A stretch of 44,680 bases of DNA. Origin: a virus. The position numbers and the translations under genes are program-made. Below are positions 1 to 44,680 of the stretch, one piece after another. Every line of letters begins with the position of its first letter. Positions within the stretch are counted from its first letter, which is position 1. The stretch lies in IMG/VR virus record IMGVR_UViG_3300033068_000459, positions 1-44,680 of that record, one strand, 5' to 3'. Under the pieces are notes generated by a model. The model was not told the origin of the DNA, searched no databases, and saw nothing but the letters and a program-made list of their open reading frames with translations.

Positions 1-208
1 ACGGCAATGCGCGGGTGTACGGCGATGCGTGGGTGTACGGCAATGCGCGGGTGTACGGCGATGCGTGGGTGTACGGCGATGCGCGGGTGTACGGCAATGC
101 GCGGGTGTACGGCGATGCGCGGGTGTACGGCGATGCGCGGGTGTACGGCAATGCGCGGGTGTACGGCAATGCGCGGGTGTACGGCAATGCGCGGGTGTAC
201 GGCGATGG
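1..208. repeat. 18-bp tandem repeat GTGTACGGC[G/A]ATGCG[C/T]GG (continues from 44515..44680)
   Basis: Read directly. Units are perfect except for two two-state positions, and the last unit degenerates at ~209. Nt 1-72 are identical to nt 44609-44680. Confidence 0.95.
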
Positions 209-443
209 CCTGATCTTCTGGGCTTCAAAAGTCGGCTCTGAAAACGGTACTTTGACCGTCTACAACTCGACAGACAATGCGTTGCTTGTCACGCGGGGAT
301 GTTTCCTCGGGACCGTCGATGAATTCCTTGCGGCTTCAGAAAAGAAGCATGACGAAGATACGCACCTCGAATACCGATTGTTGATTGAGGTTGCTCATTC
401 AAGGATCACACGCGCACGCGCAAAACTGGAGAACACAAAATGA
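1..443 (+). CDS. Hexapeptide-repeat protein, 3' part (same gene as 44359..44680; crosses the window junction in frame)
   Basis: Frame 3 is open from nt 3 (GNARVYGDAW...) to TGA 441-443. The last base of the window (t) plus nt 1-2 (ac) gives TAC, which restores the V-Y-G repeat. About 11 repeat units are followed by a 78-aa non-repeat C-terminus (LIFWASKVGSENGTLTVY...). Confidence 0.75.
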   Translation, partial: GNARVYGDAWVYGNARVYGDAWVYGDARVYGNARVYGDARVYGDARVYGNARVYGNARVYGNARVYGDGLIFWASKVGSENGTLTVYNSTDNALLVTRGCFLGTVDEFLAASEKKHDEDTHLEYRLLIEVAHSRITRARAKLENTK

Positions 444-829
444 ACGAAAAAGCATCGCCGATCAAGATGAAATCCACTCTCAACGCCTGGATTTCTGACG
501 ACTGGTCAATGGGAAGTCTTTTGACGGCTTTGAAAGAAGGAGACGAAAAGTCAGCAGTTCAATCAATGAACTACTTCAGAAGCGAGACCATGGAATCTCA
601 AGGCTTGGTCCGCGTTGGCACGGCAACGGTAGAGGTTGAGATTTTCCCAACCGATCAACTGCAAAGCCAACAGCTTGCCACGCTGACCGCGCAGCTTGAG
701 AAAGAGCGAGCAGAAAGCCAAGTCCGGCAGAATGCGATTCTGGATCGTATCAGCAAGCTCCAGGCCATCGGGTACAACCCGTTTGATGCTGTTGCTGATC
801 CGTTGTCTGAAGACGAAATTCCGTTCTAA
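440..829 (+). CDS. Hypothetical early protein with an SSB-like acidic C-terminal tip (...PLSEDEIPF)
   Basis: The ATG overlaps the upstream stop (ATGA). 129 aa with a coiled-coil-like Q/L/E-rich segment. The C-terminus ends in DEIPF. Confidence 0.7.
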   Translation: MNEKASPIKMKSTLNAWISDDWSMGSLLTALKEGDEKSAVQSMNYFRSETMESQGLVRVGTATVEVEIFPTDQLQSQQLATLTAQLEKERAESQVRQNAILDRISKLQAIGYNPFDAVADPLSEDEIPF

Positions 830-862
830 CCCGCGCAAAAGCGCATCAACAGGAGAAAGCAA

Positions 863-1222
863 ATGAGCATTGACAATCTGACTTTTGGCGAGCTGAAGCA
901 AATCGCCGCCATGTTTTCCGGCCAGCAGGCCAAATCTTCCGAACACCCGATGGTCGGTCAATACGTGATCGCCCGTTGCTACTCGGCGGGCGTTCATGCT
1001 GGCGAAGTCGTGAGCGTGGATGGCGAAAACGTCATCTTGAAGGATTCTCGCCGACTGTGGTCTTGGAAAGCTCAAGATGGCGTGGCTCTTTCGGGCGTTG
1101 CCCAGCATGGCATCCAAAACCAATCCTGCAAAATTGATACTCAGAATCCGATGATCTATCTGACTGGTGTTTGTGAGTTGATCCCATGCACTCGGACTGC
1201 CAAGGAGAGTATTAATGCCTAA
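863..1222 (+). CDS. Hypothetical protein
   Basis: AGGAGAA lies 7-8 nt upstream of the ATG. 119 aa. The stop overlaps the next start. Confidence 0.7.
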   Translation: MSIDNLTFGELKQIAAMFSGQQAKSSEHPMVGQYVIARCYSAGVHAGEVVSVDGENVILKDSRRLWSWKAQDGVALSGVAQHGIQNQSCKIDTQNPMIYLTGVCELIPCTRTAKESINA

Positions 1223-1496
1223 CAAGGTGTTTCGCTCCGGCGACGGATCCGGCTACGGCGACGGATCCGGCGACGGATCCGGCTACGGCTACGGCGACGG
1301 ATCCGGCTACGGCGACGGATCCGGCGACGGATCCGGCTACGGCTACGGATCCGGCTACGGCGACGGATCCGGCTACGGCGACGGATCCGGCGACGGCGAC
1401 GGATCCGGCGACGGATCCGGCTACGGCGACGGATCCGGCTACGGCTACGGCGACGGATCCGGCTACGGCTACGGCGACGGATCCGGCAAAGGATGA
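1215..1496 (+). CDS. Gly/Asp/Ser/Tyr low-complexity repeat protein, (GDGSGY)n
   Basis: The ATG overlaps the upstream stop region and the stop overlaps the next ATG (ATGA), so it appears translationally coupled on both sides. 93 aa, almost entirely GDGSGY/GYGY units. Confidence 0.55.
   Translation: MPNKVFRSGDGSGYGDGSGDGSGYGYGDGSGYGDGSGDGSGYGYGSGYGDGSGYGDGSGDGDGSGDGSGYGDGSGYGYGDGSGYGYGDGSGKG
1239..1487. repeat. Imperfect tandem array of GGCGACGGATCCGGCTAC-type units
   Basis: Read directly. About 14-15 GGATCC (each containing GATC) occur within ~250 bp. Confidence 0.9.
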
Positions 1497-1963
1497 CCAG
1501 AAAACGCACAGTACGTAGGGTATGGCAGAAGGTAAACCCAATCACTCATGCAGTGGCTGGGGCGTCTATCAAGCCAAGGTCGGAGCTTGACAAACTTCTG
1601 ATGCGCGAGCTTTCCGCCTTGGACGACATGACCCATGGAAAAGCCAGCCTGCAACAGTGGCACGACCTGGCGAACGTGGTTAACCTATGCGAAACGCTTG
1701 CGCATGAGAAAGTCGGGGCGGAGGCTTTGGAATCTTGCCGGACGGCGCAAGATGCGCTGATCGAGGCCGCGAAGAGGTTTCAGGAAACGCAGCGGATGGG
1801 CTTGTCAGGCATCGGGATTCAGGCCCTGCGGGATGTGATTTCGTATCACGACCTACAGCGCTCCAGCATCCCTCGAAGCCAGTACGAGGCGGCTATCCGG
1901 CTGACTGCGGCGCGGGTAAAAAGTGGGTACGCTACGGTTGATCTTGGGGAGATGCTCGGTTAA
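1493..1963 (+). CDS. Hypothetical protein with an arginine-rich N-terminus (MTRKRTVRRVWQK); last gene before the ORF-free region
   Basis: ATGA overlap with the upstream gene. 156 aa. No recognised catalytic motif. Its position at the early/late boundary suggests a regulator, but this is inference only. Confidence 0.7.
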   Translation: MTRKRTVRRVWQKVNPITHAVAGASIKPRSELDKLLMRELSALDDMTHGKASLQQWHDLANVVNLCETLAHEKVGAEALESCRTAQDALIEAAKRFQETQRMGLSGIGIQALRDVISYHDLQRSSIPRSQYEAAIRLTAARVKSGYATVDLGEMLG

Positions 1964-2004
1964 AATTTGCCACGGCCTGAGTAGGATACGCCGTCAATCT
2001 GCTC

Positions 2005-2027
2005 TGACACCCCGGAAAGACGGGGAC
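2005..2027 (+). repeat. Hairpin repeat copy 1: TGACACCCCGGAAAGACGGGGAC
   Basis: 5-bp stem CCCCG/CGGGG with loop GAAAGA. Two further copies lie downstream. Confidence 0.9.
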
Positions 2028-2161
2028 GAATTTGAGACTTTGCTGCCGGGCTGGTCACCTACACCGTAAACACAGCATCCCCCGTATGAGTCGGCTAACG
2101 ACGGGGCGTCAGTCACAGGACATAGTCGCGGGCGAGCGCGCCGCAATGGTTGTGTCAGCGT

Positions 2162-2184
2162 TGACACCTCGGAGAGACGGGGAT
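2162..2184 (+). repeat. Hairpin repeat copy 2: TGACACCTCGGAGAGACGGGGAT
   Basis: Same element. The C>T change in the stem keeps pairing as a U-G wobble. The loop GAGAGA remains all purine. Confidence 0.9.
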
Positions 2185-2328
2185 GAACAGAAAAGGCTGG
2201 ATGACTTCATCCTTCAAGACGGCCTCTAAATGTCTACGAAGGGTGTCACTCGACAGGCGACCGGTCCTGGGCGGGCTGTGCAATTGAGCCATATCACAGA
2301 GTGCGAGCTGCATCGGCCAACAGATCAG

Positions 2329-2351
2329 TGACACCCCGGAAAGACGGGGAC
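2329..2351 (+). repeat. Hairpin repeat copy 3: TGACACCCCGGAAAGACGGGGAC
   Basis: Identical to copy 1. Confidence 0.9.
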
Positions 2352-2863
2352 TATCACATAGGCGGCGGCGTGGAAAGCAGACACGCACAAAACCCGAATG
2401 TACGTGACCTCCAGCGCGTTGAGTAGGGATGGAGATAGCTGGGTTAGCGTCCAGCCCGCCTATTTGATGGACCATGAAGACTTCGGATTGCGCTTACTCC
2501 TAGCATCGGTAAGACGATAGGCAGCTACACAGGTGACGAGTTTGGGGTTGCTCCCAAGCGCGTAGCTGGCGCCAAAAAATCCACCCCCTTAAGCAAGGGG
2601 AAGTCCGAAGCATTGATGTGCCATGAAGCCTCAGACCTAAAAGCGTCCGCACCCTTGACGCACGGTATCCAGTCCGCAGAGTAGGGTAGGTCTGAGACTT
2701 GATGGTGAGCATTTCATGCGATTGGTATAAGATGGACACAAGGTTGCCTCAGTGTCCCAAGGGTTCACGGCCAGAATTGGCAACTAAAGACCGTGAGAAG
2801 CGAAAACCCGGAAGGGTCGTGCGAGATTCCTGATAAACGCCGTCTTTCACCATCAACCCATTC

Positions 2864-3301
2864 GCTGTCTTAGCTCAATTGGTAGAGCACCATACTGTAT
2901 AATGTATGTATGCACTACAACACTATGCGATACCGCCGAAGAATGGCGGAAATGAAACGGATTCTTGGCGGTCAATGCGTGGGGTGCGGGTCTGTAGATT
3001 GTTTGGAGATCCACCACAAAGTACCGGCTGATAAGTCCTTCACTCTTTCCCTTGAATTTGATAAGCCATGGAATGAAATTGAGTTAGAGCTTCGCAAATG
3101 TGAGTTGAGGTGCAAGGCTTGTCATAAGCTTGAACATGCTGCGAAGCATGGATTGGGGATGTATTCCCATCACAAGTGCCGATGTGATGTTTGCAAAAAA
3201 GCATGGAGCATTGCAACCAAGAAATACAAGCAAAAGTCCAAAGAAAAACGGCTAGCCCAAAAAATGGGAGGTCCTTGGTTCGATTCCTAGAGGCAGCACC
3301 A
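2864..3301 (+). tRNA. tRNA gene split by a ~370-nt insertion in the anticodon arm (identity not assignable)
   Basis: 5' half 2864-~2896: acceptor GCTGTCT, TA, D-arm GCTC-AATTGGTA-GAGC, A, then CCATA... 3' half ~3263-3301: ATGG-GAGGTC, T-arm CTTGG-TTCGATT-CCTAG (one T-T mismatch), acceptor AGGCAGC (7/7 pairs with the 5' strand, one G-U), discriminator A, and an encoded CCA. Confidence 0.55.
2910..3290 (+). CDS. HNH endonuclease located inside the split tRNA
   Basis: Motifs CVGCGS...EIHHKVP...CKACHKLEH, plus a C-terminal HHKCRCDVCK zinc-type motif. Visibly AT-richer than the flanks (by eye). The last ~9 codons and the TAG stop lie in the tRNA variable loop and T-arm. Confidence 0.85.
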   Translation: MHYNTMRYRRRMAEMKRILGGQCVGCGSVDCLEIHHKVPADKSFTLSLEFDKPWNEIELELRKCELRCKACHKLEHAAKHGLGMYSHHKCRCDVCKKAWSIATKKYKQKSKEKRLAQKMGGPWFDS

Positions 3302-3380
3302 AATACTAAATTCCCCATTGCAATGATGGGAGTTATAATTCCTAATACGTGCGATTAGACCGCACTATTAAGGGGTTCAA

Positions 3381-3536
3381 ATGAGTGATTTGCAAGGTAC
3401 GGCTAGTGATGCGCGGATGAAAATTCAAATCACCCGGGCTGCAACTGGCGCGGTTGAAGATTACGAATTGATCCTAACTCCGCTTCCAATCGTCCAAGAA
3501 ACCGAGGGCGATCAGCCCGAAAAGGATAGCCAATGA
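3381..3536 (+). CDS. Small hypothetical protein (51 aa)
   Basis: AAGGGG lies upstream of the ATG. The stop overlaps the next ATG (ATGA). Below the cutoff of the ORF track; translated by hand. Confidence 0.45.
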   Translation: MSDLQGTASDARMKIQITRAATGAVEDYELILTPLPIVQETEGDQPEKDSQ

Positions 3537-4114
3537 GCCTCGTAACTCACTCCGTCGCCGCGCAAAATGCCGCAACTGATGCCGTCACCGCGCAGATCGG
3601 CGCATCCGGCAACTTGGCCTTTCGATTGGCTGGGACCATTGGGTCTCCCGGCGCAGTGGCTGCTACCTTGGCGCTGTCGGCTACCGCATTCGGTGCTGCA
3701 ACTGGTGGCGTGGCAACTACCAACGCGATCACCACGAACACCAACGTTGTCGGCAATGCCTCCCCAGTGGCTACGGCAACTCTCCAGACTTCGGGCGGTA
3801 CTCCGGTGATTCACTTTGCTGTGGCGGCTTCTGTGACCACGACCATTACGGGATCGTCTGGCGCGGCAACGATCACGGTTGGCTCTGCCACTGGCTTGGC
3901 TAGTGGCATGAATGTGAGCGGCACGGGCATTGCGTCTGGCGCTTCTATTGTCAACATCACCGGCACCACTGTCACGTTGTCTGCGAACAACACGGGCGCA
4001 GTTTCTGGATCTGGCACTTTCGTGGCTGACATGACGGTCACAAACGGCCTGACATTTGCCCCCGGCGATACCGTGAGCTGCTCAAGTCTGACTTATCGTG
4101 CATTGATCGCATAA
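3533..4114 (+). CDS. Ala/Thr/Gly-rich conserved phage protein, function unknown (possibly virion or fibre associated)
   Basis: 193 aa. The N-terminal pattern AQNAATDAVTAQIGASGNLAF...ATAFGAATGG resembles a recurrent phage family that I cannot name. Confidence 0.6.
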   Translation: MSLVTHSVAAQNAATDAVTAQIGASGNLAFRLAGTIGSPGAVAATLALSATAFGAATGGVATTNAITTNTNVVGNASPVATATLQTSGGTPVIHFAVAASVTTTITGSSGAATITVGSATGLASGMNVSGTGIASGASIVNITGTTVTLSANNTGAVSGSGTFVADMTVTNGLTFAPGDTVSCSSLTYRALIA

Positions 4115-4125
4115 AGGGGTAAAGC

Positions 4126-5940
4126 GTGGCAACCCCGACGCTGCTGAGTGTCAGTAACGTCGCGCTTCCTAACACTGCCGACTCAGGAAACGTAAGCGTT
4201 ACCGCCCCGACTGGGGCGAATGCCTGTGTCATCGGCGGGACGTTCTACGTCAGCGATAACAGCGTTGTCACGAGCCTAACGGGCTCTCAGCTAACGACAA
4301 CGACGAACGGCGGTCTGCGCACAGCTACGCCTAGCGGCGGGAACTACATGAGTTCCTATGCCCAGGCATTCCAAGTCACGGCGACCGGGTCACAGACCAT
4401 CCGGCTCCAAAAGACCGGGGGCTACTCCGAAGGGCCAACCTGCCAAATTGCATGGCTGACGGTTGATGATCCAACCGATTTTGTCAGGACGGGCGGCTTT
4501 CTGATTGACAGTCAGAACAGCTCACCGGATACCCTGACAGTCACGCTCAATAGTGCTATTACCGATCTTGTGCTCGGTATGTTTGGCACCGATGGTAGCT
4601 CTGCCGATCCTACTGCCCCGACTGGCACGACCCAACAAGGGACGATGCAGACGACGCAGTTTGACAAGTCGATCACGTTCACTGTCAACAGCCCGGGCGC
4701 ATCCACGACGACGATCACGGCAGGTAGTAGGGCTTTTCCTACACTGTTTGGCATTTCGCTTAAGGCTGGCGGCGGCGGAGCCACAACTCACGCAGCTACT
4801 GGCGCATTGGTCGGCTCCGGCTCTACGGTGTCTGGATCGTCGGCAAGAACTCGGTCGCATGGATCGGGCGGTACGCTTACCGGCCCTGGTTCTGCGATTG
4901 TTGGAAGTTCGCAACACAATGCGCCTCACGCCTCCAGCGCGGTATTGTCCGGCGCTGGAGCATTGGTTTCGGGATCAGCAAGCAGGACTAGGCAGCATGC
5001 CACCTCGGGAATTTTGGTGGGGTCGGGTGCTGCTGTATCGGGATCAGCCAATCGAACGCGTAGCCACGCGGGAGCTGGCGCGCTATCTGGTCTAGGGTCT
5101 TCGATTTCTGGATCTGCCAACAAAACGCGTCAGCACATTGGATCGGGGGCGCTTACGGGCCCCGGCTCGGCTGTTTCTGGGTCCGCAACAAGATCAAAAA
5201 TCCATGCTTCTAGCGGCGTCCTGATCGGTCTCGGTTCGGATATAGATGGAGGCGGAGCTAGAACAAGGCAGCATCCAGCATCCGCCATTCTGATCGGCCC
5301 AGGATCGACGATTCAAGGCGCTGCAAACCGAAGTGCCCCAGGTGTCCATAACGCCACTGGATCGCTTGTCGGCAAGGGTTCGGCGGTTTCAGGAGCTGCT
5401 GCACGGTCGCATATCTTCACCGTCACTGGCGCGCTGATTGGGCCGGGCTCCTACATCAGCGGCGCTGCCTCCCGAACAACGGGGGCCGTATCGCATAACG
5501 CTACGGGTGTTCTTTCTGGGCAGGGATCGGCGGTCGCTGGTACATCGGCCAGAAAGCGCACATTTGCATCATCCGGCACCCTCACAGGACAAGGCGCTAG
5601 GGTTGTCGGGACTTCCGCGAGGAAGCGGACATTTGCAGTTACTGGGGTACTGATCGGTCAAGGCTCTGCTGTTTCGGGGTCTGCTACCCGCTTCCGAGTT
5701 CATGCCGTCTCTGGTGCTTTGGTAGGCCCTGGAGCGTCTATTTCAGGGCTGGCAAGCCGAGTCAATGCGCCTGTTTCCCATGACGCCACGGCCAATCTGA
5801 TCGGTCAGGGATCATTTGTATCTGCGCAAGCCCAACTGAGCGGGTTCACGATTATCATTCAAGATTACAGGATGGTAGTTAAACCGCCACGACGAAACTG
5901 GATTGCCCAGCCGCCGCGCCGCAACTGGACTGCAAGATGA
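4126..5940 (+). CDS. Large repeat protein: N-terminal ~220-aa domain, ~15 tandem 23-residue repeats, duplicated PPRRNW tail
   Basis: GTG start. 604 aa. Repeat consensus is H-x3-G-x-L-x-G-x-G-S-x-V-S-G-S-A-x-R-T-R-x. The C-terminus reads VKPPRRNWIAQPPRRNWTAR. Confidence 0.7.
   Translation: MATPTLLSVSNVALPNTADSGNVSVTAPTGANACVIGGTFYVSDNSVVTSLTGSQLTTTTNGGLRTATPSGGNYMSSYAQAFQVTATGSQTIRLQKTGGYSEGPTCQIAWLTVDDPTDFVRTGGFLIDSQNSSPDTLTVTLNSAITDLVLGMFGTDGSSADPTAPTGTTQQGTMQTTQFDKSITFTVNSPGASTTTITAGSRAFPTLFGISLKAGGGGATTHAATGALVGSGSTVSGSSARTRSHGSGGTLTGPGSAIVGSSQHNAPHASSAVLSGAGALVSGSASRTRQHATSGILVGSGAAVSGSANRTRSHAGAGALSGLGSSISGSANKTRQHIGSGALTGPGSAVSGSATRSKIHASSGVLIGLGSDIDGGGARTRQHPASAILIGPGSTIQGAANRSAPGVHNATGSLVGKGSAVSGAAARSHIFTVTGALIGPGSYISGAASRTTGAVSHNATGVLSGQGSAVAGTSARKRTFASSGTLTGQGARVVGTSARKRTFAVTGVLIGQGSAVSGSATRFRVHAVSGALVGPGASISGLASRVNAPVSHDATANLIGQGSFVSAQAQLSGFTIIIQDYRMVVKPPRRNWIAQPPRRNWTAR
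4788..5838. repeat. Degenerate ~69-nt coding tandem repeats (~15 units)
   Basis: The periodicity is read from the translated protein. The DNA copies have diverged. Confidence 0.8.
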
Positions 5941-6284
5941 TGAACCAATTCCCAATTTCGACCATCGGTCCGCTGGACACCGCAGAAATCAAGCCTGCCT
6001 ACTTCCCATTCTCCAAGGAAGTTGCAAGCACGACCACGTTAATCAGCGCGACAGTGGAAGTAGAGTTGATTTCAGGAGCAGACCCCGACCCGCAAGGGAT
6101 GGTCGTCGGGGCTGCCGTGATCGACAACACGCAAAAGCTCATCATGCAGCGATTGACAGGTGCAGGCCGGCATGGCAACACTTACAATATTCGCTGTATA
6201 GCCACCGACAACCTTGGGAACATCAGCGTCGTGGCCGCAATTCTGCCGGTTGTCTTCCTAGTCACTGGCGAACCCACCCCATAA
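5937..6284 (+). CDS. Hypothetical protein (115 aa)
   Basis: The start overlaps the upstream stop (ATGATGA). Coding-like composition. Confidence 0.6.
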   Translation: MMNQFPISTIGPLDTAEIKPAYFPFSKEVASTTTLISATVEVELISGADPDPQGMVVGAAVIDNTQKLIMQRLTGAGRHGNTYNIRCIATDNLGNISVVAAILPVVFLVTGEPTP

Positions 6285-6299
6285 CATAGGGAAAACACC

Positions 6300-6548
6300 A
6301 TGGCAACCATTGCAAGCGCAGTCAATACCCCGTTCACCCCGGCCGCTACACCGTTTTATGCCCAAGTGACGGGCGGTGTCGCTATCCTCCAGTCCCGAGG
6401 CAACGGAGCCGCCGCATGGTCAGCAGGCAAGCCTATCGGACCTGCGTCGGAAAACGGCGGAGCGATGATCGTGCAAAACCCAGTGGCAGCAGTAGACTAT
6501 CAATTTGTTGCTGTATCTGGTACACCAGTGGTTCTCGCCACTCAATAA
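6300..6548 (+). CDS. Hypothetical protein (82 aa)
   Basis: ATG 15 nt after the upstream stop. Coding-like composition. Confidence 0.55.
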   Translation: MATIASAVNTPFTPAATPFYAQVTGGVAILQSRGNGAAAWSAGKPIGPASENGGAMIVQNPVAAVDYQFVAVSGTPVVLATQ

Positions 6549-6594
6549 CGGCAAAGCCCCAAAGAGGGCGCGCCAAAACATAGGACAGGAAGAA

Positions 6595-6951
6595 ATGAAA
6601 AAACTGATCGCTACAGCGGCTTTGGCCGTTTTGCCCTTCGCAGCCAGCGCGGATGGCTCGTTCATGAATACACATACCCTGCTCATGAATATGAACCACA
6701 TCGATATGACCCTCATGTCGTATGGGTACATCGCCGGGGTGGCAGACGCCGAGGATGGGCAGTTTTACTGCCTGCCATCTACCGGAATGAGTGCAACCAC
6801 TCTCGCTAGCTATGTGGTCCGAGAGCATCGCAGCCGGGCGGGCAAGACAGATCATCTTGAGCAGTCGGCACGGTCTTTCATCCGCACGGCTCTGTCAAAC
6901 GCTTTCCCGTGCATGGGGAGTAAACCTTATGCGGGGTTGCGGAAACAATGA
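6595..6951 (+). CDS. Secreted Rap1a/Tai-family-like protein (T6SS amidase-immunity-like fold)
   Basis: Internal ATG with AGGA upstream. Signal peptide MKKLIATAALAVLPFAASA. Motifs GYIAGVAD, a CLPS...(helix) region, and a C-terminal ALSNAFPC match my recollection of the Rap1a/Tai family. Confidence 0.55.
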   Translation: MKKLIATAALAVLPFAASADGSFMNTHTLLMNMNHIDMTLMSYGYIAGVADAEDGQFYCLPSTGMSATTLASYVVREHRSRAGKTDHLEQSARSFIRTALSNAFPCMGSKPYAGLRKQ

Positions 6952-7352
6952 CCCCAGCAAACCAAGAGTTCACCCATAAGCCCGAAGAGGGTCAGTACGG
7001 CGACTGCCAGAGGGCAGTAATCGCATCCTTGCTCGACTTGCCGATTTCGGATGTCCCGCACTTTCTAGCGGTGTCGAAAAACGATGCGACGATCTATTGG
7101 GAATCTGTGCAGGCTTTCTGCCGCTCGCATGGCTACGTATATCTGACAGTAGCTAAAAATTCTGGCTCAGCGTTCTTTGGGGACGATGGGCCTGTCTATC
7201 ACGAAATCAGCGGGCCTTCGCCTCGCGGTGGCGGGGTAACCCATGCTGTTGTCGGATGTAATGGGGAAGTGGTGTTTGATCCGCATCCATCCCGCGCAGG
7301 CTTGGCCGGTGACCCTATGGAATGGCAACATGCCTATTTGGTGAAGGCTTGA
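6948..7352 (+). CDS. Small predicted papain-fold Cys-His(-Asp) hydrolase
   Basis: ATGA overlap with the upstream gene. GDC(20)QRAVIASLL followed by VTH(99)AVVG..GEVVFD(111)PHP resembles the C39-like / NlpC-P60-like catalytic arrangement. Confidence 0.5.
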   Translation: MTPANQEFTHKPEEGQYGDCQRAVIASLLDLPISDVPHFLAVSKNDATIYWESVQAFCRSHGYVYLTVAKNSGSAFFGDDGPVYHEISGPSPRGGGVTHAVVGCNGEVVFDPHPSRAGLAGDPMEWQHAYLVKA

Positions 7353-7354
7353 GC

Positions 7355-7966
7355 ATGAACGCGGACCAGAAATTTCTCTTTGACCAGCTAACCCAGCTAC
7401 AACAGCGAGTAGCCACTAACGTGCTGGCTGGGATGACTCAGCGAGCCGCCTATCGACTTGCCGGGGGTCAGGCCGAAACGGACGAGGGGGCGGATTCTTC
7501 TTGCTCAGAAATCTTGAGCAATCCCAAGGTGTCCGCCTTTATGGATGCAATGAAGGAAGAGGCCGTTTCCGAGGCCATCATGAGCCGTAAAGAGGCCATG
7601 GAGAAGCTTTCTTTGCTCGCCCGCACTGACCTGAAGGACTTAGTAGATTTCGGCTCCTATGAGCTAGGAATTGATGAAGAGTCGGGGAATCCGATCATTC
7701 AGGCCGCATGGAAAATCAAGCCGCAAGCGCTTCAAGACCCGAAGCAGATGGCGGCCATCTCCGAGCTGACCGCTGGGAAGGATGGGATCAAGATCAAGAC
7801 TCATAGCCAATTGGACGCCATCAAGCAACTGGCGAAGATGCAAGGGTGGGAGTCGGCTCAGAAGATTGATCTATCGAGCAAAGATGGAACCATGAGCCCC
7901 AAGGGCCGAGTATTGGACGATTTCTACAGCAAGCCGGATGTACCAACTCAATCCGATCCTTCGTGA
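7355..7966 (+). CDS. terS: Terminase small subunit
   Basis: N-terminal HTH-type motif ...MTQRAAYRLAGGQAETDEGADSSCSEILSNPKV... is typical of Terminase_2-type TerS. It lies directly upstream of TerL. Confidence 0.8.
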   Translation: MNADQKFLFDQLTQLQQRVATNVLAGMTQRAAYRLAGGQAETDEGADSSCSEILSNPKVSAFMDAMKEEAVSEAIMSRKEAMEKLSLLARTDLKDLVDFGSYELGIDEESGNPIIQAAWKIKPQALQDPKQMAAISELTAGKDGIKIKTHSQLDAIKQLAKMQGWESAQKIDLSSKDGTMSPKGRVLDDFYSKPDVPTQSDPS

Positions 7967-9308
7967 GTTCTGGTCTACCCGAAAGCCATACAAGCTACTG
8001 AAAGGCGGGCGCTTTAGCTCAAAGACTCAGGACGCGGGTGGGATGGCGGCATTCTTGGCCCGCAACTACACGGTCAAGTTTCTTTGCATCCGGCAGTTTC
8101 AGAACCGGATTGCCGACTCGGTTTATACCGTCATCAAGCAGAAGATCGAGGCGGCAGGCTGGCGCAGCGAGTTTGATATCGGTGTTTCGACCATTCGACA
8201 TAAGGTGACTGGTTCTGAATTCCTGTTCTATGGCATCGCCCGGAACATCGAGGATATCAAGGGTACGGAAGGCGTAGATATCTGCTGGATCGAGGAAGGC
8301 GAGGGACTGACTGAGGAACAATGGTCCATCATTGACCCGACCATCCGCAAAGAAGGCAGCGAGATATGGGTGCTTTGGAACCCTCATCTACAGACTGACT
8401 TCGTACAGGCCAAGCTGCCTAGCCTGCTGGGTGATGACTGCATCATCAAGCACATCAACTACACGGACAACCCATTTCTGTCCGAGACGGCTAGGCTCAA
8501 GGCTGAACGGCTGAAAGACGCCGACCCAGATGCCTACGCGCATATCTATCAGGGTATACCCCTGAACAACGATGATGCGGCGGTCATCAAATATTCGTGG
8601 ATTGAAGCGGCGATTGATGCTCACAAAAAGCTGGGGATAGACCTTTCTGGTGCTCGTTCGGTGGGGTATGACGTTGCCGATAGTGGAGCAGACAAGAACG
8701 CCTGTTCAAACTTTGACGGTGCTATCTGCGTGGAGCTGGACGAATGGGCCGCGCCGGAGGATGAGCTGACCCAATCCACGCGCAGGGCATGGGCGCATGT
8801 GAAGGGCGGCAGGCTGATCTATGACAGCATTGGTGTGGGGGCTCATGTAGGGTCAACCCTTAGAGAGTCAGGTATTCCAACTGGCTATTTCAAATTCAAC
8901 GCTGGTGGCGCGGTGATCCAGCCCGAGAAGGAATACGCCCCAAAGATCAAAAACAAAGACAAATTCGAGAATCTGAAAGCTCAGGCGTGGCAGGATGTGG
9001 CCGACCGATTCCGAAACACCTATAACGCCGTGACGAAAGGCGAGAAGTTCGACGCGTCTGACCTAATCAGCATCAGCGGCGATATTAAGAAGCTGGAGCA
9101 ATTGAAGACCGAACTGTCTACGCCAATGAAGCGTTACAGCAAGCGTGGCATGGACATGGTTGAGACCAAGGATGAAATGGCAAAACGCGGTGTTGCATCG
9201 CCTAACCTCGCGGATTCATTCATCATGGGCGCATGCCCTCATTTGGTTGTTGGCATCCCAATGCGTATTAACAAAAGCACATTGGCGCAAGCTGCAAGGC
9301 GACGTTAG
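7938..9308 (+). CDS. terL: Terminase large subunit (PBSX/Terminase_3-like)
   Basis: 456 aa. N-terminal LLKGGRFSSKTQ (Walker A-like), then IRQFQNRIADS..., CWIEEGE (Walker B), plus a C-terminal nuclease-type domain. Confidence 0.9.
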   Translation: MYQLNPILREFWSTRKPYKLLKGGRFSSKTQDAGGMAAFLARNYTVKFLCIRQFQNRIADSVYTVIKQKIEAAGWRSEFDIGVSTIRHKVTGSEFLFYGIARNIEDIKGTEGVDICWIEEGEGLTEEQWSIIDPTIRKEGSEIWVLWNPHLQTDFVQAKLPSLLGDDCIIKHINYTDNPFLSETARLKAERLKDADPDAYAHIYQGIPLNNDDAAVIKYSWIEAAIDAHKKLGIDLSGARSVGYDVADSGADKNACSNFDGAICVELDEWAAPEDELTQSTRRAWAHVKGGRLIYDSIGVGAHVGSTLRESGIPTGYFKFNAGGAVIQPEKEYAPKIKNKDKFENLKAQAWQDVADRFRNTYNAVTKGEKFDASDLISISGDIKKLEQLKTELSTPMKRYSKRGMDMVETKDEMAKRGVASPNLADSFIMGACPHLVVGIPMRINKSTLAQAARRR

Positions 9309-9344
9309 AATAACGCCAGCAAATTGCACGCAATGGGGTAATTA

Positions 9345-11069
9345 ATGGATGATGAAATCAAGGGCCGGGCCAAAGGCGGAAAAGCCGCAGCGGAGAAACT
9401 GACGCCGGAGGAACGATCCGAGCGTGCGCGCAAGGGCGCTAAGGCCCGATGGGCTGCAAAAGATGCAAAGCCCGTGGTGAAGCGCGGTATCTCTGAGGGC
9501 ATGGCTGCTGCCGTCAGCAAAGCCCAAGGCGTCAACACTCCCCCTAAGTTCATGCCCCCCTTGCTTCCGCCTGGGGTTGTGCCAGAAGGAGCCAAGCCAG
9601 CCATTGCAATGGACTACGCCCCCGGGGTGTACGACTTCGCCAATGCAGCATGGGGGAATAGCTACTTCACGCCGTTTCCGGGTTATCCATACCTTGCCGG
9701 ACTAGCTACCCGTGCGGAATACCGTAACTTCGCGGACTCGCTGTCGTCTGAAATCACTCGGGAGTGGATCAAGTTCAAAGGGGCGTCTGATACGGATGGA
9801 GACGGTCAGGCGGAGCAAGACACGATCCGCATCGCCCAGCTCGAAGATGCGGTGAAGAAGCATAACCTCAAAGACCTGTTCAAGCTGGCAGCGGCTCAGG
9901 ATTGCTTCTTTGGGCGCGCTCAGATCACGATCAACCTCAAAGGGGCCGATCCTAAGCTGCCGTTGATTCTGGACCCGCGCACGATCAAGAAAGGTTCTTT
10001 GGAGAGCTTCACGTGCGTGGAAGCCATGTGGACCACGCCAAGCGCCTACAACTCTAATGACCCGACCGCGCCGGACTTCTACAAGCCGCGTGAATGGTTT
10101 GTGCTCGGGCAGCAGGTGCACGCCTCGCGCATCATGACCATCATCACGCGCCCCCTGCCTGACATGCTGAAACCGGCTTACAACTTCTCTGGCATGAGTT
10201 TGAGCCAGTTGGCGGAGCCCTACGTTAACAACTGGCTTCGCACCCGGCAAAGCATTGCGGACCTCGTTAACAACTTCTCAATTACTGCCCTGAAAACGAA
10301 CATGGGTCAGGTGTTGCAAGGCCAGTGCGATGGGTCCGATGTGTTCGCCCGTGCTGACTTGTTCACACTCACCCGCTCGAATCGCGGCCTGATGCTGCTG
10401 GACAAAGAATCGGAAGAGCTGGATCAGGTCAACACTCCGCTTTCTGGCTTGCATGAGTTGCAGGCCCAAGCACTTGAACATTTGTGCACTGTATCGAGAA
10501 TGCCTGCCGTGATCCTGACCGGCGTTTCTCCGTCCGGCCTGAACGCATCGAGCGAGGGCGAAATCCGTGTGTTCTATGACTGGATCAGTTCGCAGCAGAA
10601 TGCTTTCTGGCGTCACCCGCTGGAGGCGTGCATCAAGGTCATCATGCTTGACCTGTGGGGAGAAATTGACGACACGATCAGCTTTGAATTCAACCCGCTT
10701 TGGCAGATCAGCGCGAAAGAAGAAGCCGAGATTCGCCAGATGAACGCCAATAGCGCGGCCACGTACCTGACAAACAGTGTGCTGTCTGCCGAGGAAGTGC
10801 GCGAGAACCTTGCCGCTGATCCGAACAGCGGTTATTCGGGCATTGACGTTTCAGAGGTGCCGGAGCCGCAGGAAGATCCAATGGCGGGTCTGAATCCTTT
10901 TGGCGATCCTTCGGGACAAGATCCCAGCCCGCTGGACGATCAGGCGCAAGACAAGAGTGTGAGCGAAGCCCAGCGCAAGGCAATGGCGGCAGCCGCTGCC
11001 GGTCACAGCACCCTCGGGATTCCAAAGAAGGTTGGCGAGGAATTCAAACGTGCCGACGAAGCAGCCTAA
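9345..11069 (+). CDS. Portal protein (DUF1073-type) with an ~88-aa basic N-terminal extension
   Basis: 574 aa, immediately after TerL. The recognisable portal-like region begins near M89 (9609). The N-terminus is K/R/A-rich (GGKAAAEKLTPEERSERARKGAKARWA). Confidence 0.8.
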   Translation: MDDEIKGRAKGGKAAAEKLTPEERSERARKGAKARWAAKDAKPVVKRGISEGMAAAVSKAQGVNTPPKFMPPLLPPGVVPEGAKPAIAMDYAPGVYDFANAAWGNSYFTPFPGYPYLAGLATRAEYRNFADSLSSEITREWIKFKGASDTDGDGQAEQDTIRIAQLEDAVKKHNLKDLFKLAAAQDCFFGRAQITINLKGADPKLPLILDPRTIKKGSLESFTCVEAMWTTPSAYNSNDPTAPDFYKPREWFVLGQQVHASRIMTIITRPLPDMLKPAYNFSGMSLSQLAEPYVNNWLRTRQSIADLVNNFSITALKTNMGQVLQGQCDGSDVFARADLFTLTRSNRGLMLLDKESEELDQVNTPLSGLHELQAQALEHLCTVSRMPAVILTGVSPSGLNASSEGEIRVFYDWISSQQNAFWRHPLEACIKVIMLDLWGEIDDTISFEFNPLWQISAKEEAEIRQMNANSAATYLTNSVLSAEEVRENLAADPNSGYSGIDVSEVPEPQEDPMAGLNPFGDPSGQDPSPLDDQAQDKSVSEAQRKAMAAAAAGHSTLGIPKKVGEEFKRADEAA

Positions 11070-11895
11070 AACAGCCCGGGCGGTCACCGCGAACAAAGGC
11101 GTCGAGGTCGCCTACCGCAAGGAGCTAGAGCGCCTAGTCTCCGAAATGTCCAAATCCACCGAATACTGGATTGAGGCGGCATACAAGGCAAACCCTCCAT
11201 CGATGGAAGTCGAAATGGCGGAGGATGCCCGCATCGGCAAAAAATCCAAGATCAGTCAGGAGTGGGCAAGCCTCCGCAGCCCATCGGCCCGTATGCGAAA
11301 GCCTATGAGGGAGCTGGCAGACCGCTGGATCAAGCGCTTTGACGATATGTCCGCCAGCATCGCCGAGCGCTTTGCTGTGTCGGGCATGAAGCACACCGAT
11401 GCATCGTTCAAAGCCGCGCTCAAGGACGCCGGATGGACCGTTGAATTCAAAATGACGCCTGTTATGCGGGATGCCATGAATGCGACGATTCAGGAGAATG
11501 TGGCGCTCATCAAGTCGATTCCTGAGCAGTATTTCACGGAAATCAATGGCATTGTGAATCGAGGATTCACGGCTGGAAGAGACTTGCAATACATCAGCGA
11601 TGAACTGCAATCCCGTTTCGGGGTGACAAGCCGCCGCGCTGCCCTTATCGCCCGGGACCAATCCAACAAGCTGTCCGCAACGATAACTCAGGCCCGGCGC
11701 GTTGATCTCGGACTCTATGAGGCGATTTGGATGCACTCTGGTGCCGGTAAGCATCCCCGACCGTCCCATCTAAAGGCAGGGCGAGATAAGCTGAAGTTCG
11801 ACATTCGCCAAGGCGCTTATCTGGACGGCAAATGGGTATTGCCCGGGCAGGAAATCAATTGCCGGTGCAGCTCTAAAACGGTGTTGCCATTCTGA
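11032..11895 (+). CDS. Head morphogenesis protein (Mu F / SPP1 gp7-like)
   Basis: C-terminal motifs ...ARDQSNKL...WMHSGAGKHPRPSH...INCRC. The track start is TTG at 11032, with GTG at 11050 as an alternative. Confidence 0.8.
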   Translation: MARNSNVPTKQPKTARAVTANKGVEVAYRKELERLVSEMSKSTEYWIEAAYKANPPSMEVEMAEDARIGKKSKISQEWASLRSPSARMRKPMRELADRWIKRFDDMSASIAERFAVSGMKHTDASFKAALKDAGWTVEFKMTPVMRDAMNATIQENVALIKSIPEQYFTEINGIVNRGFTAGRDLQYISDELQSRFGVTSRRAALIARDQSNKLSATITQARRVDLGLYEAIWMHSGAGKHPRPSHLKAGRDKLKFDIRQGAYLDGKWVLPGQEINCRCSSKTVLPF

Positions 11896-11906
11896 CAGGG
11901 AAAATC

Positions 11907-12161
11907 ATGGACAAAGACTACGATGAATTGGATCACGCCCTTAACAATTTGATGTGGGTTTGGTCCCAATACGGCGAGGGCTCACATGACCGCCACGATG
12001 AAAATGGGAAGTTGGTCAGTGTTTATCTGGAACATCGGTGCATGCAGGCCGGAGAGCAGGCTGGGGAAATGCTTGAAAAACACGGTCTTGCAGTTGATAT
12101 TGGATGGGGCCTTGAGTTGACCGAAAAGGGGATTGCGCTCTATCTAAAGGACTTCGGCTAA
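11907..12161 (+). CDS. Hypothetical protein (84 aa)
   Basis: ORF with an ATG 11 nt after the upstream stop, within the head module. Confidence 0.55.
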   Translation: MDKDYDELDHALNNLMWVWSQYGEGSHDRHDENGKLVSVYLEHRCMQAGEQAGEMLEKHGLAVDIGWGLELTEKGIALYLKDFG

Positions 12162-12227
12162 GCTAATATTTGCGCAATCAATCCAATCTGTTACCATTGC
12201 GCAACGAAATTAGCGCACAATAGCGGA

Positions 12228-13523
12228 ATGAAAAGGATTGAAGTAGCGTTTGATAAATCGTCCGTTCGCACTTTTGATGCCGACGGGCGATTGCACGTTG
12301 CCAAAACCAATATCTCCAAAGCGGCTGTAAACCCCTATTACGGCAAGGAAATCCCCGGCGCTGACGCATTGGGGTTGGAGCCAAATAAGGTCTATCGCCT
12401 GTATCGAGACCCGGCTGAATTGGCAAAAGGCGCGGCCACATTCAATAATCTTCCGTTGCTTCGCCGCCACATTCAGGTCAGCGCTGACGATCCCAAGAAA
12501 GAGGATGTTGTTGGCAGCATTGGCAGCGATGTTTCATTTGATGCCCCTTATCTGAGTTCGTCCATTTGTGTGTGGGACTCTGAGGCAATCGCAGGGATTG
12601 AGGCGGGTCAAGTCGAAGAATTGTCTAGCGCCTATCGATATGTTCCAGTCATGGAGCCTGGGGTTTCTCCTGATGGGGAGCCTTACGATGGCCGGATGAC
12701 CGAGATTCAAGGAAACCATCTGGCGCTCGTGGAAGTCGGTCGCGCCGGTTCTGATGTGGTAGTGGCCGACTCCAATCCATTTCCAAAGGAAACCCCTGCC
12801 ATGAAGAAAACTGCTTTGGGCCACGCCCTGACGGTCGCCCTCTCGGCAGCGTCCCCGAAACTCGCGCAGGATTCCGCCCTGCCGAAACTGCTGGGCGGCG
12901 CTGTCAAGAAGACGTTTGATAAGAAGGATGTTCTCGCAAAACTGATTGCGATGGACTCCGAACTTGAGCCCGAAAAGGCTGATGAAATCATCGATGCCGT
13001 GCTAGGTGTTGAAGATAATCCTGAGCCCCAGGAAGTCCGTCAAACGCCTGTCGAAGATGAGAACGACAACGGCGCGCCCTCCAAGCACGCTGAGATCATC
13101 GATTTCCTGCGCTCCAAAGGTCTGCCTGCGCCTGACCTGGAAGCCGTTGGCGACATGCTCGCCCGCGCTGATGCGCCTTTCAAAGAAGCGCAAGATGAGG
13201 ACCTCATGAAGAAAGAAGATGTTGATGCCAAAGTGACCGCCGCCATGGATGAAATGAAGGCCGGTTTCAAAGCGCTCGAGAAAGCCAAGAGCGATGTTCG
13301 CCAGACCGTGGGCGATGTGATCGGCATGGACTCCGCCGAGCAGGTCTATCGCTTTGCGCTGGATCAGCTCAAGGTTGACCACAAAGACATGCCTGCCGCT
13401 GGCCTGGGCCGACTGTACGCAGTTGCCTCGGAGCGCAAGGCAGAACCCCGCAAGGCTGTGATTGCTGCTGACTCCGCGTCGGTTGCCAAAATCCCGGGCC
13501 TGGACCGTTTCCGCACCATCTAA
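12228..13523 (+). CDS. Scaffold / prohead protease-like protein (DUF2213-like N-terminus)
   Basis: 431 aa. The N-terminal ~190 aa match the recalled DUF2213 pattern (...YGKEIP...LYRDPAEL...FNNLPLL..H...). The C-terminal half is acidic and helical, as in scaffolds. It lies before the capsid gene. Confidence 0.7.
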   Translation: MKRIEVAFDKSSVRTFDADGRLHVAKTNISKAAVNPYYGKEIPGADALGLEPNKVYRLYRDPAELAKGAATFNNLPLLRRHIQVSADDPKKEDVVGSIGSDVSFDAPYLSSSICVWDSEAIAGIEAGQVEELSSAYRYVPVMEPGVSPDGEPYDGRMTEIQGNHLALVEVGRAGSDVVVADSNPFPKETPAMKKTALGHALTVALSAASPKLAQDSALPKLLGGAVKKTFDKKDVLAKLIAMDSELEPEKADEIIDAVLGVEDNPEPQEVRQTPVEDENDNGAPSKHAEIIDFLRSKGLPAPDLEAVGDMLARADAPFKEAQDEDLMKKEDVDAKVTAAMDEMKAGFKALEKAKSDVRQTVGDVIGMDSAEQVYRFALDQLKVDHKDMPAAGLGRLYAVASERKAEPRKAVIAADSASVAKIPGLDRFRTI

Positions 13524-13535
13524 GGAGTAGTCATC

Positions 13536-14042
13536 ATGGCTCTTGGTTTTCAAACTACCGTTCAACTGCAACAAGCTGCGGCTGTTGCTGGTGATTTCGC
13601 CTCTACCAATCCCCGCTCTTCGGTGGTCGGCCACGAAGGCACTCTGGTTGCGGGCGCTTCTGGCGTGACCGTGGCGCGCTTCGCTTGGGCTACCGGCGCT
13701 GGCGTTGTATCGAATGCTGGCTCTGGCAAGCCTACCGGCTTCGTGTCGCGTCAGCAGGGTGTTGCTCTCATCACCACGTACCTCGGTCAGGTGTCGAACC
13801 TGATCGTTCAGGGTTACGAAGTGACGCTGATGGCTACCGGCGATTACTGGGTGAACCACATCGTCAACCCGGCGACCGTTGGTCAAAAGGTGTTTGCATC
13901 GCTGACCACTGGCGAAATCCAGACGGCTGCGGCTGGCGCTACGGTGTCCGGCTACATCGAAACCGATTTCTTCGTGACTGGCTTCCCTGTGGGCGGCACG
14001 GGCGCGGTCGGTGAACTGATCGTTATGTCTCGCGTTCAATAA
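13536..14042 (+). CDS. Head decoration / cement-like protein
   Basis: 168 aa with a strong RBS (AAGGAG). It lies between scaffold and major capsid, as in BPP-1-like head modules. Confidence 0.5.
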   Translation: MALGFQTTVQLQQAAAVAGDFASTNPRSSVVGHEGTLVAGASGVTVARFAWATGAGVVSNAGSGKPTGFVSRQQGVALITTYLGQVSNLIVQGYEVTLMATGDYWVNHIVNPATVGQKVFASLTTGEIQTAAAGATVSGYIETDFFVTGFPVGGTGAVGELIVMSRVQ

Positions 14043-14056
14043 GGAGGGCGCAAACT

Positions 14057-15139
14057 ATGAACCCCACTCTTCAAGCTCTCTTTGAAAAGGCTGGCATCGC
14101 CTTTGACGGCTTCAATGCCCAGATGCTGCCCGAAGGCAAAGGCTACCGCGATATCGTGGGCATGGCTCAGGATGGCTCGCTCATGGCAATGGACGCCGCC
14201 TATCCGCTGGTGACCAATGCTAACTCGGGCATCCCTGCGATGCTGTCCACCTACATCGATCCGAACATGATCGAAGTTCTGGTGGCCCCGATGAAGGCCG
14301 TGGAAGCCTCGGGTAATGCCGAAGTGAAAAAGGGCGACTGGACCGTTCGCACTGCGATGTTCCCCGTGATCGAATCGACTGGTGAAGTGACCTCCTACGG
14401 TGACTACAGCAATTCCGGCTCGGCTGGTGCGAACTTCCAGTTCCCGCAACGTCAGTCCTACCAATACCAGACCATTACCCAGTGGGGCGAGCGCGAGCTT
14501 GCTGACGCTGGTCTGGCCAAGGTGGATTGGGCCGCTCGCCTGAATATTGCTTCGGCTCTGACCCTGAACAAGTACCAGAACAAAACGTACCTGTTCGGCG
14601 TGTCGGGCCTGCAAAACTACGGCATGTTGAACGATCCCAGCCTCCCGGCTGATATCGCCCCCAACACCAAGGCCGCAACCGGCACCGCATGGATTCTGCC
14701 TTCGGGCCAGATCAACGCGACCAACATCGAAATTCTTCAGGATGTGCAAAAGCTGTTCTTCCTGCTGCAAGCCCGATGCAATGGTCTGGTGGATGTTGAC
14801 ACCAAGATGACCCTTATCATGTCGCCGCAAACCAGCGTTGCCATGACTGTGGCGAACGGCACGGTTACCACTGTGACGGCTTGGGACCTGATCCACAAGG
14901 CATTCCCGAATCTGGAGGTCAAAACGGTGCCGGAATACGCCACCGCTGGCGGTCAGAAAATGCAGCTCGTGGTGAACGAGTACGAAGGTCAATCGACCTG
15001 GAATTGCGCATTCACCGAAAAGATGCGCGCTCACCCCATCATCCTAGACCTTTCTTCTTTCAAGCAGAAGAAATCGGCAGGTACTTGGGGCACGATTGTG
15101 TTCCGCCCCATGTTTGTGGGTGGCATGATCGGCCTGTAA
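14057..15139 (+). CDS. Major capsid protein (DUF2184-like)
   Basis: 360 aa with a strong RBS (AAGGAGG). Assigned by its position after scaffold and cement, and followed by a stable stem-loop. Confidence 0.8.
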   Translation: MNPTLQALFEKAGIAFDGFNAQMLPEGKGYRDIVGMAQDGSLMAMDAAYPLVTNANSGIPAMLSTYIDPNMIEVLVAPMKAVEASGNAEVKKGDWTVRTAMFPVIESTGEVTSYGDYSNSGSAGANFQFPQRQSYQYQTITQWGERELADAGLAKVDWAARLNIASALTLNKYQNKTYLFGVSGLQNYGMLNDPSLPADIAPNTKAATGTAWILPSGQINATNIEILQDVQKLFFLLQARCNGLVDVDTKMTLIMSPQTSVAMTVANGTVTTVTAWDLIHKAFPNLEVKTVPEYATAGGQKMQLVVNEYEGQSTWNCAFTEKMRAHPIILDLSSFKQKKSAGTWGTIVFRPMFVGGMIGL

Positions 15140-15148
15140 TGGCACAAT

Positions 15149-15180
15149 AAGGGTGTCCAGGCAATCGCTTGGGCACCCTT
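15149..15180 (+). promoter_or_regulatory. Stem-loop immediately downstream of the major capsid gene
   Basis: AAGGGTG...CACCCTT forms a 7-bp perfect stem with extra partial pairing and no U-tract. It may be an mRNA stabiliser or partial terminator. Confidence 0.45.
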
Positions 15181-15197
15181 AACCTACAGGAGAAGAA

Positions 15198-15542
15198 ATG
15201 TCCACTGTGACCATTGGTTGCCGCTTGCCTTGCGGCCTGATTCTCGATCTTGGCGACCCCAACAAACCCTCTGTTGAGTTGGCTGGTCAGCGTCAAGCGC
15301 AGGCGCGCAGCAAGATCATTGTCCTGAGCGAAGACGATTACGGCACGACCGAAGTCGATCAATCGTTCTGGGAAGCATTCGTTGAGCGTGTTGGTCCCGA
15401 TTTCGCCCCGATCAAATCCGGCGCTATCTTCGTTGCCAAAAACGAGAAGGAAGCGAAGGCGATTCACAAAGACCTGAAGGGCAAGAAGACCGGCCATGAG
15501 CCACTTGCTCAAGATGACCCCGGCATTGAGGCTGCGCCCTAA
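15198..15542 (+). CDS. Hypothetical head-associated protein (114 aa)
   Basis: RBS AGGAGAAG; assigned by position. Confidence 0.65.
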   Translation: MSTVTIGCRLPCGLILDLGDPNKPSVELAGQRQAQARSKIIVLSEDDYGTTEVDQSFWEAFVERVGPDFAPIKSGAIFVAKNEKEAKAIHKDLKGKKTGHEPLAQDDPGIEAAP

Positions 15543-15946
15543 TGGCTGTTGTCGTATTCGTTCCCGCCGACTTCAAGGCTAGATACTGCGAATTCACGGC
15601 GGTAGCGGATGCGCTTTTGCAGGCTTGTTTCGATGAGGCGGGCCTGTATCTCTCCAATAGCGATTGCAGCGTAGTCCAAGACCTGGACCGTAGGCGCATT
15701 CTGCTTTGGATGCTCACGGCCCATATCGCCTATTTGGGCGGCGCGCTGAATCCCAATGGCGGCGGTCCTGTGCCAGTCGGGCGCACCTCTAGCGCGACTG
15801 AGGGCAGCGTCTCCGTGAGCTTTGACTACGGGGTTCCGGGCACTGCCGCATGGTTTTCGCAGTCTCAATGGGGAGCCGCTTTCTGGCAGGCTACTCTTTC
15901 GCTTCGCTCGTTCCGGTATCGCCCACGGGCAACCATCGTCTACTGA
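15542..15946 (+). CDS. Head-tail connector protein (DUF4054-like)
   Basis: The N-terminus ...FVPADFKARYCEFTAV...LLQACFDEAGLYL... matches the recalled DUF4054 pattern. Confidence 0.65.
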   Translation: MAVVVFVPADFKARYCEFTAVADALLQACFDEAGLYLSNSDCSVVQDLDRRRILLWMLTAHIAYLGGALNPNGGGPVPVGRTSSATEGSVSVSFDYGVPGTAAWFSQSQWGAAFWQATLSLRSFRYRPRATIVY

Positions 15947-15948
15947 CC

Positions 15949-16386
15949 ATGGAACTCAAAGGCGGCGGTAAATTGGAAAAGGCGCTAGCCGACATTGCAA
16001 GCAAGATGCAAGGCGGTTCGGTCAGTGTCGGATTCATGGCAGGGGCCACTTACCCCGATGGGACTAGCGTTCCTTCTGTCGCTTTTTGGGACGAGTTTGG
16101 TACAAGCAGGATCCCAGCAAGACCGTTCTTCCGAACGACGATTGCGGAAAAATCCAACGACTGGGCCAAGAAGGTCGGGCAATCCGTTAAGCATTATGGC
16201 TACGATTCCGACAAGATTTTGAGCTTCATGGGTGAGACCATCCAGCAGGATGTGCAATCTTCTATCAACGGATGGCAAGACCCGCCCAACGCCGCTTCTA
16301 CGGTTCGGCAAAAAGGGTTTGATTCCCCGCTGCGCGATACGATGCAAATGCACAATTCCGTTGATTACTTGGCAGAAAAATCGTGA
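15949..16386 (+). CDS. Neck / head-closure protein (HK97 gp10-like)
   Basis: Internal ATG at 15949 (MELKGGGKLEKAL...). The motif FWDEFGTSRIPARPFF is typical of gp10-like proteins. Confidence 0.6.
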   Translation: MELKGGGKLEKALADIASKMQGGSVSVGFMAGATYPDGTSVPSVAFWDEFGTSRIPARPFFRTTIAEKSNDWAKKVGQSVKHYGYDSDKILSFMGETIQQDVQSSINGWQDPPNAASTVRQKGFDSPLRDTMQMHNSVDYLAEKS

Positions 16387-16784
16387 ATCTTCGTGGTTTG
16401 GCAAATTCCGCAATTCAGGGGATCAACCCAAATACGCCAATGACAGTGCGTATTAGCGATGGCACGTACACAATTGACCCCGCAACGCTTCGCCAAGTCC
16501 CGAATTACATTGAATACCCGGCAATGGGCAATGTCCAAGCGCTTGATGGCGATGACTTGGGTCAGGTCAATTACTTGAACATTCAAGGCACGATCCGGGC
16601 TGTCTATCTGTACGGTAGTGTTTCGGGCGTCATCCGACCTGATAGCGTCTCTGTGTCTCGCCTGATCTTTTCGTCCAATGAATCCGGCGTGACCAAAGAA
16701 CGCGAGTGGAATGTGTTCAAGGTGCTGGAGTCTTGGCAGAATTGGTGCAAAGTGGCGGTTGTCTACACGGAGGCCATGCAATGA
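16383..16784 (+). CDS. Hypothetical neck/tail protein (133 aa)
   Basis: The GTG start overlaps the upstream stop (GTGA). Confidence 0.55.
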   Translation: MNLRGLANSAIQGINPNTPMTVRISDGTYTIDPATLRQVPNYIEYPAMGNVQALDGDDLGQVNYLNIQGTIRAVYLYGSVSGVIRPDSVSVSRLIFSSNESGVTKEREWNVFKVLESWQNWCKVAVVYTEAMQ

Positions 16785-17287
16785 GCGTTGATGCTGCCGT
16801 GGTAGCCGTCTCTGCATTTCTCAAGCCTCTGATGCCTGCCACTACTCAGATTGTGCGCGGCATGGCTAATAACGTTCCGCCACCCAATTCCCCGATGATT
16901 GTGATTACTGAGGTAGGACAACCTCAATACACAACCACGCGCACAAAGCTGGATTACATCAACGGTGAAATGACATATGTCATGCCGAAGATGCTCAATC
17001 TGCAATTGGATTTTTATGGGCTTGATGCTGGAACAATGGTCAATATCGCAGTGACCATGCTTCGCAGCTTTTACGCCCGTGATGCATTCCCAGATGGAAT
17101 TACCCCGCTCTATTGCACTGATGCAATGCAGGCACCGTTGATTACTGGCGAAAAGCAGTTTGAAACTCGCTGGCTTTGTACGCTGTCCCTACAGTACAAT
17201 TCCCCCATTGTTGTCGCACAAGAATCGTTCGATACCGTGGGTGATGTATCGATTGACCCGGTTGATATAACCATCCCTGTGGAGTAA
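16781..17287 (+). CDS. Hypothetical tail completion protein (168 aa)
   Basis: The ATG at 16781 overlaps the upstream stop (ATGA). It lies before the sheath gene. Confidence 0.55.
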   Translation: MSVDAAVVAVSAFLKPLMPATTQIVRGMANNVPPPNSPMIVITEVGQPQYTTTRTKLDYINGEMTYVMPKMLNLQLDFYGLDAGTMVNIAVTMLRSFYARDAFPDGITPLYCTDAMQAPLITGEKQFETRWLCTLSLQYNSPIVVAQESFDTVGDVSIDPVDITIPVE

Positions 17288-17292
17288 ACCCC

Positions 17293-18777
17293 ATGACTCA
17301 AGCCATTCCAGTTTCCCAAATCGTCACGATCAACCCTGCGGTTGTCAGCGCTGGCGGCAATCCCCTTTCTTTGAATTCGGTGTTTCTGGTTCAAAACACG
17401 CTGGTTCCAACTTCGTCTTTGATGGAGTTTGCAAGCCGCGATGATGTGTCGGATTACTTTGGATCCAACGCCACGGAAACGCAACTGGCTGCGAATTACT
17501 TTCTCGGCTATGACAATTCGTTCAAGAAGCCGGGGACGCTGTTTTTCGCGGGTTATGCCAATGTGGCGCGAGCAGCCTACATTCGCGGTCAGCCCCTTGC
17601 AGGATTGACCCTGACGGAGCTGCAAGCCATCACCGGAACGCTCTCGTTCACTATTGATGGCGTGGTCAAGAGCGGCACGATCAACCTTGCGGCGGCTTCA
17701 AGTTTCTCCAACGCGGCCACGCTCATGTCCACGTCACTGACTCTGACCGGCGGTGCGGCTATCACTTGGGACGCAACTCAATCCCGCTTTGTCTGCACCT
17801 CTGGAACGACCGGCAACACCTCGACCATGACCTACGGCTCCGGTACTGCGGCTACGGCGCTTGGGTTTACTTCTGGTGTGCTATCGCAAGGTGCAGCCAT
17901 CGACACCCCAGCAACGGCAATGGATCGCATCAAGCAACAGGGCCAGAACTGGGCCGCGTTCATGACGGTGTTCAATCCGGTGATCGGTGACAAGACGGCA
18001 TTTGCCGAATGGACTAACGATCAGAACAACCGATATGCCTATGTTTGCTGGAATCCCGACCTCGCGGCCCTGACGCCCAATAACCCGTCCACCTTTGGCT
18101 CCATCGTTGACACGATGAACTATGAAGGCACGGTGGTGGTTTACGACACTCCAGAATTGGCCGCATTCACTTGCGGTTATATCGGTTCGGTGGACTTTCA
18201 GGCTTTCAACGGTCGCGCCACCCCGGCATTCAAGTCGCAATCTGGCCTGGCGACCACCGCTGACACCCTGTCCGAAGCAAATGCCCTGCTGAGCAACAAT
18301 ACCAGCTACTACGGTCTGTATCAGGCCCCGGGCCAAGGCAACGTCTACAGCATCCTGTACGACGGCCGCATGAACGGATCGAAGTTCCGCTGGCTTGACA
18401 CTTACATCAATCAGATTTATCTGAATGCCCAGCTTCAATTGTCGATTTTCGTGGGTCTGACGCAAGTCAACTCCGCGCCGTACAACAGCCAAGGTGAAGC
18501 GCTGATTCGTGCATGGTGCGCTGATCCGATCCTTGAGGCCCTGAACAACGGCACGATTCGTATCGGCGTTCCTCTGAGCCAAAGTCAGAAGGCAACGATC
18601 TTCTCGCAAGCCGGACTGGACATTTCCACGCAACTGGAAACCCAGGGCTATTACCTGCAAATCCTGCCTGCCACTGCCCAAGTTCGCCAGCAACGTCAAT
18701 CGCCGCCCGTGAAACTTTGGTATTGCGATGGCGGGTCCATCCAAAGTATTACTGTCGCCTCTATCGCGGTTTTGTGA
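17293..18777 (+). CDS. Tail sheath-like protein (DUF3383-like)
   Basis: 494 aa. The N-terminus MTQAIPVSQIVTINPAVVSAGGNPL matches the recalled DUF3383 pattern. It is followed by a tube-like gene. Confidence 0.7.
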   Translation: MTQAIPVSQIVTINPAVVSAGGNPLSLNSVFLVQNTLVPTSSLMEFASRDDVSDYFGSNATETQLAANYFLGYDNSFKKPGTLFFAGYANVARAAYIRGQPLAGLTLTELQAITGTLSFTIDGVVKSGTINLAAASSFSNAATLMSTSLTLTGGAAITWDATQSRFVCTSGTTGNTSTMTYGSGTAATALGFTSGVLSQGAAIDTPATAMDRIKQQGQNWAAFMTVFNPVIGDKTAFAEWTNDQNNRYAYVCWNPDLAALTPNNPSTFGSIVDTMNYEGTVVVYDTPELAAFTCGYIGSVDFQAFNGRATPAFKSQSGLATTADTLSEANALLSNNTSYYGLYQAPGQGNVYSILYDGRMNGSKFRWLDTYINQIYLNAQLQLSIFVGLTQVNSAPYNSQGEALIRAWCADPILEALNNGTIRIGVPLSQSQKATIFSQAGLDISTQLETQGYYLQILPATAQVRQQRQSPPVKLWYCDGGSIQSITVASIAVL

Positions 18778-19358
18778 TGAAGATTTGCAAGCGCTGCCAA
18801 AAGTCAAAGGAGTTTGCATTGTTCGGGAAGAGCAAGCGTTACTCTGATGGCTTTTGGCCATACTGCAAAACTTGTGAATGTCAGCGAGTTGCCGAATACC
18901 GAGCCAAAAATCCTGAAAAAGTCAAAACTACTTTGGCCGCGAGCAGGGAAAAGTGCGCAGATCGAATTGCGGCTACAAAACGCAAATATCGCCTGAACAA
19001 TCCCGAAAAAGTTAAATTGGCTCGTAAGATCGCATACGAAGCTAAACGAGATACCGAGCTTGCAAAAGCTCGGGAATACAAGAAACTCAATCCTCATGTA
19101 ACTCGGTCTAGTGTCGCAAATAGGGTTGCCAGAAAAAAAGATGCAACTCCTTCATGGTTTGATAGAGAGCGGGTTCTTGATCTGCATCGGCAAGCTGTTG
19201 AATTGAATGAATTGACCGGGATGATTTGGCACGTAGATCACATCGTTCCACTAAAATCACCGTTAGTGTGCGGCCTACATTGGCATGAAAACATGCAATT
19301 GTTGCCTGCGAGTGTTAACCAATCGAAATCAAACAGGCATTGGCCTGACATGCCCTAA
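18777..19358 (+). CDS. Free-standing HNH homing endonuclease inserted between sheath and tube
   Basis: The start overlaps the sheath stop (TGATG). CKRCQ...CKTCEC zinc motifs, HVDHIVPL...N...LLPASVNQSK (HNH). AT-richer than its neighbours (by eye). Confidence 0.85.
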   Translation: MKICKRCQKSKEFALFGKSKRYSDGFWPYCKTCECQRVAEYRAKNPEKVKTTLAASREKCADRIAATKRKYRLNNPEKVKLARKIAYEAKRDTELAKAREYKKLNPHVTRSSVANRVARKKDATPSWFDRERVLDLHRQAVELNELTGMIWHVDHIVPLKSPLVCGLHWHENMQLLPASVNQSKSNRHWPDMP

Positions 19359-19370
19359 GGAGTTATTTAA

Positions 19371-19811
19371 ATGGCCGAACGCACTATCACCGCAGCCGAT
19401 GCGACCTTTGTCATCAGCTCCGCAGACTTCGCCCTTGCGGCAACCGTTCTTGAGGGCTACGCGGCAGACGCTGCGTTTGCCACCGACAACGCAGACACGG
19501 CGGAAACGTCGCTGGGCGTTGATGGCAAACTCTCCGCTGGCTGGGTCCCACGCAGCTACAACCAGACTATCACGCTCCAGCCTGACAGTATCAGCCGAGC
19601 TGTGTTTGACGCCCTGGTGGGGGCCCAAGATGCGGCCCGCACGGTCTACCGACTCAATGGCGTTATCAATCTTCCAGGGAACCAGTACAGCTACAACCTG
19701 ACCCGTGGCGTGCTGAAGAACTACAGTTCCATGCCAAACGCTCAACGTGTTTTGCAGCCCATGACGTTTGTCATTGAGTGGGAAAAGGTTCTCGCTGTCC
19801 CGGTGGGTTGA
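19371..19811 (+). CDS. Tail tube protein (DUF3277-like)
   Basis: 146 aa with RBS AAGGAG. Assigned by position after the sheath and by the recalled family pattern. Confidence 0.65.
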   Translation: MAERTITAADATFVISSADFALAATVLEGYAADAAFATDNADTAETSLGVDGKLSAGWVPRSYNQTITLQPDSISRAVFDALVGAQDAARTVYRLNGVINLPGNQYSYNLTRGVLKNYSSMPNAQRVLQPMTFVIEWEKVLAVPVG

Positions 19812-19857
19812 TAGCGGCCCTTCGGGGTCTTCATAATTTCAAACAGGAGAAAGACAG

Positions 19858-20250
19858 ATGGCACGACGCACAAAGGTTTTCACGGTCAATGACGAAAAAA
19901 GTCGGGACCATGGCCGCGCATACCTCATCACCGAAATGTCGGCGGAGGATGCGGAATGGTGGGCTTTTCAGGTGCTTCAAGCCCTTCTTGGCAGTGATGG
20001 CAATATTGATTTCAATGCCCCATTGGCTCAGATGGCCCGCCAAGGTCTGGCCGCGCTTGGCAAATTGCCTCCCGCCCAGGCTCGACCGCTGCTTGAGCAA
20101 ATGATGGACTGCGTCCGCGTGAAGTTGCCGAACAGCAACGAATCCCGCGACATGCTTCCGAACGATATCGAGGAAGTCAAAACCCGCGTGCTTCTGAGAA
20201 AGGAAGTGCTCGATTTGCATGTTGATTTTTTCACAGGTGGCGGCGAGTAG
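19858..20250 (+). CDS. Tail assembly chaperone (short, zero-frame product)
   Basis: 130 aa with RBS AGGAGAAAG. It lies directly upstream of the tape measure gene and contains a slippery site near its end. Confidence 0.7.
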   Translation: MARRTKVFTVNDEKSRDHGRAYLITEMSAEDAEWWAFQVLQALLGSDGNIDFNAPLAQMARQGLAALGKLPPAQARPLLEQMMDCVRVKLPNSNESRDMLPNDIEEVKTRVLLRKEVLDLHVDFFTGGGE

Positions 20251-20453
20251 ATTTCGGGCTGAGGCCGCCCAGCAAGCATGCCGATAAGCTGGTGGCATAC
20301 GCCAATACGCCGGGCATCATCGCCACGTTGGTATCCGCCCGATTGGCTACGCTACATGAGCTTCAAACTGTTCTAGGGCCTTATGACGCTTACCGGCTGC
20401 TAGAGATTCACATGATCGACCAGCACAATACGGGCGTGCTAAATGGGAGCTGA
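19858..20453 (+). CDS. Tail assembly chaperone, -1 frameshifted long product (slip at 20226-20232)
   Basis: After T-TTT-TTC the -1 frame stays open for 73 more sense codons (starting at CAC 20232; the two slipped Phe codons come first), giving ...FFHRWRRVDFG...LATLHELQTVLGPYDAYRLLEIH..., until TGA 20451-20453. That stop is 3 nt before the tape measure ATG. Confidence 0.7.
20226..20269 (+). promoter_or_regulatory. Programmed -1 frameshift signal: heptamer T TTT TTC plus downstream GC stem
   Basis: The zero-frame codons are gaT TTT TTC. A 6-bp G/C stem (GGCGGC 20239-20244 with GCCGCC 20264-20269) starts 6 nt after the heptamer. Confidence 0.65.
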
Positions 20454-20456
20454 TGC

Positions 20457-22055
20457 ATGACCGTCATTGATTCGCTTGTTGTCAAACTTGGGCTCGACAG
20501 TAAAGACTTCCAGCGGGGGTCTAAAGCCGCCGAGACCTCTTTCACCAAGACGAAACAAGCCGCCCAAAAAACCGGCAAAGATATCGAGTATGCCGGTAAG
20601 CAGGGCGCGGAATTCTTCAATCAGCTTCGCAAATCTGCGATTCAGTTTTTCTCAGTCCTGACCGTTGGCCGAGGGATCGCTGATTTCACCCGTCAAGTTA
20701 TCGGATCAGGCGCTCAGCTTGATCGCATGGCCACCCGCGTGGGCGAATCCGCTAGTCAGCTCTCACGCTGGCAAGGCGCAGTCCGACAATCTGGCGGTTC
20801 CGCAGAAGGCTTTCTAGCCACGATCCAAGGGATTTCCAATCAGTTCACGCAACTGAAGGAAACCGGGGATGCCCCAATCCGCATGCTGCTCCAGCAGCTT
20901 GGAGTATCCGCCGCCGATGCGACCGGGAAGGCAAAACCCGTTTTAGAACTCATTCGAGACATTGGGGACTCGCTAGAGGGAAAGCAGTGGTCTAACGCCG
21001 ACAAGTTCAACAAGCTTCTTGCAGCCGGATTTGATGAGGGCACCATCAATCTGTTGTTGCGCGGCAGGCAAGAGCGTGAAAAGCTGCTGGCCGCTCAAAG
21101 GGAATACAACGACGCTGATGCCAAAGCCGCTCGTATTGCCGAGGAGAAATGGGAGCTTGCCAAGCAGCGCATGGAGAAATTGACACAAACACTTGTGTTC
21201 AAGTTGCTTCCTATTTTTGAAAAAGGAATCGAACTTCTTGAGTCTTTTGGTGAAATTGCCGTCGCAGTTTTTGACAAGAGCATTGAAGGCTGGGGGAAAA
21301 TTTTTGACTGGACTTCCTTGTGGGTGGAAAAGCTGCATGAAGCCTTAGAACTTCTTGGGAAGATCACTGGATTCGACATCCGTGGAACTATCGGAAAAGG
21401 AACTGCAAAGGTTTTGGCTTTTTTTGGCAACAAAGAAGCTCAAGCTGCGCTAGATGCCAATGAAAAAGGAGTGGTTCCTTCAACTGCACCGACTTCAAAG
21501 GCCGAGCCACCAATGTCCTACAACATGGCGAATGAACTTGCCGCCGCTGAAAAGGCGAATGGTCTTCCGGCTGGATTGCTATCCTCCATCGTCAAACAAG
21601 AGACCGGCGGGCGTCAGGCATTTATTGATGACCCGTCAAAGTACCACTATGAAAAGGACGCCAGCGGAAAGCGGAAATCTTCCGCCTTCGGGCCTTTTGG
21701 CATTCTGGAGTCTACCGCCCGAGACCCGGGGTATGGCGTTTCTCCGCTGAAAGACAAGTCCCTCCAAGAACAAACGCGCTTTGCAGCTCAATATGCAGCG
21801 GCTCGCATTCGGGCGGCTGGTAGTGTTGCTGGTGGTTTAGCGGGATATGGCGAGGGTGACAAATATGCCGCTCAGGTTATTGGACGGCTTCCAATGACTG
21901 GCGTGTCAACTGCTGGCGCAGGCCGTGGCAATACAAACCCTTCTAGCGTATCTATTGGCGAGGTCAATGTTTATACTCAAGCGACCGACGCAAATGGTAT
22001 TGCGCGAGACCTCCAGGCGTCAATTGTTCGCCAGTCTGATACAGCCATGAGATAA
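20457..22055 (+). CDS. Tape measure protein with a C-terminal lytic transglycosylase (SLT-like) domain
   Basis: 532 aa with a helical N-terminal two-thirds. The C-terminal motif LLSSIVKQETGG...AFGPFGILEST is SLT-like. Confidence 0.8.
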   Translation: MTVIDSLVVKLGLDSKDFQRGSKAAETSFTKTKQAAQKTGKDIEYAGKQGAEFFNQLRKSAIQFFSVLTVGRGIADFTRQVIGSGAQLDRMATRVGESASQLSRWQGAVRQSGGSAEGFLATIQGISNQFTQLKETGDAPIRMLLQQLGVSAADATGKAKPVLELIRDIGDSLEGKQWSNADKFNKLLAAGFDEGTINLLLRGRQEREKLLAAQREYNDADAKAARIAEEKWELAKQRMEKLTQTLVFKLLPIFEKGIELLESFGEIAVAVFDKSIEGWGKIFDWTSLWVEKLHEALELLGKITGFDIRGTIGKGTAKVLAFFGNKEAQAALDANEKGVVPSTAPTSKAEPPMSYNMANELAAAEKANGLPAGLLSSIVKQETGGRQAFIDDPSKYHYEKDASGKRKSSAFGPFGILESTARDPGYGVSPLKDKSLQEQTRFAAQYAAARIRAAGSVAGGLAGYGEGDKYAAQVIGRLPMTGVSTAGAGRGNTNPSSVSIGEVNVYTQATDANGIARDLQASIVRQSDTAMR

Positions 22056-22057
22056 GC

Positions 22058-22648
22058 ATGTTCGGAATCCCAAATCTACTGAGAAAGGCTCCTGGAGCCA
22101 TTGCAATCACACTGCTGGGGAATAGTGTCAGCCGGTTGATGGATTTTTTGTTTCCGGCTCCTACGTGGGGTGTTTATCGACCTGGGACCACGACGCCCGC
22201 ATTTGAAGTCAGCAGCGTTGCAGAACTTGACCTAGGCGGCGAAACTGCATTGAGTGATTACCCAATAGAAACTGGGTCATTTACGACATACAACAAGGTT
22301 TTGATGCCAAATGTCTTTTCTATCCGTCTCACTCGGGATGGATCTGAAAATCAGCGCGCCGCGTTCTTGAATTGGCTTCAAGCCGTCTTGCAAAGCCTTG
22401 ATTTGTTTGACGTTTTGTGTCCTGAGCGTACATATCGAAATGTGACGTTGAAGTCATATCGAATCACTCGGACCAGCGAATCCGGCGCGGCTATGATTGT
22501 TGCCGATTGCATCTTCCAGGAGGTTCGGCAGATTCCTGCGCTGTACGGAACGTCTCAAATATCGGCTCCAGCAAACCAGCCACCTACGCCGACTGTTCGG
22601 GTTAGCCCGGTGCCGGATCAAACCATCCTGCAAGGCTTCCCGCTCTAA
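22058..22648 (+). CDS. Baseplate/tail protein (196 aa)
   Basis: Assigned by position, immediately after the tape measure gene. Confidence 0.5.
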   Translation: MFGIPNLLRKAPGAIAITLLGNSVSRLMDFLFPAPTWGVYRPGTTTPAFEVSSVAELDLGGETALSDYPIETGSFTTYNKVLMPNVFSIRLTRDGSENQRAAFLNWLQAVLQSLDLFDVLCPERTYRNVTLKSYRITRTSESGAAMIVADCIFQEVRQIPALYGTSQISAPANQPPTPTVRVSPVPDQTILQGFPL

Positions 22649-22650
22649 CC

Positions 22651-22950
22651 ATGGCCGTTTACACCATCCCTCTGAGTCAAGTCCCATCCCAGTCGGTTAA
22701 TGTCCTTCTGGCTGGACAGCCATGCACCATTGAGCTTCGATTGGTCGGCGGACGGCAATATTTTGGGTTGAGTGTCAACGGCACAGTAATCTGCCGGAAT
22801 GTTCTTATGGTCAATCGATCGAGAATTGTCCGAGCGGCCTACACTGGTTTCGTCGGTGACTTCGCTGCAATTGATACTCAAGGGGATGCGCCCCCTGAAT
22901 ACACAGGATGGGGGACGCGATGGCTTCTAGCTTTCAGCGACGACGCATAA
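22651..22950 (+). CDS. Small baseplate/tail protein (99 aa)
   Basis: Assigned by position and tight spacing. Confidence 0.5.
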   Translation: MAVYTIPLSQVPSQSVNVLLAGQPCTIELRLVGGRQYFGLSVNGTVICRNVLMVNRSRIVRAAYTGFVGDFAAIDTQGDAPPEYTGWGTRWLLAFSDDA

Positions 22951-23810
22951 GAATCACGTTCCAGCTCGCCACTGGTTCTTTTGCTCGTGAAGGAAACCCG
23001 GATTCCGTCGTTCTGGAAGATTTCCGGACGAAGGTCGAGATTCATGCACCTGGAGGCGCGGAGTTTGCCGTCTGCAAGGTCAGGATTTTGGGCCTGAAAA
23101 AAGATGTGATGGACCGCCTGACGGTAATTAACTACCTGAATCTAGACCTCATGCGGAACGTCCTTCGCGTAGAGGCAACCGATGAAAATGGTTTGTTCGT
23201 CAACATCTTTGTCGGCGAGCTTTACCAGTCTCATCCCGAATACATGGGTGCGCCAGATGTGCCATTTGTGGCTGAAGCGCGGTCAGGAATGATTGGTTCG
23301 CTTACGCCCGCCCCGGCAGTGTCATATCCTGGCGCACGGAAAGTCAGTGAGATGATGGCAATCCAAGCCGCCGAGCTTGGAATGACGCTAGAAAACAACG
23401 GTGTTGATGGAACGCTGACCGATCAATATTTGGTCGGATCGCCTGTGTACAAAATACAACGCATTGCAGCAGATGCCAGAATTCAATTCTGGTTCCTGCA
23501 AGAGCAGGGCGTTTTGGCAATTGCGCCAATGGGGAAGCCTAGAACGGCTATTCCTGCCGTCACCTACAACATTGACAATGGATTGGTGGGTTGGCCGACA
23601 AGGCTTCACAATGGAGTTGCATTTACCGCCCTATTCAAGCCGCAAATGTCCCACGGTTGCAAAATTGTCATGGAATCCAGTGTGCCCGCCTGCAATGGGG
23701 AGTGGTACGTTATTAGCATGTCCCATCGATTAGATGCAATGACGCCGGGCGGTGCATGGTTTACTGATTTTGTGGCGGCTCCTGAAAACGTCGTGATTGT
23801 GACCCGATGA
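22920..23810 (+). CDS. Baseplate hub-like protein
   Basis: About 297 aa. The ATG at 22920 is preferred over the track start at 22908. It precedes the spike gene. Confidence 0.5.
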   Translation: MASSFQRRRIRITFQLATGSFAREGNPDSVVLEDFRTKVEIHAPGGAEFAVCKVRILGLKKDVMDRLTVINYLNLDLMRNVLRVEATDENGLFVNIFVGELYQSHPEYMGAPDVPFVAEARSGMIGSLTPAPAVSYPGARKVSEMMAIQAAELGMTLENNGVDGTLTDQYLVGSPVYKIQRIAADARIQFWFLQEQGVLAIAPMGKPRTAIPAVTYNIDNGLVGWPTRLHNGVAFTALFKPQMSHGCKIVMESSVPACNGEWYVISMSHRLDAMTPGGAWFTDFVAAPENVVIVTR

Positions 23811-24457
23811 GCGTTGATACCACTCTCTATTACGGACAGACAGACCCTACGACCACACAAGGGGACTGGAACCGACTGCGCTTTGCTATTCAGCAACAGA
23901 TGCTTGCCCTGAATACCAGTATGCCCGTTCGCGTTTTATCCGTGCAGCCAGGGGGCCTCGGCCCGGTTGGTTTCGTCAGCATTCAGGTGCTTGTTGATCA
24001 AATTACTGGTGACAACAAAACTTTCCCCCATGGGGAAATCCCTAATGTTCCGTATATGCGCCTTCAAGGCGGCGCAGACGCAATAATCATTGATCCCAAA
24101 GTCGGCGATATTGGAATGGCCTGCTTTGCCAGCCGAGATATCAGCGCAGTGAAGAACGTTCGCATGGCCGCACCTCCCGGAAGTCGCCGTGCCTATGACT
24201 TTTCGGATGCCATGTATATCGGCGGATTGCTAAATGGCGCACCGACTCAATACATTCAATTCACAGAAGGCGGGATTCTGTTGCATAGCCCGACATCGCT
24301 GACATTCCAAGCACCCAACATGAGCTTTGTTGGAAACGCTGCCTTTAGCGGCGGAACGTTGACACATGAGGGCAAAAACGTTGGCAGCACGCACACGCAC
24401 GCAGGATCTCCTACTGCGCCAAATGGCCCTGTGAGCAATACCGGACAGCCAACGTAA
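23807..24457 (+). CDS. Baseplate central spike (Mu gp45 / gp138 N-terminal-like)
   Basis: The pattern ...MPVRVLSVQPGG...NVPYMRLQGGADAIIIDPKVGDIGMACFASRDIS is typical of gpV / gp45-type spikes. Confidence 0.65.
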   Translation: MSVDTTLYYGQTDPTTTQGDWNRLRFAIQQQMLALNTSMPVRVLSVQPGGLGPVGFVSIQVLVDQITGDNKTFPHGEIPNVPYMRLQGGADAIIIDPKVGDIGMACFASRDISAVKNVRMAAPPGSRRAYDFSDAMYIGGLLNGAPTQYIQFTEGGILLHSPTSLTFQAPNMSFVGNAAFSGGTLTHEGKNVGSTHTHAGSPTAPNGPVSNTGQPT

Positions 24458-24465
24458 GGATAAAT

Positions 24466-24813
24466 ATGTCTACCATGTACCTTGACCCTGATTCATGGGA
24501 TTTGGCAGTTGATGCATCACGGAGAATTGCACTGGCAACCGATCAATATGCCACTGCCCAATCGGTGGCAAACGCGTGTCGTTTGTGGCGCGGCGAAGCC
24601 CCGTTCAATGCGGAGCGTGGAATGCCATACGAAACTGAGATTCTAGGGAAGCAGCCTCCAACTCAATTGTTGGCCGGGTGGTTTCAAACAGAAGCCGCGC
24701 TGGTTCCTAATGTTGAATCCGCAGTGGCGGTGCTACAATTTGACCGCCCTTCACGCGGATTGAGCGGGCAAATTCAATGCACCCTAACCGATGGGACGGT
24801 AATCAATGTCTAA
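24466..24813 (+). CDS. Baseplate wedge protein (gp25/W-like or DUF2634-like)
   Basis: 115 aa, positioned between the spike and the J-like protein. Confidence 0.5.
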   Translation: MSTMYLDPDSWDLAVDASRRIALATDQYATAQSVANACRLWRGEAPFNAERGMPYETEILGKQPPTQLLAGWFQTEAALVPNVESAVAVLQFDRPSRGLSGQIQCTLTDGTVINV

Positions 24814-26017
24814 TGTTCCGGCTCTTGAAATCACGCCATTGGGGGTAGTCTCTCCTGATGCGGTGACAATTCGCGCCGGAGTCTTGGCAGACGAAAATCA
24901 GGCATTTGGCGGCGAGCTTGATATTGTCACGCCATCCACGCCACAAGCGTATCTGGCAGATAACCTAACATCCAACATTCTGGACGCGAATGCGGAAGTC
25001 GCCTATACGCTGGCGATGATGGACCCGGCCACATCCGAGGGACGCTGGCAAGATGCCATTGGGCGCATCTATTTTCTTTCCCGAAATGGCGCAACGGCGA
25101 GCGTCGTAGCTGCGCTGGTGACTGGTCAACCTGGCGTTACGCTTCCGGCTGGGGCCTTGGCAGAAGATGATGCGGGGAACCTTTGGCAGTCTAGTGGCGT
25201 TTCTGCCTTTGGTCCTGGTGGGGCGGCTACGGTACAGTTTTCTTGCCAGCTTTTAGGCCCTGTTGAGCTTGGCATCGGCGAGCTGACAAAGATTGCCCAG
25301 ACATCCCCTGGATGGGACGCAATCACCAATTTGGCTCCTGCCACGGTTGGCAGCGCGACCGAGACGCGAACTTCATTTGAAATTCGCCGACAAGAAAGCG
25401 CTGCCAAAAATGGGCGCGGCACGCCTCCCGCTATTAGGTCTGCTGTATGGGAGGTTGATGGTGTTTTAGACGTATTTGCATACGACAATTTCACCAATGC
25501 AACTATCAATTATGGATCGACCAATTACCCAATTGTTGCCCATAGCATTTATGTTGGTGTTGTTGGTGGAAATGATCAAGATATCGCCAATGCAATCTGG
25601 ACGAAAAAAGATGCCGGATGCGATATGAATGGTAATACAACTGTTGTTGTTCAAGATACCGAAGGGTATGAATACCCGTATCCTCAATACAACATCAAAT
25701 TCAACCGACCCACACCGTTGCCAATTAAGTTTTCCGTGCAATTGGCAAATAACGTTGCACTACCGTCGAATATCGTTGATTTGACTAAGGCCGCAATTAT
25801 TGCCACGTTTACAGGAGCTAATGGTGCGCAACGTGCTCGAATGGGCGGATTGATTTTTGCGTCCAACTTCTATGCAGCAGTGGCAGCGCTGGGGGCTTTT
25901 GTTTCTATCATTCAAATCAAAATTGGCACAGTCTCGGCGACATTGGATCAGGTTGCAGTTGGTATTGACCAAACCCCAACGATTGATCCTGATGACATTG
26001 TGGTGACTTTGGTATGA
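24806..26017 (+). CDS. Baseplate J-like protein
   Basis: 403 aa. Assigned by position and size. Confidence 0.6.
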   Translation: MSNVPALEITPLGVVSPDAVTIRAGVLADENQAFGGELDIVTPSTPQAYLADNLTSNILDANAEVAYTLAMMDPATSEGRWQDAIGRIYFLSRNGATASVVAALVTGQPGVTLPAGALAEDDAGNLWQSSGVSAFGPGGAATVQFSCQLLGPVELGIGELTKIAQTSPGWDAITNLAPATVGSATETRTSFEIRRQESAAKNGRGTPPAIRSAVWEVDGVLDVFAYDNFTNATINYGSTNYPIVAHSIYVGVVGGNDQDIANAIWTKKDAGCDMNGNTTVVVQDTEGYEYPYPQYNIKFNRPTPLPIKFSVQLANNVALPSNIVDLTKAAIIATFTGANGAQRARMGGLIFASNFYAAVAALGAFVSIIQIKIGTVSATLDQVAVGIDQTPTIDPDDIVVTLV

Positions 26018-26649
26018 GGCAGTATTCGGCTTCTCCAATTATTCAAACCCTGATTGAAGATCGGAAGGGGTATTTCAATACGGGGTGGCAGAATCAGACC
26101 TATAACATGGTCTGGAATGTAGACACGGCTCAAGGTTTTGGCCTGGATATTTGGGGCCGAATTGTCGTTGTTGGGAGGCAACTGCAAATCCCAAATACAG
26201 AGTATTTTGGTTTTAGCACTGGCGTGGCTCCAGAATCTTGGAACCCATTTAATCAAGAGTCTTTTTATTCTGGCGCTGGCGATACTCAAACTTTTACGCT
26301 TGCTGATTCCGCGTATAGAGTTTTGATTCTGGCCAAAGCTCTTTCTAATATTTCTGCAACTGACAGCAAGTCATTAAACAGCGTCATTCAACAGCTATTC
26401 CCTGGTCGTGGCCGTGCATGGATTAATGATCTTGGAAGTATGGCAATGCGTTTTGTTTTCGAGTTCGCGCTCGAAGATTGGGAAAAAGCCGTTTTGGTAA
26501 ATGGAAATGTCATCCCTAGATCCGCTGGGGTATTGGCATATATTTTTGAAGCTCCCGCAGATACCTTTGGATTTGCAGAAGCCGGTGATTCGTTGCCATT
26601 TAATGATGGTACATTTTTGAGCGAAGGAGCAATTTCAAATGTCACTTAG
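26014..26649 (+). CDS. Baseplate/fibre-joint protein (DUF2612-like)
   Basis: The N-terminus MRQYSASPIIQTLIED...VDTAQGFGLDIWGRIV matches the recalled DUF2612 pattern. Confidence 0.6.
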   Translation: MRQYSASPIIQTLIEDRKGYFNTGWQNQTYNMVWNVDTAQGFGLDIWGRIVVVGRQLQIPNTEYFGFSTGVAPESWNPFNQESFYSGAGDTQTFTLADSAYRVLILAKALSNISATDSKSLNSVIQQLFPGRGRAWINDLGSMAMRFVFEFALEDWEKAVLVNGNVIPRSAGVLAYIFEAPADTFGFAEAGDSLPFNDGTFLSEGAISNVT

Positions 26650-28075
26650 CATCCCAACACAAATCGCGGTCCCTTTTGCTACGTCTGGACTAAAAGACAC
26701 CATCCCAGCAAACTCGGATAACGTAACGGGCCGAGCTGGATACGATCAGGGATTCCCCCCCGTCAACATGACGCCAAAAGTCGCAGGAGGTATCCCTCCA
26801 TTTGGCGAGGATATGAACGGCATTTTGTTTGATGTGACAAAAGCAGTTCAATTCCTTGAATCTGGAACTGGATTTGTCTACAACTCGACTTTTTCAACTG
26901 CAATCGGCGGATATAACGCTGGTGCTCGCGTATTGCGGACGGATGGCCGTGGTTATTGGCTAAACACCACGAATGGAAATACAACCGATCCAGAGTCTGC
27001 TGGTGGTTCTGCGGCTGGATGGGTTCCAGACTATACCAATGGCATCTCATCAATTACGATGACAAATGCAAACGTCACTTTGACAGCGCTCCAATATGGT
27101 CGCCCAATCATCGTAATAACTGGCACGCTGACGGCAAATTTGAATTTGATTTTCCCGTCAATTGCAGGTCAATGGATCGTATTGAACAACACGACTGGTG
27201 CATTTACAATCACTTGTAAAACTGCATCTGGGTCTGGCGTAGTTGTTACCGGATCAACTTCAGTTTTTGGTGACGGTACAAATATTTATTTTGCCAACAG
27301 TGCAAGCTTGGCAGCGTTCAATCAAATCCAGTCAATAACTGCAACGGTTAATGGAACTGGCGGCGCTCCAGTCAATGGTATGCGCGTCACTGTCAATCCA
27401 ACGACTTTGGATTTTCGAAGCGCTACGCTTAGCAACGGGCTCGTGACCAATATTCCGCTAGGAATTGCATCATCTATTGATGTTGTAAGCGGTGCCACGC
27501 TTGGAGCATTAAATGGTGTTTTGGCAAGATTTGCCGTGCTAGAAATCAATAATTCCGGGTCACTTGAGACGGCTATTGCTAATATGGCTGGCGGTATCAA
27601 TCTTACGGAAACTGGTGTGATAACCACCGTCGCAATGACAGCGGCATCTGACTCTGCTAGCGTTGTGTACTCTGCCGTTGCTCGTACTAATGTTCCTTAC
27701 CGATTTGTCGGATACATTGAGAACACGCAGGCTACGGCTGGTACTTATGTCACTGCACCTAGCAAAGTACAAGGTGCTGGAGGCAATGCATTATCAATGG
27801 TTGCCACCGGTCGATCTTGGGCTACTGTTACCGGATCAAGAGTTGCAGGTACAACCTACTACAACACGGCGGAATGGGATAAGGAAGTCATCATTGTGTC
27901 CAATGCTGGCGCTTCCCTACAATTCTCGATTCTTGTTGATGGCGTTGGTAGAGACACTACCGCGTTCTCTGGCACAAGCGGCATCATTTCAGTGAAGGCA
28001 ACAGTTCCACCGGGCTCTGCTTACTCACTGACCACCGCCGCAGGAACGGTTAATGTTTGGAGCGAACTGGGATGA
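26639..28075 (+). CDS. Tail fibre protein
   Basis: 478 aa. The N-terminus (IPTQIAVPFATSG...IP...GYDQGFPP) is typical of fibre proximal domains, and the rest is T/S/G/N-rich. Confidence 0.7.
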   Translation: MSLSIPTQIAVPFATSGLKDTIPANSDNVTGRAGYDQGFPPVNMTPKVAGGIPPFGEDMNGILFDVTKAVQFLESGTGFVYNSTFSTAIGGYNAGARVLRTDGRGYWLNTTNGNTTDPESAGGSAAGWVPDYTNGISSITMTNANVTLTALQYGRPIIVITGTLTANLNLIFPSIAGQWIVLNNTTGAFTITCKTASGSGVVVTGSTSVFGDGTNIYFANSASLAAFNQIQSITATVNGTGGAPVNGMRVTVNPTTLDFRSATLSNGLVTNIPLGIASSIDVVSGATLGALNGVLARFAVLEINNSGSLETAIANMAGGINLTETGVITTVAMTAASDSASVVYSAVARTNVPYRFVGYIENTQATAGTYVTAPSKVQGAGGNALSMVATGRSWATVTGSRVAGTTYYNTAEWDKEVIIVSNAGASLQFSILVDGVGRDTTAFSGTSGIISVKATVPPGSAYSLTTAAGTVNVWSELG

Positions 28076-29130
28076 TCGATCTTTCACAAGGCCCTGTTAC
28101 GTTGACCGTCACACAGATCCAAGGCCCTCCCGGTCCCACTGGACCCGCAGGCATGGGCGCATCGGTCCCAGGTGGCCGCTTGACGCTGGTTTCTGGTCAG
28201 CCGGAAATGCCTCATGCAGCGGACTACACTAGCACAACGCTTTACTATGCGCCATTTGAAAGCGATCAAATCCCGATTTTCGATGGCACGGATTGGGGAA
28301 GTCACTGCTTCACATCTGGCCCGCTGGATGCGGCGGGTCTTTCCATGGCTGGCGGCTCCAAATGGACGACAAGCTCAAAGCGCGATGTTTTTATCACCGT
28401 GGATGGTGGCGTACCGGTCCTCGGCACTGGTCCTGCATGGCCCGCTGATTCGGTTTCCTCGCGCGGTCTGGTGCGTCGAAATGGACTTTGGGTCAACGGG
28501 GCGGCGCTGACGCTGGATACATCCGCCTCGGCTTCAATCTCGGTTCCGGAGCATCAGGCTACGTGGGTTGGCTCCATCAACATCGGCACGACTGGCACGC
28601 TCGAAGCGAAATTCACTCTTGGTCAAAACCGTCGCTGCGACGTGTGGAACGTCTACCATCAGCGGGAGATTCTGCTGGGTGTTGGCGCTCCGCCACCTAA
28701 TGGGTCAGCCATCATTGTTTGGAAGCCTCACAACCAATACCCGGCATGGCAGGCATTCAACAATGACCTGAATAACTCAGGCTACTACTTCACTGGTCTT
28801 CCTCAGACTGTGGAATGCGAGTACATCCAGCGCGGGTTTATGGATAGCCTGAACTTTGGGTACTGCGCGTTTTTCACGGTCATTTGCAAGAACACGATTT
28901 CAAATGCAAAGGGCACCCTAGGAACGATTTCGTCTGACACGCTGAAGGATGCGCTAGGCGTTCAAACCTTTGCCGTGTTCAAGGATCGCGGCTCTATTGG
29001 ATCGCACCGCGTATTCATGGGCACTGCCAATGCCAACCAGTTGAACGGCATCAGCATGTGGGGCCTGACAAACCTACCGCCGAGAGCGGAAGAAGAATCG
29101 CAAGTCATGTGGATCAAATATCTAGGGTAA
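28072..29130 (+). CDS. Second tail fibre / receptor-binding protein with a short collagen-like segment
   Basis: The ATG at 28072 overlaps the upstream stop (ATGA). GPPGPTGPAG lies near the N-terminus. 352 aa. Confidence 0.6.
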   Translation: MIDLSQGPVTLTVTQIQGPPGPTGPAGMGASVPGGRLTLVSGQPEMPHAADYTSTTLYYAPFESDQIPIFDGTDWGSHCFTSGPLDAAGLSMAGGSKWTTSSKRDVFITVDGGVPVLGTGPAWPADSVSSRGLVRRNGLWVNGAALTLDTSASASISVPEHQATWVGSINIGTTGTLEAKFTLGQNRRCDVWNVYHQREILLGVGAPPPNGSAIIVWKPHNQYPAWQAFNNDLNNSGYYFTGLPQTVECEYIQRGFMDSLNFGYCAFFTVICKNTISNAKGTLGTISSDTLKDALGVQTFAVFKDRGSIGSHRVFMGTANANQLNGISMWGLTNLPPRAEEESQVMWIKYLG

Positions 29131-29208
29131 TCAGATGATCTTGTCATCCCAAAAATGTAGTAAGGATTTGGCAATTCCTTACAATGTCGGCTAACTAAAG
29201 GGGTTAGC

Positions 29209-29529
29209 ATGTTTGATATTGATCCGAAGGCCGCTGAATCAGTTGCACGTAGCCCTTTCACTGCTGGATTGTTTGGTGCCCTTGTTCTTTCATTTCGTGG
29301 TGGCGTTGAGACCAGTTGGAAAGAACGAGTTGTCACCACGTTGTCAGGCTGTTTAATGGCCGGATTTTTGAGCCCAGCGGCTGCGGAGTATTTCGCGATT
29401 CACACGCCTGCCATGCAATCGGGAATGGCTTTCTTCGTGGGGCTGTTTGGTCTGAATCTCATGTCTGCTGTGCTCCGATGGATCAAGACGGCAAACCTCT
29501 CAGACTATATCCCTTGGGGTAAAAAATGA
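29209..29529 (+). CDS. Putative holin (about 3 TM segments)
   Basis: 106 aa with hydrophobic segments FTAGLFGALVLSF, VVTTLSGCLMAGFL and MAFFVGLFGLNLMSAVL, and a charged C-terminus. It is the first gene of the lysis cassette. Confidence 0.6.
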   Translation: MFDIDPKAAESVARSPFTAGLFGALVLSFRGGVETSWKERVVTTLSGCLMAGFLSPAAAEYFAIHTPAMQSGMAFFVGLFGLNLMSAVLRWIKTANLSDYIPWGKK

Positions 29530-29930
29530 GTGAACTGCACACCTTGAACGGGCTGACCTCTTTTCTCTGCGCGGTGATTCTCGCCGGAGTTGTCCTGAGC
29601 CCTCGTGTAAAAGACGGGGTAATCATCAAGGTAGGGCTGATTGCAATGATTGGCTCGTTTCTCATTACGGCCATGCTGACGTTTGAGAATTCGCGCAATT
29701 GGGATGCTTATGCAATGGCAAACCTAATCAATCGCGGTGGTCTATTGGTTTCTGGATTGGGTGTGTGGATGAGGCTGCACAAATTCCTGCGCCGGTCAAA
29801 AAAAAACTCCGATGCACATAGCCCCAGGACGAATCAGATTCTTTCAGGGATGACCAGCCAAGCAAGCGACCTCATGGACCTTCTCTATGACTCAAAACCC
29901 AGTGTTACTGACAAAGAGAAAACCCATTGA
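29526..29930 (+). CDS. Membrane protein (second holin / antiholin candidate)
   Basis: ATGA overlap with the upstream gene. 134 aa with 3-4 hydrophobic segments. Confidence 0.55.
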   Translation: MSELHTLNGLTSFLCAVILAGVVLSPRVKDGVIIKVGLIAMIGSFLITAMLTFENSRNWDAYAMANLINRGGLLVSGLGVWMRLHKFLRRSKKNSDAHSPRTNQILSGMTSQASDLMDLLYDSKPSVTDKEKTH

Positions 29931-30117
29931 ATTCAAGCCTCCAGTTATCACGCCACCAAACCGGTTTGATAGCATAGACTCTGCGCTTCATGACATCCAG
30001 CAGAGTTGTAAAACCTCATGGTCAGAGCATGAAATCATCCGAAAACTAGAAGAAGCGCGTAATATGCGCAGAGATGAAAAAGGAGTGGTTTCTCCTACGT
30101 CGGAAAGATGGGCATGA
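29887..30117 (+). CDS. Hypothetical protein (76 aa)
   Basis: It overlaps the upstream gene by 44 nt. The stop overlaps the amidase ATG (ATGA). No clear RBS. Confidence 0.4.
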   Translation: MTQNPVLLTKRKPIEFKPPVITPPNRFDSIDSALHDIQQSCKTSWSEHEIIRKLEEARNMRRDEKGVVSPTSERWA

Positions 30118-30647
30118 AAAGATTCACAGTCACGGCAGGACATGGCGAGAAAGACCCCGGCGCAGTTGCCAAAACCGGCGAGACGGAAGCCGCTTTGATG
30201 ACTGAGCTTCGGGATCTGGTGGCTGACATCCTGATCGGCAAAGGCCATGAGGTCAAAACGGATGGGGCCAAATGGGAAAACTGGCCGCTTGTTCGGGCCT
30301 TGAAACTAATCCCTCAATCGGATGTTGCTATTGAGCTACACATGAACGCTTCGGACAATCCGAATGCCAAAGGTGTTGAGGTCATCAGCCTTCCGGCTCA
30401 AAAGGATTTGTCCCGCGAGATTGCCCGCAGGATCGCCCATACGCTCGAAACGCCTGTTCGTGGTGCTGGCGGATGGATCGATCAGTCTCAGAGCGCCAGA
30501 GGCCGTCTGGCGTTCGTCAATGCGGGGGGATTGATTGTTGAGGTCTGCTTTCTGAGCAACTCGGAAGAGCTGGCGAAATACAAGGACCGCAAGCCTCTGA
30601 TCGCAGCCGCCATTGCTGAAAGCCTCGCACCACCGGAGTGGAAATAA
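30114..30647 (+). CDS. Endolysin: N-acetylmuramoyl-L-alanine amidase (Amidase_3-like)
   Basis: Motifs TAGHGEKDPGA, IELHMNAS and VEVCFLSN. The ATG at 30114 (GGAAAG upstream, ATGA coupling) is preferred over 30108. Confidence 0.85.
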   Translation: MKRFTVTAGHGEKDPGAVAKTGETEAALMTELRDLVADILIGKGHEVKTDGAKWENWPLVRALKLIPQSDVAIELHMNASDNPNAKGVEVISLPAQKDLSREIARRIAHTLETPVRGAGGWIDQSQSARGRLAFVNAGGLIVEVCFLSNSEELAKYKDRKPLIAAAIAESLAPPEWK

Positions 30648-30856
30648 TGAGCTTGGATAAGGCCATCAAATACGGGAAAGAGCACCGCAAGGAATATGCC
30701 GAACGTGGCAAGCCAGGTCGATACGATAAAACTTGCAGGCCGCACGGATCGGGGAAAAGTCGCCCGTGTCCGTATTGTGAGAGAGGCCGGTTGTTTCGCT
30801 TCGCTCGGCAGATAGGTGCGCCAAGCAGAACTAAAGAGGGCGGCGGCTACGCCTGA
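30647..30856 (+). CDS. Small basic Cys-containing protein within the lysis cassette (69 aa)
   Basis: Coupled on both sides (TAATG upstream, TGATG downstream). Contains CRPHG...CPYC. Confidence 0.5.
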   Translation: MSLDKAIKYGKEHRKEYAERGKPGRYDKTCRPHGSGKSRPCPYCERGRLFRFARQIGAPSRTKEGGGYA

Positions 30857-31320
30857 TGATCGGCCTTCTGTTCAACCGCTTCACGCTATACGCCGCACTC
30901 GCCGCTGCGGCTTTTGCTGGGGCCTATGCCTATCGATATAGCCTGATCAAGATGGGTTACGATCAAGCCATGGCGCAGGTTCGTGAGGCTGAGACGGACA
31001 AGCTCCGAGAGCTGCTGAAAGAGAATTCCCGCCTTTTTGGCGTAGTCCAAGGATTAAACGATGTTGCTCAAAAACAGAAGTCTGAAATTTCCGCTTTTCG
31101 CGCTCGCCATCGTGCTAACGAGCAGCGGTTGCGCGATCAAGAAGCAGAGCATCAGCGTAGACTCGCCGCCGCCTCTGCCGAAGCCGTCCGTGGATACGCC
31201 TCGTTCCTCGACGGACATATTGAAGAGTGCCGATCAATGGTTGCTGACTTCGCAGGAGAAGCTGCGAGCTGCGCGAGCACTGCTAAAACCCTGATCGACT
31301 ACATCAAAGAGCTTCCCTAG
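30856..31320 (+). CDS. i-spanin (Rz-like)
   Basis: An N-terminal TM segment (LYAALAAAAFAGAYAY) is followed by a coiled-coil-like periplasmic domain. An o-spanin ORF is embedded within it. Confidence 0.8.
   Translation: MIGLLFNRFTLYAALAAAAFAGAYAYRYSLIKMGYDQAMAQVREAETDKLRELLKENSRLFGVVQGLNDVAQKQKSEISAFRARHRANEQRLRDQEAEHQRRLAAASAEAVRGYASFLDGHIEECRSMVADFAGEAASCASTAKTLIDYIKELP
31061..31294 (+). CDS. o-spanin (Rz1-like lipoprotein), embedded in the +1 frame of the i-spanin gene
   Basis: Signal peptide plus lipobox-like ...ALAIVLTSSG|C, with a Pro-rich mature part (DSPPPLPKPSVDTP). Confidence 0.75.
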   Translation: MLLKNRSLKFPLFALAIVLTSSGCAIKKQSISVDSPPPLPKPSVDTPRSSTDILKSADQWLLTSQEKLRAARALLKP

Positions 31321-31361
31321 TTTCTTGCCGTTGTCTCCTGTCGCGCGACCACCGCGCTTTA

Positions 31362-31396
31362 CCCCGCCTTCCTTAATCGGTTGGCGGGGGTTTTTC
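31362..31396 (+). terminator. Intrinsic terminator at the end of the late operon, at the convergence point with the leftward operon
   Basis: CCCCGCC-(14 nt)-GGCGGGG followed by GTTTTT. The T-run overlaps the stop codon of the convergent gene 31395..31643. Confidence 0.75.
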
Positions 31397-31643
31397 ACTT
31401 CCAGGTTGCGGCTTTGACGGCCCACATCTGCGAGGTCTGCGCCTCGGTAATGGCAACCGATGCCATGCGCATGACTTCTGGATCGGAGGATGATTCGCGC
31501 AGGTTATGTGCACGGTCGATCACGGCGGCATATGCTACCTTCAGATCGTTGACAACGGGGTCGCCGCTCGGATTAAAAGATAGACCTACGGCACGCTCTC
31601 CGAAAGTCATTGATCGCGAAACTTCGCTCATTGAGTTCTCCAA
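31395..31643 (-). CDS. Hypothetical protein (82 aa)
   Basis: Last gene of the leftward operon. Conserved-looking motifs (FNPSGDP...MWAVKA) that I cannot place. Confidence 0.6.
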   Translation of the reverse strand: MENSMSEVSRSMTFGERAVGLSFNPSGDPVVNDLKVAYAAVIDRAHNLRESSSDPEVMRMASVAITEAQTSQMWAVKAATWK

Positions 31644-31710
31644 AAATTACCGGTAACCGACCGGCTGCGGATTTGATACTTCATCGCCATTTCAATAATT
31701 TACTATTGAT

Positions 31711-31962
31711 TTACGGCTTTCCCCTTTGACGGATGGCGTCTGAACAGGAAACGACGGCCACATTCCACAAGTGGCGCTCGGTAGTGTTGCAGGATGGTGG
31801 AGCGAAATTCTCTTCGCACAACTTCGCGTAAGCCTCACGCTCATGTGCTGCGACAAGCTGGGCAAATCGCCTCAGAAAATCCAAGTCTTTTTCTGGCGTA
31901 GTAGACAGTTCAGGAAATGCACCGGCTTTCCTCGCCAATTCAATAATCTGTTTTCGGTTCAC
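31711..31962 (-). CDS. Hypothetical protein (83 aa)
   Basis: The start (31962) overlaps the stop (31959-31961) of the upstream leftward gene 31959..32252. Confidence 0.6.
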   Translation of the reverse strand: MNRKQIIELARKAGAFPELSTTPEKDLDFLRRFAQLVAAHEREAYAKLCEENFAPPSCNTTERHLWNVAVVSCSDAIRQRGKP

Positions 31963-32252
31963 GTCTTCTCTCCTATGCTGGCAGCGACCTGAATTGCATA
32001 CACCTGCACCGGTTCAGGGCCGAAGTGCGGGTGCGTGATGGTGGTTTCCCGGTAGCCGCGCCATGGCAGCACCAGGCGGCGCTCGTGGTTGTCCCGGGCG
32101 GGGTAGCCCAGCATGAGCACTACGCGGTCGAACGAGCGGCCCTCCAGGCGCTTGCGCCAGTAGGCGGTACGCAGGCGGAATTCCTCGACCTTCGTGCCGG
32201 CTTTGATGGCGTCAAAGTATTCGCCCTTGAGTGGAAGAACAAGGTCTGTCAT
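31959..32252 (-). CDS. ASCH-domain-like protein
   Basis: The pattern ...LKGEYFDAIKAGTKVEEFR...YW.KRL resembles ASCH / PUA-like small domains. Confidence 0.5.
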   Translation of the reverse strand: MTDLVLPLKGEYFDAIKAGTKVEEFRLRTAYWRKRLEGRSFDRVVLMLGYPARDNHERRLVLPWRGYRETTITHPHFGPEPVQVYAIQVAASIGEKT

Positions 32253-32536
32253 TTCATTGGCTCCACGTTAGGGGGAGGGCAACCGGCTTGCATGCAGGCG
32301 GGGAGTGGGCCAAACCGTTCAACTCCGCACTTCGGACAGGCCCACCCCTCCACCTCTGGAATAGGCCTGAGCATTGAGGCGCGGCCAGCCTGCCAGCCTT
32401 GCCATTGGCGAGAGCGCGCGCCCCCTTCGTACCAGCAGACGCCGTGCTGCGCATCCCTGTATGCGTGGCCTTCGCTCAATGCCCAAGCCTCGAATTCCTC
32501 GCGCTCGCTCTTATGCTGTTCTTGGGATAGGGTCAT
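32249..32536 (-). CDS. Hypothetical protein (95 aa)
   Basis: Overlapping start/stop chain on the minus strand. Confidence 0.55.
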   Translation of the reverse strand: MTLSQEQHKSEREEFEAWALSEGHAYRDAQHGVCWYEGGARSRQWQGWQAGRASMLRPIPEVEGWACPKCGVERFGPLPACMQAGCPPPNVEPMK

Positions 32537-32694
32537 GGGGCGTCCTCGTGGTCTTCGTCTTCTTCGGCGTGGTCTTCGATGTGGAACACCTCGCCACAGG
32601 CCGCGCAGCGCTCAAGGTTTGGCGTGGACGGAGTGAAGTCATCCCCATCGTCGTATTGGTAGCAGACTTTGCATCCGCACTTTGGGCAAGCCAT
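32533..32694 (-). CDS. Small zinc-ribbon protein with an acidic tail (53 aa)
   Basis: Hand-translated as MACPKCGCKVC...CAACGEVFH...EEDEDHEDAP. GGAGG lies upstream, with ATGA coupling downstream. Confidence 0.5.
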   Translation of the reverse strand: MACPKCGCKVCYQYDDGDDFTPSTPNLERCAACGEVFHIEDHAEEDEDHEDAP

Positions 32695-33197
32695 CAGCCA
32701 CCTCCCACAGTAGGAGTGCTGGAGTGCATGGCGGCGTCGATGGCAGCGCTAATCTGGCTGCTGAATGTGTCTCCGCTGTCGATATGCACCCAGTAGCCAT
32801 CTTTGAGGTAGTACACGGTCCCCGCATCGCGCTCTAGTCGTATTTCTATGCCGTCCGACTCATGCGGTAGTTGCTCGCAAGCCCGCTCAATGGCGCGGCC
32901 AATTGCAAGCTGCTCGCGCTCTCGCGCATCTCGGCTCACCGTATCGGATGGGGGAGAGGTGAGCAGCTTGCGTATGTCGGCAAGATCGGACATGTCGAAC
33001 CCGCCCGGATAGCCGTCAGGGTCTTCATCTGTCACCGGCTCGCCCTTCGGCTCTTCGAGGTGGGATCGAATGGCGGTGATGGCGGCGTCAATGTCGCCGA
33101 TAGCGCTTTGGATGCGAGGCACCCATTCCTGACCGGAAAAGCGCTTCTTGGCCTGTTCCAGCGCTTCCAGCGCCTGCTGCAAGAGAGGGGCGGTCAT
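32694..33197 (-). CDS. Hypothetical protein (167 aa)
   Basis: Coding-like composition within the operon chain. Confidence 0.6.
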   Translation of the reverse strand: MTAPLLQQALEALEQAKKRFSGQEWVPRIQSAIGDIDAAITAIRSHLEEPKGEPVTDEDPDGYPGGFDMSDLADIRKLLTSPPSDTVSRDAREREQLAIGRAIERACEQLPHESDGIEIRLERDAGTVYYLKDGYWVHIDSGDTFSSQISAAIDAAMHSSTPTVGGG

Positions 33198-33208
33198 GGT
33201 TTAGGTTC

Positions 33209-33433
33209 TCAAAATGGAATGTCGGGATCGCCGAATCGCTCGTGGTGGCGGAGCCAGAGGGGTCGGTCAAGCGGGTCTCTGTTCCACATGCCTGGGTTTT
33301 GCCGGATAAGTTCGTGAAGCCGGACGACGAGTGAGGGCGGCGATGTTGTCGATGTGAGCTGAGGCAGCAATCTGTCAAGGTGCTGGGCGCGGTAATAGCG
33401 TTCGCGCGTCCAACGGAATCGCGTTCGTGCCAT
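33209..33433 (-). CDS. Hypothetical protein (74 aa)
   Basis: The internal ATG at 33433 is preceded by AAAGGAGGGG. The longer track ORF would overlap the upstream gene. Confidence 0.55.
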   Translation of the reverse strand: MARTRFRWTRERYYRAQHLDRLLPQLTSTTSPPSLVVRLHELIRQNPGMWNRDPLDRPLWLRHHERFGDPDIPF

Positions 33434-33434
33434 C

Positions 33435-34433
33435 TCACCCCTCCTTTGCCGCAGAGGTGCCGATGCCGGCACCAATGCCGTGGTGACGTTCAGCAAATCT
33501 GACGCCGTCGATGAACGACCTGCGATCGCTTGGCGTGAAGTCGATCCCTTCCGTGGCCGTCGCAAGTTGGCCAGGCGTGAGCGTCACCCGCTCGGGCTGC
33601 GGGGCATCAGCGTCACGCCCCTCCTGGCAACATGCGCGCGCCTTGGCATTCGTGTTGCACCCGCAAAATTCGCACTTGCGCCACTGCTCGGCCTGCGGGG
33701 CGGCTTCTTCGGCGTCGTGCACGGCTGCCTTGAGGTCTTCAATCGCAGCAACCGGATCGCCTTCTTCTTCCATGCCCAGCGCGGAGAGGACGCGGCAATA
33801 GTTGTTCGCGTCTTCAGCCTTGACGGCGACCATGCCATCCAAGCCTCTGAGGTAGTCGGCGATCTGCTGCGCTGTTGGCTTCTGCTCGGCCTGCGCTGGG
33901 GTAGCCAGTGTGGCGGCGAGCATGGCTTCAGCGATTGCCAGCTTGAAGTAGTTCAGTCGCTCTGCTTCTTCTACGTACACCATCACTTTGTCGATGGTCT
34001 TCTTTGATAGCCCACCGGATGAGCAAACTCGAAAGTAACGGCGCATGGCATTTGGGATCAAGTCGTCGAGCTTGATGGGCGGCACCTGCCCACCCTGCGC
34101 CTCTTGCTTTATTCGCCACCACGGCGACCCCGTGTCTTTAAGCAAGTCCGCCACGGCGTTGAGCGTGGTTTCAAGACCGATGTTCTTCGTGCCCAAGTTC
34201 CGCTGGTTGTGATCTCGCCAAGCGAAGCGCAACTGCTGATAGATGTCTTGCAGAAGTTTTTTGTCGGCGTCACTGGGCCGCGCCTCTTGCTTGCTGGCTT
34301 CGAGGGCGGCGCGGAACTCAGCGGCCAGCCGGTTTGGTTCATGCTCGACCTGAGTGCTTGCGTAGCAAATGATCGCGTCAAGATAGGGTTCAATTGCGCT
34401 GGCTGCGGCGATCAGCTTGTCCTTATCGACCAT
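33435..34433 (-). CDS. Hypothetical multi-domain protein (332 aa)
   Basis: The ATG at 34433 is preceded by CAGGAGAA. The 5' part of the track ORF (to 34727) looks non-coding and overlaps gene 34423..34761. Confidence 0.6.
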   Translation of the reverse strand: MVDKDKLIAAASAIEPYLDAIICYASTQVEHEPNRLAAEFRAALEASKQEARPSDADKKLLQDIYQQLRFAWRDHNQRNLGTKNIGLETTLNAVADLLKDTGSPWWRIKQEAQGGQVPPIKLDDLIPNAMRRYFRVCSSGGLSKKTIDKVMVYVEEAERLNYFKLAIAEAMLAATLATPAQAEQKPTAQQIADYLRGLDGMVAVKAEDANNYCRVLSALGMEEEGDPVAAIEDLKAAVHDAEEAAPQAEQWRKCEFCGCNTNAKARACCQEGRDADAPQPERVTLTPGQLATATEGIDFTPSDRRSFIDGVRFAERHHGIGAGIGTSAAKEG

Positions 34434-34761
34434 CTTGTTCTCCTGGTTTGAGGGCGGCGTCAGCGGCAATGATGGCTTCAGCGATCTCAGACAGTTTTGC
34501 CACACTGCCTTGAGGTTGTTTTTCTGTATCCAGGGTCTTCTTACGAACGTGAACTTCAGTTCGTTTGAACACTGACAACAAGTTGCGCAACGCAGTCTCC
34601 AACCGCGCAATCTCTGCTTCCGCTTCTGAGCGAAGAACGAGGGGTTCGTCGAACTCCGAGCCCTTTTCGGTGCGGCATTGATGCCCGCGAGTTTCAGTGC
34701 CGTTCCAATGAGCAACAGAAAAAGCAATGCGCCACGCCACGGTTTTCAGTTCGGTGCTCAT
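34423..34761 (-). CDS. Hypothetical protein (112 aa)
   Basis: Part of the operon chain, with a coiled-coil-like centre. Confidence 0.55.
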   Translation of the reverse strand: MSTELKTVAWRIAFSVAHWNGTETRGHQCRTEKGSEFDEPLVLRSEAEAEIARLETALRNLLSVFKRTEVHVRKKTLDTEKQPQGSVAKLSEIAEAIIAADAALKPGEQDGR

Positions 34762-34976
34762 GACGGCTCCTTGGTTGCTCTTGCGACTGCTTTTTCAACG
34801 CATCGGCGCAAGGCTGCACGGCGTTCTGCTCGGGTGTTGCAGTGCTCGCGGAAGTTGTGTGTCTCCGACAGCTCCGTGTCGTACCAAGTGACCTCGACCG
34901 AGTACGGGTTGAAGTCCAAGGTCAGGTCATAGCGGAATGCCATTTCCATTGGCGATTTGCTCACTATGGGGGTCAT
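34758..34976 (-). CDS. Hypothetical protein (72 aa)
   Basis: ATGA-type overlaps on both sides. Confidence 0.55.
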   Translation of the reverse strand: MTPIVSKSPMEMAFRYDLTLDFNPYSVEVTWYDTELSETHNFREHCNTRAERRAALRRCVEKAVARATKEPS

Positions 34977-35311
34977 GGCTGCTCCCCGGTTGCTTTGGCG
35001 ATGGCGGCGTGTGCAATGTCAACCGCTTCACTCAGAGCATCTGACAGTCCTTTCAGGTCAATCGGGTCAGGGCCTCCGGCCCGCAACGCGCGACAAAGAC
35101 CGCCGATGGTGTCCAGCGCGTGCAGCAGGTCAGGTGCGGAAGCGATCAGGCGGGCGTTGGCTTCCTGATGGGATCGAGTGCTGTAGTCGGTGCCACTCCA
35201 CATCGGACGGTTGGCCGCGCAACTGCATTCGGCAACCATCAGTGTTGACGGCGCATTGATGGTCAGCATTTCGTCTACTCCCCATGGCCCTGGTGTGTGT
35301 TTAACGCTCAC
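34973..35311 (-). CDS. Hypothetical protein with HTPGPW...ANARLIASAPDLL motif
   Basis: This motif recurs in small phage early proteins of unknown function. Confidence 0.6.
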   Translation of the reverse strand: MSVKHTPGPWGVDEMLTINAPSTLMVAECSCAANRPMWSGTDYSTRSHQEANARLIASAPDLLHALDTIGGLCRALRAGGPDPIDLKGLSDALSEAVDIAHAAIAKATGEQP

Positions 35312-35339
35312 GGTTCAATCTCCTTTTTGGTATAGGGGG

Positions 35340-35534
35340 TCAGAAAAATCCAAGGATTGCGCCAAGCGGTGCGACAAAGATTCCAACGCATCGCAGCAAG
35401 AACATTCCGGTGATCGGATCGCCGGACGATCCAACCAAAGTCACGATGTTTTCTACCCAACCATAGATACCAGCGATCAGCGCTACAAAAAACGCGATGC
35501 CAAAAAAGCAAGTGAACATTTCAGACAATCTCAT
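35340..35534 (-). CDS. Small membrane protein (64 aa, 2 TM)
   Basis: Strong RBS (CAGGAGAAG) and two hydrophobic helices. Confidence 0.6.
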   Translation of the reverse strand: MRLSEMFTCFFGIAFFVALIAGIYGWVENIVTLVGSSGDPITGMFLLRCVGIFVAPLGAILGFF

Positions 35535-35559
35535 TCTCTTCTCCTGTGTTAATGCAAGT

Positions 35560-35587
35560 ATTCTACCGCGATTCTAGATTATCGTAA
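35560..35587 (-). promoter_or_regulatory. Putative sigma70-type promoter (TTACGA-16 nt-TAGAAT) upstream of 35340..35534
   Basis: Read on the minus strand as ...TTACGATAATCTAGAATCGCGGTAGAATACTTGCA... Confidence 0.4.
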
Positions 35588-35601
35588 GAGAAACATGATC
35601 C

Positions 35602-35919
35602 TCACCGATAAACGGCATACAGAACGCCCAAAACGACGCATACGGCCATCGAGATTGCAACGCCATAGGCCAGCATCTGCATACCGCTTCGCATGTCCTG
35701 GTCGGCTTCTTCCTCGGGAAACTCAAAGGTGCTGTCAAGCGGTTCTGGCCCTGCAAACTGGATCGGTATGGCATTTTTCATGCACGCTCCTTTGCAATCT
35801 TTTGCATGGCATCCAGGGCATGCAGTGGAATTTTTCACTCCAGCGCAAAAACCTAGGCACTGGCCTTGCACGGGATCGCAGCCAAGGATGCCGCAGCGGG
35901 GTTTGGTGTTGGACATCAT
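35602..35919 (-). CDS. Cys-rich tail-anchored membrane protein (105 aa)
   Basis: 10 Cys in the first ~47 residues, an acidic linker, and a C-terminal TM segment (MLAYGVAISMAVCVVLGVLYAVY). Confidence 0.6.
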   Translation of the reverse strand: MMSNTKPRCGILGCDPVQGQCLGFCAGVKNSTACPGCHAKDCKGACMKNAIPIQFAGPEPLDSTFEFPEEEADQDMRSGMQMLAYGVAISMAVCVVLGVLYAVYR

Positions 35920-36146
35920 TGCTCCAGTTGCCCGATCAGGGCGTCTTCAAGTTCATCACCAAGATCGCTGCAAAACAGGTCTTGGACTTCGGTTCCGTTG
36001 ATGAGGACTTTCCCCCACTCGACCATGGGAGGCTCGGGCGGTTCCATCTCCGTCGCCGGCTCTGCTGGGTAGAAAATCACGTCAGTGCAAACAACCTCAA
36101 CACCTCGGACGTAGGTGGTGACGGATTTGTGGTGGTGGGGTTTCAT
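35916..36146 (-). CDS. Hypothetical acidic protein (76 aa)
   Basis: The internal ATG at 36146 has GGAG upstream. ATGA coupling to the next gene. Confidence 0.5.
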   Translation of the reverse strand: MKPHHHKSVTTYVRGVEVVCTDVIFYPAEPATEMEPPEPPMVEWGKVLINGTEVQDLFCSDLGDELEDALIGQLEQ

Positions 36147-36328
36147 TTCGCCAACTCCGATCCAAAAATCATTGCCAGAACAATCCCGATGCCGATGGCC
36201 AGACCGTAGCTCTTGAGCTTTTCGATCAGGCGGCTCTGAGGCGTTGGGATTTCGATTGCAGCGCCGTACTCGACGGTGTTTCGGAAGGCTTCCATGGTTG
36301 ATCGGGGATGTTTGCGAGTCGTGTTCAT
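36143..36328 (-). CDS. Small protein with a C-terminal TM segment (61 aa)
   Basis: The start at 36328 overlaps the stop of the preceding small ORF (ATGA). Confidence 0.5.
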   Translation of the reverse strand: MNTTRKHPRSTMEAFRNTVEYGAAIEIPTPQSRLIEKLKSYGLAIGIGIVLAMIFGSELAK

Positions 36329-36480
36329 TTGAATCCCACAAAAAGAATGACCGCCGAGACGATCAGGATTGCAGAAATTCCAAAGTGCTTCCAAGGGTTG
36401 TCTGTGAATCGTGTTCCAGCCCAAGCGACACAAATCCCGACGATTGCACCGAAAACCATTCCAGGAATGATTGAGTTCAT
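36325..36480 (-). CDS. Small membrane protein (51 aa, 2 TM)
   Basis: Hand-translated as MNSIIPGMVFGAIVGICVAWAG...ISAILIVSAVILFVGFK. ATGA coupling on both sides. Confidence 0.5.
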   Translation of the reverse strand: MNSIIPGMVFGAIVGICVAWAGTRFTDNPWKHFGISAILIVSAVILFVGFK

Positions 36481-36668
36481 TTTTTCTCCTTAGTAGGGTC
36501 AGCCCAATGCGAAGCAAAACCAGCCTTCTCCAGCTTCTTGCTCCATTCGTCTTGCTCCATGGGAACAAGGTTCCAGTGACCGGGGATCGTGTCAGCCCAG
36601 GCATTCCATGCGGTTGAGGCTTCTTTGCCAGTCAGCTCGATGGCTTCTGGCTTCGGGATCAGGTTCAT
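36477..36668 (-). CDS. Hypothetical protein (63 aa)
   Basis: Strong RBS (CAGGAGAAG). It is the first gene of the coupled small-gene chain. Confidence 0.6.
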   Translation of the reverse strand: MNLIPKPEAIELTGKEASTAWNAWADTIPGHWNLVPMEQDEWSKKLEKAGFASHWADPTKEKK

Positions 36669-36752
36669 TCTCTTCTCCTGTGTGACCTCTTGTGAGGCGA
36701 TGGGGATATCATAAGCGAATATCGCGCAATCGCACTAGAATGCGACGAACGG

Positions 36753-37379
36753 TCAAGGCCCGATCTTGAGTGCAGTTTTCAAGGCCGATGAAATGACGTC
36801 TTGAGGGCGGTCTTTCAGCATGTAGACCCTCATGGCCTTTTCCTTGTCCCCGATCAGCGTAGGCTTTGGCGGCTCTAGGCCGCGTTTCGCCCAAAGACCA
36901 TCATTGGAACGGTCGCCTCCGAGTGACCTCGGATAAGAGAAATCATCACGACCAGCAAAAGACCGGTACGACTCACAAAAACGATGCTGGACATACGACA
37001 AGTCATCAATAGGAAGCCTGCACAGCTTGGCCCACCCGCCCATATCCTCAACCACCCGATGAATGATGGCGTCATCAAATGCCACATCCGTGTAGGCACC
37101 AACATCGGACATTGCGGAATGCAGCTTTGACCAAGCACGCAAAGAGGCATCTGTTTTCGTTCCTCCAAGCTGGCGAACAATGTCGGCTGGCTTTGGCACG
37201 AACTGACCTCGATCCGAATCCATGGCGTGCGCCGTGAAGGCTTTGGCGACCTGCTCAAAGTCGAATGTCTCGCAAGCCTGCCACCAGACGCTGAGAGCGA
37301 ACTCGGAAACGTCTTTCCCGTAGAAAGCCATCGCGTCCGTGATGAGCCTTTGAAATTCAACCCGCTGACTGTTGCGCAT
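36753..37379 (-). CDS. Replication protein, lambda P-like (helicase-loader candidate)
   Basis: The segment RGQFVPKPADIVRQL resembles lambda P RPFLPSPGQFVAW. It lies directly downstream of the initiator-like gene. Confidence 0.5.
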   Translation of the reverse strand: MRNSQRVEFQRLITDAMAFYGKDVSEFALSVWWQACETFDFEQVAKAFTAHAMDSDRGQFVPKPADIVRQLGGTKTDASLRAWSKLHSAMSDVGAYTDVAFDDAIIHRVVEDMGGWAKLCRLPIDDLSYVQHRFCESYRSFAGRDDFSYPRSLGGDRSNDGLWAKRGLEPPKPTLIGDKEKAMRVYMLKDRPQDVISSALKTALKIGP

Positions 37380-38130
37380 CTTGTTGCTCCATTTTCCTTA
37401 GCCATGCCTCGCCAACTGCGGCATTCCTGGCTTCAAGCTCCTCTTGTTTGTTCTGCTTCCTAGCACCTTTTGGCGGAAGCGCTTTGGCGATCCATTCCAG
37501 CGGCTGCAAAGGACCGACACGGATGCACTCCCGAAGAGCATCTATCAAGGCTTGGTCGCCATGAGCCTTACGAAGACCTCCGAGGAACGATCTGGCTTGT
37601 TTGTCAGCAGCCCCCGCATTGGTCAGCAATGGAACCCCATAACCGAAGATGATTTCATCGGGAGTCAGCGGCGGCTTGCCGCCAGTACCTTTAGGTACTG
37701 AATATGGTTCTTGGTTAATGGTTAATGGTTCTTGGTTAGGTGGCGGTTCGTGCACGGATGGTGACGGTTCGTGCACGGATGGTGACGGTTCGTGCACGGT
37801 TCGTTTGTTTTTCCTGCGTTTTTCTTCACGGTCCGTGGCAATTTGTCGGTTTTTCTCGGCGTTTTGCTGGTATGCCTCAATCTCTTCTCGGATTCTGTCT
37901 TGGACATACTTGCCGTCGATTAGTGTAAAAAATCGGCCTAAGACAAATTCAACCGCCAATACTTCGTCAGGACTTCGTGCCCAGGCCCACTCAATCGCCT
38001 CTGTCATGGTTGGGAAGCGTTCACGGTCATAGCACGCATCAATCAAAAGCGTGTACGCTCCGTGCTCCAGAAGCGAAAGCCTTCCGGCCTTCTTGGCGTA
38101 GTCGCCTATGTTTCGCTTGTAGTAATGCAT
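37357..38130 (-). CDS. Replication initiator-like protein (YdaU/DUF1376 N-terminal domain)
   Basis: The N-terminus MHYYKRNIGDYAKKAGRLSLLEHGAYTLLIDACY is typical of DUF1376. The central linker is encoded by DNA repeats. Confidence 0.7.
   Translation of the reverse strand: MHYYKRNIGDYAKKAGRLSLLEHGAYTLLIDACYDRERFPTMTEAIEWAWARSPDEVLAVEFVLGRFFTLIDGKYVQDRIREEIEAYQQNAEKNRQIATDREEKRRKNKRTVHEPSPSVHEPSPSVHEPPPNQEPLTINQEPYSVPKGTGGKPPLTPDEIIFGYGVPLLTNAGAADKQARSFLGGLRKAHGDQALIDALRECIRVGPLQPLEWIAKALPPKGARKQNKQEELEARNAAVGEAWLRKMEQQDAQQSAG
37706..37829. repeat. Putative origin: direct repeats (3 x CGGTTCGTGCACGG at 21-bp phasing, plus GGTTCTTGGTTAATGG repeats) followed by a T-rich stretch
   Basis: Iteron copies at 37744-37757, 37765-37778 and 37786-37799. 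GGTTCTTGGTTAATGGTTAATGGTTCTTGGTTAGG at 37706-37740. TTCGTTTGTTTTTCCTGCGTTTTTCTT at 37800-37826. Confidence 0.5.
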
Positions 38131-38140
38131 CGTTCAAGCC

Positions 38141-38188
38141 AAAAAAAACGCCTGCGGTCCCGTGGAATCAGCACGGAAGGCAGGCGTT
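38141..38188 (-). terminator. Intrinsic-terminator-like hairpin plus U8, 10 nt upstream of the initiator gene start
   Basis: Minus-strand RNA: AACGCCUGC-CUUCCGUGCUGAUUCCACGGGACC-GCAGGCGUU-UUUUUU (9-bp outer stem, inner 5-bp stem). Confidence 0.55.
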
Positions 38189-38253
38189 AGGCCGTGAGGC
38201 TTTGATCTAAAAATGGATCTGATTCATCCAAGACCGAAGCCACAACAAAGAAA

Positions 38254-38610
38254 TTATGCCACAGATGGCCCAGGCGTGATACGGATTTTGACCATGCCTC
38301 CGATTTCTTCCTTCATGTAGGGATGGATTCGGAAGCGTCGGTCATTCACGCCTAGCGCATCGGCCATGCCATCCCTGCCGTTCTTGAACGAGCTGAAGGC
38401 ATTGTCATCATCCCTGTGGCGACGGTCTGGCGGGTAGAAATCGGCCCAGAGGTGTATATTCCCTTCCCATGGGATCGAGCGTAGTCCAGCCTCCAGGCAC
38501 AGCGCATAGCACGCTTTACGATATGCCTTGGCGGCTTTGGCTCTGGTAGCCCAGTGAACTCGCTTGTTAGGGTTTAGGACGGCGGGGGGCCATGGAAGCG
38601 TGATCTCCAT
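38254..38610 (-). CDS. rusA: RusA-like Holliday junction resolvase
   Basis: LPWPPAVLNPNKRVHW...YRKA...FYPPDRRHRDDDN...KNGRDGMADAL matches the recalled RusA pattern. Confidence 0.75.
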   Translation of the reverse strand: MEITLPWPPAVLNPNKRVHWATRAKAAKAYRKACYALCLEAGLRSIPWEGNIHLWADFYPPDRRHRDDDNAFSSFKNGRDGMADALGVNDRRFRIHPYMKEEIGGMVKIRITPGPSVA

Positions 38611-38801
38611 TACTTCTCCACAGCGTAGATAAACCCGCCCTTCGGATTTTGGCCAACCGGGCGGATGAGATTTTGCTTCATCAGCTCACGGATCAGGCGG
38701 TATCCTCTTTGCGTAGGCCATCCAAGCGCCTTAGCAGCCTCTGAGCTAGTCTGAGGCTTGTTGGCTATGGATTGATAGAGCTGGACGGTGTAGGGGGTCA
38801 T
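38610..38801 (-). CDS. Small winged-helix-like DNA-binding protein (63 aa)
   Basis: The internal ATG at 38801 overlaps the upstream stop (ATGA). Sequence ...SSEAAKALGWPTQRGYRLIRELMKQNLI... Confidence 0.5.
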   Translation of the reverse strand: MTPYTVQLYQSIANKPQTSSEAAKALGWPTQRGYRLIRELMKQNLIRPVGQNPKGGFIYAVEK

Positions 38802-39082
38802 GCAGTGACCTCTTGAGGCTTTCCAGCGATCAGAACCATTTCGTCGATTGCGTATTCTCCGGGGTCTCGGATTGGTCTCAAATCGCAATCAGCAATAAGA
38901 ATTCGTTGTCCAGCTTTGATTAGGCCATCATGCCAACTTCGGAGGTCTTGGGCGCATGTGCAAACCCACCAGTGTTCGCCGCTGTCTCTATGCCCAGAAT
39001 CAAACTCAATATATACAAAGTGGCGAGCGTTTCCCTCAATGTTTTTAGCGATGTAGGCTAAATTTCCAGGATTGCAATTCAT
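38798..39082 (-). CDS. Hypothetical protein (94 aa)
   Basis: Part of the operon chain. Confidence 0.55.
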   Translation of the reverse strand: MNCNPGNLAYIAKNIEGNARHFVYIEFDSGHRDSGEHWWVCTCAQDLRSWHDGLIKAGQRILIADCDLRPIRDPGEYAIDEMVLIAGKPQEVTA

Positions 39083-39423
39083 ACCGCCCTCCAGAGGACT
39101 TTAGGAGCCATGTTGCTGGACCGTGCTTGCGCATAGCCCACTTTTTTGATGAGGCCGTCTTTTGCAGCTATCCGCATGATCGGACCCCACGCCTTTTCAT
39201 TGGCTGGAGCATCTGCCAGATCAAGCTCCGCACAAAACTCCCTCACATCCTCAGTCAGAAACTCACGGCCTGGGTGTGCTGTGCAGTAGAGAAAAACTGC
39301 TGCCATGGCATCAGAAGTCCAGCGCGGATCGTCTTTGCTGGCTTTGTACTCGGCTAGGGCCATCCCGAAGTCTCGGGCGGCTTCGGATTGTTGGGTGGTG
39401 TTCATAGTTTTACGATCATCCAT
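39079..39423 (-). CDS. Hypothetical protein
   Basis: The start is uncertain: TTG 39441 in the track, or ATG 39423 or 39405. Confidence 0.5.
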   Translation of the reverse strand: MDDRKTMNTTQQSEAARDFGMALAEYKASKDDPRWTSDAMAAVFLYCTAHPGREFLTEDVREFCAELDLADAPANEKAWGPIMRIAAKDGLIKKVGYAQARSSNMAPKVLWRAV

Positions 39424-39469
39424 GCGAAAGCGATTGCACAAACGGCGATTGCGAAAGCGTCAGGCCAGC

Positions 39470-39691
39470 TCATTGCAGCTCCTTAGCGGCTGCGATAGCG
39501 GTGCGGGCTTGTGTGACGATGGGATCGCATGTATGCCAGCGACTACCTTTTACAAGACATGCTTCCAGCGCCTCCAGCAACTGCCTATGGCTTGCGTCAA
39601 TGGCGAGTAGGTGGGCAATAACCTGATGGTCTTCTGGCTCCAAAGCCAGCATGCTTTCCATGCTTTTCGCCAGTTCTTCTGCTTTGCTCAT
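39470..39691 (-). CDS. Hypothetical protein (73 aa)
   Basis: RBS CAGGAGAATGAA upstream. Confidence 0.55.
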   Translation of the reverse strand: MSKAEELAKSMESMLALEPEDHQVIAHLLAIDASHRQLLEALEACLVKGSRWHTCDPIVTQARTAIAAAKELQ

Positions 39692-39692
39692 T

Positions 39693-40085
39693 TCATTCTC
39701 CTGTCAAAAGATGCGCCAACTCGGCGCGGGTTTGTTCAATCAATTCCACCTCACTGATGCCGTACATAGCGGCGAATTCATCCCGGCCCATGGCATGAAC
39801 TCCGGTTTTTCCTCGGTGATGCTCACGGCATAGACCAACTGTCCTGAAATGCGATGCCCGCATCATTCCAGTCCCTGTGCGCTGGTGATGAACTTCACAA
39901 GCGGTTTCGCCATATCCCAAGAATTTGCAAAGCTGGCATCCCAGCATGGCTACAGACGCCAGATACAGCGCTTCTTGTTTCGTGTGGCGCTTCGGTTTTG
40001 ACCTCATCGGCTTTGTGCTCCTGCGCATGGGGGTGCGATTTAGAGTCACTTCGATTCCTTGGCGTCCATCCAGCCGAGATTCCAT
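39693..40085 (-). CDS. ref: Ref-family recombination enhancement nuclease (HNH)
   Basis: CQLCK...CEVHHQRTGTGMMRASHFRTVGLCREHHRGKTGVHAMG matches the P1 Ref-like pattern. The start may instead be the internal ATG at 40028. Confidence 0.75.
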   Translation of the reverse strand: MESRLDGRQGIEVTLNRTPMRRSTKPMRSKPKRHTKQEALYLASVAMLGCQLCKFLGYGETACEVHHQRTGTGMMRASHFRTVGLCREHHRGKTGVHAMGRDEFAAMYGISEVELIEQTRAELAHLLTGE

Positions 40086-40300
40086 CCATGAGACGGCCAG
40101 CCAAACCGATACGGGTTGTCAGATATTGGCTGACCTCGATGAAATGCCCTGCGGCCTGCTTCCTCGTAATCTCGTTTTGGTTTTTTTGCGACATAGTAGC
40201 CACGTCCGCCGCATTGATAGCATGGAAATCCTGATGCGTCTGCTTCGCCACATCCTTTGCACGCACCGCAATCTACATTGATCTTTTCTTGTGTTTTCAC
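40046..40300 (-). CDS. DnaJ-type zinc-finger (CxxCxGxG x2) fused to an Rmf/CrpP-like C-terminus
   Basis: CGACKGCG...CYQCGGRG, then AFHRGQPISDNPY...W.LGW. Confidence 0.55.
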   Translation of the reverse strand: MKTQEKINVDCGACKGCGEADASGFPCYQCGGRGYYVAKKPKRDYEEAGRRAFHRGQPISDNPYRFGWPSHGWNLGWMDAKESK

Positions 40301-40656
40301 GGGATCACCTTTCTTTCCATTCGTCTATTGGCTTCCACGGTCCGCCATACTTCAATCTTTGCTTGAGCGCCGACAATCAGCCATCTCAACCGCTCTTCTT
40401 CCTCAACCGCAGCGCGCAAGCCTTTGAGTAGAGCCTGATATTCGGTGTCAGCGTAGGCGTCTCGTTCTTGCGCACCGATAGCAGATGTACCAGAAACCTC
40501 GGCGGCTTTCATGCAAAGCGCTTTCTTGCTTTTGCGGTACTCCTCAATATAAATTCTTTCAGCTTTGGCTTTGGCGTAAACCGCAGCGTTATCGCGAATA
40601 AAATCGAGAGCCCGAAACACATTAAATTCGGCATCTTGATTCATAGCCAAGCCCAT
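40297..40656 (-). CDS. Hypothetical protein (119 aa)
   Basis: Part of the operon chain; helical. Confidence 0.55.
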   Translation of the reverse strand: MGLAMNQDAEFNVFRALDFIRDNAAVYAKAKAERIYIEEYRKSKKALCMKAAEVSGTSAIGAQERDAYADTEYQALLKGLRAAVEEEERLRWLIVGAQAKIEVWRTVEANRRMERKVIP

Positions 40657-41165
40657 GTAACTCGTTTTGCAATAGCGTAGGCATACGAATAAACAATGCC
40701 ATGCTTCCGGCCTGCATCGGCCACCTTCATTCCAGAATCAAAATCAGCGCGAAAAGCTAAAATTTTTTCCTTGCTGTACTTATTTGTTCTGCATCGCTCG
40801 CCGCGAATGCTTGTACCGTGATGGACGGTGTCGGACATGTTCCCTCGACGGGTGTCAATGCGAAGGTTTTGCCAACAATTATTTTTCTTGTTCCCATCGT
40901 TGTGACAAACGTCCATTCCTTCTGGAATCAAGGAAATAAAAGCAGATGCAACAAGCCGATGAACAGTGCAATCCTTTTTTTTGGAATTTCGGCAAAGGCT
41001 GACAATCATGTAACCGCTATTGTTGCTGCGCTGACTTAATACCTTGAACGGAGTTGCTCCAAAGGCAGGCGCAACACGCATTACCCGTCCAAGACTAGAA
41101 ACGTGGTATTCCGGCCATGCTGGTATCTCACGCCACTCTTCTTGATGAAATTCAAAAGCGCTCAC
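40641..41165 (-). CDS. HNH homing endonuclease (NUMOD4 + HNH_3-like)
   Basis: EEWREIPAWPEYHVSSLGRV (NUMOD4-like), then TVHRLVASAF...VCHNDGNKKNN. AT-rich relative to its neighbours (by eye). Confidence 0.8.
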   Translation of the reverse strand: MSAFEFHQEEWREIPAWPEYHVSSLGRVMRVAPAFGATPFKVLSQRSNNSGYMIVSLCRNSKKKDCTVHRLVASAFISLIPEGMDVCHNDGNKKNNCWQNLRIDTRRGNMSDTVHHGTSIRGERCRTNKYSKEKILAFRADFDSGMKVADAGRKHGIVYSYAYAIAKRVTWAWL

Positions 41166-41362
41166 GCTGCCAACTCCTTAAACCGCGCAAGCCCGATAGC
41201 CCGCGCCTTTGGGTGAACTGCTTCGATCTTTGCTCTCTCAGCCTTCACGTATTCAGCCCATCCGTGTTGTAAATCTGCATCACCTAAAGCGTAGGCAAGT
41301 TCTCCTAGCCAGCGGGCGCGGGATTCTAGGAGTTCTTCTGGCCAGTCGTTCATTGGCAGCAA
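41162..41362 (-). CDS. Hypothetical protein (66 aa)
   Basis: Part of the operon chain. Confidence 0.5.
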   Translation of the reverse strand: MLPMNDWPEELLESRARWLGELAYALGDADLQHGWAEYVKAERAKIEAVHPKARAIGLARFKELAA

Positions 41363-41700
41363 AGTTGTTGAGGAACAAGCCTGCCAAGGTGAACATGCTT
41401 GCCAGCCAAGGATTCAGCAGATGGCATGTTACTTTTTAGCGCCATGGCTTCACATCTGGCGCACAAAAGTTTTCCATCTGGTGGAGCATCAAGAAACGTG
41501 AATTTTTTTGTCCCAGTGAAGGTATTGCCGCACCAGTTCTCAACGGCAATATGTGACTTGTACTTTTCGCTGATCTTGTGAGTTGTCACATAGCGCGGCC
41601 TATGAATAAGAATGGCCTTTGTGTTTTCAATGAATGGACTGCATTCTTTCCATGCGATGCCAAAACGATGATTTTTGGCTTTGCTCAGAGCGACTTTCAC
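41350..41700 (-). CDS. Hypothetical protein (116 aa)
   Basis: Part of the operon chain. Confidence 0.55.
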   Translation of the reverse strand: MKVALSKAKNHRFGIAWKECSPFIENTKAILIHRPRYVTTHKISEKYKSHIAVENWCGNTFTGTKKFTFLDAPPDGKLLCARCEAMALKSNMPSAESLAGKHVHLGRLVPQQLCCQ

Positions 41701-41960
41701 TTGATCGCCTCCCCAAGAACCTTAAAAGCCTTCTCAGCAGCTCGCCGCACCTTTGCCGCATCACCGGACTTCTCCGTATACGTCGCCAGAAGCAGAAGCT
41801 GTGCAGAGCGCGGAATCTCTCGCTTCCCGTCCTCATAAGCACATCCAGCAGACTGAGAGCAGCCTAGCGACTTCCAGAAGGTTTTCTGTGTCATGCCGGC
41901 AGCAGTGCGGATTTCTTTTGCTTGCGCGCCAGTGACCTCGTTTGGGGTGTCTTTCGTCAT
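41697..41960 (-). CDS. Cro/XRE-like helix-turn-helix regulator; first gene of the leftward operon
   Basis: The internal ATG at 41960 is preferred. HTH segment ...AKEIRTAAGMTQKTFWKSLGCSQSAGCAYEDGKREIP. It lies next to the divergent promoter region. Confidence 0.65.
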   Translation of the reverse strand: MTKDTPNEVTGAQAKEIRTAAGMTQKTFWKSLGCSQSAGCAYEDGKREIPRSAQLLLLATYTEKSGDAAKVRRAAEKAFKVLGEAIK

Positions 41961-41992
41961 CTTCGGGTGTCCGTATTGGTTGAGATGTGCAT

Positions 41993-42021
41993 ATTCTAGC
42001 CGGATGAAGAAAAATGCGCAA
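41993..42021 (-). promoter_or_regulatory. Putative leftward early promoter TTGCGC-17 nt-TAGAAT
   Basis: Read on the minus strand. The -35 is at 42016-42021 and the -10 at 41993-41998, about 35 nt upstream of the Cro-like start. Confidence 0.5.
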
Positions 42022-42025
42022 GTGA

Positions 42026-42053
42026 TGCACAAAACTAAAAAATGCGGTATGCT
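42026..42053 (+). promoter_or_regulatory. Putative rightward early promoter TGCACA-16 nt-TATGCT
   Basis: A weak match. It overlaps direct repeats AAAAATGCG (42011-42019 and 42038-42046) and an inverted repeat (TGTGCAT 41986-41992 and ATGCACA 42025-42031). Confidence 0.3.
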
Positions 42054-42085
42054 TGAGGCTCCAAAAACATGACAGGACGGACTAC

Positions 42086-43150
42086 ATGAAACTTCTCAAG
42101 CCAGCAGTAAACCGCATGGCGTATGCAAAGGTGGGCATCTATGGAACGGCTGGATCTGGCAAGACTAGGACGGCTTCCGAAATCGCCATCGGCATACACA
42201 AGGCCATCAAGAGCACCAAGCCCATCGCCGCATTTGACACGGAACCAGCGTTTGGTTTTGTTCTTCCGATGTACCAGAAAGCAGGCATCGAGCTTTTGGT
42301 GGCAGACGAAAGCCGGGCTTTGATCGACCTCATGGCGTTCATGGACGAAGCCGAGAAGCATTGCGATGTTGCGATCATCGACAGCATCACACACGTCTGG
42401 CGCGATGCTCAAGACAGCTTTTTGAAGCGCCTGAACGAATCTCGCAGGAAGTTCGGTCGCAAGCCGCTTTCGGCTTTGGAGTTCCAGCACTGGAGGCCCA
42501 TCAAGGCCGCTTGGGCTGAGTTCACAGACAGATTTTTGTCAAGCAAGCTGCATGTGATCGTGTGCGGGCGTGCTGGGACGATCTACGAGTACCAGGACAA
42601 GGACGATGGTTCTGGCAAGAAAGAGCTAATCAGCACGGGGACCAAGATGGCGACCGAGAAGGAACTGGGCTATGAACCAAGCCTGCTGATTGAAATGGTG
42701 ATTGACCGCCAAGGTGGCAGGTCTCAAAACGTTGCAGTGGTTCAGAAAGACCGAAGCGACACGGTAAACGGGATGGAATTTCCCATGCCAACCTTCAAGA
42801 GCTTCGCGCCTCACTTCAATGCCTTGAACATCGGCGGTGAGCACTTTGGAAGCATGGACGCGAAGGATTCTCAGGCCATGTTCCCGGAAGCCAATGAGTC
42901 AGGGTGGGATATGGAGGCGCGCCGCCGAACAATCCTTGCCGAAGAGATCGCGGAGTTCATGAAGAAGCACTTTCCATCTCAGTCCGTTGAAGACAAGCAA
43001 AAGCGCGCTGAGCTGCTTGAAATGCACTTCGATACTCGGAGCTGGACGGCAGTTGAGGGAATGCACAGTGAGACTCTTCAGTCTGGTCTTGATGCCATGC
43101 GGGAGCGGCTTGAGCCCAAAGAAAAACCGGCGGGCGAACAGCCTGAATGA
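42086..43150 (+). CDS. Sak4-like RecA-fold ATPase (single-strand annealing / recombination) with a C-terminal extension
   Basis: Walker A GTAGSGKT, Walker B VAIIDSITH, and ...HVIVCGR... The ATG at 42086 (AGGACGGA upstream) is preferred over TTG at 42053. Confidence 0.6.
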   Translation: MKLLKPAVNRMAYAKVGIYGTAGSGKTRTASEIAIGIHKAIKSTKPIAAFDTEPAFGFVLPMYQKAGIELLVADESRALIDLMAFMDEAEKHCDVAIIDSITHVWRDAQDSFLKRLNESRRKFGRKPLSALEFQHWRPIKAAWAEFTDRFLSSKLHVIVCGRAGTIYEYQDKDDGSGKKELISTGTKMATEKELGYEPSLLIEMVIDRQGGRSQNVAVVQKDRSDTVNGMEFPMPTFKSFAPHFNALNIGGEHFGSMDAKDSQAMFPEANESGWDMEARRRTILAEEIAEFMKKHFPSQSVEDKQKRAELLEMHFDTRSWTAVEGMHSETLQSGLDAMRERLEPKEKPAGEQPE

Positions 43151-43329
43151 CCATGCAAACCACATACCTTCTGCTAAAAATCGAGCACTCCGCTCCTATT
43201 CCAGACCTAACCGACAAGGTAGCAGGCCGCGCATACACGATGGACAAGATCGAGGATGTGACGGCCGCGATCATCACTCCAGAAGCGGCGCATAGTCTTG
43301 AAATGGATTCCAAGGTGGATGTGAAATGA
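43147..43329 (+). CDS. Hypothetical protein (60 aa)
   Basis: ATGA overlaps on both sides. Confidence 0.5.
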   Translation: MTMQTTYLLLKIEHSAPIPDLTDKVAGRAYTMDKIEDVTAAIITPEAAHSLEMDSKVDVK

Positions 43330-44024
43330 GCAAGATTTACCACACCAGAGAATCCATTCTTTCCCGTCTAGAGAAAGGACCCGCTCAGTTTGCTGAGTGG
43401 GCGACAAGTCGAAATGCAAACCACGGCTCACGTGTGCAAGCCAGAAAGATAGTGGATGATCTTGTGCTTGATGGTTTGATTCGATTTGTTCACATTGGTC
43501 GATTCCCTTACTACATCCTTGGTACGCCGGAGGCACTGCGCCATGCCGAGCTGATGCAGATCGAAGAATCCAGCAAGGAAAGCCCTTGCGGTTGCATTCT
43601 TTGGACTGGGTTTATCAACAAGAACACGGGTCCGATGATTCGACCGGTTGCAGCAGATGCGCCAAAGTCTGTGCGTCGAACTGTGTGGCAAATGAATCGC
43701 GGTCCGCTTGGAGCAAATGACATCATCCGCATGAGTTGCCGAGACGATGCCTGCATATGCCTGGATCACATGGTAAAGACCCGAAGAAACACGCACCAGA
43801 AGGGAAGGCCAAAGAGCTACGTTACCCGCGTTCGCATCACCGAGGCTATCCGAAAACGCAGGAAGCTGACCATCGAGCAGGCCAACGAAATCCGCATAAG
43901 CCCTGAGAAGAATAGAGTGCTTGCGGAGAAGTATGGAGTTTCGCACTCAAACATAAGCGCTATCCGCCGAGGCCGCACGCTGAGAGACATGACGCCATCG
44001 CCTTTTGCCGGTCTGATGGGCTAG
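43326..44024 (+). CDS. DNA-binding protein: wHTH-like N-terminus, degenerate HNH_3-like core, C-terminal HTH
   Basis: CGCILWTGFINKNTGPMIR...RRTVWQMNRGPLG...MSCRDDACICLDHM resembles the phage HNH_3/AP2-type scaffold. The C-terminus LTIEQANEIR...AEKYGVSHSNISAIRRGRT is HTH-like. Confidence 0.55.
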   Translation: MSKIYHTRESILSRLEKGPAQFAEWATSRNANHGSRVQARKIVDDLVLDGLIRFVHIGRFPYYILGTPEALRHAELMQIEESSKESPCGCILWTGFINKNTGPMIRPVAADAPKSVRRTVWQMNRGPLGANDIIRMSCRDDACICLDHMVKTRRNTHQKGRPKSYVTRVRITEAIRKRRKLTIEQANEIRISPEKNRVLAEKYGVSHSNISAIRRGRTLRDMTPSPFAGLMG

Positions 44025-44115
44025 CCGACGAACGGCATGGATATTCTTGCGCGATGCCGGAATATTCGGATATGATGCATTCATCGCAACACGAAATGAT
44101 TTTGAAAGGCGCATC

Positions 44116-44295
44116 ATGGCAAACATCATTTTCTCTGAAATCGTGGAATCCAACGCTGTCAAGATCGTTGCCCTGGATGACCATCCAATGAATTTTTTGG
44201 TTCGCATCAACGGCAATATCCGACCCATCCAACACGCTCTTTACCAGATGCGCCGCGAAGATCTGCGCATCGAACGCGGCCCGATTACTGCCTGA
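44116..44295 (+). CDS. Hypothetical protein (59 aa)
   Basis: The internal ATG with GAAAGG upstream is preferred over the non-ATG track start at 44047. Confidence 0.45.
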   Translation: MANIIFSEIVESNAVKIVALDDHPMNFLVRINGNIRPIQHALYQMRREDLRIERGPITA

Positions 44296-44358
44296 CAGCA
44301 CCAGCAGCAAGTCGGACGCAGATGGCTTGCATAACAACCTCAACCGACAGGAGAAAAC

Positions 44359-44680
44359 ATGACAAAGAAATACGAGTTTGTACCCGGCGATGAAATCGTG
44401 ATCGCGCCGGGCCGCACGTTGAAGCGCATTCGTGCGCTGGTCGCTATCACAGCGCTGGGCGTTGCTCCTGGTGACACTGGCGGCTACGTAGAAAGCGAAG
44501 CGAACCTATCGCGGGTGTACGGCGATGCGTGGGTGTACGGCGATGCGCGGGTGTACGGCGATGCGCGGGTGTACGGCGATGCGCGGGTGTACGGCGATGC
44601 GCGGGTGTACGGCAATGCGCGGGTGTACGGCGATGCGTGGGTGTACGGCAATGCGCGGGTGTACGGCGATGCGTGGGTGT
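44359..44680 (+). CDS. Hexapeptide-repeat protein, 5' part (continues at nt 1)
   Basis: AGGAGA lies 5 nt upstream of the ATG. The N-terminal 52 aa are non-repeat, followed by (VYGDA[RW])n. The ORF is open to the last base of the window (322 nt, i.e. 107 codons plus 1 nt). Confidence 0.75.
   Translation, partial: MTKKYEFVPGDEIVIAPGRTLKRIRALVAITALGVAPGDTGGYVESEANLSRVYGDAWVYGDARVYGDARVYGDARVYGDARVYGNARVYGDAWVYGNARVYGDAWV
44515..44680. repeat. 18-bp tandem repeat GTGTACGGC[G/A]ATGCG[C/T]GG (continues at nt 1)
   Basis: Read directly: 9 full units plus 4 nt. Confidence 0.95.

Follow-up and report, generated by a model that had tools for sequence, protein, structure and literature searches.

A short RNA hairpin present in three copies in an untranslated region of a viral genome belongs to a widespread phage family and may mark borders between RNA units

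Introduction

The nut site of phage lambda consists of boxA followed by the boxB hairpin, which is bound by the arginine-rich motif of the N protein. The put element of phage HK022 is an antiterminator made of RNA only that acts on the host RNA polymerase. In phage T7, hairpins recognised by RNase III punctuate the polycistronic transcript and leave protective hairpins at the 3' ends. Theta ribozymes, reportedly minimal HDV-like ribozymes, are said to lie beside phage tRNAs. The REP elements, which go with the RAYT transposases, are host chromosomal sequences that occur in hundreds of copies and in both orientations.

The DNA analysed here (the window) is a viral record of 44,680 bp that is complete and has direct terminal repeats. 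It carries three copies of a short hairpin in a stretch with no credible open reading frame, here called the RNA island. The hairpin shares with lambda-type nut sites a 5-bp G/C-rich stem, a purine-rich loop, which may be GNRA-like, and an apparent action at the level of the transcript, and some temperate phages carry it in leaders that follow cro/cI-like genes. However, it has a hexaloop where boxB has a pentaloop, a 5' UGACA and a 3' A in place of boxA, and no N-like partner; one RNA island holds several copies of it, tRNAs and ribosome-binding sites lie right beside it, and it is found across many phyla rather than in one lambdoid group. Since neither boxA nor a co-inherited N-like protein was found, the hairpin is not a nut site in the family sense.

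Functionally, the closest system may be the transcript-punctuating processing hairpins of T7, by analogy: both are conserved hairpins between genes, and in T7 the reader is a host nuclease. The T7 sites, however, are about 50 nt long, have an internal loop and are confined to T7 relatives, and the hairpin described here is far too short for RNase III. As with put, it is a phage cis-acting RNA that would need no phage protein and could address a universal host enzyme, but put is a two-hairpin element of about 70 nt, is known from HK022-like phages only and shows no sequence likeness. As with theta ribozymes, it is a small conserved RNA at the borders of phage tRNAs with an implied role in processing. 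Theta ribozymes, in contrast, lie 3' of the tRNAs and form a double pseudoknot, whereas this is a plain 22-nt hairpin 5' of the tRNAs, and no Rfam ribozyme model matched it at E-values up to 10. Finally, REP elements resemble it in that a short conserved 5' flank precedes a covarying stem, but their stems are longer and their loops are not conserved.

Three copies of the hairpin in the window

A degenerate 23-mer had exactly three matches in the whole window, at 2005, 2162 and 2329, all on the + strand, and no match in any of 100 shuffled sequences, even when three mismatches were allowed; zero copies are expected by chance. The first-pass annotation of this DNA had placed the copies at 2005..2027, 2162..2184 and 2329..2351, with spacings of 157 and 167 nt, and these positions are exact. 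When a covariance model, built from 47 copies from other contigs together with the three window copies, was run with filters off over all 44,680 bases, only the same three copies were returned, at 38-46 bits (40.9, 38.4 and 45.7 bits for copies 1, 2 and 3, respectively), and the next match scored 10.5 bits.

Every copy consists of a 5-bp stem and a 6-nt, all-purine loop, as the annotation had described. In copy 1, positions 2010-2014 pair with 2021-2025 and enclose the loop at 2015-2020, with a predicted folding energy of -10.5 kcal/mol (z -3.6). The fold of copy 2 is predicted at -7.5 kcal/mol (z -2.5). The two substitutions of copy 2 give one U-G pair and a G at loop position 3, so that both the pairing and the purine character of the loop are retained. 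Copy 3 forms the 3' element of a conserved RNA segment, unit B, described below.

Two other features that had been noted around these copies are also present: boxA-like letters 5' of copy 1 and a perfect -35-like hexamer, TTGACA, within copy 2. The former are found at copy 1 only among the window copies, and boxA is not conserved in the family, each of the 14 upstream positions holding less than 0.2 bit across 116 distinct copies. As for the latter, a sigma-70 promoter is not supported as an explanation for the hairpin. No T is enriched 5' of UGACA and there is no -10 consensus downstream, where the A at the second and the T at the sixth position of a -10 element reach 15-36% only; moreover, a role as promoter spacer would leave the covariation of the stem unexplained.

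A widespread family of phage hairpins

The repeats of the window are genuine copies of a cosmopolitan phage RNA hairpin. The motif consists of UGACA, a covarying 5-bp stem with a closing G-C pair, the loop GARAGA and a 3' A, and all three window copies fit it. The conserved stretch is short, comprising these elements (the 3' A at 93%) and then about four G-poor bases. The loop is purine-rich, of 6 nt and rarely 7, and its first G and last A are invariant. The hairpin occurs in at least 194 unrelated IMG/VR contigs; the exact 22-mer was found in at least 118 contigs, and a stem variant at 77 further loci. Outside IMG/VR, the exact 22-mer turned up in 50 species genomes that represent more than 12 phyla of bacteria, among them Burkholderiales, Bacteroidales, Eubacteriales, a Mycobacterium bin, cyanobacteria, Treponema, Planctomycetota, Chloroflexota and candidate-phyla bacteria. 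Its flanks are unrelated between carriers, and each genome holds 1-5 hairpins, not hundreds.

Because phage sequences normally diverge beyond recognition, a 22-base element that stays nearly letter-for-letter the same across phyla is unusual. The hosts of the carriers span proteobacteria, Bacteroidota, Firmicutes, actinobacteria, cyanobacteria, spirochaetes and candidate phyla, and such constancy suggests a conserved target, probably in the host.

Two of the genome matches fall in spacers of CRISPR arrays, one with 18 and the other with 66 repeats. That the motif lies within spacers indicates that the hairpin belongs to invaders, and that hosts take up spacers from a conserved phage element. 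The spacers are situated near position 3291 of one bacterial genome contig (L257) and near position 5444 of another (L260).

The stem covaries. Loci had been fetched with fixed-stem patterns, so that counts are biased toward the fetched stems; among 16 extra matches to the flanks and loop, which had not been used for fetching, 12 formed all five stem pairs, with seven different stems. In a 50-row alignment, 33 double-change cells were counted against 7.5 in shuffled alignments, and the closing G-C pair was invariant. An A as the third base of the 3' stem faces U in 77 of 77 cases and never C, and a G at this place pairs with C (93) or U (35). Thus U-G is frequent and C-A is absent, which indicates that pairing in the stem is selected on the sense strand only. 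The suggestion in the first-pass annotation that selection acts on the pairing of an RNA hairpin is thereby borne out. Pairing on the sense strand only fits an RNA or, less likely, single-stranded DNA of the same strand.

Searches for a described counterpart were negative. At the gathering score no Rfam family matched in the window, and at E-values up to 10 no relevant match was obtained on 1400-3400 or 1990-2365, with ribozymes, GOLLD, ROOL and tRNA-like families included. Literature searches for the motif and for hairpins beside phage tRNAs returned nothing relevant, and the matches to the loop decamer were unrelated primers. The loop and its closing pair presumably resemble nine letters of the peptidyl-transferase region of 23S rRNA. 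Two possible extensions of the fold were considered and dropped. A pseudoknot between the loop and the 3' flank was weakly enriched (29 of 164), and a longer stem, in which the 5' UGA would pair with a downstream UCA, fits only a subfamily of 14%. Escherichia coli was set aside as a model host, as the motif occurs in 1 of 5,426 E. coli genomes.

Position of the hairpin relative to tRNAs and genes

Wherever a tRNA adjoins the hairpin, the two share a strand and the tRNA begins 1-7 nt downstream. A ribosome-binding site with its start codon is found 17-28 nt past the hairpin at many loci, and the nearest large downstream ORF was on the same strand in 75 cases and on the opposite strand in 27, by crude ORF calls. 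The hairpin also behaves as a mosaic joint: 25 pairs of lineages share only the 150 nt upstream of it and 23 share only the 150 nt downstream. Copy 3 follows unit B in seven contigs, and the sequence downstream varies. A run of T follows the hairpin in 12 of 130 copies, and terminator-like sites on the same strand within 600 nt numbered 38 downstream and 19 upstream.

Cultured phages with the hairpin include Xanthomonas phages FoX2 and FoX5 (at about 22.2 kb), Stenotrophomonas phage BUCT709 (at about 10.4 kb) and phage Pokken (at about 17.95 kb). In FoX2 the hairpin is within an ORF-free region of 0.8 kb with a tRNA at its end. BUCT709 and the one E. coli prophage with the motif carry it in an ORF-free leader directly after cro/cI-like genes, and these leaders look like stable-RNA cassettes that head early operons. 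Their extent is about 0.7-1 kb (about 2356-3039 in the BUCT709 contig, L264, and 3054-4085 in the E. coli prophage contig, L267).

The RNA island and its units

The hairpins of the window lie in the RNA island at 1964-2863, a stretch of about 900 nt that ends at a tRNA-like gene. Genes run on the + strand from about 42 kb through the terminal repeat to 1963, the last being ORF156 (1493..1963), and those upstream include genes for a Sak4-like annealing protein, endonucleases, a DUF6948 protein and a Gly/Tyr/Asp/Ser repeat protein. The island is followed by virion-type genes and genes of unknown function, and then by the genes for the small terminase (7322-7966), the large terminase and the portal. 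A sigma-70-like promoter match (9/12) at 1938..1966 on the + strand overlaps the stop codon of ORF156. This is a weak candidate for the start of a transcript of the island, as two such sites were found against 2.5 expected in shuffled sequences.

Between copies 1 and 2 lies unit A (2028..2161, + strand), an ORF-free spacer for which no relative was found and whose stability is not above that of shuffled sequences (z +1.45). Between copies 2 and 3 lies unit B (2185..2328, + strand), a conserved RNA of about 140 nt, which 1-nt indels in its most conserved part show to be non-coding. Its predicted fold has a hairpin formed by 2209-2215 with 2238-2244, enclosing 2218-2221 paired with 2231-2234, and, at the start of the unit, a pseudoknot of 2194-2197 with 2222-2225. 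The pseudoknot helix is fully paired in 11 sequences, with compensatory changes at two of its four pairs. Together with copy 3, unit B was found at 76-90% identity in six contigs (L008, L009, L011, L014, L035 and L122), and its carriers, which are phages of very different kinds, also include L007, L010, L012 and L013. N4-like phages of Xanthomonas and Stenotrophomonas have a 53-nt core of unit B in unannotated gaps of their tRNA arrays, and Rfam gave no match to the unit. Copy 3 follows unit B in all close relatives, with an altered stem in L008 and L014. Copy 2 is 9 nt 5' of the pseudoknot, a position occupied by a tRNA or by other sequence in the other carriers of unit B.

Downstream of copy 3, the ORF-free sequence at 2352..2863 on the + strand forms one or more further units, here called unit C. 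Its first 90 nt or so are common to one other contig (L130), and L008 and L224 have its opening downstream of hairpins. Within unit C, the 29 nt at 2461-2489 are 97% identical to positions 4129-4157 of L133, which lie within a 500-nt gap after the homologue of ORF156; L133, the closest relative fetched, is otherwise without an RNA island and hairpins. Apart from such short pieces of unit C, no relatives of units A and C were detected. Thermodynamic support for units A, B and C was not found (z from -0.3 to +1.5), and the stability of the whole island is ordinary (z -0.8).

The island ends at a tRNA-Tyr(GTA)-like gene with an encoded CCA end (2864..3301, + strand), which is split by a 345-nt insert at 2899-3243. 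The gene has a long variable arm and a poor anticodon stem; ARAGORN found no tRNA in the window at default settings and recovered this gene at a relaxed threshold only. The insert overlaps an ORF for an HNH endonuclease (2910-3290), the stop codon of which is in the T-stem. The gene could carry an intron-like homing insertion, or it could be a disabled tRNA. Three separate genes for HNH-type endonucleases were seen in the window, at 40641-41165 (- strand), at 43326-44024 (+ strand) and at 2910-3290 (+ strand).

A possible role at RNA unit borders

An RNA-level boundary signal best fits a hairpin that is placed at the starts of units, recurs within an island and pairs on the sense strand. We tentatively favour, at a little under an even chance, the view that the hairpin functions in processing or stability and is read by a conserved host factor. 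The untranslated stretch of 0.9 kb after ORF156 would be transcribed into the tRNA-like gene as part of one transcript, and the hairpins would divide it into a short leader, unit A, the pseudoknotted unit B and unit C. Each hairpin would thus mark a border between RNA units that fold, or are used, separately. Possibly, an endonuclease cleaves at the start of the next unit, RNase P doing so at tRNAs, and the upstream piece is then capped and protected at its 3' end by the hairpin, to which a short tail of a few bases stays attached. In gene leaders the hairpin may instead cap the 5' end of the message. Cleavage and end capping at the hairpin are roles that we propose from the sequence. For end protection a generic hairpin would suffice, and the invariant loop and flanks therefore imply a specific reader; that the same letters are found across many phyla makes a conserved host component the likely one. 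This reader would have to be strongly conserved itself, and a host factor is most likely. A broader proposal is that tailed phages use the hairpin as a universal cis-signal, which a component common to all bacteria such as RNase P, RNA polymerase or the ribosome would read. We consider this possible, though on balance doubtful. Against a boundary signal, the stability of units A and C does not exceed that of shuffled sequence, and the strand asymmetry would fit a hairpin in single-stranded DNA too.

An unlikely alternative in our estimation, although it has several points in its favour, is processive antitermination of the nut or put kind. The hairpin would modify the host RNA polymerase, directly or through Nus-type factors or a phage protein, and so allow transcription to cross long untranslated, Rho-sensitive islands and terminators into the downstream genes. 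The boxB-like shape is in line with this, as is the ORF-free leader after the cro/cI-like genes in the two annotated temperate phages, which is the position of a nut site; in the window, too, the hairpins stand between the last middle gene and the late genes. The excess of same-strand terminator-like sites downstream also points this way, and a polymerase target would fit conservation across phyla. A loading site, however, would not be expected as three copies in 350 nt, nor at tight spacing to tRNAs and ribosome-binding sites; boxA is not conserved, no partner protein is known, and terminators would end RNA islands anyway. That the hairpins are themselves weak intrinsic terminators or attenuators seems very improbable. 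The minority of copies with a T-run would agree with such a function, but the run is missing from the three window copies and from about 90% of all copies, the 5-bp stem is short for a terminator, and a conserved loop and 5' flank are not features of terminators.

The mosaic arrangement, in which either side of the hairpin can be exchanged, raises the possibility of a DNA-level element. A hairpin in single-stranded DNA would serve as a joint for swapping cassettes such as tRNAs, RNA modules and small genes, either as the site of a recombinase or as a shared stretch for relaxed homologous recombination. A conserved 5' flank next to a hairpin recalls REP elements and the ends of IS200/IS605 elements, and the strand asymmetry is compatible with DNA, since G-T is tolerated in DNA hairpins. 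Nevertheless, we regard this reading as having only a slim chance. No recombinase or transposase co-occurs in the flanks inspected, the orientation of the hairpin always matches that of tRNAs and mostly that of downstream genes, there are a few copies per genome rather than the hundreds of REP, and both the conservation of the purine loop across phyla and the fixed distance to the starts of RNA units point to the transcript. It seems similarly improbable that the hairpins are structural pegs of one large RNA spanning 1964-2863, with loops engaged in tertiary or inter-molecular contacts of the kind seen in large ornate RNAs. The absence of ORFs and the pseudoknotted unit would suit such an RNA, and so would the position beside a tRNA-like gene, which is shared by GOLLD and ROOL RNAs. 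The hairpin, however, stands alone before ordinary tRNAs and protein genes in hundreds of contexts, the region is not unusually stable, and its units recombine independently, with unit B alone conserved elsewhere. The fallback offered in the first-pass annotation, that the hairpins are repeated modules of a non-coding RNA, came close. The hairpin itself and its placement at the borders of units stand.

The hairpin provides a handle on the ORF-free RNA islands of phages, and in particular on the cutting and stability of their tRNAs, tRNA look-alikes and structured RNAs. If the proposal of a universal cis-signal is true, the same 22 letters punctuate untranslated RNA operons and gene leaders in more than a dozen phyla and define a new class of viral RNA elements with a single host target. 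Identification of the reader would make the hairpin a portable tag for processing or insulation, a marker for the annotation of phage non-coding RNA and a marker of the exchange of modules between phages.

ORF156 and the hairpin

ORF156 (1493..1963, + strand; phrog_20828) codes for a conserved phage protein of 156 residues and unknown function. It was correctly described in the first-pass annotation as basic at its N-terminus and as ending 41 nt 5' of copy 1, and it was there put forward as a possible N-like partner of the hairpins, which it would bind through its arginine-rich N-terminus. The gene is directly upstream of the hairpins. Its family numbers at least 129 proteins, none of them with a functional name or a Pfam domain, and the basic N-terminus is conserved among them (K4, R8 and W11 at 90% or more). 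In the structural model this segment is disordered and is followed by a helical bundle.

The distribution of the two elements argues strongly against such a pair. We retrieved 80 viral loci with an ORF156 homologue by an alignment-based scan, a single-sequence search having returned none, and a hairpin was present within 3.5 kb of the homologue at two of them. Among 35 whole viral records that keep ORF156, 16 of which are at least 90% complete, the strict hairpin pattern was found in none. Conversely, two of 42 hairpin-bearing records had a relative of ORF156, and one of 31 among those at least 90% complete. Co-occurrence is therefore lacking in either direction, and the absence of the hairpin from relatives that keep ORF156, as in these 35 records, is just what the first-pass annotation had said would refute the pair. 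In addition, the next ORF overlaps the stop codon of the ORF156 homologue by 4 nt in most relatives, which thus have no leader after this gene. That the basic N-terminus is retained in phages without the hairpin implies that it must serve something else.

ORF156 also shows no similarity to any antiterminator family. The protein had no match in Pfam or by Foldseek, matched designed TPR proteins only when compared with the PDB by sequence, matched generic helical bundles only with VIA-align (best Z 8.9) and hypothetical viral clusters only in the Atlas. Of the readings considered here, an N/nut-type pair is the one to which we give the smallest chance. We conclude that the hairpin is independent of ORF156, which removes a false lead, namely that of ORF 1493-1963 as an N-like protein for the hairpins.

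The closest relatives of ORF156 are 96% identical and come from Logan and ENA contigs. Its homologues usually lie directly upstream of genes for HNH endonucleases or for the small and large terminases, and a role for the protein in packaging or in late gene expression is a candidate worth testing. Upstream of ORF156, two in-frame repeats were seen in the window: a tandem repeat of seven residues at 1-215, at the start of ORF 3-443, and the Gly/Tyr/Asp/Ser repeat at 1240-1490, which makes up nearly all of ORF 1215-1496.

What the first reader, a model, noticed from the sequence alone, without database searches (positions are those of the whole stretch)
1964..2863. 0.9-kb ORF-free, helix-rich segment next to a tRNA: candidate large structured phage RNA (GOLLD/ROOL-like class or something new)
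Seen: elsewhere the genome is packed, with most genes joined by ATGA/TGATG overlaps and gaps under 125 nt. This 900-nt stretch has only short ORFs with no RBS and junk-like composition on both strands.

It is full of stable local structures:
- 2080-2106: CCCCGT/ACGGGG.
- 2199-2212: GGATG-ACTT-CATCC.
- 2585-2600: CCCCTT-AAGC-AAGGGG.
- 2765-2796: TCACGG/CCGTGA.
- 2806-2817: ACCC-GGAA-GGGT, a GNRA loop.
- One long helix: CCATGAAGCCTCAGACC (2621-2637) pairs with GGTCTGAGACTTGATGG (2689-2705) at 15 of 17 positions.

A possible long-range 9-bp pairing is GGCGGGCTG 2270-2278 with CAGCCCGCC 2452-2460. That could be chance at this length.

Short motifs recur:
- GAGTAGG x3 (1979, 2421, 2679). It contains AGUA, as in loop-E / sarcin-ricin motifs.
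- CCATGAAG x2 (2472, 2621).
- TGAGACTT x2 (2033, 2693).
- CACGGCC x2 and ACGCCGTC x2.

Established: the giant ornate RNAs GOLLD and ROOL are typically phage- or prophage-borne and often lie adjacent to tRNA genes.

Inference: this is either a member of such a class or a new large RNA. It sits exactly at the early/late boundary.
Basis: partly seen in the sequence, partly recalled or inferred. Interest (0 to 1): 0.8.

Follow-up and report, generated by a model that had tools for sequence, protein, structure and literature searches.

The report
Phage array of small tRNA-like RNAs
The 0.9-kb gene-free stretch is most likely not one giant RNA but a string of small folded RNA modules, three of which belong to widespread phage RNA families that I could not find described anywhere, lying in front of a tRNA gene split by a homing-endonuclease gene.

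Summary
The ORF-free stretch 1964-2863 is real. It matches no Rfam 15 family: not GOLLD, ROOL, group I intron, RNase P or tmRNA. It does not fold better than shuffled sequence (z = -1.18).

Comparison with about 350 fetched loci shows a mosaic of independent modules, all on the + strand:
- A 22-nt hairpin, UGACA-N5-GARAGA-N5'-A, occurs three times (2005, 2162, 2329). The identical 22-mer is in more than 119 viral contigs and in 32 genomes from many phyla, and its stem covaries. It lies 1-9 nt before tRNA 5' ends (13 cases) and exactly 8 nt before tRNA-like stems (6 cases).
- A pseudoknot of about 55 nt (2194-2245) has about 50 homologues, including N4-like Xanthomonas and Stenotrophomonas phages, with strong covariation.
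- A tRNA-shaped four-way junction (2351-2470) has at least 83 homologues with strong covariation. The window's copy is divergent.
- 2471-2863 holds further hairpin or cloverleaf units with no homologues found.

Close relatives carry other module sets or none, so a single conserved large fold is unlikely.

The adjacent "tRNA" is a tRNA-Thr(UGU) homologue whose anticodon arm is replaced by 375 nt carrying an HNH gene.

Best reading (inferred): one precursor transcript, cut by the host's tRNA-processing enzymes. What the RNAs do is unknown.

The parts
1938..1966 (+). Sigma-70-like promoter candidate (TTGATC-17-TAAAAT) at the end of the upstream gene; possible start of the array transcript
   Evidence: Consensus scan. 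It was the only promoter-like site found in 1700-3600, where 1.6 are expected by chance, so the evidence is weak.
2005..2026 (+). 22-nt hairpin motif, copy 1: UGACA CCCCG GAAAGA CGGGG A
   Evidence: The identical 22-mer is in more than 119 IMG/VR contigs and in 32 GTDB genomes.
2027..2161 (+). Unit A, including the CCCCCGU...ACGGGG hairpin (2080-2106)
   Evidence: 2043-2108 is 79% identical to L134 7893-7959, which lies in a similar ORF-poor island. No covariation test was possible.
2162..2183 (+). 22-nt hairpin motif, copy 2: UGACA CCUCG GAGAGA CGGGG A (one U.G pair)
   Evidence: The same variant occurs in L123 and L179.
2194..2245 (+). H-type pseudoknot core. Helix A is 2194-2197 with 2222-2225; helix B is 2208-2215 with 2238-2245. 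The loops are invariant: UGGAUGACUU, AAGACG, UAAAUGUCYAYGAA.
   Evidence: 92% identical over 53 nt to unannotated gaps (one hit lies under a 'hypothetical protein') in N4-like phages; in the two inspected, RiverRider and Pokken, the gap lies within the tRNA cluster. About 50 homologues. Covariation score 0.433 against 0.139 for shuffles, reached by 0 of 500 shuffles.
2246..2328 (+). Variable arm of unit B, between the pseudoknot and hairpin copy 3
   Evidence: About 85-90% identical to L004, L005, L007, L010 and L013 across 2183-2377. It is absent or different in other pseudoknot-bearing loci.
2329..2350 (+). 22-nt hairpin motif, copy 3 (exact consensus). It lies 8 nt before the acceptor-like stem of unit C.
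2351..2470 (+). Unit C, a tRNA-shaped four-way junction and a divergent member of its family:
- P1: 2351-2365 with 2456-2470
- 2-nt linker: 2366-2367
- P2: 2368-2372 with 2382-2386
- Variable domain: 2387-2437
- P4: 2438-2442 with 2451-2455
   Evidence: The family has at least 83 distinct members. Covariation score 0.408 against 0.137 for shuffles, reached by 0 of 500 shuffles; P2 and P4 are 99.6% paired. The window copy keeps all the helices and the GCGG/CCGC core but has different loops.
2471..2619 (+). Unit D, predicted to be a cloverleaf-like four-way junction closed by CCAUGAAGACUUCGGA / UCCGAAGCAUUGAUG. It includes the CCCCUU-AAGC-AAGGGG hairpin (2585-2600).
   Evidence: MFE fold. Only the closing-helix sequence recurs in relatives L142 and L146. 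There is no homologue for the interior.
2620..2707 (+). Unit E, a long hairpin (19-nt arms 2621-2639 / 2687-2705). Its interior shares a 19-nt stretch with unit C (2410-2428 against 2668-2686).
   Evidence: No homologue was found in the loci held at that point, about 237.
2708..2863 (+). Linker domain with small hairpins (2765-2796, 2806-2817). It ends in CACCAUCAAC (2848-2857), 6 nt before the tRNA 5' end.
   Evidence: Read from the sequence. A CCAUCAAC-type element precedes the tRNA 5' end in relatives L010, L142 and L148.
2864..2891 (+). tRNA 5' part (positions 1-28: acceptor strand, D arm, start of the anticodon stem)
   Evidence: Aligned to the intact tRNA-Thr(UGU) genes of relatives L142 and L148.
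2892..3266 (+). 375-nt insertion replacing the anticodon arm. It carries an HNH endonuclease ORF (2910-3290) that reads on into the T arm.
   Evidence: PHROG phrog_4234, E = 4e-16. No group I intron hit. ARAGORN calls a tRNA here only with thresholds lowered to 70% and a 345-nt 'intron'.
3267..3301 (+). tRNA 3' part (positions 42-76: variable loop, T arm, acceptor strand, CCA)

Best explanation
Shown: 1964-2863 is a co-oriented array of at least six small structured-RNA modules placed in front of a tRNA-Thr-type gene that is split by an HNH gene. Three kinds of module are conserved far beyond this phage and are supported by compensatory base changes:
1. A 22-nt hairpin, UGACA-N5-GARAGA-N5'-A, present three times, which punctuates the array.
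2. An H-type pseudoknot of about 55 nt.
3. A tRNA-shaped four-way junction. It has an acceptor-like stem of 7 bp or more, a 2-nt linker and a 5-bp 'D-like' hairpin. A variable domain takes the place of the anticodon arm. A 5-bp 'T-like' hairpin then abuts the 3' acceptor strand.

The modules are shuffled between phages. Module boundaries coincide with the hairpins and with CCAUCA / UGAUGG closing helices.

Inferred:
- The array and the tRNA are transcribed together on the + strand by host RNA polymerase, possibly from 1938-1966.
- The precursor is cut into separate small RNAs by the host's tRNA-maturation machinery. RNase P would cut at the 5' ends of the acceptor and acceptor-like stems, and 3' nucleases would trim the other ends.
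- The 22-nt hairpin acts in the RNA as a leader or spacer element marking the 5' boundary of each tRNA-shaped unit.

What the released RNAs do is not known. The likeliest guess is decoys for, or binders of, tRNA-recognising host or defence factors.
For: The region is modular, not one unit:
- Homology to other loci breaks exactly at module borders.
- Relatives sharing the upstream gene carry different module sets. L142/L143 have unit C, another unit and an intact tRNA. L144 has the pseudoknot, other units and a tRNA. L148 has the pseudoknot, one hairpin, other units and a tRNA. In L147 gene calls are contiguous, with only a short match to the tRNA 5' part.

The 22-nt hairpin is a real RNA structure:
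- A search with no pairing filter found 23 copies whose stem is not CCCCG/CGGGG. Of these, 22 form 5 of 5 pairs, using 11 or more different stems.
- The only non-Watson-Crick stem pairs in the 22 fully paired copies are G.U as read on the + strand.
- No position outside the 22-mer is conserved.

The hairpin is tied to tRNA-shaped RNAs:
- All 23 tRNAs within 200 nt of a hairpin are co-oriented with it.
- 13 tRNAs start 1-9 nt after it, whereas upstream tRNAs lie 12-117 nt away with no fixed spacing.
- Six unit-C members start exactly 8 nt after it.

Covariation of the two larger motifs:
- Pseudoknot: helix A is 97% paired. Pair 3/34 reads AU 14, UA 6, CG 2, GC 2; pair 5/32 reads AU 13, GC 12. 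Helix B has four pairs with changes on both sides. No shuffle of 500 reaches the observed score, and slid controls score 0.12 or less against 0.433.
- Unit C family: the inner P1 pairs use all four Watson-Crick types at 94-100% pairing, and P2 and P4 are 99.6% paired. 22 of 26 nearby tRNAs are co-oriented.

Context: the window encodes no RNA polymerase, reverse transcriptase or transposase among the roughly 40 proteins screened.
Against: - There are no expression or end-mapping data, so co-transcription and processing are inferred only from geometry.
- RNase P involvement is untested. Many hairpin copies sit upstream of ordinary protein genes, 10-120 nt before the start codon. A role specific to tRNA-shaped RNAs cannot explain these.
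- A generic spacer hairpin would not need an invariant loop and flanks, which point to a specific, unidentified binding partner.
- The window's unit C has non-consensus loops, and units D, E and F have no homologues, so parts of the array may be decaying.
- The region's folding energy is not exceptional.
Confidence: 0.55

Rival explanations
1. The 22-nt hairpin is a protein-binding or RNA-polymerase-modifying RNA signal, comparable to a lambda boxB/nut or HK022 put site. On this reading it lets transcription run through long untranslated, hairpin-rich arrays and into downstream genes, rather than serving as a processing mark.
For: - A 5-bp stem of free sequence carries an invariant purine-rich loop (GAAAGA, GAGAGA, GGAAGA). 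From my own knowledge this resembles boxB loops (GAAAA, GAAGA).
- It acts in the RNA and on one strand only.
- It lies at the start of transcription units: in front of protein genes and in a divergent promoter region.
- The same hexaloop type closes the 'D-like' arm of unit C, which suggests one shared binding partner.
Against: - There are three copies within 350 nt here and two within 300 nt in L052, and the spacing to tRNA 5' ends is tight at 1-9 nt. That is unlike known nut or put sites.
- No N- or Q-like protein was found next to it.
- Letter-for-letter conservation across phages of many phyla does not fit phage-specific N-boxB pairs.
Confidence: 0.17
2. The hairpins and closing helices work in DNA, as recombination or cassette junctions, targets of homing endonucleases, or origin or packaging signals. 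On this reading the 'modules' are mobile cassettes rather than functional RNAs.
For: - Mosaic breakpoints coincide with the hairpins.
- Turnover between close relatives is very fast.
- HNH genes lie in and near these islands.
- A 22-nt identity would give phage recombinases a microhomology, as proposed for the PeSL cassettes of T4-type phages (my own knowledge).
Against: - The wobble pairs are G.U only on the + strand; on the other strand they would be C.A mismatches.
- Orientation relative to tRNAs is strict: 23 of 23 and 25 of 25 for the pseudoknot.
- The pseudoknot and unit C show RNA-type covariation, including helices with unpaired conserved loops.
- A recombination role could exist alongside an RNA role.
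Confidence: 0.1
3. One or more modules are new self-cleaving ribozymes that cut the precursor themselves. The candidates are the pseudoknot core with its invariant loops, or the hairpin together with the helix that follows it. This would parallel the HDV-like 'theta' ribozymes next to tRNAs in gut phages.
For: - The pseudoknot has about 30 invariant unpaired nucleotides around two covarying helices, a pattern typical of ribozymes and riboswitches.
- It sits next to tRNAs.
- The hairpin lies right at future 5' ends.
Against: - No known ribozyme model matches.
- My attempts to map hammerhead, HDV-like or pistol topologies onto the pseudoknot failed.
- 22 nt with no conserved partner is too small for any known self-cleaving fold.
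Confidence: 0.08
4. The whole 0.9 kb is one large ornate RNA, either of the GOLLD/ROOL class or of a new class.
For: - It is ORF-free, next to a tRNA and in a phage.
- Other phages have ORF-poor islands of 0.5-0.9 kb containing some of the same modules.
- A weak long-range complementarity, 2339-2356 with 2831-2848, brackets units C to F.
Against: - There is no GOLLD or ROOL hit at E<=10.
- The modules occur alone or in other orders elsewhere.
- The nearest relatives have different sets or none.
- MFE z = -1.18.
- No homologue of 2490-2850 was found.
Confidence: 0.06
5. The stretch is mostly decaying remnants of tRNA genes and mobile insertions, with no present function.
For: - The adjacent tRNA is disrupted.
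- The window's unit C has off-consensus loops.
- Units D to F have no homologues.
- Content differs between close relatives.
Against: - Three module types are under clear purifying selection for structure across dozens to hundreds of unrelated phages.
- Two of the three hairpin copies in the window are identical to the consensus.
Confidence: 0.05

Closest known systems
Small stable RNAs embedded in phage tRNA gene clusters (T4 species 1 and 2 RNAs, rnaC/rnaD; from my own knowledge)
   Same: Non-tRNA structured RNAs of about 100-150 nt lie inside or beside a phage tRNA cluster, co-oriented with the tRNAs. They are presumably released from a common precursor by tRNA-processing enzymes, and their function is unknown.
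   Different: I found no sequence relationship. Here there are several distinct families, a punctuating 22-nt hairpin, and a distribution across phages of many bacterial phyla.
Bacterial and phage Y RNAs of the YrlA type (PMC4201824), and the tRNA-like domain of tmRNA
   Same: The RNA has a long terminal stem formed by its 5' and 3' ends and a tRNA-like core with D-like and T-like arms. In tmRNA a large domain replaces the anticodon arm.
   Different: Unit C has non-canonical loops (GAWGGA, and an 8-nt UAUCAAGC loop) and no encoded CCA. Neither Rfam nor ARAGORN detects it. No Ro60 gene was seen among the proteins screened. The arm order is tRNA-like, not permuted as described for YrlA.
GOLLD and ROOL giant ornate RNAs (bioRxiv 10.1101/2024.12.08.627333, title and abstract only; Rfam; phage and tRNA association from my own knowledge)
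   Same: They are carried by phages or prophages, often lie next to tRNA genes, are ORF-free, and their function is unknown.
   Different: No covariance-model match was found. The region is modular and mosaic rather than one conserved fold of 600-800 nt.
HDV-like 'theta' ribozymes flanking tRNAs in gut phages (from my own knowledge)
   Same: A small conserved RNA element directly abuts phage tRNA genes and is thought to define tRNA ends.
   Different: Theta ribozymes lie 3' of tRNAs and have the HDV double-pseudoknot fold. The 22-nt hairpin lies 5' of tRNAs and is far too small. The pseudoknot here lacks a P3 hairpin.
PeSL (promoter-early stem-loop) cassette junctions of T4-type phages, and lambda boxB/nut hairpins (from my own knowledge)
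   Same: A short conserved stem-loop recurs at gene and module boundaries and coincides with mosaic breakpoints. The boxB stem is 5 bp with a purine-rich loop.
   Different: PeSL and boxB sequences are specific to one phage group. This 22-mer is identical in phages of Proteobacteria, Bacteroidota, Firmicutes, Cyanobacteria, Spirochaetes and Patescibacteria. No -10 box follows it.

Membership tests
GOLLD (Rfam) / ROOL (Rfam) | A match to the family covariance model | tested here: not met
   cmscan of the whole window at the gathering threshold gave 0 hits. For 1700-3500 at E<=10 the only hit was an unrelated plastid motif on the - strand at 3213-3299.
Group I intron (for 2892-3266 and for the region) | A match to the Rfam intron model, i.e. 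the conserved P3-P9 core | tested here: not met
   No hit at E<=10. The ORF fills almost the whole insertion.
Canonical tRNA gene (the neighbour at 2864-3301) | A complete cloverleaf with an anticodon arm, detected by ARAGORN or Rfam RF00005 | tested here: not met
   ARAGORN at default settings and with introns allowed found 0 genes, and Rfam found none. Positions 29-41 are missing or replaced.
Canonical tRNA gene (the neighbour at 2864-3301) | Homology of both halves to an intact tRNA in relatives | tested here: met
   2864-2891 and 3267-3301 align to positions 1-28 and 42-76 of the tRNA-Thr(UGU) of L142 and L148.
tRNA-like fold (unit C family) | A terminal stem of 7 bp or more, a 2-nt linker, a 5' hairpin, a central domain, and a 3' hairpin directly followed by the 3' strand of the terminal stem | tested here: met
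   All three helices covary in the family alignment A2. The window copy keeps every helix.
tRNA-like fold (unit C family) | Canonical D-loop and T-loop nucleotides (G18 G19; T54 psi55 C56) and a 3' CCA | tested here: not met
   The family loops are GAWGGA and UAUCAAGC (they contain GG and UC, but the T-like loop has 8 nt). The window's loops are GAAAGCAGA and GUUAGCGU. No conserved CCA follows P1.
tmRNA | A tRNA-Ala-like domain plus a tag reading frame, as detected by ARAGORN or Rfam | tested here: not met
Y RNA / YrlA | A neighbouring Ro60 (TROVE) gene and canonical T and D arms | tested here: inconclusive
   There was no Rfam hit of any kind. No TROVE protein was found among the roughly 40 window proteins screened, but not every ORF was screened.
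CRISPR array or solitary CRISPR repeats | Repeats of 24-48 nt separated by spacers of similar length | tested here: not met
   The three 22-nt repeats are spaced 157 and 167 nt apart, and the spacers are conserved structured modules.
Sigma-70 promoter (reading TGACA as a -35 box) | A -10 hexamer 16-18 nt downstream of the -35 box | tested here: not met
   There is no information content beyond weak C, C/U, A/U at +1 to +3 after the 22-mer. tRNAs start 1-9 nt after it.
Known pseudoknot riboswitches and small ribozymes (preQ1, SAM-II, guanidine-III, pistol, hatchet, twister, HDV-like) | A match to the family model | tested here: not met
   cmscan of 2150-2365 at E<=10 returned only a chance snoRNA hit.

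The most novel reading that the evidence does not exclude
The window holds members of three structured-RNA classes that appear undescribed and are common in phages:
- A 22-nt hairpin conserved letter for letter in phages of at least eight bacterial phyla. It marks the 5' boundary of tRNAs, tRNA-like RNAs and some genes.
- A compact pseudoknot with about 30 invariant loop nucleotides.
- A tRNA-shaped RNA whose anticodon arm is replaced by a free cargo domain.

Together they would define a general phage system of 'tRNA-island' small RNAs. The hairpin would be a universal signal read by a conserved host machine such as RNase P or RNA polymerase, or by a mobile phage factor.
Probability: 0.45. Interest if true: 0.8.

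Novelty: new variant of a known kind. Interest (0 to 1): 0.66.

Why it matters
- Why phages carry tRNA genes, and what lies between them, is still an open question (PMC10264068). This window shows that the 'empty' DNA beside a phage tRNA is built from recurring RNA modules with strong covariation.
- None of the modules is in Rfam 15 or in any searchable paper.
- A 22-nt RNA hairpin identical in phages of Proteobacteria, Bacteroidota, Firmicutes, Cyanobacteria, Spirochaetes and Patescibacteria implies a very conserved reader.
- The tRNA-shaped family with a swappable central domain is a natural 'tRNA scaffold' and a candidate decoy for tRNA-targeting defences.
- Cultured carriers exist, so the question can be tested directly:
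  - FoX2 and FoX5 for the hairpin.
  - Pokken, Paxi, Piffle, RiverRider and PB119 for the pseudoknot.
  - Bordetella phage PHB04 for unit C, though this is only a partial match to the 3' third of the query.

Tried and rejected
- **Rfam at three scopes**, on 17 related loci and on a canonical unit C. Only tRNAs and one unrelated Burkholderiales-2 hit were found.
- **ARAGORN for tRNA and tmRNA**, including introns and lowered thresholds. Only the split tRNA emerged, plus obvious false positives.
- **Protein-coding reading.** There is no ORF above 106 aa, and homologous cores covary as RNA.
- **CRISPR-like reading of the three repeats.** Rejected on spacing.
- **TGACA as a -35 box.** Rejected, because no -10 box follows.
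- **N4-type hairpin promoter.** Rejected, because the window has no virion RNA polymerase (largest ORF 604 aa) and the element also occurs in phages that are not N4-like, such as FoX2.
- **Hand-mapping of hammerhead, HDV-like, pistol and guanidine-III topologies** onto the pseudoknot. None fits.
- **CsrA-site and Ro60-site readings** of the GGA hexaloop and the CUUGAUGG helices. These are resemblances recalled from memory only and were not pursued.
- **Literature searches.** Full-text searches for the motif sequences found nothing relevant. Topical searches turned up no description. No supplements were held for the IMG/VR structured-RNA catalogue or the YrlA paper, so prior listing there cannot be excluded.
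- **The search for related loci with the upstream protein** found nothing. Relatives were reached instead through the search for homologous proteins.
- **E. coli genomes** lack the hairpin.
- **Orientation of the hairpin relative to crude ORF calls** was uninformative in GC-rich contigs. Orientation relative to tRNAs was decisive.
Full report
**1. What is at the coordinates**

Window 1964-2863 follows the stop codon of a 156-aa gene (1493-1963). It holds no ORF above 106 aa on either strand. The long inverted repeat 2621-2639 / 2687-2705 has 19-nt arms at 89% complementarity.

Folded as one RNA, the region is no more stable than shuffled sequence. The z-score is -1.18 on the + strand and -1.96 on the - strand, so "helix-rich" is not in itself beyond chance.

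All three are on the + strand, and the motif occurs nowhere else in the 44.7 kb.

**2. Known families are excluded**

- Rfam 15 gives no hit for the whole window at gathering thresholds.
- Nothing relevant appears at E<=10 for 1700-3500 or for 2150-2365. So the region is not GOLLD, ROOL, a group I intron, RNase P RNA, tmRNA, or any known riboswitch or ribozyme.
- ARAGORN finds no tRNA or tmRNA in the window.

**3. The "tRNA" next door is split**

- Bases 2864-2891 align to positions 1-28 of an intact tRNA-Thr(UGU) found at the same place in relatives (L142, L148). Bases 3267-3301 align to positions 42-76.
- The anticodon arm is replaced by 375 nt. The insertion is filled by an HNH endonuclease ORF (2910-3290; phrog_4234, E = 4e-16) that reads on into the T arm.
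- No group I intron model matches.
- ARAGORN calls a "tRNA-Tyr with a 345-nt intron" only at 70% thresholds, with a poor anticodon stem.
- I treat it as a tRNA gene disrupted by a homing-endonuclease gene. An unknown splicing route is not excluded.

**4. Module 1: the 22-nt hairpin**

Distribution:
The flanks are unrelated, and GC content and genome sizes vary widely, from 4 to 619 kb.
- It is also in 32 GTDB species genomes: Beta- and Gammaproteobacteria, Bacteroidales, Cyanobacteria, Eubacteriales, Treponema, Patescibacteria/Saccharibacteria, Armatimonadota and others.
- It is absent from 5,426 E. coli genomes.
- Among cultured phages it is essentially limited to Xanthomonas phages FoX2 and FoX5.

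Structure:
- Searching the loci then held (1.78 Mb) with TGACA-N5-GARAGA-N5-A and no pairing filter gave 146 distinct copies.
- Of the 23 whose stem is not CCCCG/CGGGG, 22 form 5 of 5 pairs and one forms 4 of 5. They use at least 11 different stems.
- The only non-Watson-Crick stem pairs in the 22 fully paired copies are G.U as read on the + strand. This points to an RNA hairpin on that strand.
- Nothing outside the 22 nt is conserved except a weak C, C/U, A/U at +1 to +3. That rules out a sigma-70 promoter reading of TGACA.

Position:
- All 23 tRNAs within 200 nt are co-oriented with the hairpin.
- 13 tRNAs start 1-9 nt after it. tRNAs upstream of it lie 12-117 nt away with no fixed spacing.
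- Six members of the tRNA-like unit C family, including the window's, start exactly 8 nt after it.
- Other copies lie 10-120 nt before protein-gene start codons. One family sits in a divergent promoter region, co-oriented with the downstream gene.

**5. Module 2: the pseudoknot (2194-2245)**

- The only blastn match of the region to cultured phages is 2190-2244. It is 91-93% identical to gaps that are mostly unannotated in N4-like Schitoviridae: Xanthomonas RiverRider and PB119, and Stenotrophomonas Pokken, Paxi and Piffle. In the two regions I inspected, RiverRider and Pokken, the match lies inside the tRNA cluster.
- Pattern scans of IMG/VR and of metagenomes gave about 50 distinct homologues.
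- The consensus is NNNC-UGGAUGACUU-[N5-10 UUC]-AAGACG-GNNN-N-UAAAUGUCYAYGAA-[N5-10].
- On a 27-sequence ungapped alignment, helix A (window 2194-2197 with 2222-2225) is 97% paired. Pair 3/34 reads AU 14, UA 6, CG 2, GC 2; pair 5/32 reads AU 13, GC 12, CG 1, UA 1.
- Helix B (2208-2215 with 2238-2245) has four pairs with changes on both sides.
- The covariation score is 0.433 against 0.139 for shuffles, reached by 0 of 500 shuffles. Slid controls score 0.12 or less.
- The two helices cross, so this is an H-type pseudoknot with about 30 invariant loop nucleotides.
- All 25 nearby tRNAs are co-oriented with the pseudoknot. Downstream genes are varied (SSB twice, HNH, excisionase-like and others), so it is not a leader for one gene family.
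- In 22 of the 57 parsed loci a hairpin-motif variant follows 58-153 nt downstream. This is the arrangement in the window (unit B, 2184-2350).

**6. Module 3: the tRNA-shaped unit C (2351-2470)**

- Homologues were first seen right after hairpins in L097, L134, L156, L017 and L004.
- 83 distinct units carry both the 5' signature (GCGGCRG, a stem, a GAWGGA hexaloop, the return stem) and the 3' signature, 55-200 nt apart.
- I joined the two conserved halves with AAAA and aligned 50 sequences. The inner pairs of the terminal stem P1 are 94-100% paired and use all four Watson-Crick types; pair 12/62, for example, reads UA 17, AU 15, GC 10, CG 8.
- P2 is 99.6% paired, with changes on both sides in all five pairs. 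P4 is 99.6% paired.
- The covariation score is 0.408 against 0.137 for shuffles, reached by 0 of 500 shuffles.
- The topology is that of a tRNA. There is a terminal stem of 7 bp or more, a 2-nt linker and a 5-bp 5' hairpin whose loop contains GG. A variable domain takes the place of the anticodon arm; in L255 that domain is itself nearly a whole tRNA. A 5-bp 3' hairpin follows, with an 8-nt loop UAUCAAGC containing UC, and it is directly followed by the 3' strand of the terminal stem.
- No CCA is encoded.
- 22 of 26 tRNAs within 1.5 kb are co-oriented.
- The family is not in Rfam. No held paper contains its signature sequences. The only cultured-phage hit is a partial match (37 nt, the 3' end of the query) to an unannotated spot in Bordetella phage PHB04.
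- The window's copy keeps every helix and the GCGG/CCGC core. Both loops differ from the consensus (GAAAGCAGA and GUUAGCGU), so it is a divergent member.

**7. The remaining 390 nt**

- 2471-2619 (unit D) is predicted to be a four-way junction, and 2620-2707 (unit E) a long hairpin. Both are closed by helices of the CCAUGAAG... / ...CUUGAUGG type.
- 2708-2863 is a linker with small hairpins. It ends in CACCAUCAAC, 6 nt before the tRNA.
- Only the closing-helix sequences and the CCAUCAAC element recur in relatives. The interiors have no homologue in the loci held at that point, about 237. These parts therefore rest on single-sequence folding alone.
- Unit A (2027-2161) has one homologue, in L134.

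**8. Why not one large RNA**

Homology to other loci begins and ends at module borders, for example 2183-2377 with L004. Phages that share the upstream gene (129 homologues) differ in what follows it:
- L142/L143 (96% protein identity): unit C, a different unit and an intact tRNA. They have no hairpins, no unit A and no pseudoknot.
- L144: pseudoknot, other units, tRNA.
- L148: pseudoknot, one hairpin, other units, tRNA.
- L146: other units only.
- L147: gene calls are contiguous, and only a short match to the tRNA 5' part remains.

A single RNA with one global fold would not tolerate this much variation. A single primary transcript remains likely. Everything is on the + strand between + strand genes. 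A weak promoter-like site lies at 1938-1966. The only terminator-like hairpins on the + strand in 1700-3600 are a weak one inside unit C (2440-2458) and one after the tRNA (3314-3330). The roughly 40 screened window proteins include no RNA polymerase, reverse transcriptase or transposase.

**9. Mechanism**

Shown: a mosaic, co-oriented array of conserved structured-RNA modules next to a tRNA, with a hairpin that sits at a fixed short distance 5' of tRNA and tRNA-like acceptor stems.

Inferred:
- The array and the tRNA are co-transcribed.
- The host's tRNA-maturation enzymes release the units. RNase P recognises acceptor and T-arm stacks of the kind unit C presents (established biochemistry, not tested here).
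- The hairpin serves as a leader or boundary element.

The hairpin's invariant loop and flanks, and its presence before ordinary genes, show that it must also be read by some specific, still unknown partner. For that reason I keep an antitermination or protein-binding role as the main rival.

What the released RNAs do is open. Decoys for tRNA-binding host or defence factors are the most natural guess given their shape and location (compare PMC10264068 on phage tRNAs and defence).

**10. Novelty and limits**

- The three module families are absent from Rfam 15. I found no paper containing their sequences.
- I could not check the supplementary catalogues of large phage structured-RNA screens. 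An anonymous prior listing is therefore possible.
- All collection scans used exact patterns and were capped, so counts are lower bounds and the alignments are biased towards conserved cores.
- There are no expression data of any kind.

Noticed in passing
window 2864-3301: The tRNA-Thr-type gene has its anticodon arm (positions 29-41) replaced by 375 nt encoding an HNH endonuclease. The ORF ends inside the T arm. Close relatives (L142, L144, L148) have the intact gene without the HNH ORF. It could be a pseudogene, an unknown kind of intron, or a tRNA-mRNA chimera.
   Followed up: partly
window 7-213, ORF 15-443: At the contig start there are roughly ten tandem 18-nt repeats, open in several frames. 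The 142-aa ORF matches the YdcK beta-solenoid repeat (PF18836, E = 9e-24). Relatives L142-L144 match with fewer repeat copies.
   Followed up: no
window 1215-1496: A 93-aa ORF made almost entirely of GDGSGYGY-type repeats. It has no PHROG hit. The segment is not aligned in the closest relative L142.
   Followed up: no
L011 11620-11738; also L014, L019, L020, L021: Directly after the 22-nt hairpin lies a tRNA-like gene of about 119 nt. Rfam tRNA scores it 48 bits across an insertion of about 45 nt, and ARAGORN does not call it. This is another interrupted or atypical tRNA in these islands.
   Followed up: no
L255 about 2230-2395: A unit C scaffold whose variable central domain is an almost complete canonical tRNA sequence.
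   Followed up: no
alignment A1, columns 13 and 47 (window 2204 and 2238): In the pseudoknot, A13 with G47 (the majority) changes to G13 with C47 or U47 in several sequences (L012, L190, L195, L226, L233). This suggests a tertiary or alternative pair that competes with the C24-G47 pair of helix B.
   Followed up: partly
L140 (Xanthomonas phage FoX2, MT161382) 21705-22450: The annotated 29-35-aa 'hypothetical proteins' gp29-gp31 lie in an ORF-poor island of about 750 nt that contains the 22-nt hairpin, a closed hairpin unit and a 99-nt 'tRNA-Leu'. They are probably mis-called ORFs over non-coding RNA.
   Followed up: partly
window 3314-3345: The hairpin CCCAUUGCAAUGAUGGG is followed by GTTATAAT, just after the tRNA and before the first late-region gene (3381). 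It is conserved in position in L142 and L144 and may be a terminator or promoter junction. Its UGAUGG could also pair with the CCAUCA at 2850-2855.
   Followed up: no
window 40641-41165 (-) and 43326-44024 (+): Two further HNH-type endonuclease genes, making three in a 44.7-kb genome.
   Followed up: no
L017 7569-7642 (-): A strong match to the Rfam Burkholderiales-2 RNA (98.9 bits), about 1.6 kb from the pseudoknot and unit C island of that contig.
   Followed up: no
loci L004, L007, L010, L134, L142, L146, L156 (downstream of unit C): Two more recurring small elements: the hairpin UGAAUGCGCAGGCUGAUGCGC, and GCCGG-AGAUCAGCA-CCGGC followed by CACCAUCAAC. The second directly precedes a tRNA or the pseudoknot.
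   Followed up: partly

Follow-up and report, generated by a model that had tools for sequence, protein, structure and literature searches.

The window, by which we mean the entire 44,680-nucleotide stretch of viral DNA analysed here (IMG/VR record IMGVR_UViG_3300033068_000459, positions 1 to 44,680), carries a myovirus-type module and has a Sphingopyxis phage as its nearest match. On its plus strand, two parts of a tRNA gene can be read from the sequence on either side of a small open reading frame (ORF). The 5′ half (2864–2896) covers tRNA positions 1–33 and consists of the acceptor strand GCTGTCT (2864–2870), the dinucleotide TA (2871–2872), the D-arm GCTC-AATTGGTA-GAGC (2873–2888), A26 (2889), the 5′ strand of the anticodon stem, CCATA (2890–2894), and C32 and T33 (CT, 2895–2896). 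The 3′ half (3264–3301) begins with ATGGG (tRNA positions 39–43, 3264–3268), followed by the variable loop AGGTC (3269–3273), the T-arm CTTGG-TTCGATT-CCTAG (3274–3290), the acceptor strand AGGCAGC (3291–3297), and ACCA (3298–3301), which comprises the discriminator A and an encoded CCA. A preliminary description of this DNA had a 5′ half starting at 2864 and a 3′ half ending at 3301, where both are indeed present, and had paired the acceptor strands at 7/7 positions, which we confirm, one T:G wobble being among the pairs.

The D-stem pairs at 4/4 positions, and the D-arm, T-loop, and encoded CCA are intact, giving the halves a fresh appearance. That the halves are undecayed, as had been proposed, holds for the acceptor stem but not for the T-stem, which forms 4/5 pairs and is mismatched at T3276:T3288, T3288 also being the first base of the ORF stop codon. 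In related phage tRNAs whose 3′ end is identical, the T-stem is paired (CTAGG/CCTAG or CTTGG/CCAAG). The anticodon stem forms 2/5 pairs in the canonical register, and in an alignment to intact tRNA-Thr genes AAA stands at the anticodon position where TGT is expected. Directly 5′ of the variable loop, a hairpin CCCA-AAAAA-TGGG (3256–3268, plus strand) is possibly a remnant of the anticodon arm, its loop shortened and without an anticodon. With the stretch cut at the junction, the Rfam tRNA model matches 2864–2900/2905 over model positions 1–36/40 (~17 bits) and 3259–3298 over model positions 33–71 (14.9 bits). At the level of sequence, these features show the two flanks to be halves of a single tRNA-Thr-like gene.

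The amino-acid identity, which the preliminary description had left as unknown, can be narrowed to a threonine type, with the Thr anticodon itself absent. The first 26 nt of the 5′ half are identical (26/26) to an intact tRNA-Thr(UGU) gene on an IMG/VR contig, L025 (GCTGTCTTAGCTCAATTGGTAGAGCACGTGATTTGTAATCTCGGGGTTGTGGGTTCAATTCCTACAGGCAGC), and GCTGTCT/AGGCAGC, T:G wobble included, is also the acceptor pair of two intact tRNA-Thr genes, those of L021 and L025. By inspection, all matches to the 5′ pattern in IMG/VR (12/12) carry a TGT anticodon loop, and the three run through ARAGORN were each called tRNA-Thr(tgt) (3/3). Judged by these matches, the split gene is of threonine type, its acceptor pair being that of phage tRNA-Thr(UGU).

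Between the halves lies an ORF of 126 aa (2910–3290, plus strand, from the ORF list), already described as an HNH gene, and it matches PHROG 4234, "HNH endonuclease", at full length (residues 3–113, E=4e-16); the match to Pfam HNH is weak (E=0.13) and below the Pfam cut-off. As had been noted, its TAG stop codon (3288–3290, by sequence and ORF list) falls inside the 3′ strand of the T-stem. The conserved domain extends to around residue 113–115 (about 3250), and the final ~11 codons are read-through into the tRNA 3′ half. Residues C23, C26, H35, H36, C68, C71, H72, and H76 (a Cys4 + His motif) are invariant in the family. Against the closest relative, L001, pN is 0.07 and 22/31 fourfold sites differ; across all family pairs pN is 0.07–0.35, with synonymous sites saturated in every pair. 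This pattern shows the ORF to be an intact HNH nuclease gene under strong purifying selection. The split region is AT-richer than its surroundings, also as reported before (GC 0.43–0.46 vs 0.55–0.62 in the flanks).

A perfect −10 hexamer, TATAAT (2898–2903, plus strand), lies 6 nt 5′ of the HNH ATG, and no Shine-Dalgarno sequence is found upstream of this ATG. A −10-like hexamer precedes the ATG by 6–7 nt in the window, L001, L002, and L007, compared with a background rate of 0.4%, and its recurrence at this place in four loci suggests a leaderless mRNA; it is absent in L003, L004, L006, L037, and L041. In L002 and L007, TTGACA occurs at 17-nt spacing (TTGACA-17-TAcAAT scores 11/12). We infer that TATAAT at 2898–2903 is a predicted promoter for a leaderless HNH mRNA, derived from the former anticodon-loop region. 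An extended −10 element (TGnTATAAT) was considered and rejected, since the TG directly abuts the hexamer and is not canonical. Downstream, 13 nt 3′ of the tRNA CCA end, a consensus scan alone picks out a hairpin resembling a terminator, CCCATTGCAATGATGGG, with a T-rich tail behind it (3314–3330, plus strand). The 900-nt gene-less stretch upstream of the locus has no similarity to the other loci, and its candidacy as a ribozyme or a GOLLD/ROOL-like RNA was dropped (no Rfam match, fold z-score −1.2). The window contains no tRNA cluster, and no other tRNA was detected in it. The wider context is of bacterial type, with alpha-type tmRNA and sigma-70-like promoters in relatives. A phage attachment site (attP) with the 3′ end of a host tRNA can be dismissed, given that a 5′ half accompanies the 3′ half and that none of the ORFs tested was identified as an integrase.

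HNH genes at phage tRNA loci

Close homologues of the HNH ORF are free-standing genes between or beside intact tRNA genes. In metagenomic loci (L003, L004, L010–L013, and L037–L041) the family gene adjoins, lies between, or overlaps tRNA genes, and all of the cultured-phage homologues inspected (7/7) sit at tRNA genes; in nearly all loci tRNAs, often tRNA-Thr, abut the HNH gene. The backbone of L001 is P22-like, and further carriers are phages of actinobacteria and Xanthomonadaceae. Members of the family turn up sporadically at tRNA genes, in phages whose backbones are unrelated. At E<=1e-30 the family comprises about 20 clusters, and the superfamily around it numbers thousands (about 4,000 representative proteins at E<=1e-10); a search of IMG/VR returned no member of the close family, and a search of GTDB two weak partial matches only. 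An HNH-free relative of the window phage was found neither by blastn/tblastn against cultured phages, which gave remote, non-syntenic matches only, nor by a scan of IMG/VR with the upstream protein. The reading frames of this family routinely enter neighbouring tRNAs, which gives the proteins tRNA-derived peptide tails: in L037 an intact tRNA-Thr shares its first 38 nt with the ORF, and in L041 the HNH stop codon coincides with positions 8–10 of one. HK97 gp74 is an HNH protein of the packaging type, and a gp74-like role was considered since the gene lies near the terminase in L001 and L006; it was set aside because the relatives sit in tRNA arrays far from packaging genes.

The remains of tRNA in front of the HNH genes differ from locus to locus. 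In both L001 and the window the 5′ half breaks off after about position 33; the break is at 30 in L037 and at 31 in L011, while in L004 and L006 it is broken within the D-loop and the D-stems are lost. Orphan 5′ halves without a matching 3′ half are present in L037 and L011, and in L002, L007, L038, and L039 the remnant is reduced to GGTAGAGC..CTGTAyAAT. L006 provides a second split gene with 7/7 acceptor pairing, using a different acceptor sequence; in L001 the anticodon-stem strands are mismatched, and the acceptor pairs at 6/7 positions with two wobbles. Varying break points, orphans, and relics fit decay after insertion, and a site-specific intron would not show them.

We consider it likely that a phage tRNA gene of threonine type was inactivated when a selfish HNH homing-endonuclease gene inserted in its anticodon region, so that the split tRNA is most likely dead. 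An insertion of this kind had been the first of three options in the preliminary description, and it gains support here, no canonical tRNA being restorable and no ribozyme or splicing motif being present. In competing phage genomes that lack the HNH gene, the nuclease would cut tRNA genes that are intact, the probable site being near the anticodon arm of tRNA-Thr, and repair of the break would copy the HNH gene into the cut genome. In the window, the insertion would lie within the target itself, with an untidy junction, and the disrupted site would now be immune to cutting. The former anticodon-loop region would then supply the −10 element (TATAAT) from which HNH is expressed as a leaderless mRNA, with translation continuing into the tRNA 3′ half up to the TAG created by the T-stem mismatch. 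The phage would have lost the function of the split tRNA and presumably depends on host tRNA-Thr, as no other tRNA was detected in the window. One tension within this reading is that the halves look fresh, whereas synonymous sites are saturated between the HNH gene of the window and that of L001. Either insertion is recurrent and was recent in each lineage, which we assume, or the halves are somehow preserved.

Alternatives to the proposed tRNA-gene disruption

It is possible, though we think unlikely, that the tRNA-like flanks are kept as working parts of a mobile cassette and are not merely decaying. Here, the 5′ half would act as a promoter, and perhaps as an operator bound by the nuclease through its resemblance to the target, for which the autorepression of I-TevI is a model, while both halves would serve as generic homology arms for recombination into different tRNA genes. 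Conservation upstream of the HNH genes is consistent with such a role: despite synonymous saturation of the ORF, all of the aligned loci (8/8) keep GG(T/C)AGA(G/A)C, and six of them (6/8) also keep CTGTA(y)AAT, in this or a variant form. L002 and L007 share an identical 14-mer, TTGACAGGTAGAGC, and their HNH proteins, at 48% and 63% identity to that of the window, rank among the most divergent of the close family. The spacing from the −10 element to the ATG is likewise conserved, and six different tRNA 5′ halves precede family members. On the other hand, the −10 element is missing from five of the loci, as listed above, and in L010, L012, L013, and L041 the upstream tRNA is intact rather than a relic; recent independent insertions could also yield the same picture. 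Deeply diverged relatives still have the octamer GGTAGAGC in their promoter spacer, a point against the preferred reading, since simple decay does not explain such retention.

The halves could instead descend from two separate tRNA-Thr paralogues that lay on either side of a free-standing HNH gene, the upstream one having lost its 3′ part and the downstream one its 5′ part, a reading to which we give little credence. Its model is L041, in which the order is tRNA-Thr(cgt) - HNH - tRNA-Thr(tgt), and in L037, L039, and L041 the ORF runs directly into an intact downstream tRNA. The orphan 5′ halves of L037 and L011, the imperfect pairing of L001, and the small hairpin that the 3′ part of the window has of its own in place of an anticodon arm would all be at home in this reading. 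However, the acceptor strands of the window pair at 7/7 positions, with the same sequences and T:G wobble as in L021 and L025, whose tRNA-Thr genes are intact, and those of L006 do so with another sequence, whereas the acceptor stems of the two tRNA-Thr genes in L041 differ, so that chance complementarity of paralogues is unlikely.

Lastly, the tRNA could still be functional, the ~365-nt insert being removed or bypassed as RNA by a mechanism undescribed in bacteria or phages, such as a ribozyme overlapping the ORF, cuts by a host nuclease followed by RtcB-type ligation, or assembly of the halves in trans. To our knowledge, a tRNA cut in the anticodon arm cannot work without ligation. An overlapping catalytic RNA and a split tRNA processed in some other way were the two further options of the preliminary description, which had also proposed running ARAGORN with introns allowed. 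At default threshold this run finds no tRNA at the locus, just as default settings find none in the whole window, and at a relaxed threshold (-ps90) it gives a poor tRNA-Tyr model only, which we reject as contrived, with a false long variable arm. Since ARAGORN accepts hundreds of products when junctions are joined by brute force, which tells nothing, strict cloverleaf enumeration was used in its place: of all 45 junction pairs that give a 74–77 nt product, none is canonical and the best has an anticodon stem of 3/5 pairs, bearing out the earlier remark that a clean anticodon stem could not be reconstructed.

Rfam was run four times at permissive E-values on 1900–3700 and once at gathering score on the whole window. 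The latter run reports no tRNA, intron, or ribozyme; the former, by cmscan, contain no group I or other ribozyme family at E<=10, and give chance matches only, for example one to Plastid-ycf2, where the T-arm is matched in reverse complement. Eleven related loci likewise yield no group I or other ribozyme at E<=1. The non-coding part of the insert, described before as nearly absent, is indeed only about 20 nt (~13 nt at 2897–2909 and ~7 nt at 3257–3263). A group I core needs about 200 nt of RNA, and such a length is neither available outside the ORF nor conserved within it, where there is no sign of nucleotide-level constraint because fourfold sites are saturated against L001 (22/31 changed). 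With no Rfam family at E<=10 and no junction that restores a canonical anticodon arm, we reject a group I or other ribozyme intron. The bulge-helix-bulge pattern (3-nt bulge, 4-bp helix, 3-nt bulge) has 0 matches over junctions 2885–2915 × 3239–3275, where shuffled controls average 0.12 matches, and no RNA ligase or splicing endonuclease was found among the 31 ORFs of the window that were compared with PHROGs or Pfam.

A functional tRNA would account for the intact acceptor, D-arm, T-loop, and CCA, for the closed acceptor stem when the entire 438-nt precursor is folded in silico (z = −2.7), for the second 7/7 split in L006, and for the persistence of the halves while the ORF became saturated. 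Against it stand the results of these searches, the absence of a Thr anticodon, the mismatched T-stem, break positions that vary by locus and remove the D-stems of L004 and L006, and the occurrence of the same ORF as a free-standing gene. Of the two earlier options, a catalytic RNA overlapping the ORF is not supported, and nothing speaks positively for a split tRNA processed otherwise; we regard a functional tRNA as highly improbable. Were the tRNA re-joined or assembled after all, it would mark the first case of an intron-like element within a phage tRNA gene, either a ribozyme-free tRNA intron or a split tRNA of the bacterial world, and far more important than what we propose.

Significance and comparison with known systems

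Under the preferred reading, a homing-endonuclease insertion, the window locus is an instructive but fairly ordinary gene disruption. It illustrates an annotation trap, in which tRNA halves around a small ORF mimic an intron and yet belong to a disrupted gene, and it offers an evolutionary path along which insertion would split a tRNA gene, the 5′ half would be reused as the promoter of a leaderless mRNA, and the remainder would decay. It also delimits a small HNH family specialised in phage tRNA loci, which extends the concept established by SegB and F-Tfl to another nuclease family and to phages of many host phyla. Phage tRNAs are now regarded as counter-defence tools, and selfish nucleases that cut, move, or destroy them therefore bear on the rate at which tRNA repertoires turn over.

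In Archaea, including Nanoarchaeum, split tRNA halves with a bulge-helix-bulge junction are joined by a splicing endonuclease and a ligase. The window resembles these in having 5′ and 3′ halves with complementary acceptors separated in the DNA, and differs from archaeal split or bulge-helix-bulge-intron tRNAs in lacking that motif and in its bacterial-type context. With tRNA group I introns that carry a nuclease ORF it has in common an ORF-bearing insertion in the anticodon region; unlike them, it has no ribozyme core, nearly no non-coding RNA, and no anticodon arm that can be restored. Such introns make a nuclease targeting the anticodon region of tRNA an established precedent, and the preliminary description was not strictly right in calling the group I introns of bacterial tRNAs ORF-less. 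The phage introns seen up to 2014 were, according to a review, all in protein-coding genes.

Closer in kind is MobE of Aeromonas phage Aeh1, an HNH homing endonuclease whose gene lies in nrdA and creates a "genes-in-pieces" ribonucleotide reductase (PMC3045599). In both cases a homing-endonuclease gene of the free-standing type splits a host-useful gene without an intron or intein, but in Aeh1 the protein fragments reassemble and function is kept (PMC3045599), while in the window the anticodon of the tRNA is gone. The nearest parallel in setting is given by T4 SegB and T5 F-TflI/II/IV. These are homing endonucleases of the free-standing kind, with genes located in the tRNA clusters of phages; SegB recognises the T-loop motif of tRNA genes and spreads with its flanks by break repair, in what is termed intronless homing (PMC2330249). 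SegB is a GIY-YIG enzyme and thus belongs to a different nuclease family from the HNH protein of the window, and the SegB and F-Tfl genes lie between tRNA genes, whereas the window gene lies inside one and splits it, in a stretch without a tRNA cluster. The target of SegB is within tRNA genes, while a link of the window HNH to tRNA-Thr is suggested by their association only. As with SegB and F-Tfl, the relatives of the window gene are small nuclease genes placed among phage tRNA genes, and what is new here is an HNH variant of these known tRNA-cluster homing endonucleases.

Anatomy and identity of the split tRNA gene

The tRNA 5′ part lies at 2864-2896 (+ strand; GCTGTCT-TA-GCTC-AATTGGTA-GAGC-A-CCATA-CT) and the 3′ part at 3264-3301 (+ strand; ATGGG-AGGTC-CTTGG-TTCGATT-CCTAG-AGGCAGC-A-CCA), while the gap between them is occupied by a 126-aa HNH ORF (2910-3290, + strand) whose TAG stop codon (3288-3290) falls within the T-stem. 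The acceptor strands are 7/7 paired, with one T:G wobble among them. Re-reading the sequence agrees with the preliminary description on the halves, their pairing and the ORF, and also on the insert being AT-richer than the genome (GC 0.43-0.46 in the split-tRNA stretch vs 0.55-0.62 in the flanks). With the query cut at the junction, the Rfam tRNA model matches 2864-2900/2905 over model positions 1-36/40 (~17 bits) and 3259-3298 over positions 33-71 (14.9 bits). Because each half matches Rfam, and because the first 26 nt of the 5′ half are identical to the intact tRNA-Thr(tgt) gene of IMG/VR contig L025, the halves are genuine and no chance resemblance. The claim that the gene is undecayed holds for the acceptor strands, but is weakened by a T-stem mismatch (T3276:T3288, the second of which also opens the stop codon) and by the absence of a tRNA call at normal thresholds: across the whole window neither ARAGORN nor Rfam calls a tRNA, and ARAGORN with introns allowed, the check proposed earlier, also returns none.

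The amino-acid identity, previously given as unknown, can be narrowed. By inspection, all 12 IMG/VR matches to the 5′ half pattern carry the TGT tRNA-Thr anticodon loop, ARAGORN calls tRNA-Thr(tgt) in 3/3 of those submitted, and two of the 12 (L021 and L025) have the acceptor pair GCTGTCT/AGGCAGC, with a wobble identical to that of the window. By the TGT loops and this common acceptor pair, the split gene is of threonine type. The Thr anticodon itself is gone from it, and alignment with intact tRNA-Thr genes puts AAA of the window 3′ part at the place of TGT. A clean anticodon stem could not be reconstructed at the outset, and enumeration of every junction pair giving a normal-length product with a 4- or 5-nt variable loop (n = 45) never raises that stem above 3/5 pairs. 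Infernal's register sets 39-43 AUGGG against 27-31 CCAUA, with two pairs, and the alternative first suggested, AATGG with a 6-nt variable loop, reaches 4/5 pairs in a geometry that is not canonical. A canonical tRNA product is impossible from the split halves.

The window is a myovirus-type module, with genes for small and large terminase, portal, protease, major head, sheath, tape measure, baseplate, fibre, amidase, primosomal protein and a Sak4-like protein. Directly 5′ of the split tRNA, ~900 nt (1964-2863) lack a credible ORF and contain a 33-nt element three times (1998, 2155, 2322; spacing 157, 167 nt), with the hairpin CCCCGGAAAGACGGGG within it; Rfam matches nothing in this stretch, its fold z-score is only -1.2, and it shares no similarity with related loci. 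Upstream of its tRNA cluster, the related locus L004 likewise has ~1 kb in which no genes are called. A tandem array of an 18-nt unit (x11.5, 94% matches) stands at the window start (1-207), and a second array with 12/18/30-nt periodicity (1234-1487) codes a Gly-Asp-Gly-Ser-Gly-Tyr repeat protein in ORF 1215-1496. The interval from the split tRNA to the terminase genes includes a 604-aa ORF (4126-5940) made mostly of ~30-residue repeats (…GSGSAVSGSA.RTR.H…), with no PHROG match. A second, unrelated homing-endonuclease-type gene (40641-41165, - strand; Pfam HNH_3 and NUMOD4) is present, so that this phage has two or more selfish genes of this type.

The HNH family and its tRNA neighbourhood

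The insert ORF is an HNH endonuclease, as first described, matching PHROG 4234 "HNH endonuclease" over its full length (E=4e-16); its Pfam HNH match is under cut-off and no solved structure has a detectable sequence relation to it. In a library of 1.84 billion proteins, 20 representatives fall in the close family (E<=1e-30) and 4,166 in the wider superfamily (E<=1e-10). Invariant across the family are Cys-x2-Cys ... HH ... Cys-x2-Cys-H-x3-H and a C-terminal H-G-x2-M-Y-x4-C-R-C-x2-C motif. Conservation of the protein extends from Met1 (MHYNT) to about residue 113-115, and because the tails past this point differ in every homologue, the last 11 residues of the window protein (…QKMGGPWFDS) are read-through into the tRNA 3′ half, outside the enzyme. 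Many database family proteins have tRNA-derived peptide tails (e.g. …VGFEPT, …VVGSIPT, …AASSILAPGSS), and at locus L039 a full tRNA (692-763; Rfam, 48.9 bits), missed by ARAGORN, falls within the part of the called HNH ORF that extends its C-terminus.

All close relatives with readable DNA are in or beside tRNA genes. Among the free-standing ones, the HNH gene of L041 sits between tRNA-Thr(cgt) and tRNA-Thr(tgt), its stop codon being positions 8-10 of the downstream tRNA. In L037 an intact tRNA-Thr(tgt) (2837-2913; Rfam, 57.9 bits) shares its first 38 nt with the HNH ORF (2501-2875), whose TAA stop is positions 36-38 of that tRNA, in the anticodon loop; a single DNA stretch here codes a protein tail and a tRNA 5′ half that looks functional. 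tRNA-Thr(tgt) begins 3 nt past the HNH stop in L011, is immediately upstream of the HNH gene in L012 and lies ~40 nt 5′ of the ATG in L038. An intact tRNA ~6 nt past the conserved HNH domain and then tRNA-Thr(ggt) are found in L039, the HNH ORF of L003 reads into tRNA-Thr on the minus strand, and L010 and L013 have other tRNAs. L010, a short metagenomic contig, also has, immediately 5′ of its tRNA-Lys and HNH homologue, a permuted two-piece tmRNA of alpha-proteobacterial type (7-337); an annotated tmRNA adjoins the homologue of Stenotrophomonas phage Marzo too. Three further arrangements are nested like the window: L006 (acceptor GCCGGCC/GGCCGGC, 7/7), L001 (GCCCTTT/TGGGGGC, 6/7, two wobbles) and L004/L005 (GCCTGCG/CGCCGGC, 6/7). 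The anticodon stem can be rebuilt in none of the nested loci, and the D-stem 3′ strand is also missing in L004 and L006. The 5′ half ends at position ~33 in the window and L001, 31 in L011, 30 in L037 and ~20 in L004 and L006, with no matching 3′ half for L037 and L011 in the available DNA. In L007, the HNH stop is directly followed by a tRNA 5′ half on the opposite strand (941-975, - strand; reverse complement GCCAGCCTAGCTCAATTGGTAGAGC…), the rest of which is not detected; this is a further truncated tRNA next to a family member, here in opposite orientation. The more distant homologues of cultured phages (Mycobacterium phages Bricole and MkaliMitinis3, Stenotrophomonas phages Marzo and BUCTxx99, Xanthomonas phage LucasX, Streptomyces phage TunaTartare and Curtobacterium phage Yappy) all directly adjoin or overlap annotated tRNA genes.

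We propose that the family acts like free-standing homing endonucleases of phage tRNA clusters; judging from the association, its target would be tRNA-Thr genes, probably the anticodon-arm region. In the window, the HNH gene would have landed within its own target with an untidy junction, destroying the tRNA and making the locus immune to further cutting. Six different tRNA 5′ halves are found in front of family members whose ORFs have reached saturation at synonymous sites; such insertions would therefore have been repeated and fairly recent, followed by decay in which the promoter-serving portion lasted longest.

The left junction as a candidate promoter

Aligned at the ATG, eight loci have GG(T/C)AGA(G/A)C in common; in six of them five variable nucleotides come next, and then CTGTA(y)AAT or a form of it. 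TATAAT is perfect in the window and L001, and CATAAT and TACAAT stand at the -10 place in L002 and L007, respectively; in all four, 6-7 nt separate the hexamer from the ATG, and one this good in the same placement occurs at 0.4% of random window positions. None of the four has a Shine-Dalgarno before the start codon. A perfect TTGACA at 17 nt is found in L002 and L007 (scan score 11/12), while the -35 region of the window is poor (2/6). An extended -10 in the window was rejected, as TG directly abuts the hexamer. The arrangement suggests a promoter starting at or next to the A of AUG and yielding a leaderless HNH mRNA, which would be built from the former D-arm 3′ strand, anticodon-stem 5′ strand and anticodon loop. 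The octamer GGTAGAGC is kept in the promoter spacer of deeply diverged relatives, a persistence that the promoter alone does not explain; speculatively, it might be an operator resembling the nuclease target, or a recombination arm. For a nuclease-bound operator, the autorepression reported for I-TevI would be an analogy. That the tRNA flanks are kept as functional parts of the cassette is a doubtful but tenable idea, compatible with insertional inactivation of the tRNA and judged separately from it.

Alternative origins and comparison with known systems

Two neighbouring tRNA-Thr genes, each short of a part, could also leave such halves, for example from a locus of the L041 type; this is unlikely, as the acceptor strands of the window form an exact natural pair and those of L006 pair 7/7. 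Rfam detects neither a group I intron nor any other family of self-cleaving or self-splicing RNA in 1900-3700 at E<=10, and none in eleven related loci at E<=1; the conserved ORF part leaves the insert only ~13 nt to its left and ~7 nt to its right. The reading as a group I tRNA intron fails on the lack of a ribozyme match, the little non-coding RNA and the anticodon stem that cannot be restored; that as an archaeal split or bulge-helix-bulge tRNA fails on a scan over all junction positions, which finds no such motif. Selection acts on the HNH protein: relative to L001, its closest relative (85-86% protein identity), pN is 0.07 and 22/31 fourfold-degenerate sites are changed, so the ORF shows no constraint at the nucleotide level. 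The suggested intron with catalytic RNA overlapping the ORF fails on these sites and on the ribozyme search. The 438-nt precursor is predicted to fold with its acceptor stem closed (z = -2.7), because the acceptor strands are already complementary. RNA ligase, splicing endonuclease and integrase are absent among the 31 window ORFs screened. A still functional tRNA, its halves joined by an undescribed route, would be remarkable and is highly improbable, because every testable prediction of it failed.

We therefore favor a homing endonuclease gene inserted in, and probably inactivating, a threonine-type phage tRNA gene. The split locus is mainly useful as an annotation caveat, for delimiting a tRNA-specialised HNH family and for the idea that a tRNA half may become a promoter. 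Our incomplete literature coverage found no published description of a phage tRNA gene split in this way, which is weak evidence for novelty, and a review places all phage introns known by 2014 in protein-coding genes (PMC3984707). T4 SegB targets a conserved T-loop motif inside tRNA genes, and its gene spreads together with its flanks by break repair (PMC2330249). As a putative homing endonuclease of tRNA clusters, the window HNH would resemble SegB and F-Tfl-type enzymes in mode of working, while its splitting of a gene without intron or intein is likewise seen for MobE in Aeh1 nrdA (PMC3045599).

What the first reader, a model, noticed from the sequence alone, without database searches (positions are those of the whole stretch)
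6595..7352. Rap1a/Tai-like periplasmic protein translationally coupled to a small Cys-His hydrolase, just upstream of terS
Seen: 6595..6951 encodes a signal peptide followed by GYIAGVAD...CLPS...ALSNAFPC. 6948..7352 overlaps it by ATGA and carries GDC(20)Q...VTH(99)AVVG...VFD(111)PHP.

Established: Rap1a/Tai-family proteins are periplasmic immunity proteins against Tae4/Ssp-type T6SS peptidoglycan amidases. Those amidases are themselves small papain/NlpC-P60-fold Cys-His enzymes.

Inference, three options:
- The pair could be a phage-borne effector/immunity-like module in the reverse order to usual (immunity first).
- It could be a peptidoglycan-active enzyme with its own inhibitor, used at infection or lysis.
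- The immunity-like protein could protect the infected host from T6SS attack, with the hydrolase unrelated.

The hydrolase has no signal peptide. The family calls are from memory of the motifs.
Basis: partly seen in the sequence, partly recalled or inferred. Interest (0 to 1): 0.65.

Follow-up and report, generated by a model that had tools for sequence, protein, structure and literature searches.

The report
Phage-borne Rap1a immunity gene, unrelated protease
A phage genome carries a stand-alone copy of a periplasmic "immunity" protein that bacteria use to neutralise cell-wall-cutting toxins injected by rivals. The small cysteine-protease gene beside it is an unrelated, swapped-in phage gene, not its partner.

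Summary
Both ORFs are real, at the stated coordinates, and overlap by ATGA.

**ORF1 (6595..6951)** is a genuine Rap1a/Tai4-family protein.
- It passes the Pfam PF18602 threshold (41.7 bits; cut-off 27.7).
- The only significant PDB matches of its AlphaFold model are Serratia Rap1a and Agrobacterium Tai4.
- It has a Sec-type signal peptide and both family cysteines.

**ORF2 (6948..7352)** belongs to a very large uncharacterised phage family (phrog_5845; 3306 representative clusters).
- Cys20, His99 and Asp111 are invariant.
- The confident model is papain-like and closest to C39 peptidase domains.
- It has no detectable relation to Tae4 (hhalign probability 0.4%; no Pfam hit).
- It has no signal peptide, and the family also occurs in phages of Gram-positive hosts.

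**The two genes are not a module.**
- None of 82 loci with ORF2 relatives has a Rap1a-like gene within 4 kb.
- None of 11 phage contigs with Rap1a-like genes has an ORF2 relative.
- DNA homology to the closest relative breaks exactly at ORF2's borders, where that phage has an unrelated 67-aa gene. A third relative has Rap1a overlapping terS directly.

Best reading: an orphan type VI secretion system (T6SS) amidase-immunity accessory gene, next to an independent cytoplasmic cysteine peptidase. It is a new member of a known kind, of modest interest.

The parts
6595..6951 (+). ORF1: 118-aa Rap1a/Tai4-family periplasmic protein. Predicted Sec signal peptide at residues 1-19; family cysteines C59 and C106.
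   Evidence: Pfam PF18602 41.7 bits against a 27.7 cut-off. phmmer to PDB: Rap1a 4bi8/3zfi E=0.005 and Tai4 6ijf E=0.035, with both Cys aligned. AF2 pLDDT 81; the Foldseek top 7 are all Rap1a/Tai4 (TM 0.72-0.79 normalised by target length), and the next hit has E=2.9.
6948..7352 (+). ORF2: 134-aa predicted cytoplasmic papain-like cysteine peptidase with a C20/H99/D111 triad. Member of phrog_5845. A window-specific cassette unrelated to ORF1.
   Evidence: phrog_5845 at 1.9e-33. 3306 representative clusters. C20, H99, D111 and P114 invariant in 46 diverse members. AF2 pLDDT 89.9. Best PDB matches are the ComA C39 peptidase domain (E=0.037, prob 0.97), Josephin-2 and PCAT1. No Pfam, NCBIfam or PADLOC hit.
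6948..6951 (+). ATGA stop/start overlap between ORF1 and ORF2.
   Evidence: Read from the sequence. The same 4-nt overlap joins the Rap1a-like gene to a 67-aa gene in L004 and to terS in L090. It is therefore a property of the slot, not of this particular pair.
7358..7966 (+). terS (small terminase subunit), the conserved downstream neighbour of the Rap1a slot.
   Evidence: Pfam Terminase_2 at 7.5e-15. phrog_51. 80% identical to the L004 terS.
6300..6548 (+). 82-aa ORF, the conserved upstream neighbour of the Rap1a slot. No family assigned.
   Evidence: 95% identical in L004 and 62% in L090, in the same position. No Pfam, PHROG or NCBIfam hit.

Best explanation
The pair is two independent phage accessory genes that happen to be adjacent in a variable slot just upstream of terS.

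ORF1 is an orphan Rap1a/Tai4-family immunity protein. The inferred mechanism runs as follows:
- It is exported by the Sec pathway.
- It is stabilised by a C59-C106 disulfide and forms a dimer in the periplasm.
- It sterically blocks the active site of an incoming Tae4/Ssp1-type peptidoglycan DL-endopeptidase delivered by a neighbour's T6SS.
- This protects the phage's host cell, whether a lysogen or a cell in productive infection.

ORF2 is a cytoplasmic papain-like cysteine peptidase or isopeptidase. Cys20 sits at a helix N-terminus and His99 and Asp111 on adjacent strands. It belongs to a widespread phage family normally found among early/replication ('nin-like') genes. It acts on an unknown cytoplasmic host or phage substrate and has no functional tie to ORF1.

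Shown: the family and fold assignments, the compartment signals, the lack of co-occurrence and the cassette swap. Inferred: export, disulfide, dimer, the identity of the target effector, and ORF2's catalysis and substrate.
For: ORF1 is Rap1a/Tai4:
- Pfam above the gathering score.
- PDB sequence hits with both Cys aligned.
- The predicted fold matches only Rap1a (3zfi, 4bi8) and Tai4 (6ije, 6ijf).
- Rap1a is a periplasmic, disulfide-bonded (C78-C122) dimer that blocks the Ssp1 active site (PMC3852654).

Independence of the two genes:
- 82 loci with ORF2 relatives have no Rap1a-like ORF within 4 kb. This held with a narrow HMM, an HMM that included Rap1a and Tai4 fragments, a regex, and a 37-sequence family HMM.
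- 11 distinct phage contigs with Rap1a-like genes have no ORF2 relative.
- No neighbour family of any kind is conserved around ORF2 relatives; the most frequent occurs in 10 of 82 loci.
- Window-versus-L004 DNA homology covers 5923-6548, 6576-6945 and 7354-7890. It breaks exactly over ORF2, which L004 replaces with an unrelated 67-aa gene.
- In L090 the Rap1a-like gene overlaps terS directly.
- In L088 a Rap1a-like gene (40% identical) sits elsewhere, between MuF and the scaffold gene.

ORF2 is cytoplasmic and not cell-wall-specific:
- It has no signal peptide.
- The family occurs in Arthrobacter, Gordonia and Mycobacterium phages as well as Caulobacter, Pseudomonas and Xanthomonas phages.
- Relatives sit next to DnaB, NinB and RecA-dependent nuclease genes.
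- The phage has its own lysis cassette elsewhere: a holin plus an Amidase_3 endolysin at 29209-31320.

Precedent: orphan immunity genes are common (PMC10539506 abstract), and prophage-borne T6SS toxin/immunity clusters are documented (PMC11481896).
Against: - No cognate effector is known. By my reading of the alignment against the interface list in PMC3852654, only about two of eight Rap1a contact positions after the first Cys are conserved, and Gln84, which contacts the catalytic His, aligns to Ser66.
- No promoter-like or terminator-like site flanks the pair, so ORF1 looks co-transcribed with packaging genes rather than expressed from a lysogeny-active promoter of its own.
- No integrase or tRNA was found, so lysogeny is unproven.
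- The host is only inferred to be Pseudomonas-like: the portal is 71.5% identical to that of Pseudomonas phage Amjad_SA.
- The order and the 4-nt overlap mimic the canonical rap1a-ssp1 arrangement in Serratia.
- ORF2's substrate is entirely unknown.
Confidence: 0.6

Rival explanations
1. Effector/immunity-like or enzyme/inhibitor module. ORF2 would be a toxic or peptidoglycan-active Cys-His hydrolase that ORF1 neutralises, used at infection, at lysis or against competitors.
For: The gene order and 4-nt overlap match the canonical Rap1a-then-Tae4 pair in Serratia, and Agrobacterium has the same order. ORF2 has a Cys-His-Asp triad and a size (134 aa) near that of Tae4 (about 160 aa). A papain-like protease toxin/immunity pair (9l5u) appears far down the Foldseek list (rank 44, E=1.9).
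Against: - Co-occurrence is 0 of 82 and 0 of 11.
- There is an exact cassette swap at ORF2's borders.
- The compartments do not match: ORF1 has a signal peptide and ORF2 has none.
- ORF2 shows no Tae4 similarity by Pfam, BLASTP or hhalign.
- ORF2 lacks the conserved Tae4 Cys-x3-Cys disulfide loop.
- The ORF2 family occurs in phages of Gram-positive hosts, where T6SS amidase attack does not apply.
- The phage already has a holin and an Amidase_3 endolysin.
Confidence: 0.04
2. ORF1 is a periplasmic inhibitor of a peptidoglycan hydrolase other than a T6SS effector. Candidates are NlpC/P60- or CHAP-type tail lysins of superinfecting phages (superinfection exclusion, or protection from lysis-from-without) and a host NlpC/P60 endopeptidase. 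It would be expressed during the lytic cycle with the late genes.
For: ORF1 lies in an uninterrupted + strand gene string with terS and has no promoter or terminator of its own. No lysogeny genes were detected. The phage clade of Rap1a-like proteins (107-118 aa) is distinct from the bacterial ones at about 30% identity. The inhibitory interface is not conserved with Rap1a. Rap1a-like genes recur near packaging and head genes in relatives.
Against: Every characterised member of the fold neutralises a T6SS Tae4-family effector. There is no evidence that any phage tail lysin is Rap1a-sensitive. The promoter scan covers only a sigma-70 consensus and is weak negative evidence.
Confidence: 0.15
3. 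ORF1 is a hitch-hiking or decaying orphan gene with no current function in the phage.
For: It has no partner effector, is rare in phages (no tblastn hit in 50,697 GenBank phage records) and sits in a variable slot.
Against: The ORF, signal peptide, both Cys and the core motifs are intact across relatives at 83%, 62%, 60% and 40% identity in at least five different phage contigs and three genomic positions. This indicates purifying selection and repeated retention.
Confidence: 0.1

Closest known systems
Rap1a (Serratia marcescens SMA2260) and Tai4 (Agrobacterium tumefaciens): T6SS amidase-immunity proteins, Pfam PF18602
   Same: Sec signal peptide, a small all-helical fold, the conserved Cys pair and the YIAGVAD / FPC motifs. 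Pfam score above threshold. The predicted structure superposes at 1.9-2.7 A rmsd.
   Different: - It is encoded on a phage and has no Tae4/Ssp1 gene next to it.
- It is only 24-32% identical.
- The effector-contacting positions after the first Cys are mostly different.
- The N-terminal part is shorter.
- The target is unknown.
Orphan T6SS immunity genes and mobile-element-borne T6SS toxin/immunity clusters (for example Ralstonia phiRSY1-like prophages)
   Same: An immunity-family gene without a cognate effector, carried on a mobile element, that could protect the carrier cell from non-kin attack (PMC10539506 and PMC11481896).
   Different: Here a lone immunity gene sits in a phage packaging-gene operon rather than in a vgrG-linked auxiliary cluster. 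No Rap1a/Tai4 homologue was found in 50,697 deposited phage genomes.
C39 peptidase domains of bacteriocin ABC transporters (ComA PEP 3k8u, PCAT1) and other clan-CA cysteine peptidases (Josephin)
   Same: ORF2's predicted fold and its Cys, His, Asp order. The Cys sits at a helix N-terminus and the His and Asp on successive strands.
   Different: The similarity is weak (Foldseek E=0.037, TM 0.54, 17% identity). There is no sequence-level hit to any Pfam peptidase family. ORF2 is a stand-alone 134-aa protein, not fused to a transporter. No Gly-Gly leader substrate is evident.
Tae4/Ssp1 T6SS peptidoglycan DL-endopeptidases (Pfam PF14113)
   Same: A small Cys-His(-Asp) enzyme encoded immediately downstream of a Rap1a-family gene with a 4-nt overlap.
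   Different: No sequence or profile similarity. No conserved disulfide loop. No linkage to Rap1a in any relative. The family is present in phages of Gram-positive hosts.
phrog_5845 and homologues in cultured phages (CcrColossus, phiRSL1, Lemuria, Gordonia Troje and others)
   Same: ORF2 is a clear member (E=1.9e-33). BFVD structural matches have TM 0.80-0.86 normalised by query length.
   Different: Nothing distinctive apart from its unusual position just upstream of terS instead of in an early/replication region.

Membership tests
Rap1a/Tai4 immunity family (PF18602) | Sequence match to the family profile above the curated threshold | tested here: met
   41.7 bits against a gathering score of 27.7, E=1.7e-10. 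All relatives found carry PF18602.
Rap1a/Tai4 immunity family (PF18602) | Small all-alpha Rap1a fold | tested here: met
   The AF2 model has pLDDT above 90 over the core. The Foldseek top 7 are all Rap1a/Tai4, with TM 0.72-0.79 normalised by target length.
Rap1a/Tai4 immunity family (PF18602) | N-terminal signal peptide (periplasmic location) and the conserved Cys pair forming the intramolecular disulfide | tested here: met
   MKKLIATAALAVLPFAASA|DG was read from the sequence; no predictor was run. C59 and C106 align with Rap1a C78 and C122. Actual export and oxidation were not tested.
Rap1a/Tai4 immunity family (PF18602) | Adjacent cognate Tae4/Ssp1-family effector within or near a T6SS cluster | tested here: not met
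   The downstream gene is not Tae4-like and the window is a phage genome. By this criterion ORF1 is an orphan member; orphan members also exist in bacteria (L094).
Rap1a/Tai4 immunity family (PF18602) | Binds and neutralises a Tae4-family amidase | not testable with these tools
   This needs binding, competition or complex-modelling assays. The interface residues are poorly conserved relative to Rap1a.
Tae4/Ssp1 amidase effectors (PF14113), considered for ORF2 | Sequence or profile similarity to Tae4 | tested here: not met
   No Pfam hit at E<=1. None in 46 diverse family members. hhalign probability 0.3-0.4%. BLASTP E=0.8.
Tae4/Ssp1 amidase effectors (PF14113), considered for ORF2 | Conserved Cys-x3-Cys disulfide loop lining the active site; genetic linkage to an immunity gene | tested here: not met
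   No such conserved Cys pair in the ORF2 family, unlike Tae4. 0 of 82 loci are linked to a Rap1a-like gene.
Clan CA papain-like cysteine peptidases (C39-like), considered for ORF2 | Conserved Cys and His (plus Asp/Asn), with Cys at a helix N-terminus and His on a beta-strand | tested here: met
   C20, H99 and D111 are invariant in 46 diverse members. Helix 20-29 and strands 98-104 and 107-110 appear in a model at pLDDT 89.9.
Clan CA papain-like cysteine peptidases (C39-like), considered for ORF2 | Significant structural or sequence match to a characterised member | tested here: inconclusive
   The best Foldseek PDB hit is the ComA C39 domain (E=0.037, prob 0.97, TM 0.54). No hit reaches E<=0.001. 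A profile search of PDB sequences found nothing relevant.
Clan CA papain-like cysteine peptidases (C39-like), considered for ORF2 | Peptidase activity dependent on the Cys | not testable with these tools
   This needs biochemistry with C20A and H99A mutants.

The most novel reading that the evidence does not exclude
The small clade of phage-borne Rap1a-like proteins (107-118 aa) would be a phage-specific periplasmic shield. It would be expressed with the late/packaging genes during productive infection. Its role would be to keep the infected cell's wall intact until the phage's own holin fires, by neutralising NlpC/P60- or CHAP-type peptidoglycan endopeptidases from outside. These could be T6SS amidases of neighbouring cells or tail lysins of superinfecting phages. 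It would then be an anti-'lysis-from-without' factor rather than a classic lysogen-benefit gene. The clade is seen here in at least 11 viral contigs, at three or more genomic positions.
Probability: 0.15. Interest if true: 0.7.

Novelty: new member of a known kind. Interest (0 to 1): 0.33.

Why it matters
If ORF1 works as inferred, phages can carry single T6SS-immunity genes. These would make their host cell resistant to a rival's cell-wall amidase. That links phage carriage to the outcome of contact-dependent bacterial warfare and adds phages to the vehicles that spread orphan immunity.

The negative result matters too. A suggestive gene order (immunity gene overlapping a small Cys-His enzyme, exactly as in rap1a-ssp1) is here a by-product of cassette shuffling in a variable slot. 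This is a caution for guilt-by-adjacency calls in phage genomes.

Separately, ORF2 belongs to a very large phage family with an invariant Cys-His-Asp triad. The family spans Gram-positive and Gram-negative hosts and has no known substrate. It is a reasonable target for functional screens such as host takeover or counter-defence.

Tried and rejected
Searches that found nothing:
- megablast of 5900-9400 against 50,697 phage records: no match.
- tblastn of ORF1 against the same records: no match at E<=0.01.
- Two genome-contig scans with ORF1-clade alignments: no relative confirmed, so neither a host nor a prophage copy was identified.
- The first viral-contig scan with the 3-sequence alignment: nothing. 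A 10-sequence alignment then found 7 loci, of which 6 were confirmed with the family HMM.
- NCBIfam and PADLOC for both ORFs: no hits.
- A profile search of PDB sequences with the ORF2 alignment: only chance-level hits.
- Pfam on 46 diverse ORF2-family members, including longer fused ones: no informative domain, only one weak DUF6511 hit.
- A search for a conserved neighbour of ORF2 relatives: none.
- Literature searches for phage-borne Rap1a/Tai4, and for a characterised phage cysteine protease of this family acting in counter-defence: nothing specific.

Readings rejected:
- ORF2 as the phage endolysin, because a holin plus an Amidase_3 cassette lies at 29209-31320.
- A compositional island, because GC stays flat at about 0.55 across the pair.

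Full report
**1. Observation**

The window is a complete, circularly permuted phage genome of 44,680 bp. An 18-nt tandem repeat that encodes a YdcK-type beta-solenoid runs over both ends. The contig length on record for the encoded proteins equals the window length.

ORF1 is 6595..6951 (118 aa) and ORF2 is 6948..7352 (134 aa). Both are as described, and their stop and start overlap as ATGA. terS most likely starts at 7358, 5 nt after the ORF2 stop. It is followed by terL, the portal gene and MuF.

ORF1 begins MKKLIATAALAVLPFAASA|DG, which has the layout of a Sec signal peptide with an AXA cleavage site and no lipobox cysteine. This was read from the sequence; no predictor was run. ORF2 begins with a hydrophilic stretch and has no signal peptide.

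**2. ORF1 is a genuine Rap1a/Tai4-family protein**

- Pfam PF18602 scores 41.7 bits against a gathering score of 27.7.
- phmmer against PDB sequences finds S. marcescens Rap1a (4bi8, 3zfi; E=0.005) and A. tumefaciens Tai4 (6ijf, 6ije; E=0.035). Both cysteines align: C59 with the Cys in SWCQ, and C106 with the Cys in FPC.
- An AlphaFold2 model built on 37 family sequences has pLDDT above 90 over the helical core.
- Its seven best PDB matches are all Rap1a or Tai4 chains. E-values are 7e-4 to 7e-3, TM-scores normalised by target length are 0.72-0.79, and rmsd is 1.9-2.7 A. The next hit has E=2.9.
- Rap1a is a periplasmic, disulfide-bonded (C78-C122) dimer that plugs the Ssp1 active site (PMC3852654).
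- I compared the alignment with the interface list in that paper. The contact positions after the first Cys are mostly different in ORF1. For example, Rap1a Gln84, which contacts the catalytic His, aligns with Ser66. The target specificity therefore cannot be transferred.

**3. ORF2 is a predicted papain-like cysteine peptidase of a large uncharacterised phage family, not a Tae4**

- It hits phrog_5845 (function unknown) at 1.9e-33.
- It hits nothing in Pfam, NCBIfam or PADLOC.
- It has 340 word-index homologues and 3306 representative 50%-identity clusters at E<=1e-3.
- In 46 diverse members, C20, H99, D111 and P114 are invariant.
- The AF2 model (pLDDT 89.9, pTM 0.86) puts C20 at the N-terminus of helix 20-29, H99 on strand 98-104 and D111 just after strand 107-110. 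This is the classic clan-CA arrangement.
- The best PDB matches are the C39 peptidase domains of ComA and PCAT1, and Josephin-2. They are weak: best E=0.037, probability 0.97, TM 0.54.
- In BFVD it matches uncharacterised proteins of Caulobacter phage CcrColossus, Mycobacterium phage Lemuria and Ralstonia phage phiRSL1, with TM 0.80-0.86 normalised by query length.
- tblastn finds the family in 70 cultured-phage records. These include Arthrobacter, Gordonia and Mycobacterium phages (Gram-positive hosts) as well as Caulobacter, Pseudomonas, Xanthomonas and Acinetobacter phages. A few depositors call it 'cysteine protease' or 'peptidase'.

I obtained real Tae4 sequences from the Serratia and Agrobacterium loci that encode ORF1's bacterial relatives. 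Against these, hhalign gives 0.3-0.4% probability and BLASTP gives E=0.8. The ORF2 family also lacks the conserved Cys-x3-Cys disulfide loop of Tae4.

**4. The two genes are not a module**

*(a) Loci with ORF2 relatives.* I examined 82 such loci: 79 of the 80 kept from 349 IMG/VR hits, plus L001-L003. None contains a Rap1a-like ORF within 4 kb. This was tested with a narrow HMM, with an HMM that included Rap1a and Tai4 fragments, with a motif regex, and with a 37-sequence family HMM; the best E-value was 0.66.

There is no conserved neighbour of any kind. The commonest neighbour family occurs in 10 of 82 loci. The usual setting is an early, replication or 'nin-like' region with DnaB, NinB and RecA-dependent-nuclease genes.

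*(b) Phage contigs with Rap1a-like genes.* Eleven distinct contigs carry such genes: L004/5, L006/7, L088, L089, L090, L097-L101 and L103. None has an ORF2 relative.

*(c) Synteny in the closest relatives.*

| Phage | Gene order around the slot | Source |
|---|---|---|
| Window | g193, g604, g115, g82, Rap1a, ORF2, terS | |
| L004 | g193 (98%), g555 (48%), g115 (96%), g82 (95%), an extra 84-aa gene related to g82 (45%), Rap1a (83%), unrelated 67-aa gene, terS (80%), then portal (97%) further downstream | |
| L090 | g604-like, g115, g82, Rap1a (60%), terS with a direct 4-nt overlap | |
| L088 | Rap1a-like gene (40%) placed between MuF and the scaffold gene | |

Percentages are identity to the window protein.

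*(d) DNA-level break.* Window-versus-L004 homology covers 5923-6548 (89%), 6576-6945 (77%) and 7354-7890 (85%). It breaks exactly over 6946-7353, which is ORF2.

ORF2 is therefore a cassette dropped into a variable slot between a resident Rap1a-like gene and terS. The ATGA coupling is a property of the slot, since L004 and L090 show the same overlap with other genes.

**5.

In the canonical loci the immunity gene comes first. In Serratia it overlaps the effector gene by 4 nt (L092: Rap1a 3001-3387, Tae4 3384-3875). Agrobacterium L093 has the same order. The arrangement in the window is therefore not 'reverse'; it mimics the canonical one. I regard this as coincidence, for the reasons in section 4 and because the compartments do not match, but it is why the module hypothesis keeps a few per cent.

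**6. Context**

- The phage has its own lysis cassette at 29209-31320: a holin (phrog_2359), an Amidase_3 endolysin at 30108-30647, and a possible spanin. ORF2 is not needed as a lysin.
- No sigma-70-like promoter or intrinsic terminator flanks the pair.
- GC content is flat at about 0.55.
- No integrase or tRNA was found. An RsaL-like HTH gene sits at a divergent junction at 41697-42053. The lifestyle is therefore undetermined.
- The portal's closest cultured relative is Pseudomonas phage Amjad_SA (71.5%), followed by P. syringae and Aeromonas phages. This suggests a Pseudomonas-like host.

**7. Mechanism (best reading, confidence about 0.6)**

ORF1 is exported, oxidised and dimerises in the periplasm. 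There it neutralises an incoming Tae4/Ssp1-type DL-endopeptidase, as an orphan immunity protein that benefits the phage's host cell. ORF2 is an independent cytoplasmic cysteine peptidase or isopeptidase with an unknown substrate.

| Status | Items |
|---|---|
| Shown | Family and fold assignments, targeting signals, lack of linkage, cassette swap |
| Inferred | Export, disulfide, dimer, target, timing, ORF2 catalysis |

Rivals:
- An enzyme/inhibitor or effector/immunity module (about 0.04).
- ORF1 as an inhibitor of other periplasmic wall hydrolases, such as lysins of superinfecting phages or host NlpC/P60 enzymes, acting during lytic growth (about 0.15).
- A functionless passenger (about 0.1). 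Conservation across at least five phage contigs at 40-83% identity, with the signal peptide and both Cys intact, argues against this.

**8. Comparison and novelty**

By sequence, fold and targeting, ORF1 is a member of the Rap1a/Tai4 family. It fails the 'adjacent Tae4 effector' criterion, so it is an orphan; orphans also exist in bacteria (L094).

Orphan immunity genes and prophage-borne T6SS toxin/immunity clusters are known (PMC10539506, PMC11481896). I found no report of, and no GenBank phage record with, a Rap1a/Tai4 homologue. This is a new member of a known kind.

ORF2 is an ordinary member of a widespread uncharacterised phage family. The pair-level hypothesis that made the finding attractive is not supported. 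Overall interest is modest (0.33).

Noticed in passing
window 10-288 and 44438-44680: An 18-nt tandem repeat encoding YGDARV-type hexapeptides (Pfam YdcK beta-solenoid, phrog_7964) runs over both ends of the window. The window is therefore a circularly closed or permuted genome, and ORF 15..443 is the C-terminal part of a gene cut by linearisation.
   Followed up: partly
window 1180-1528: A second tandem array with 12/18-nt spacing (16 registers of a 115-nt reference), overlapping ORFs on both strands. Its nature is unknown.
   Followed up: no
window 4126-5940: A 604-aa Gly/Ser-rich protein made of roughly 22-aa repeats (GSGALxGxGSxVSGSAxRTRxH) with no Pfam, PHROG or NCBIfam hit. It is only 48% identical to its L004 counterpart, while the flanking genes are 95-98% identical. 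It may be a hypervariable receptor-binding protein. The next gene has a weak Gp77 fibre-tail adaptor hit.
   Followed up: partly
L004 6269-7390 compared with window 7938-9308: The closest relative phage has a different large terminase (33% identity, 373 aa against 456 aa), although its portal (97%), MuF (92%) and scaffold (98%) are nearly identical. This indicates a terminase swap within an otherwise collinear head module.
   Followed up: no
L088 6001-6324; window 11907-12161: A related phage carries its Rap1a-like gene (40% identical) between MuF and the scaffold gene. At that slot the window has an unassigned 84-aa ORF. Rap1a-like genes thus occupy at least three different variable slots in this phage group.
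   Followed up: partly
window 29209-31320: A lysis cassette after the tail-fibre genes: a holin (phrog_2359), a second membrane protein, an Amidase_3 endolysin at 30108-30647, and a possible spanin at 30856-31320.
   Followed up: partly
window 2910-3290, 40641-41165, 43326-44024: Three HNH-type endonuclease genes are scattered in the non-structural part of the genome.
   Followed up: no
L092 3001-3875 (Serratia ficaria) and L093 3001-3900 (Agrobacterium): In the canonical T6SS loci the Rap1a-family immunity gene precedes the Tae4 effector gene. In Serratia the two overlap by 4 nt. The Serratia locus also holds a second Tae4 gene and three genes of the other immunity family, Tai4 (PF16695).
   Followed up: yes
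window 41697-42053: An RsaL-like/Cro-type HTH gene on the - strand abuts the start of the + strand gene string (a Sak4-like annealing protein at 42053), which may be a genetic-switch region. No integrase or tRNA was found anywhere, so the lifestyle is unresolved.
   Followed up: partly
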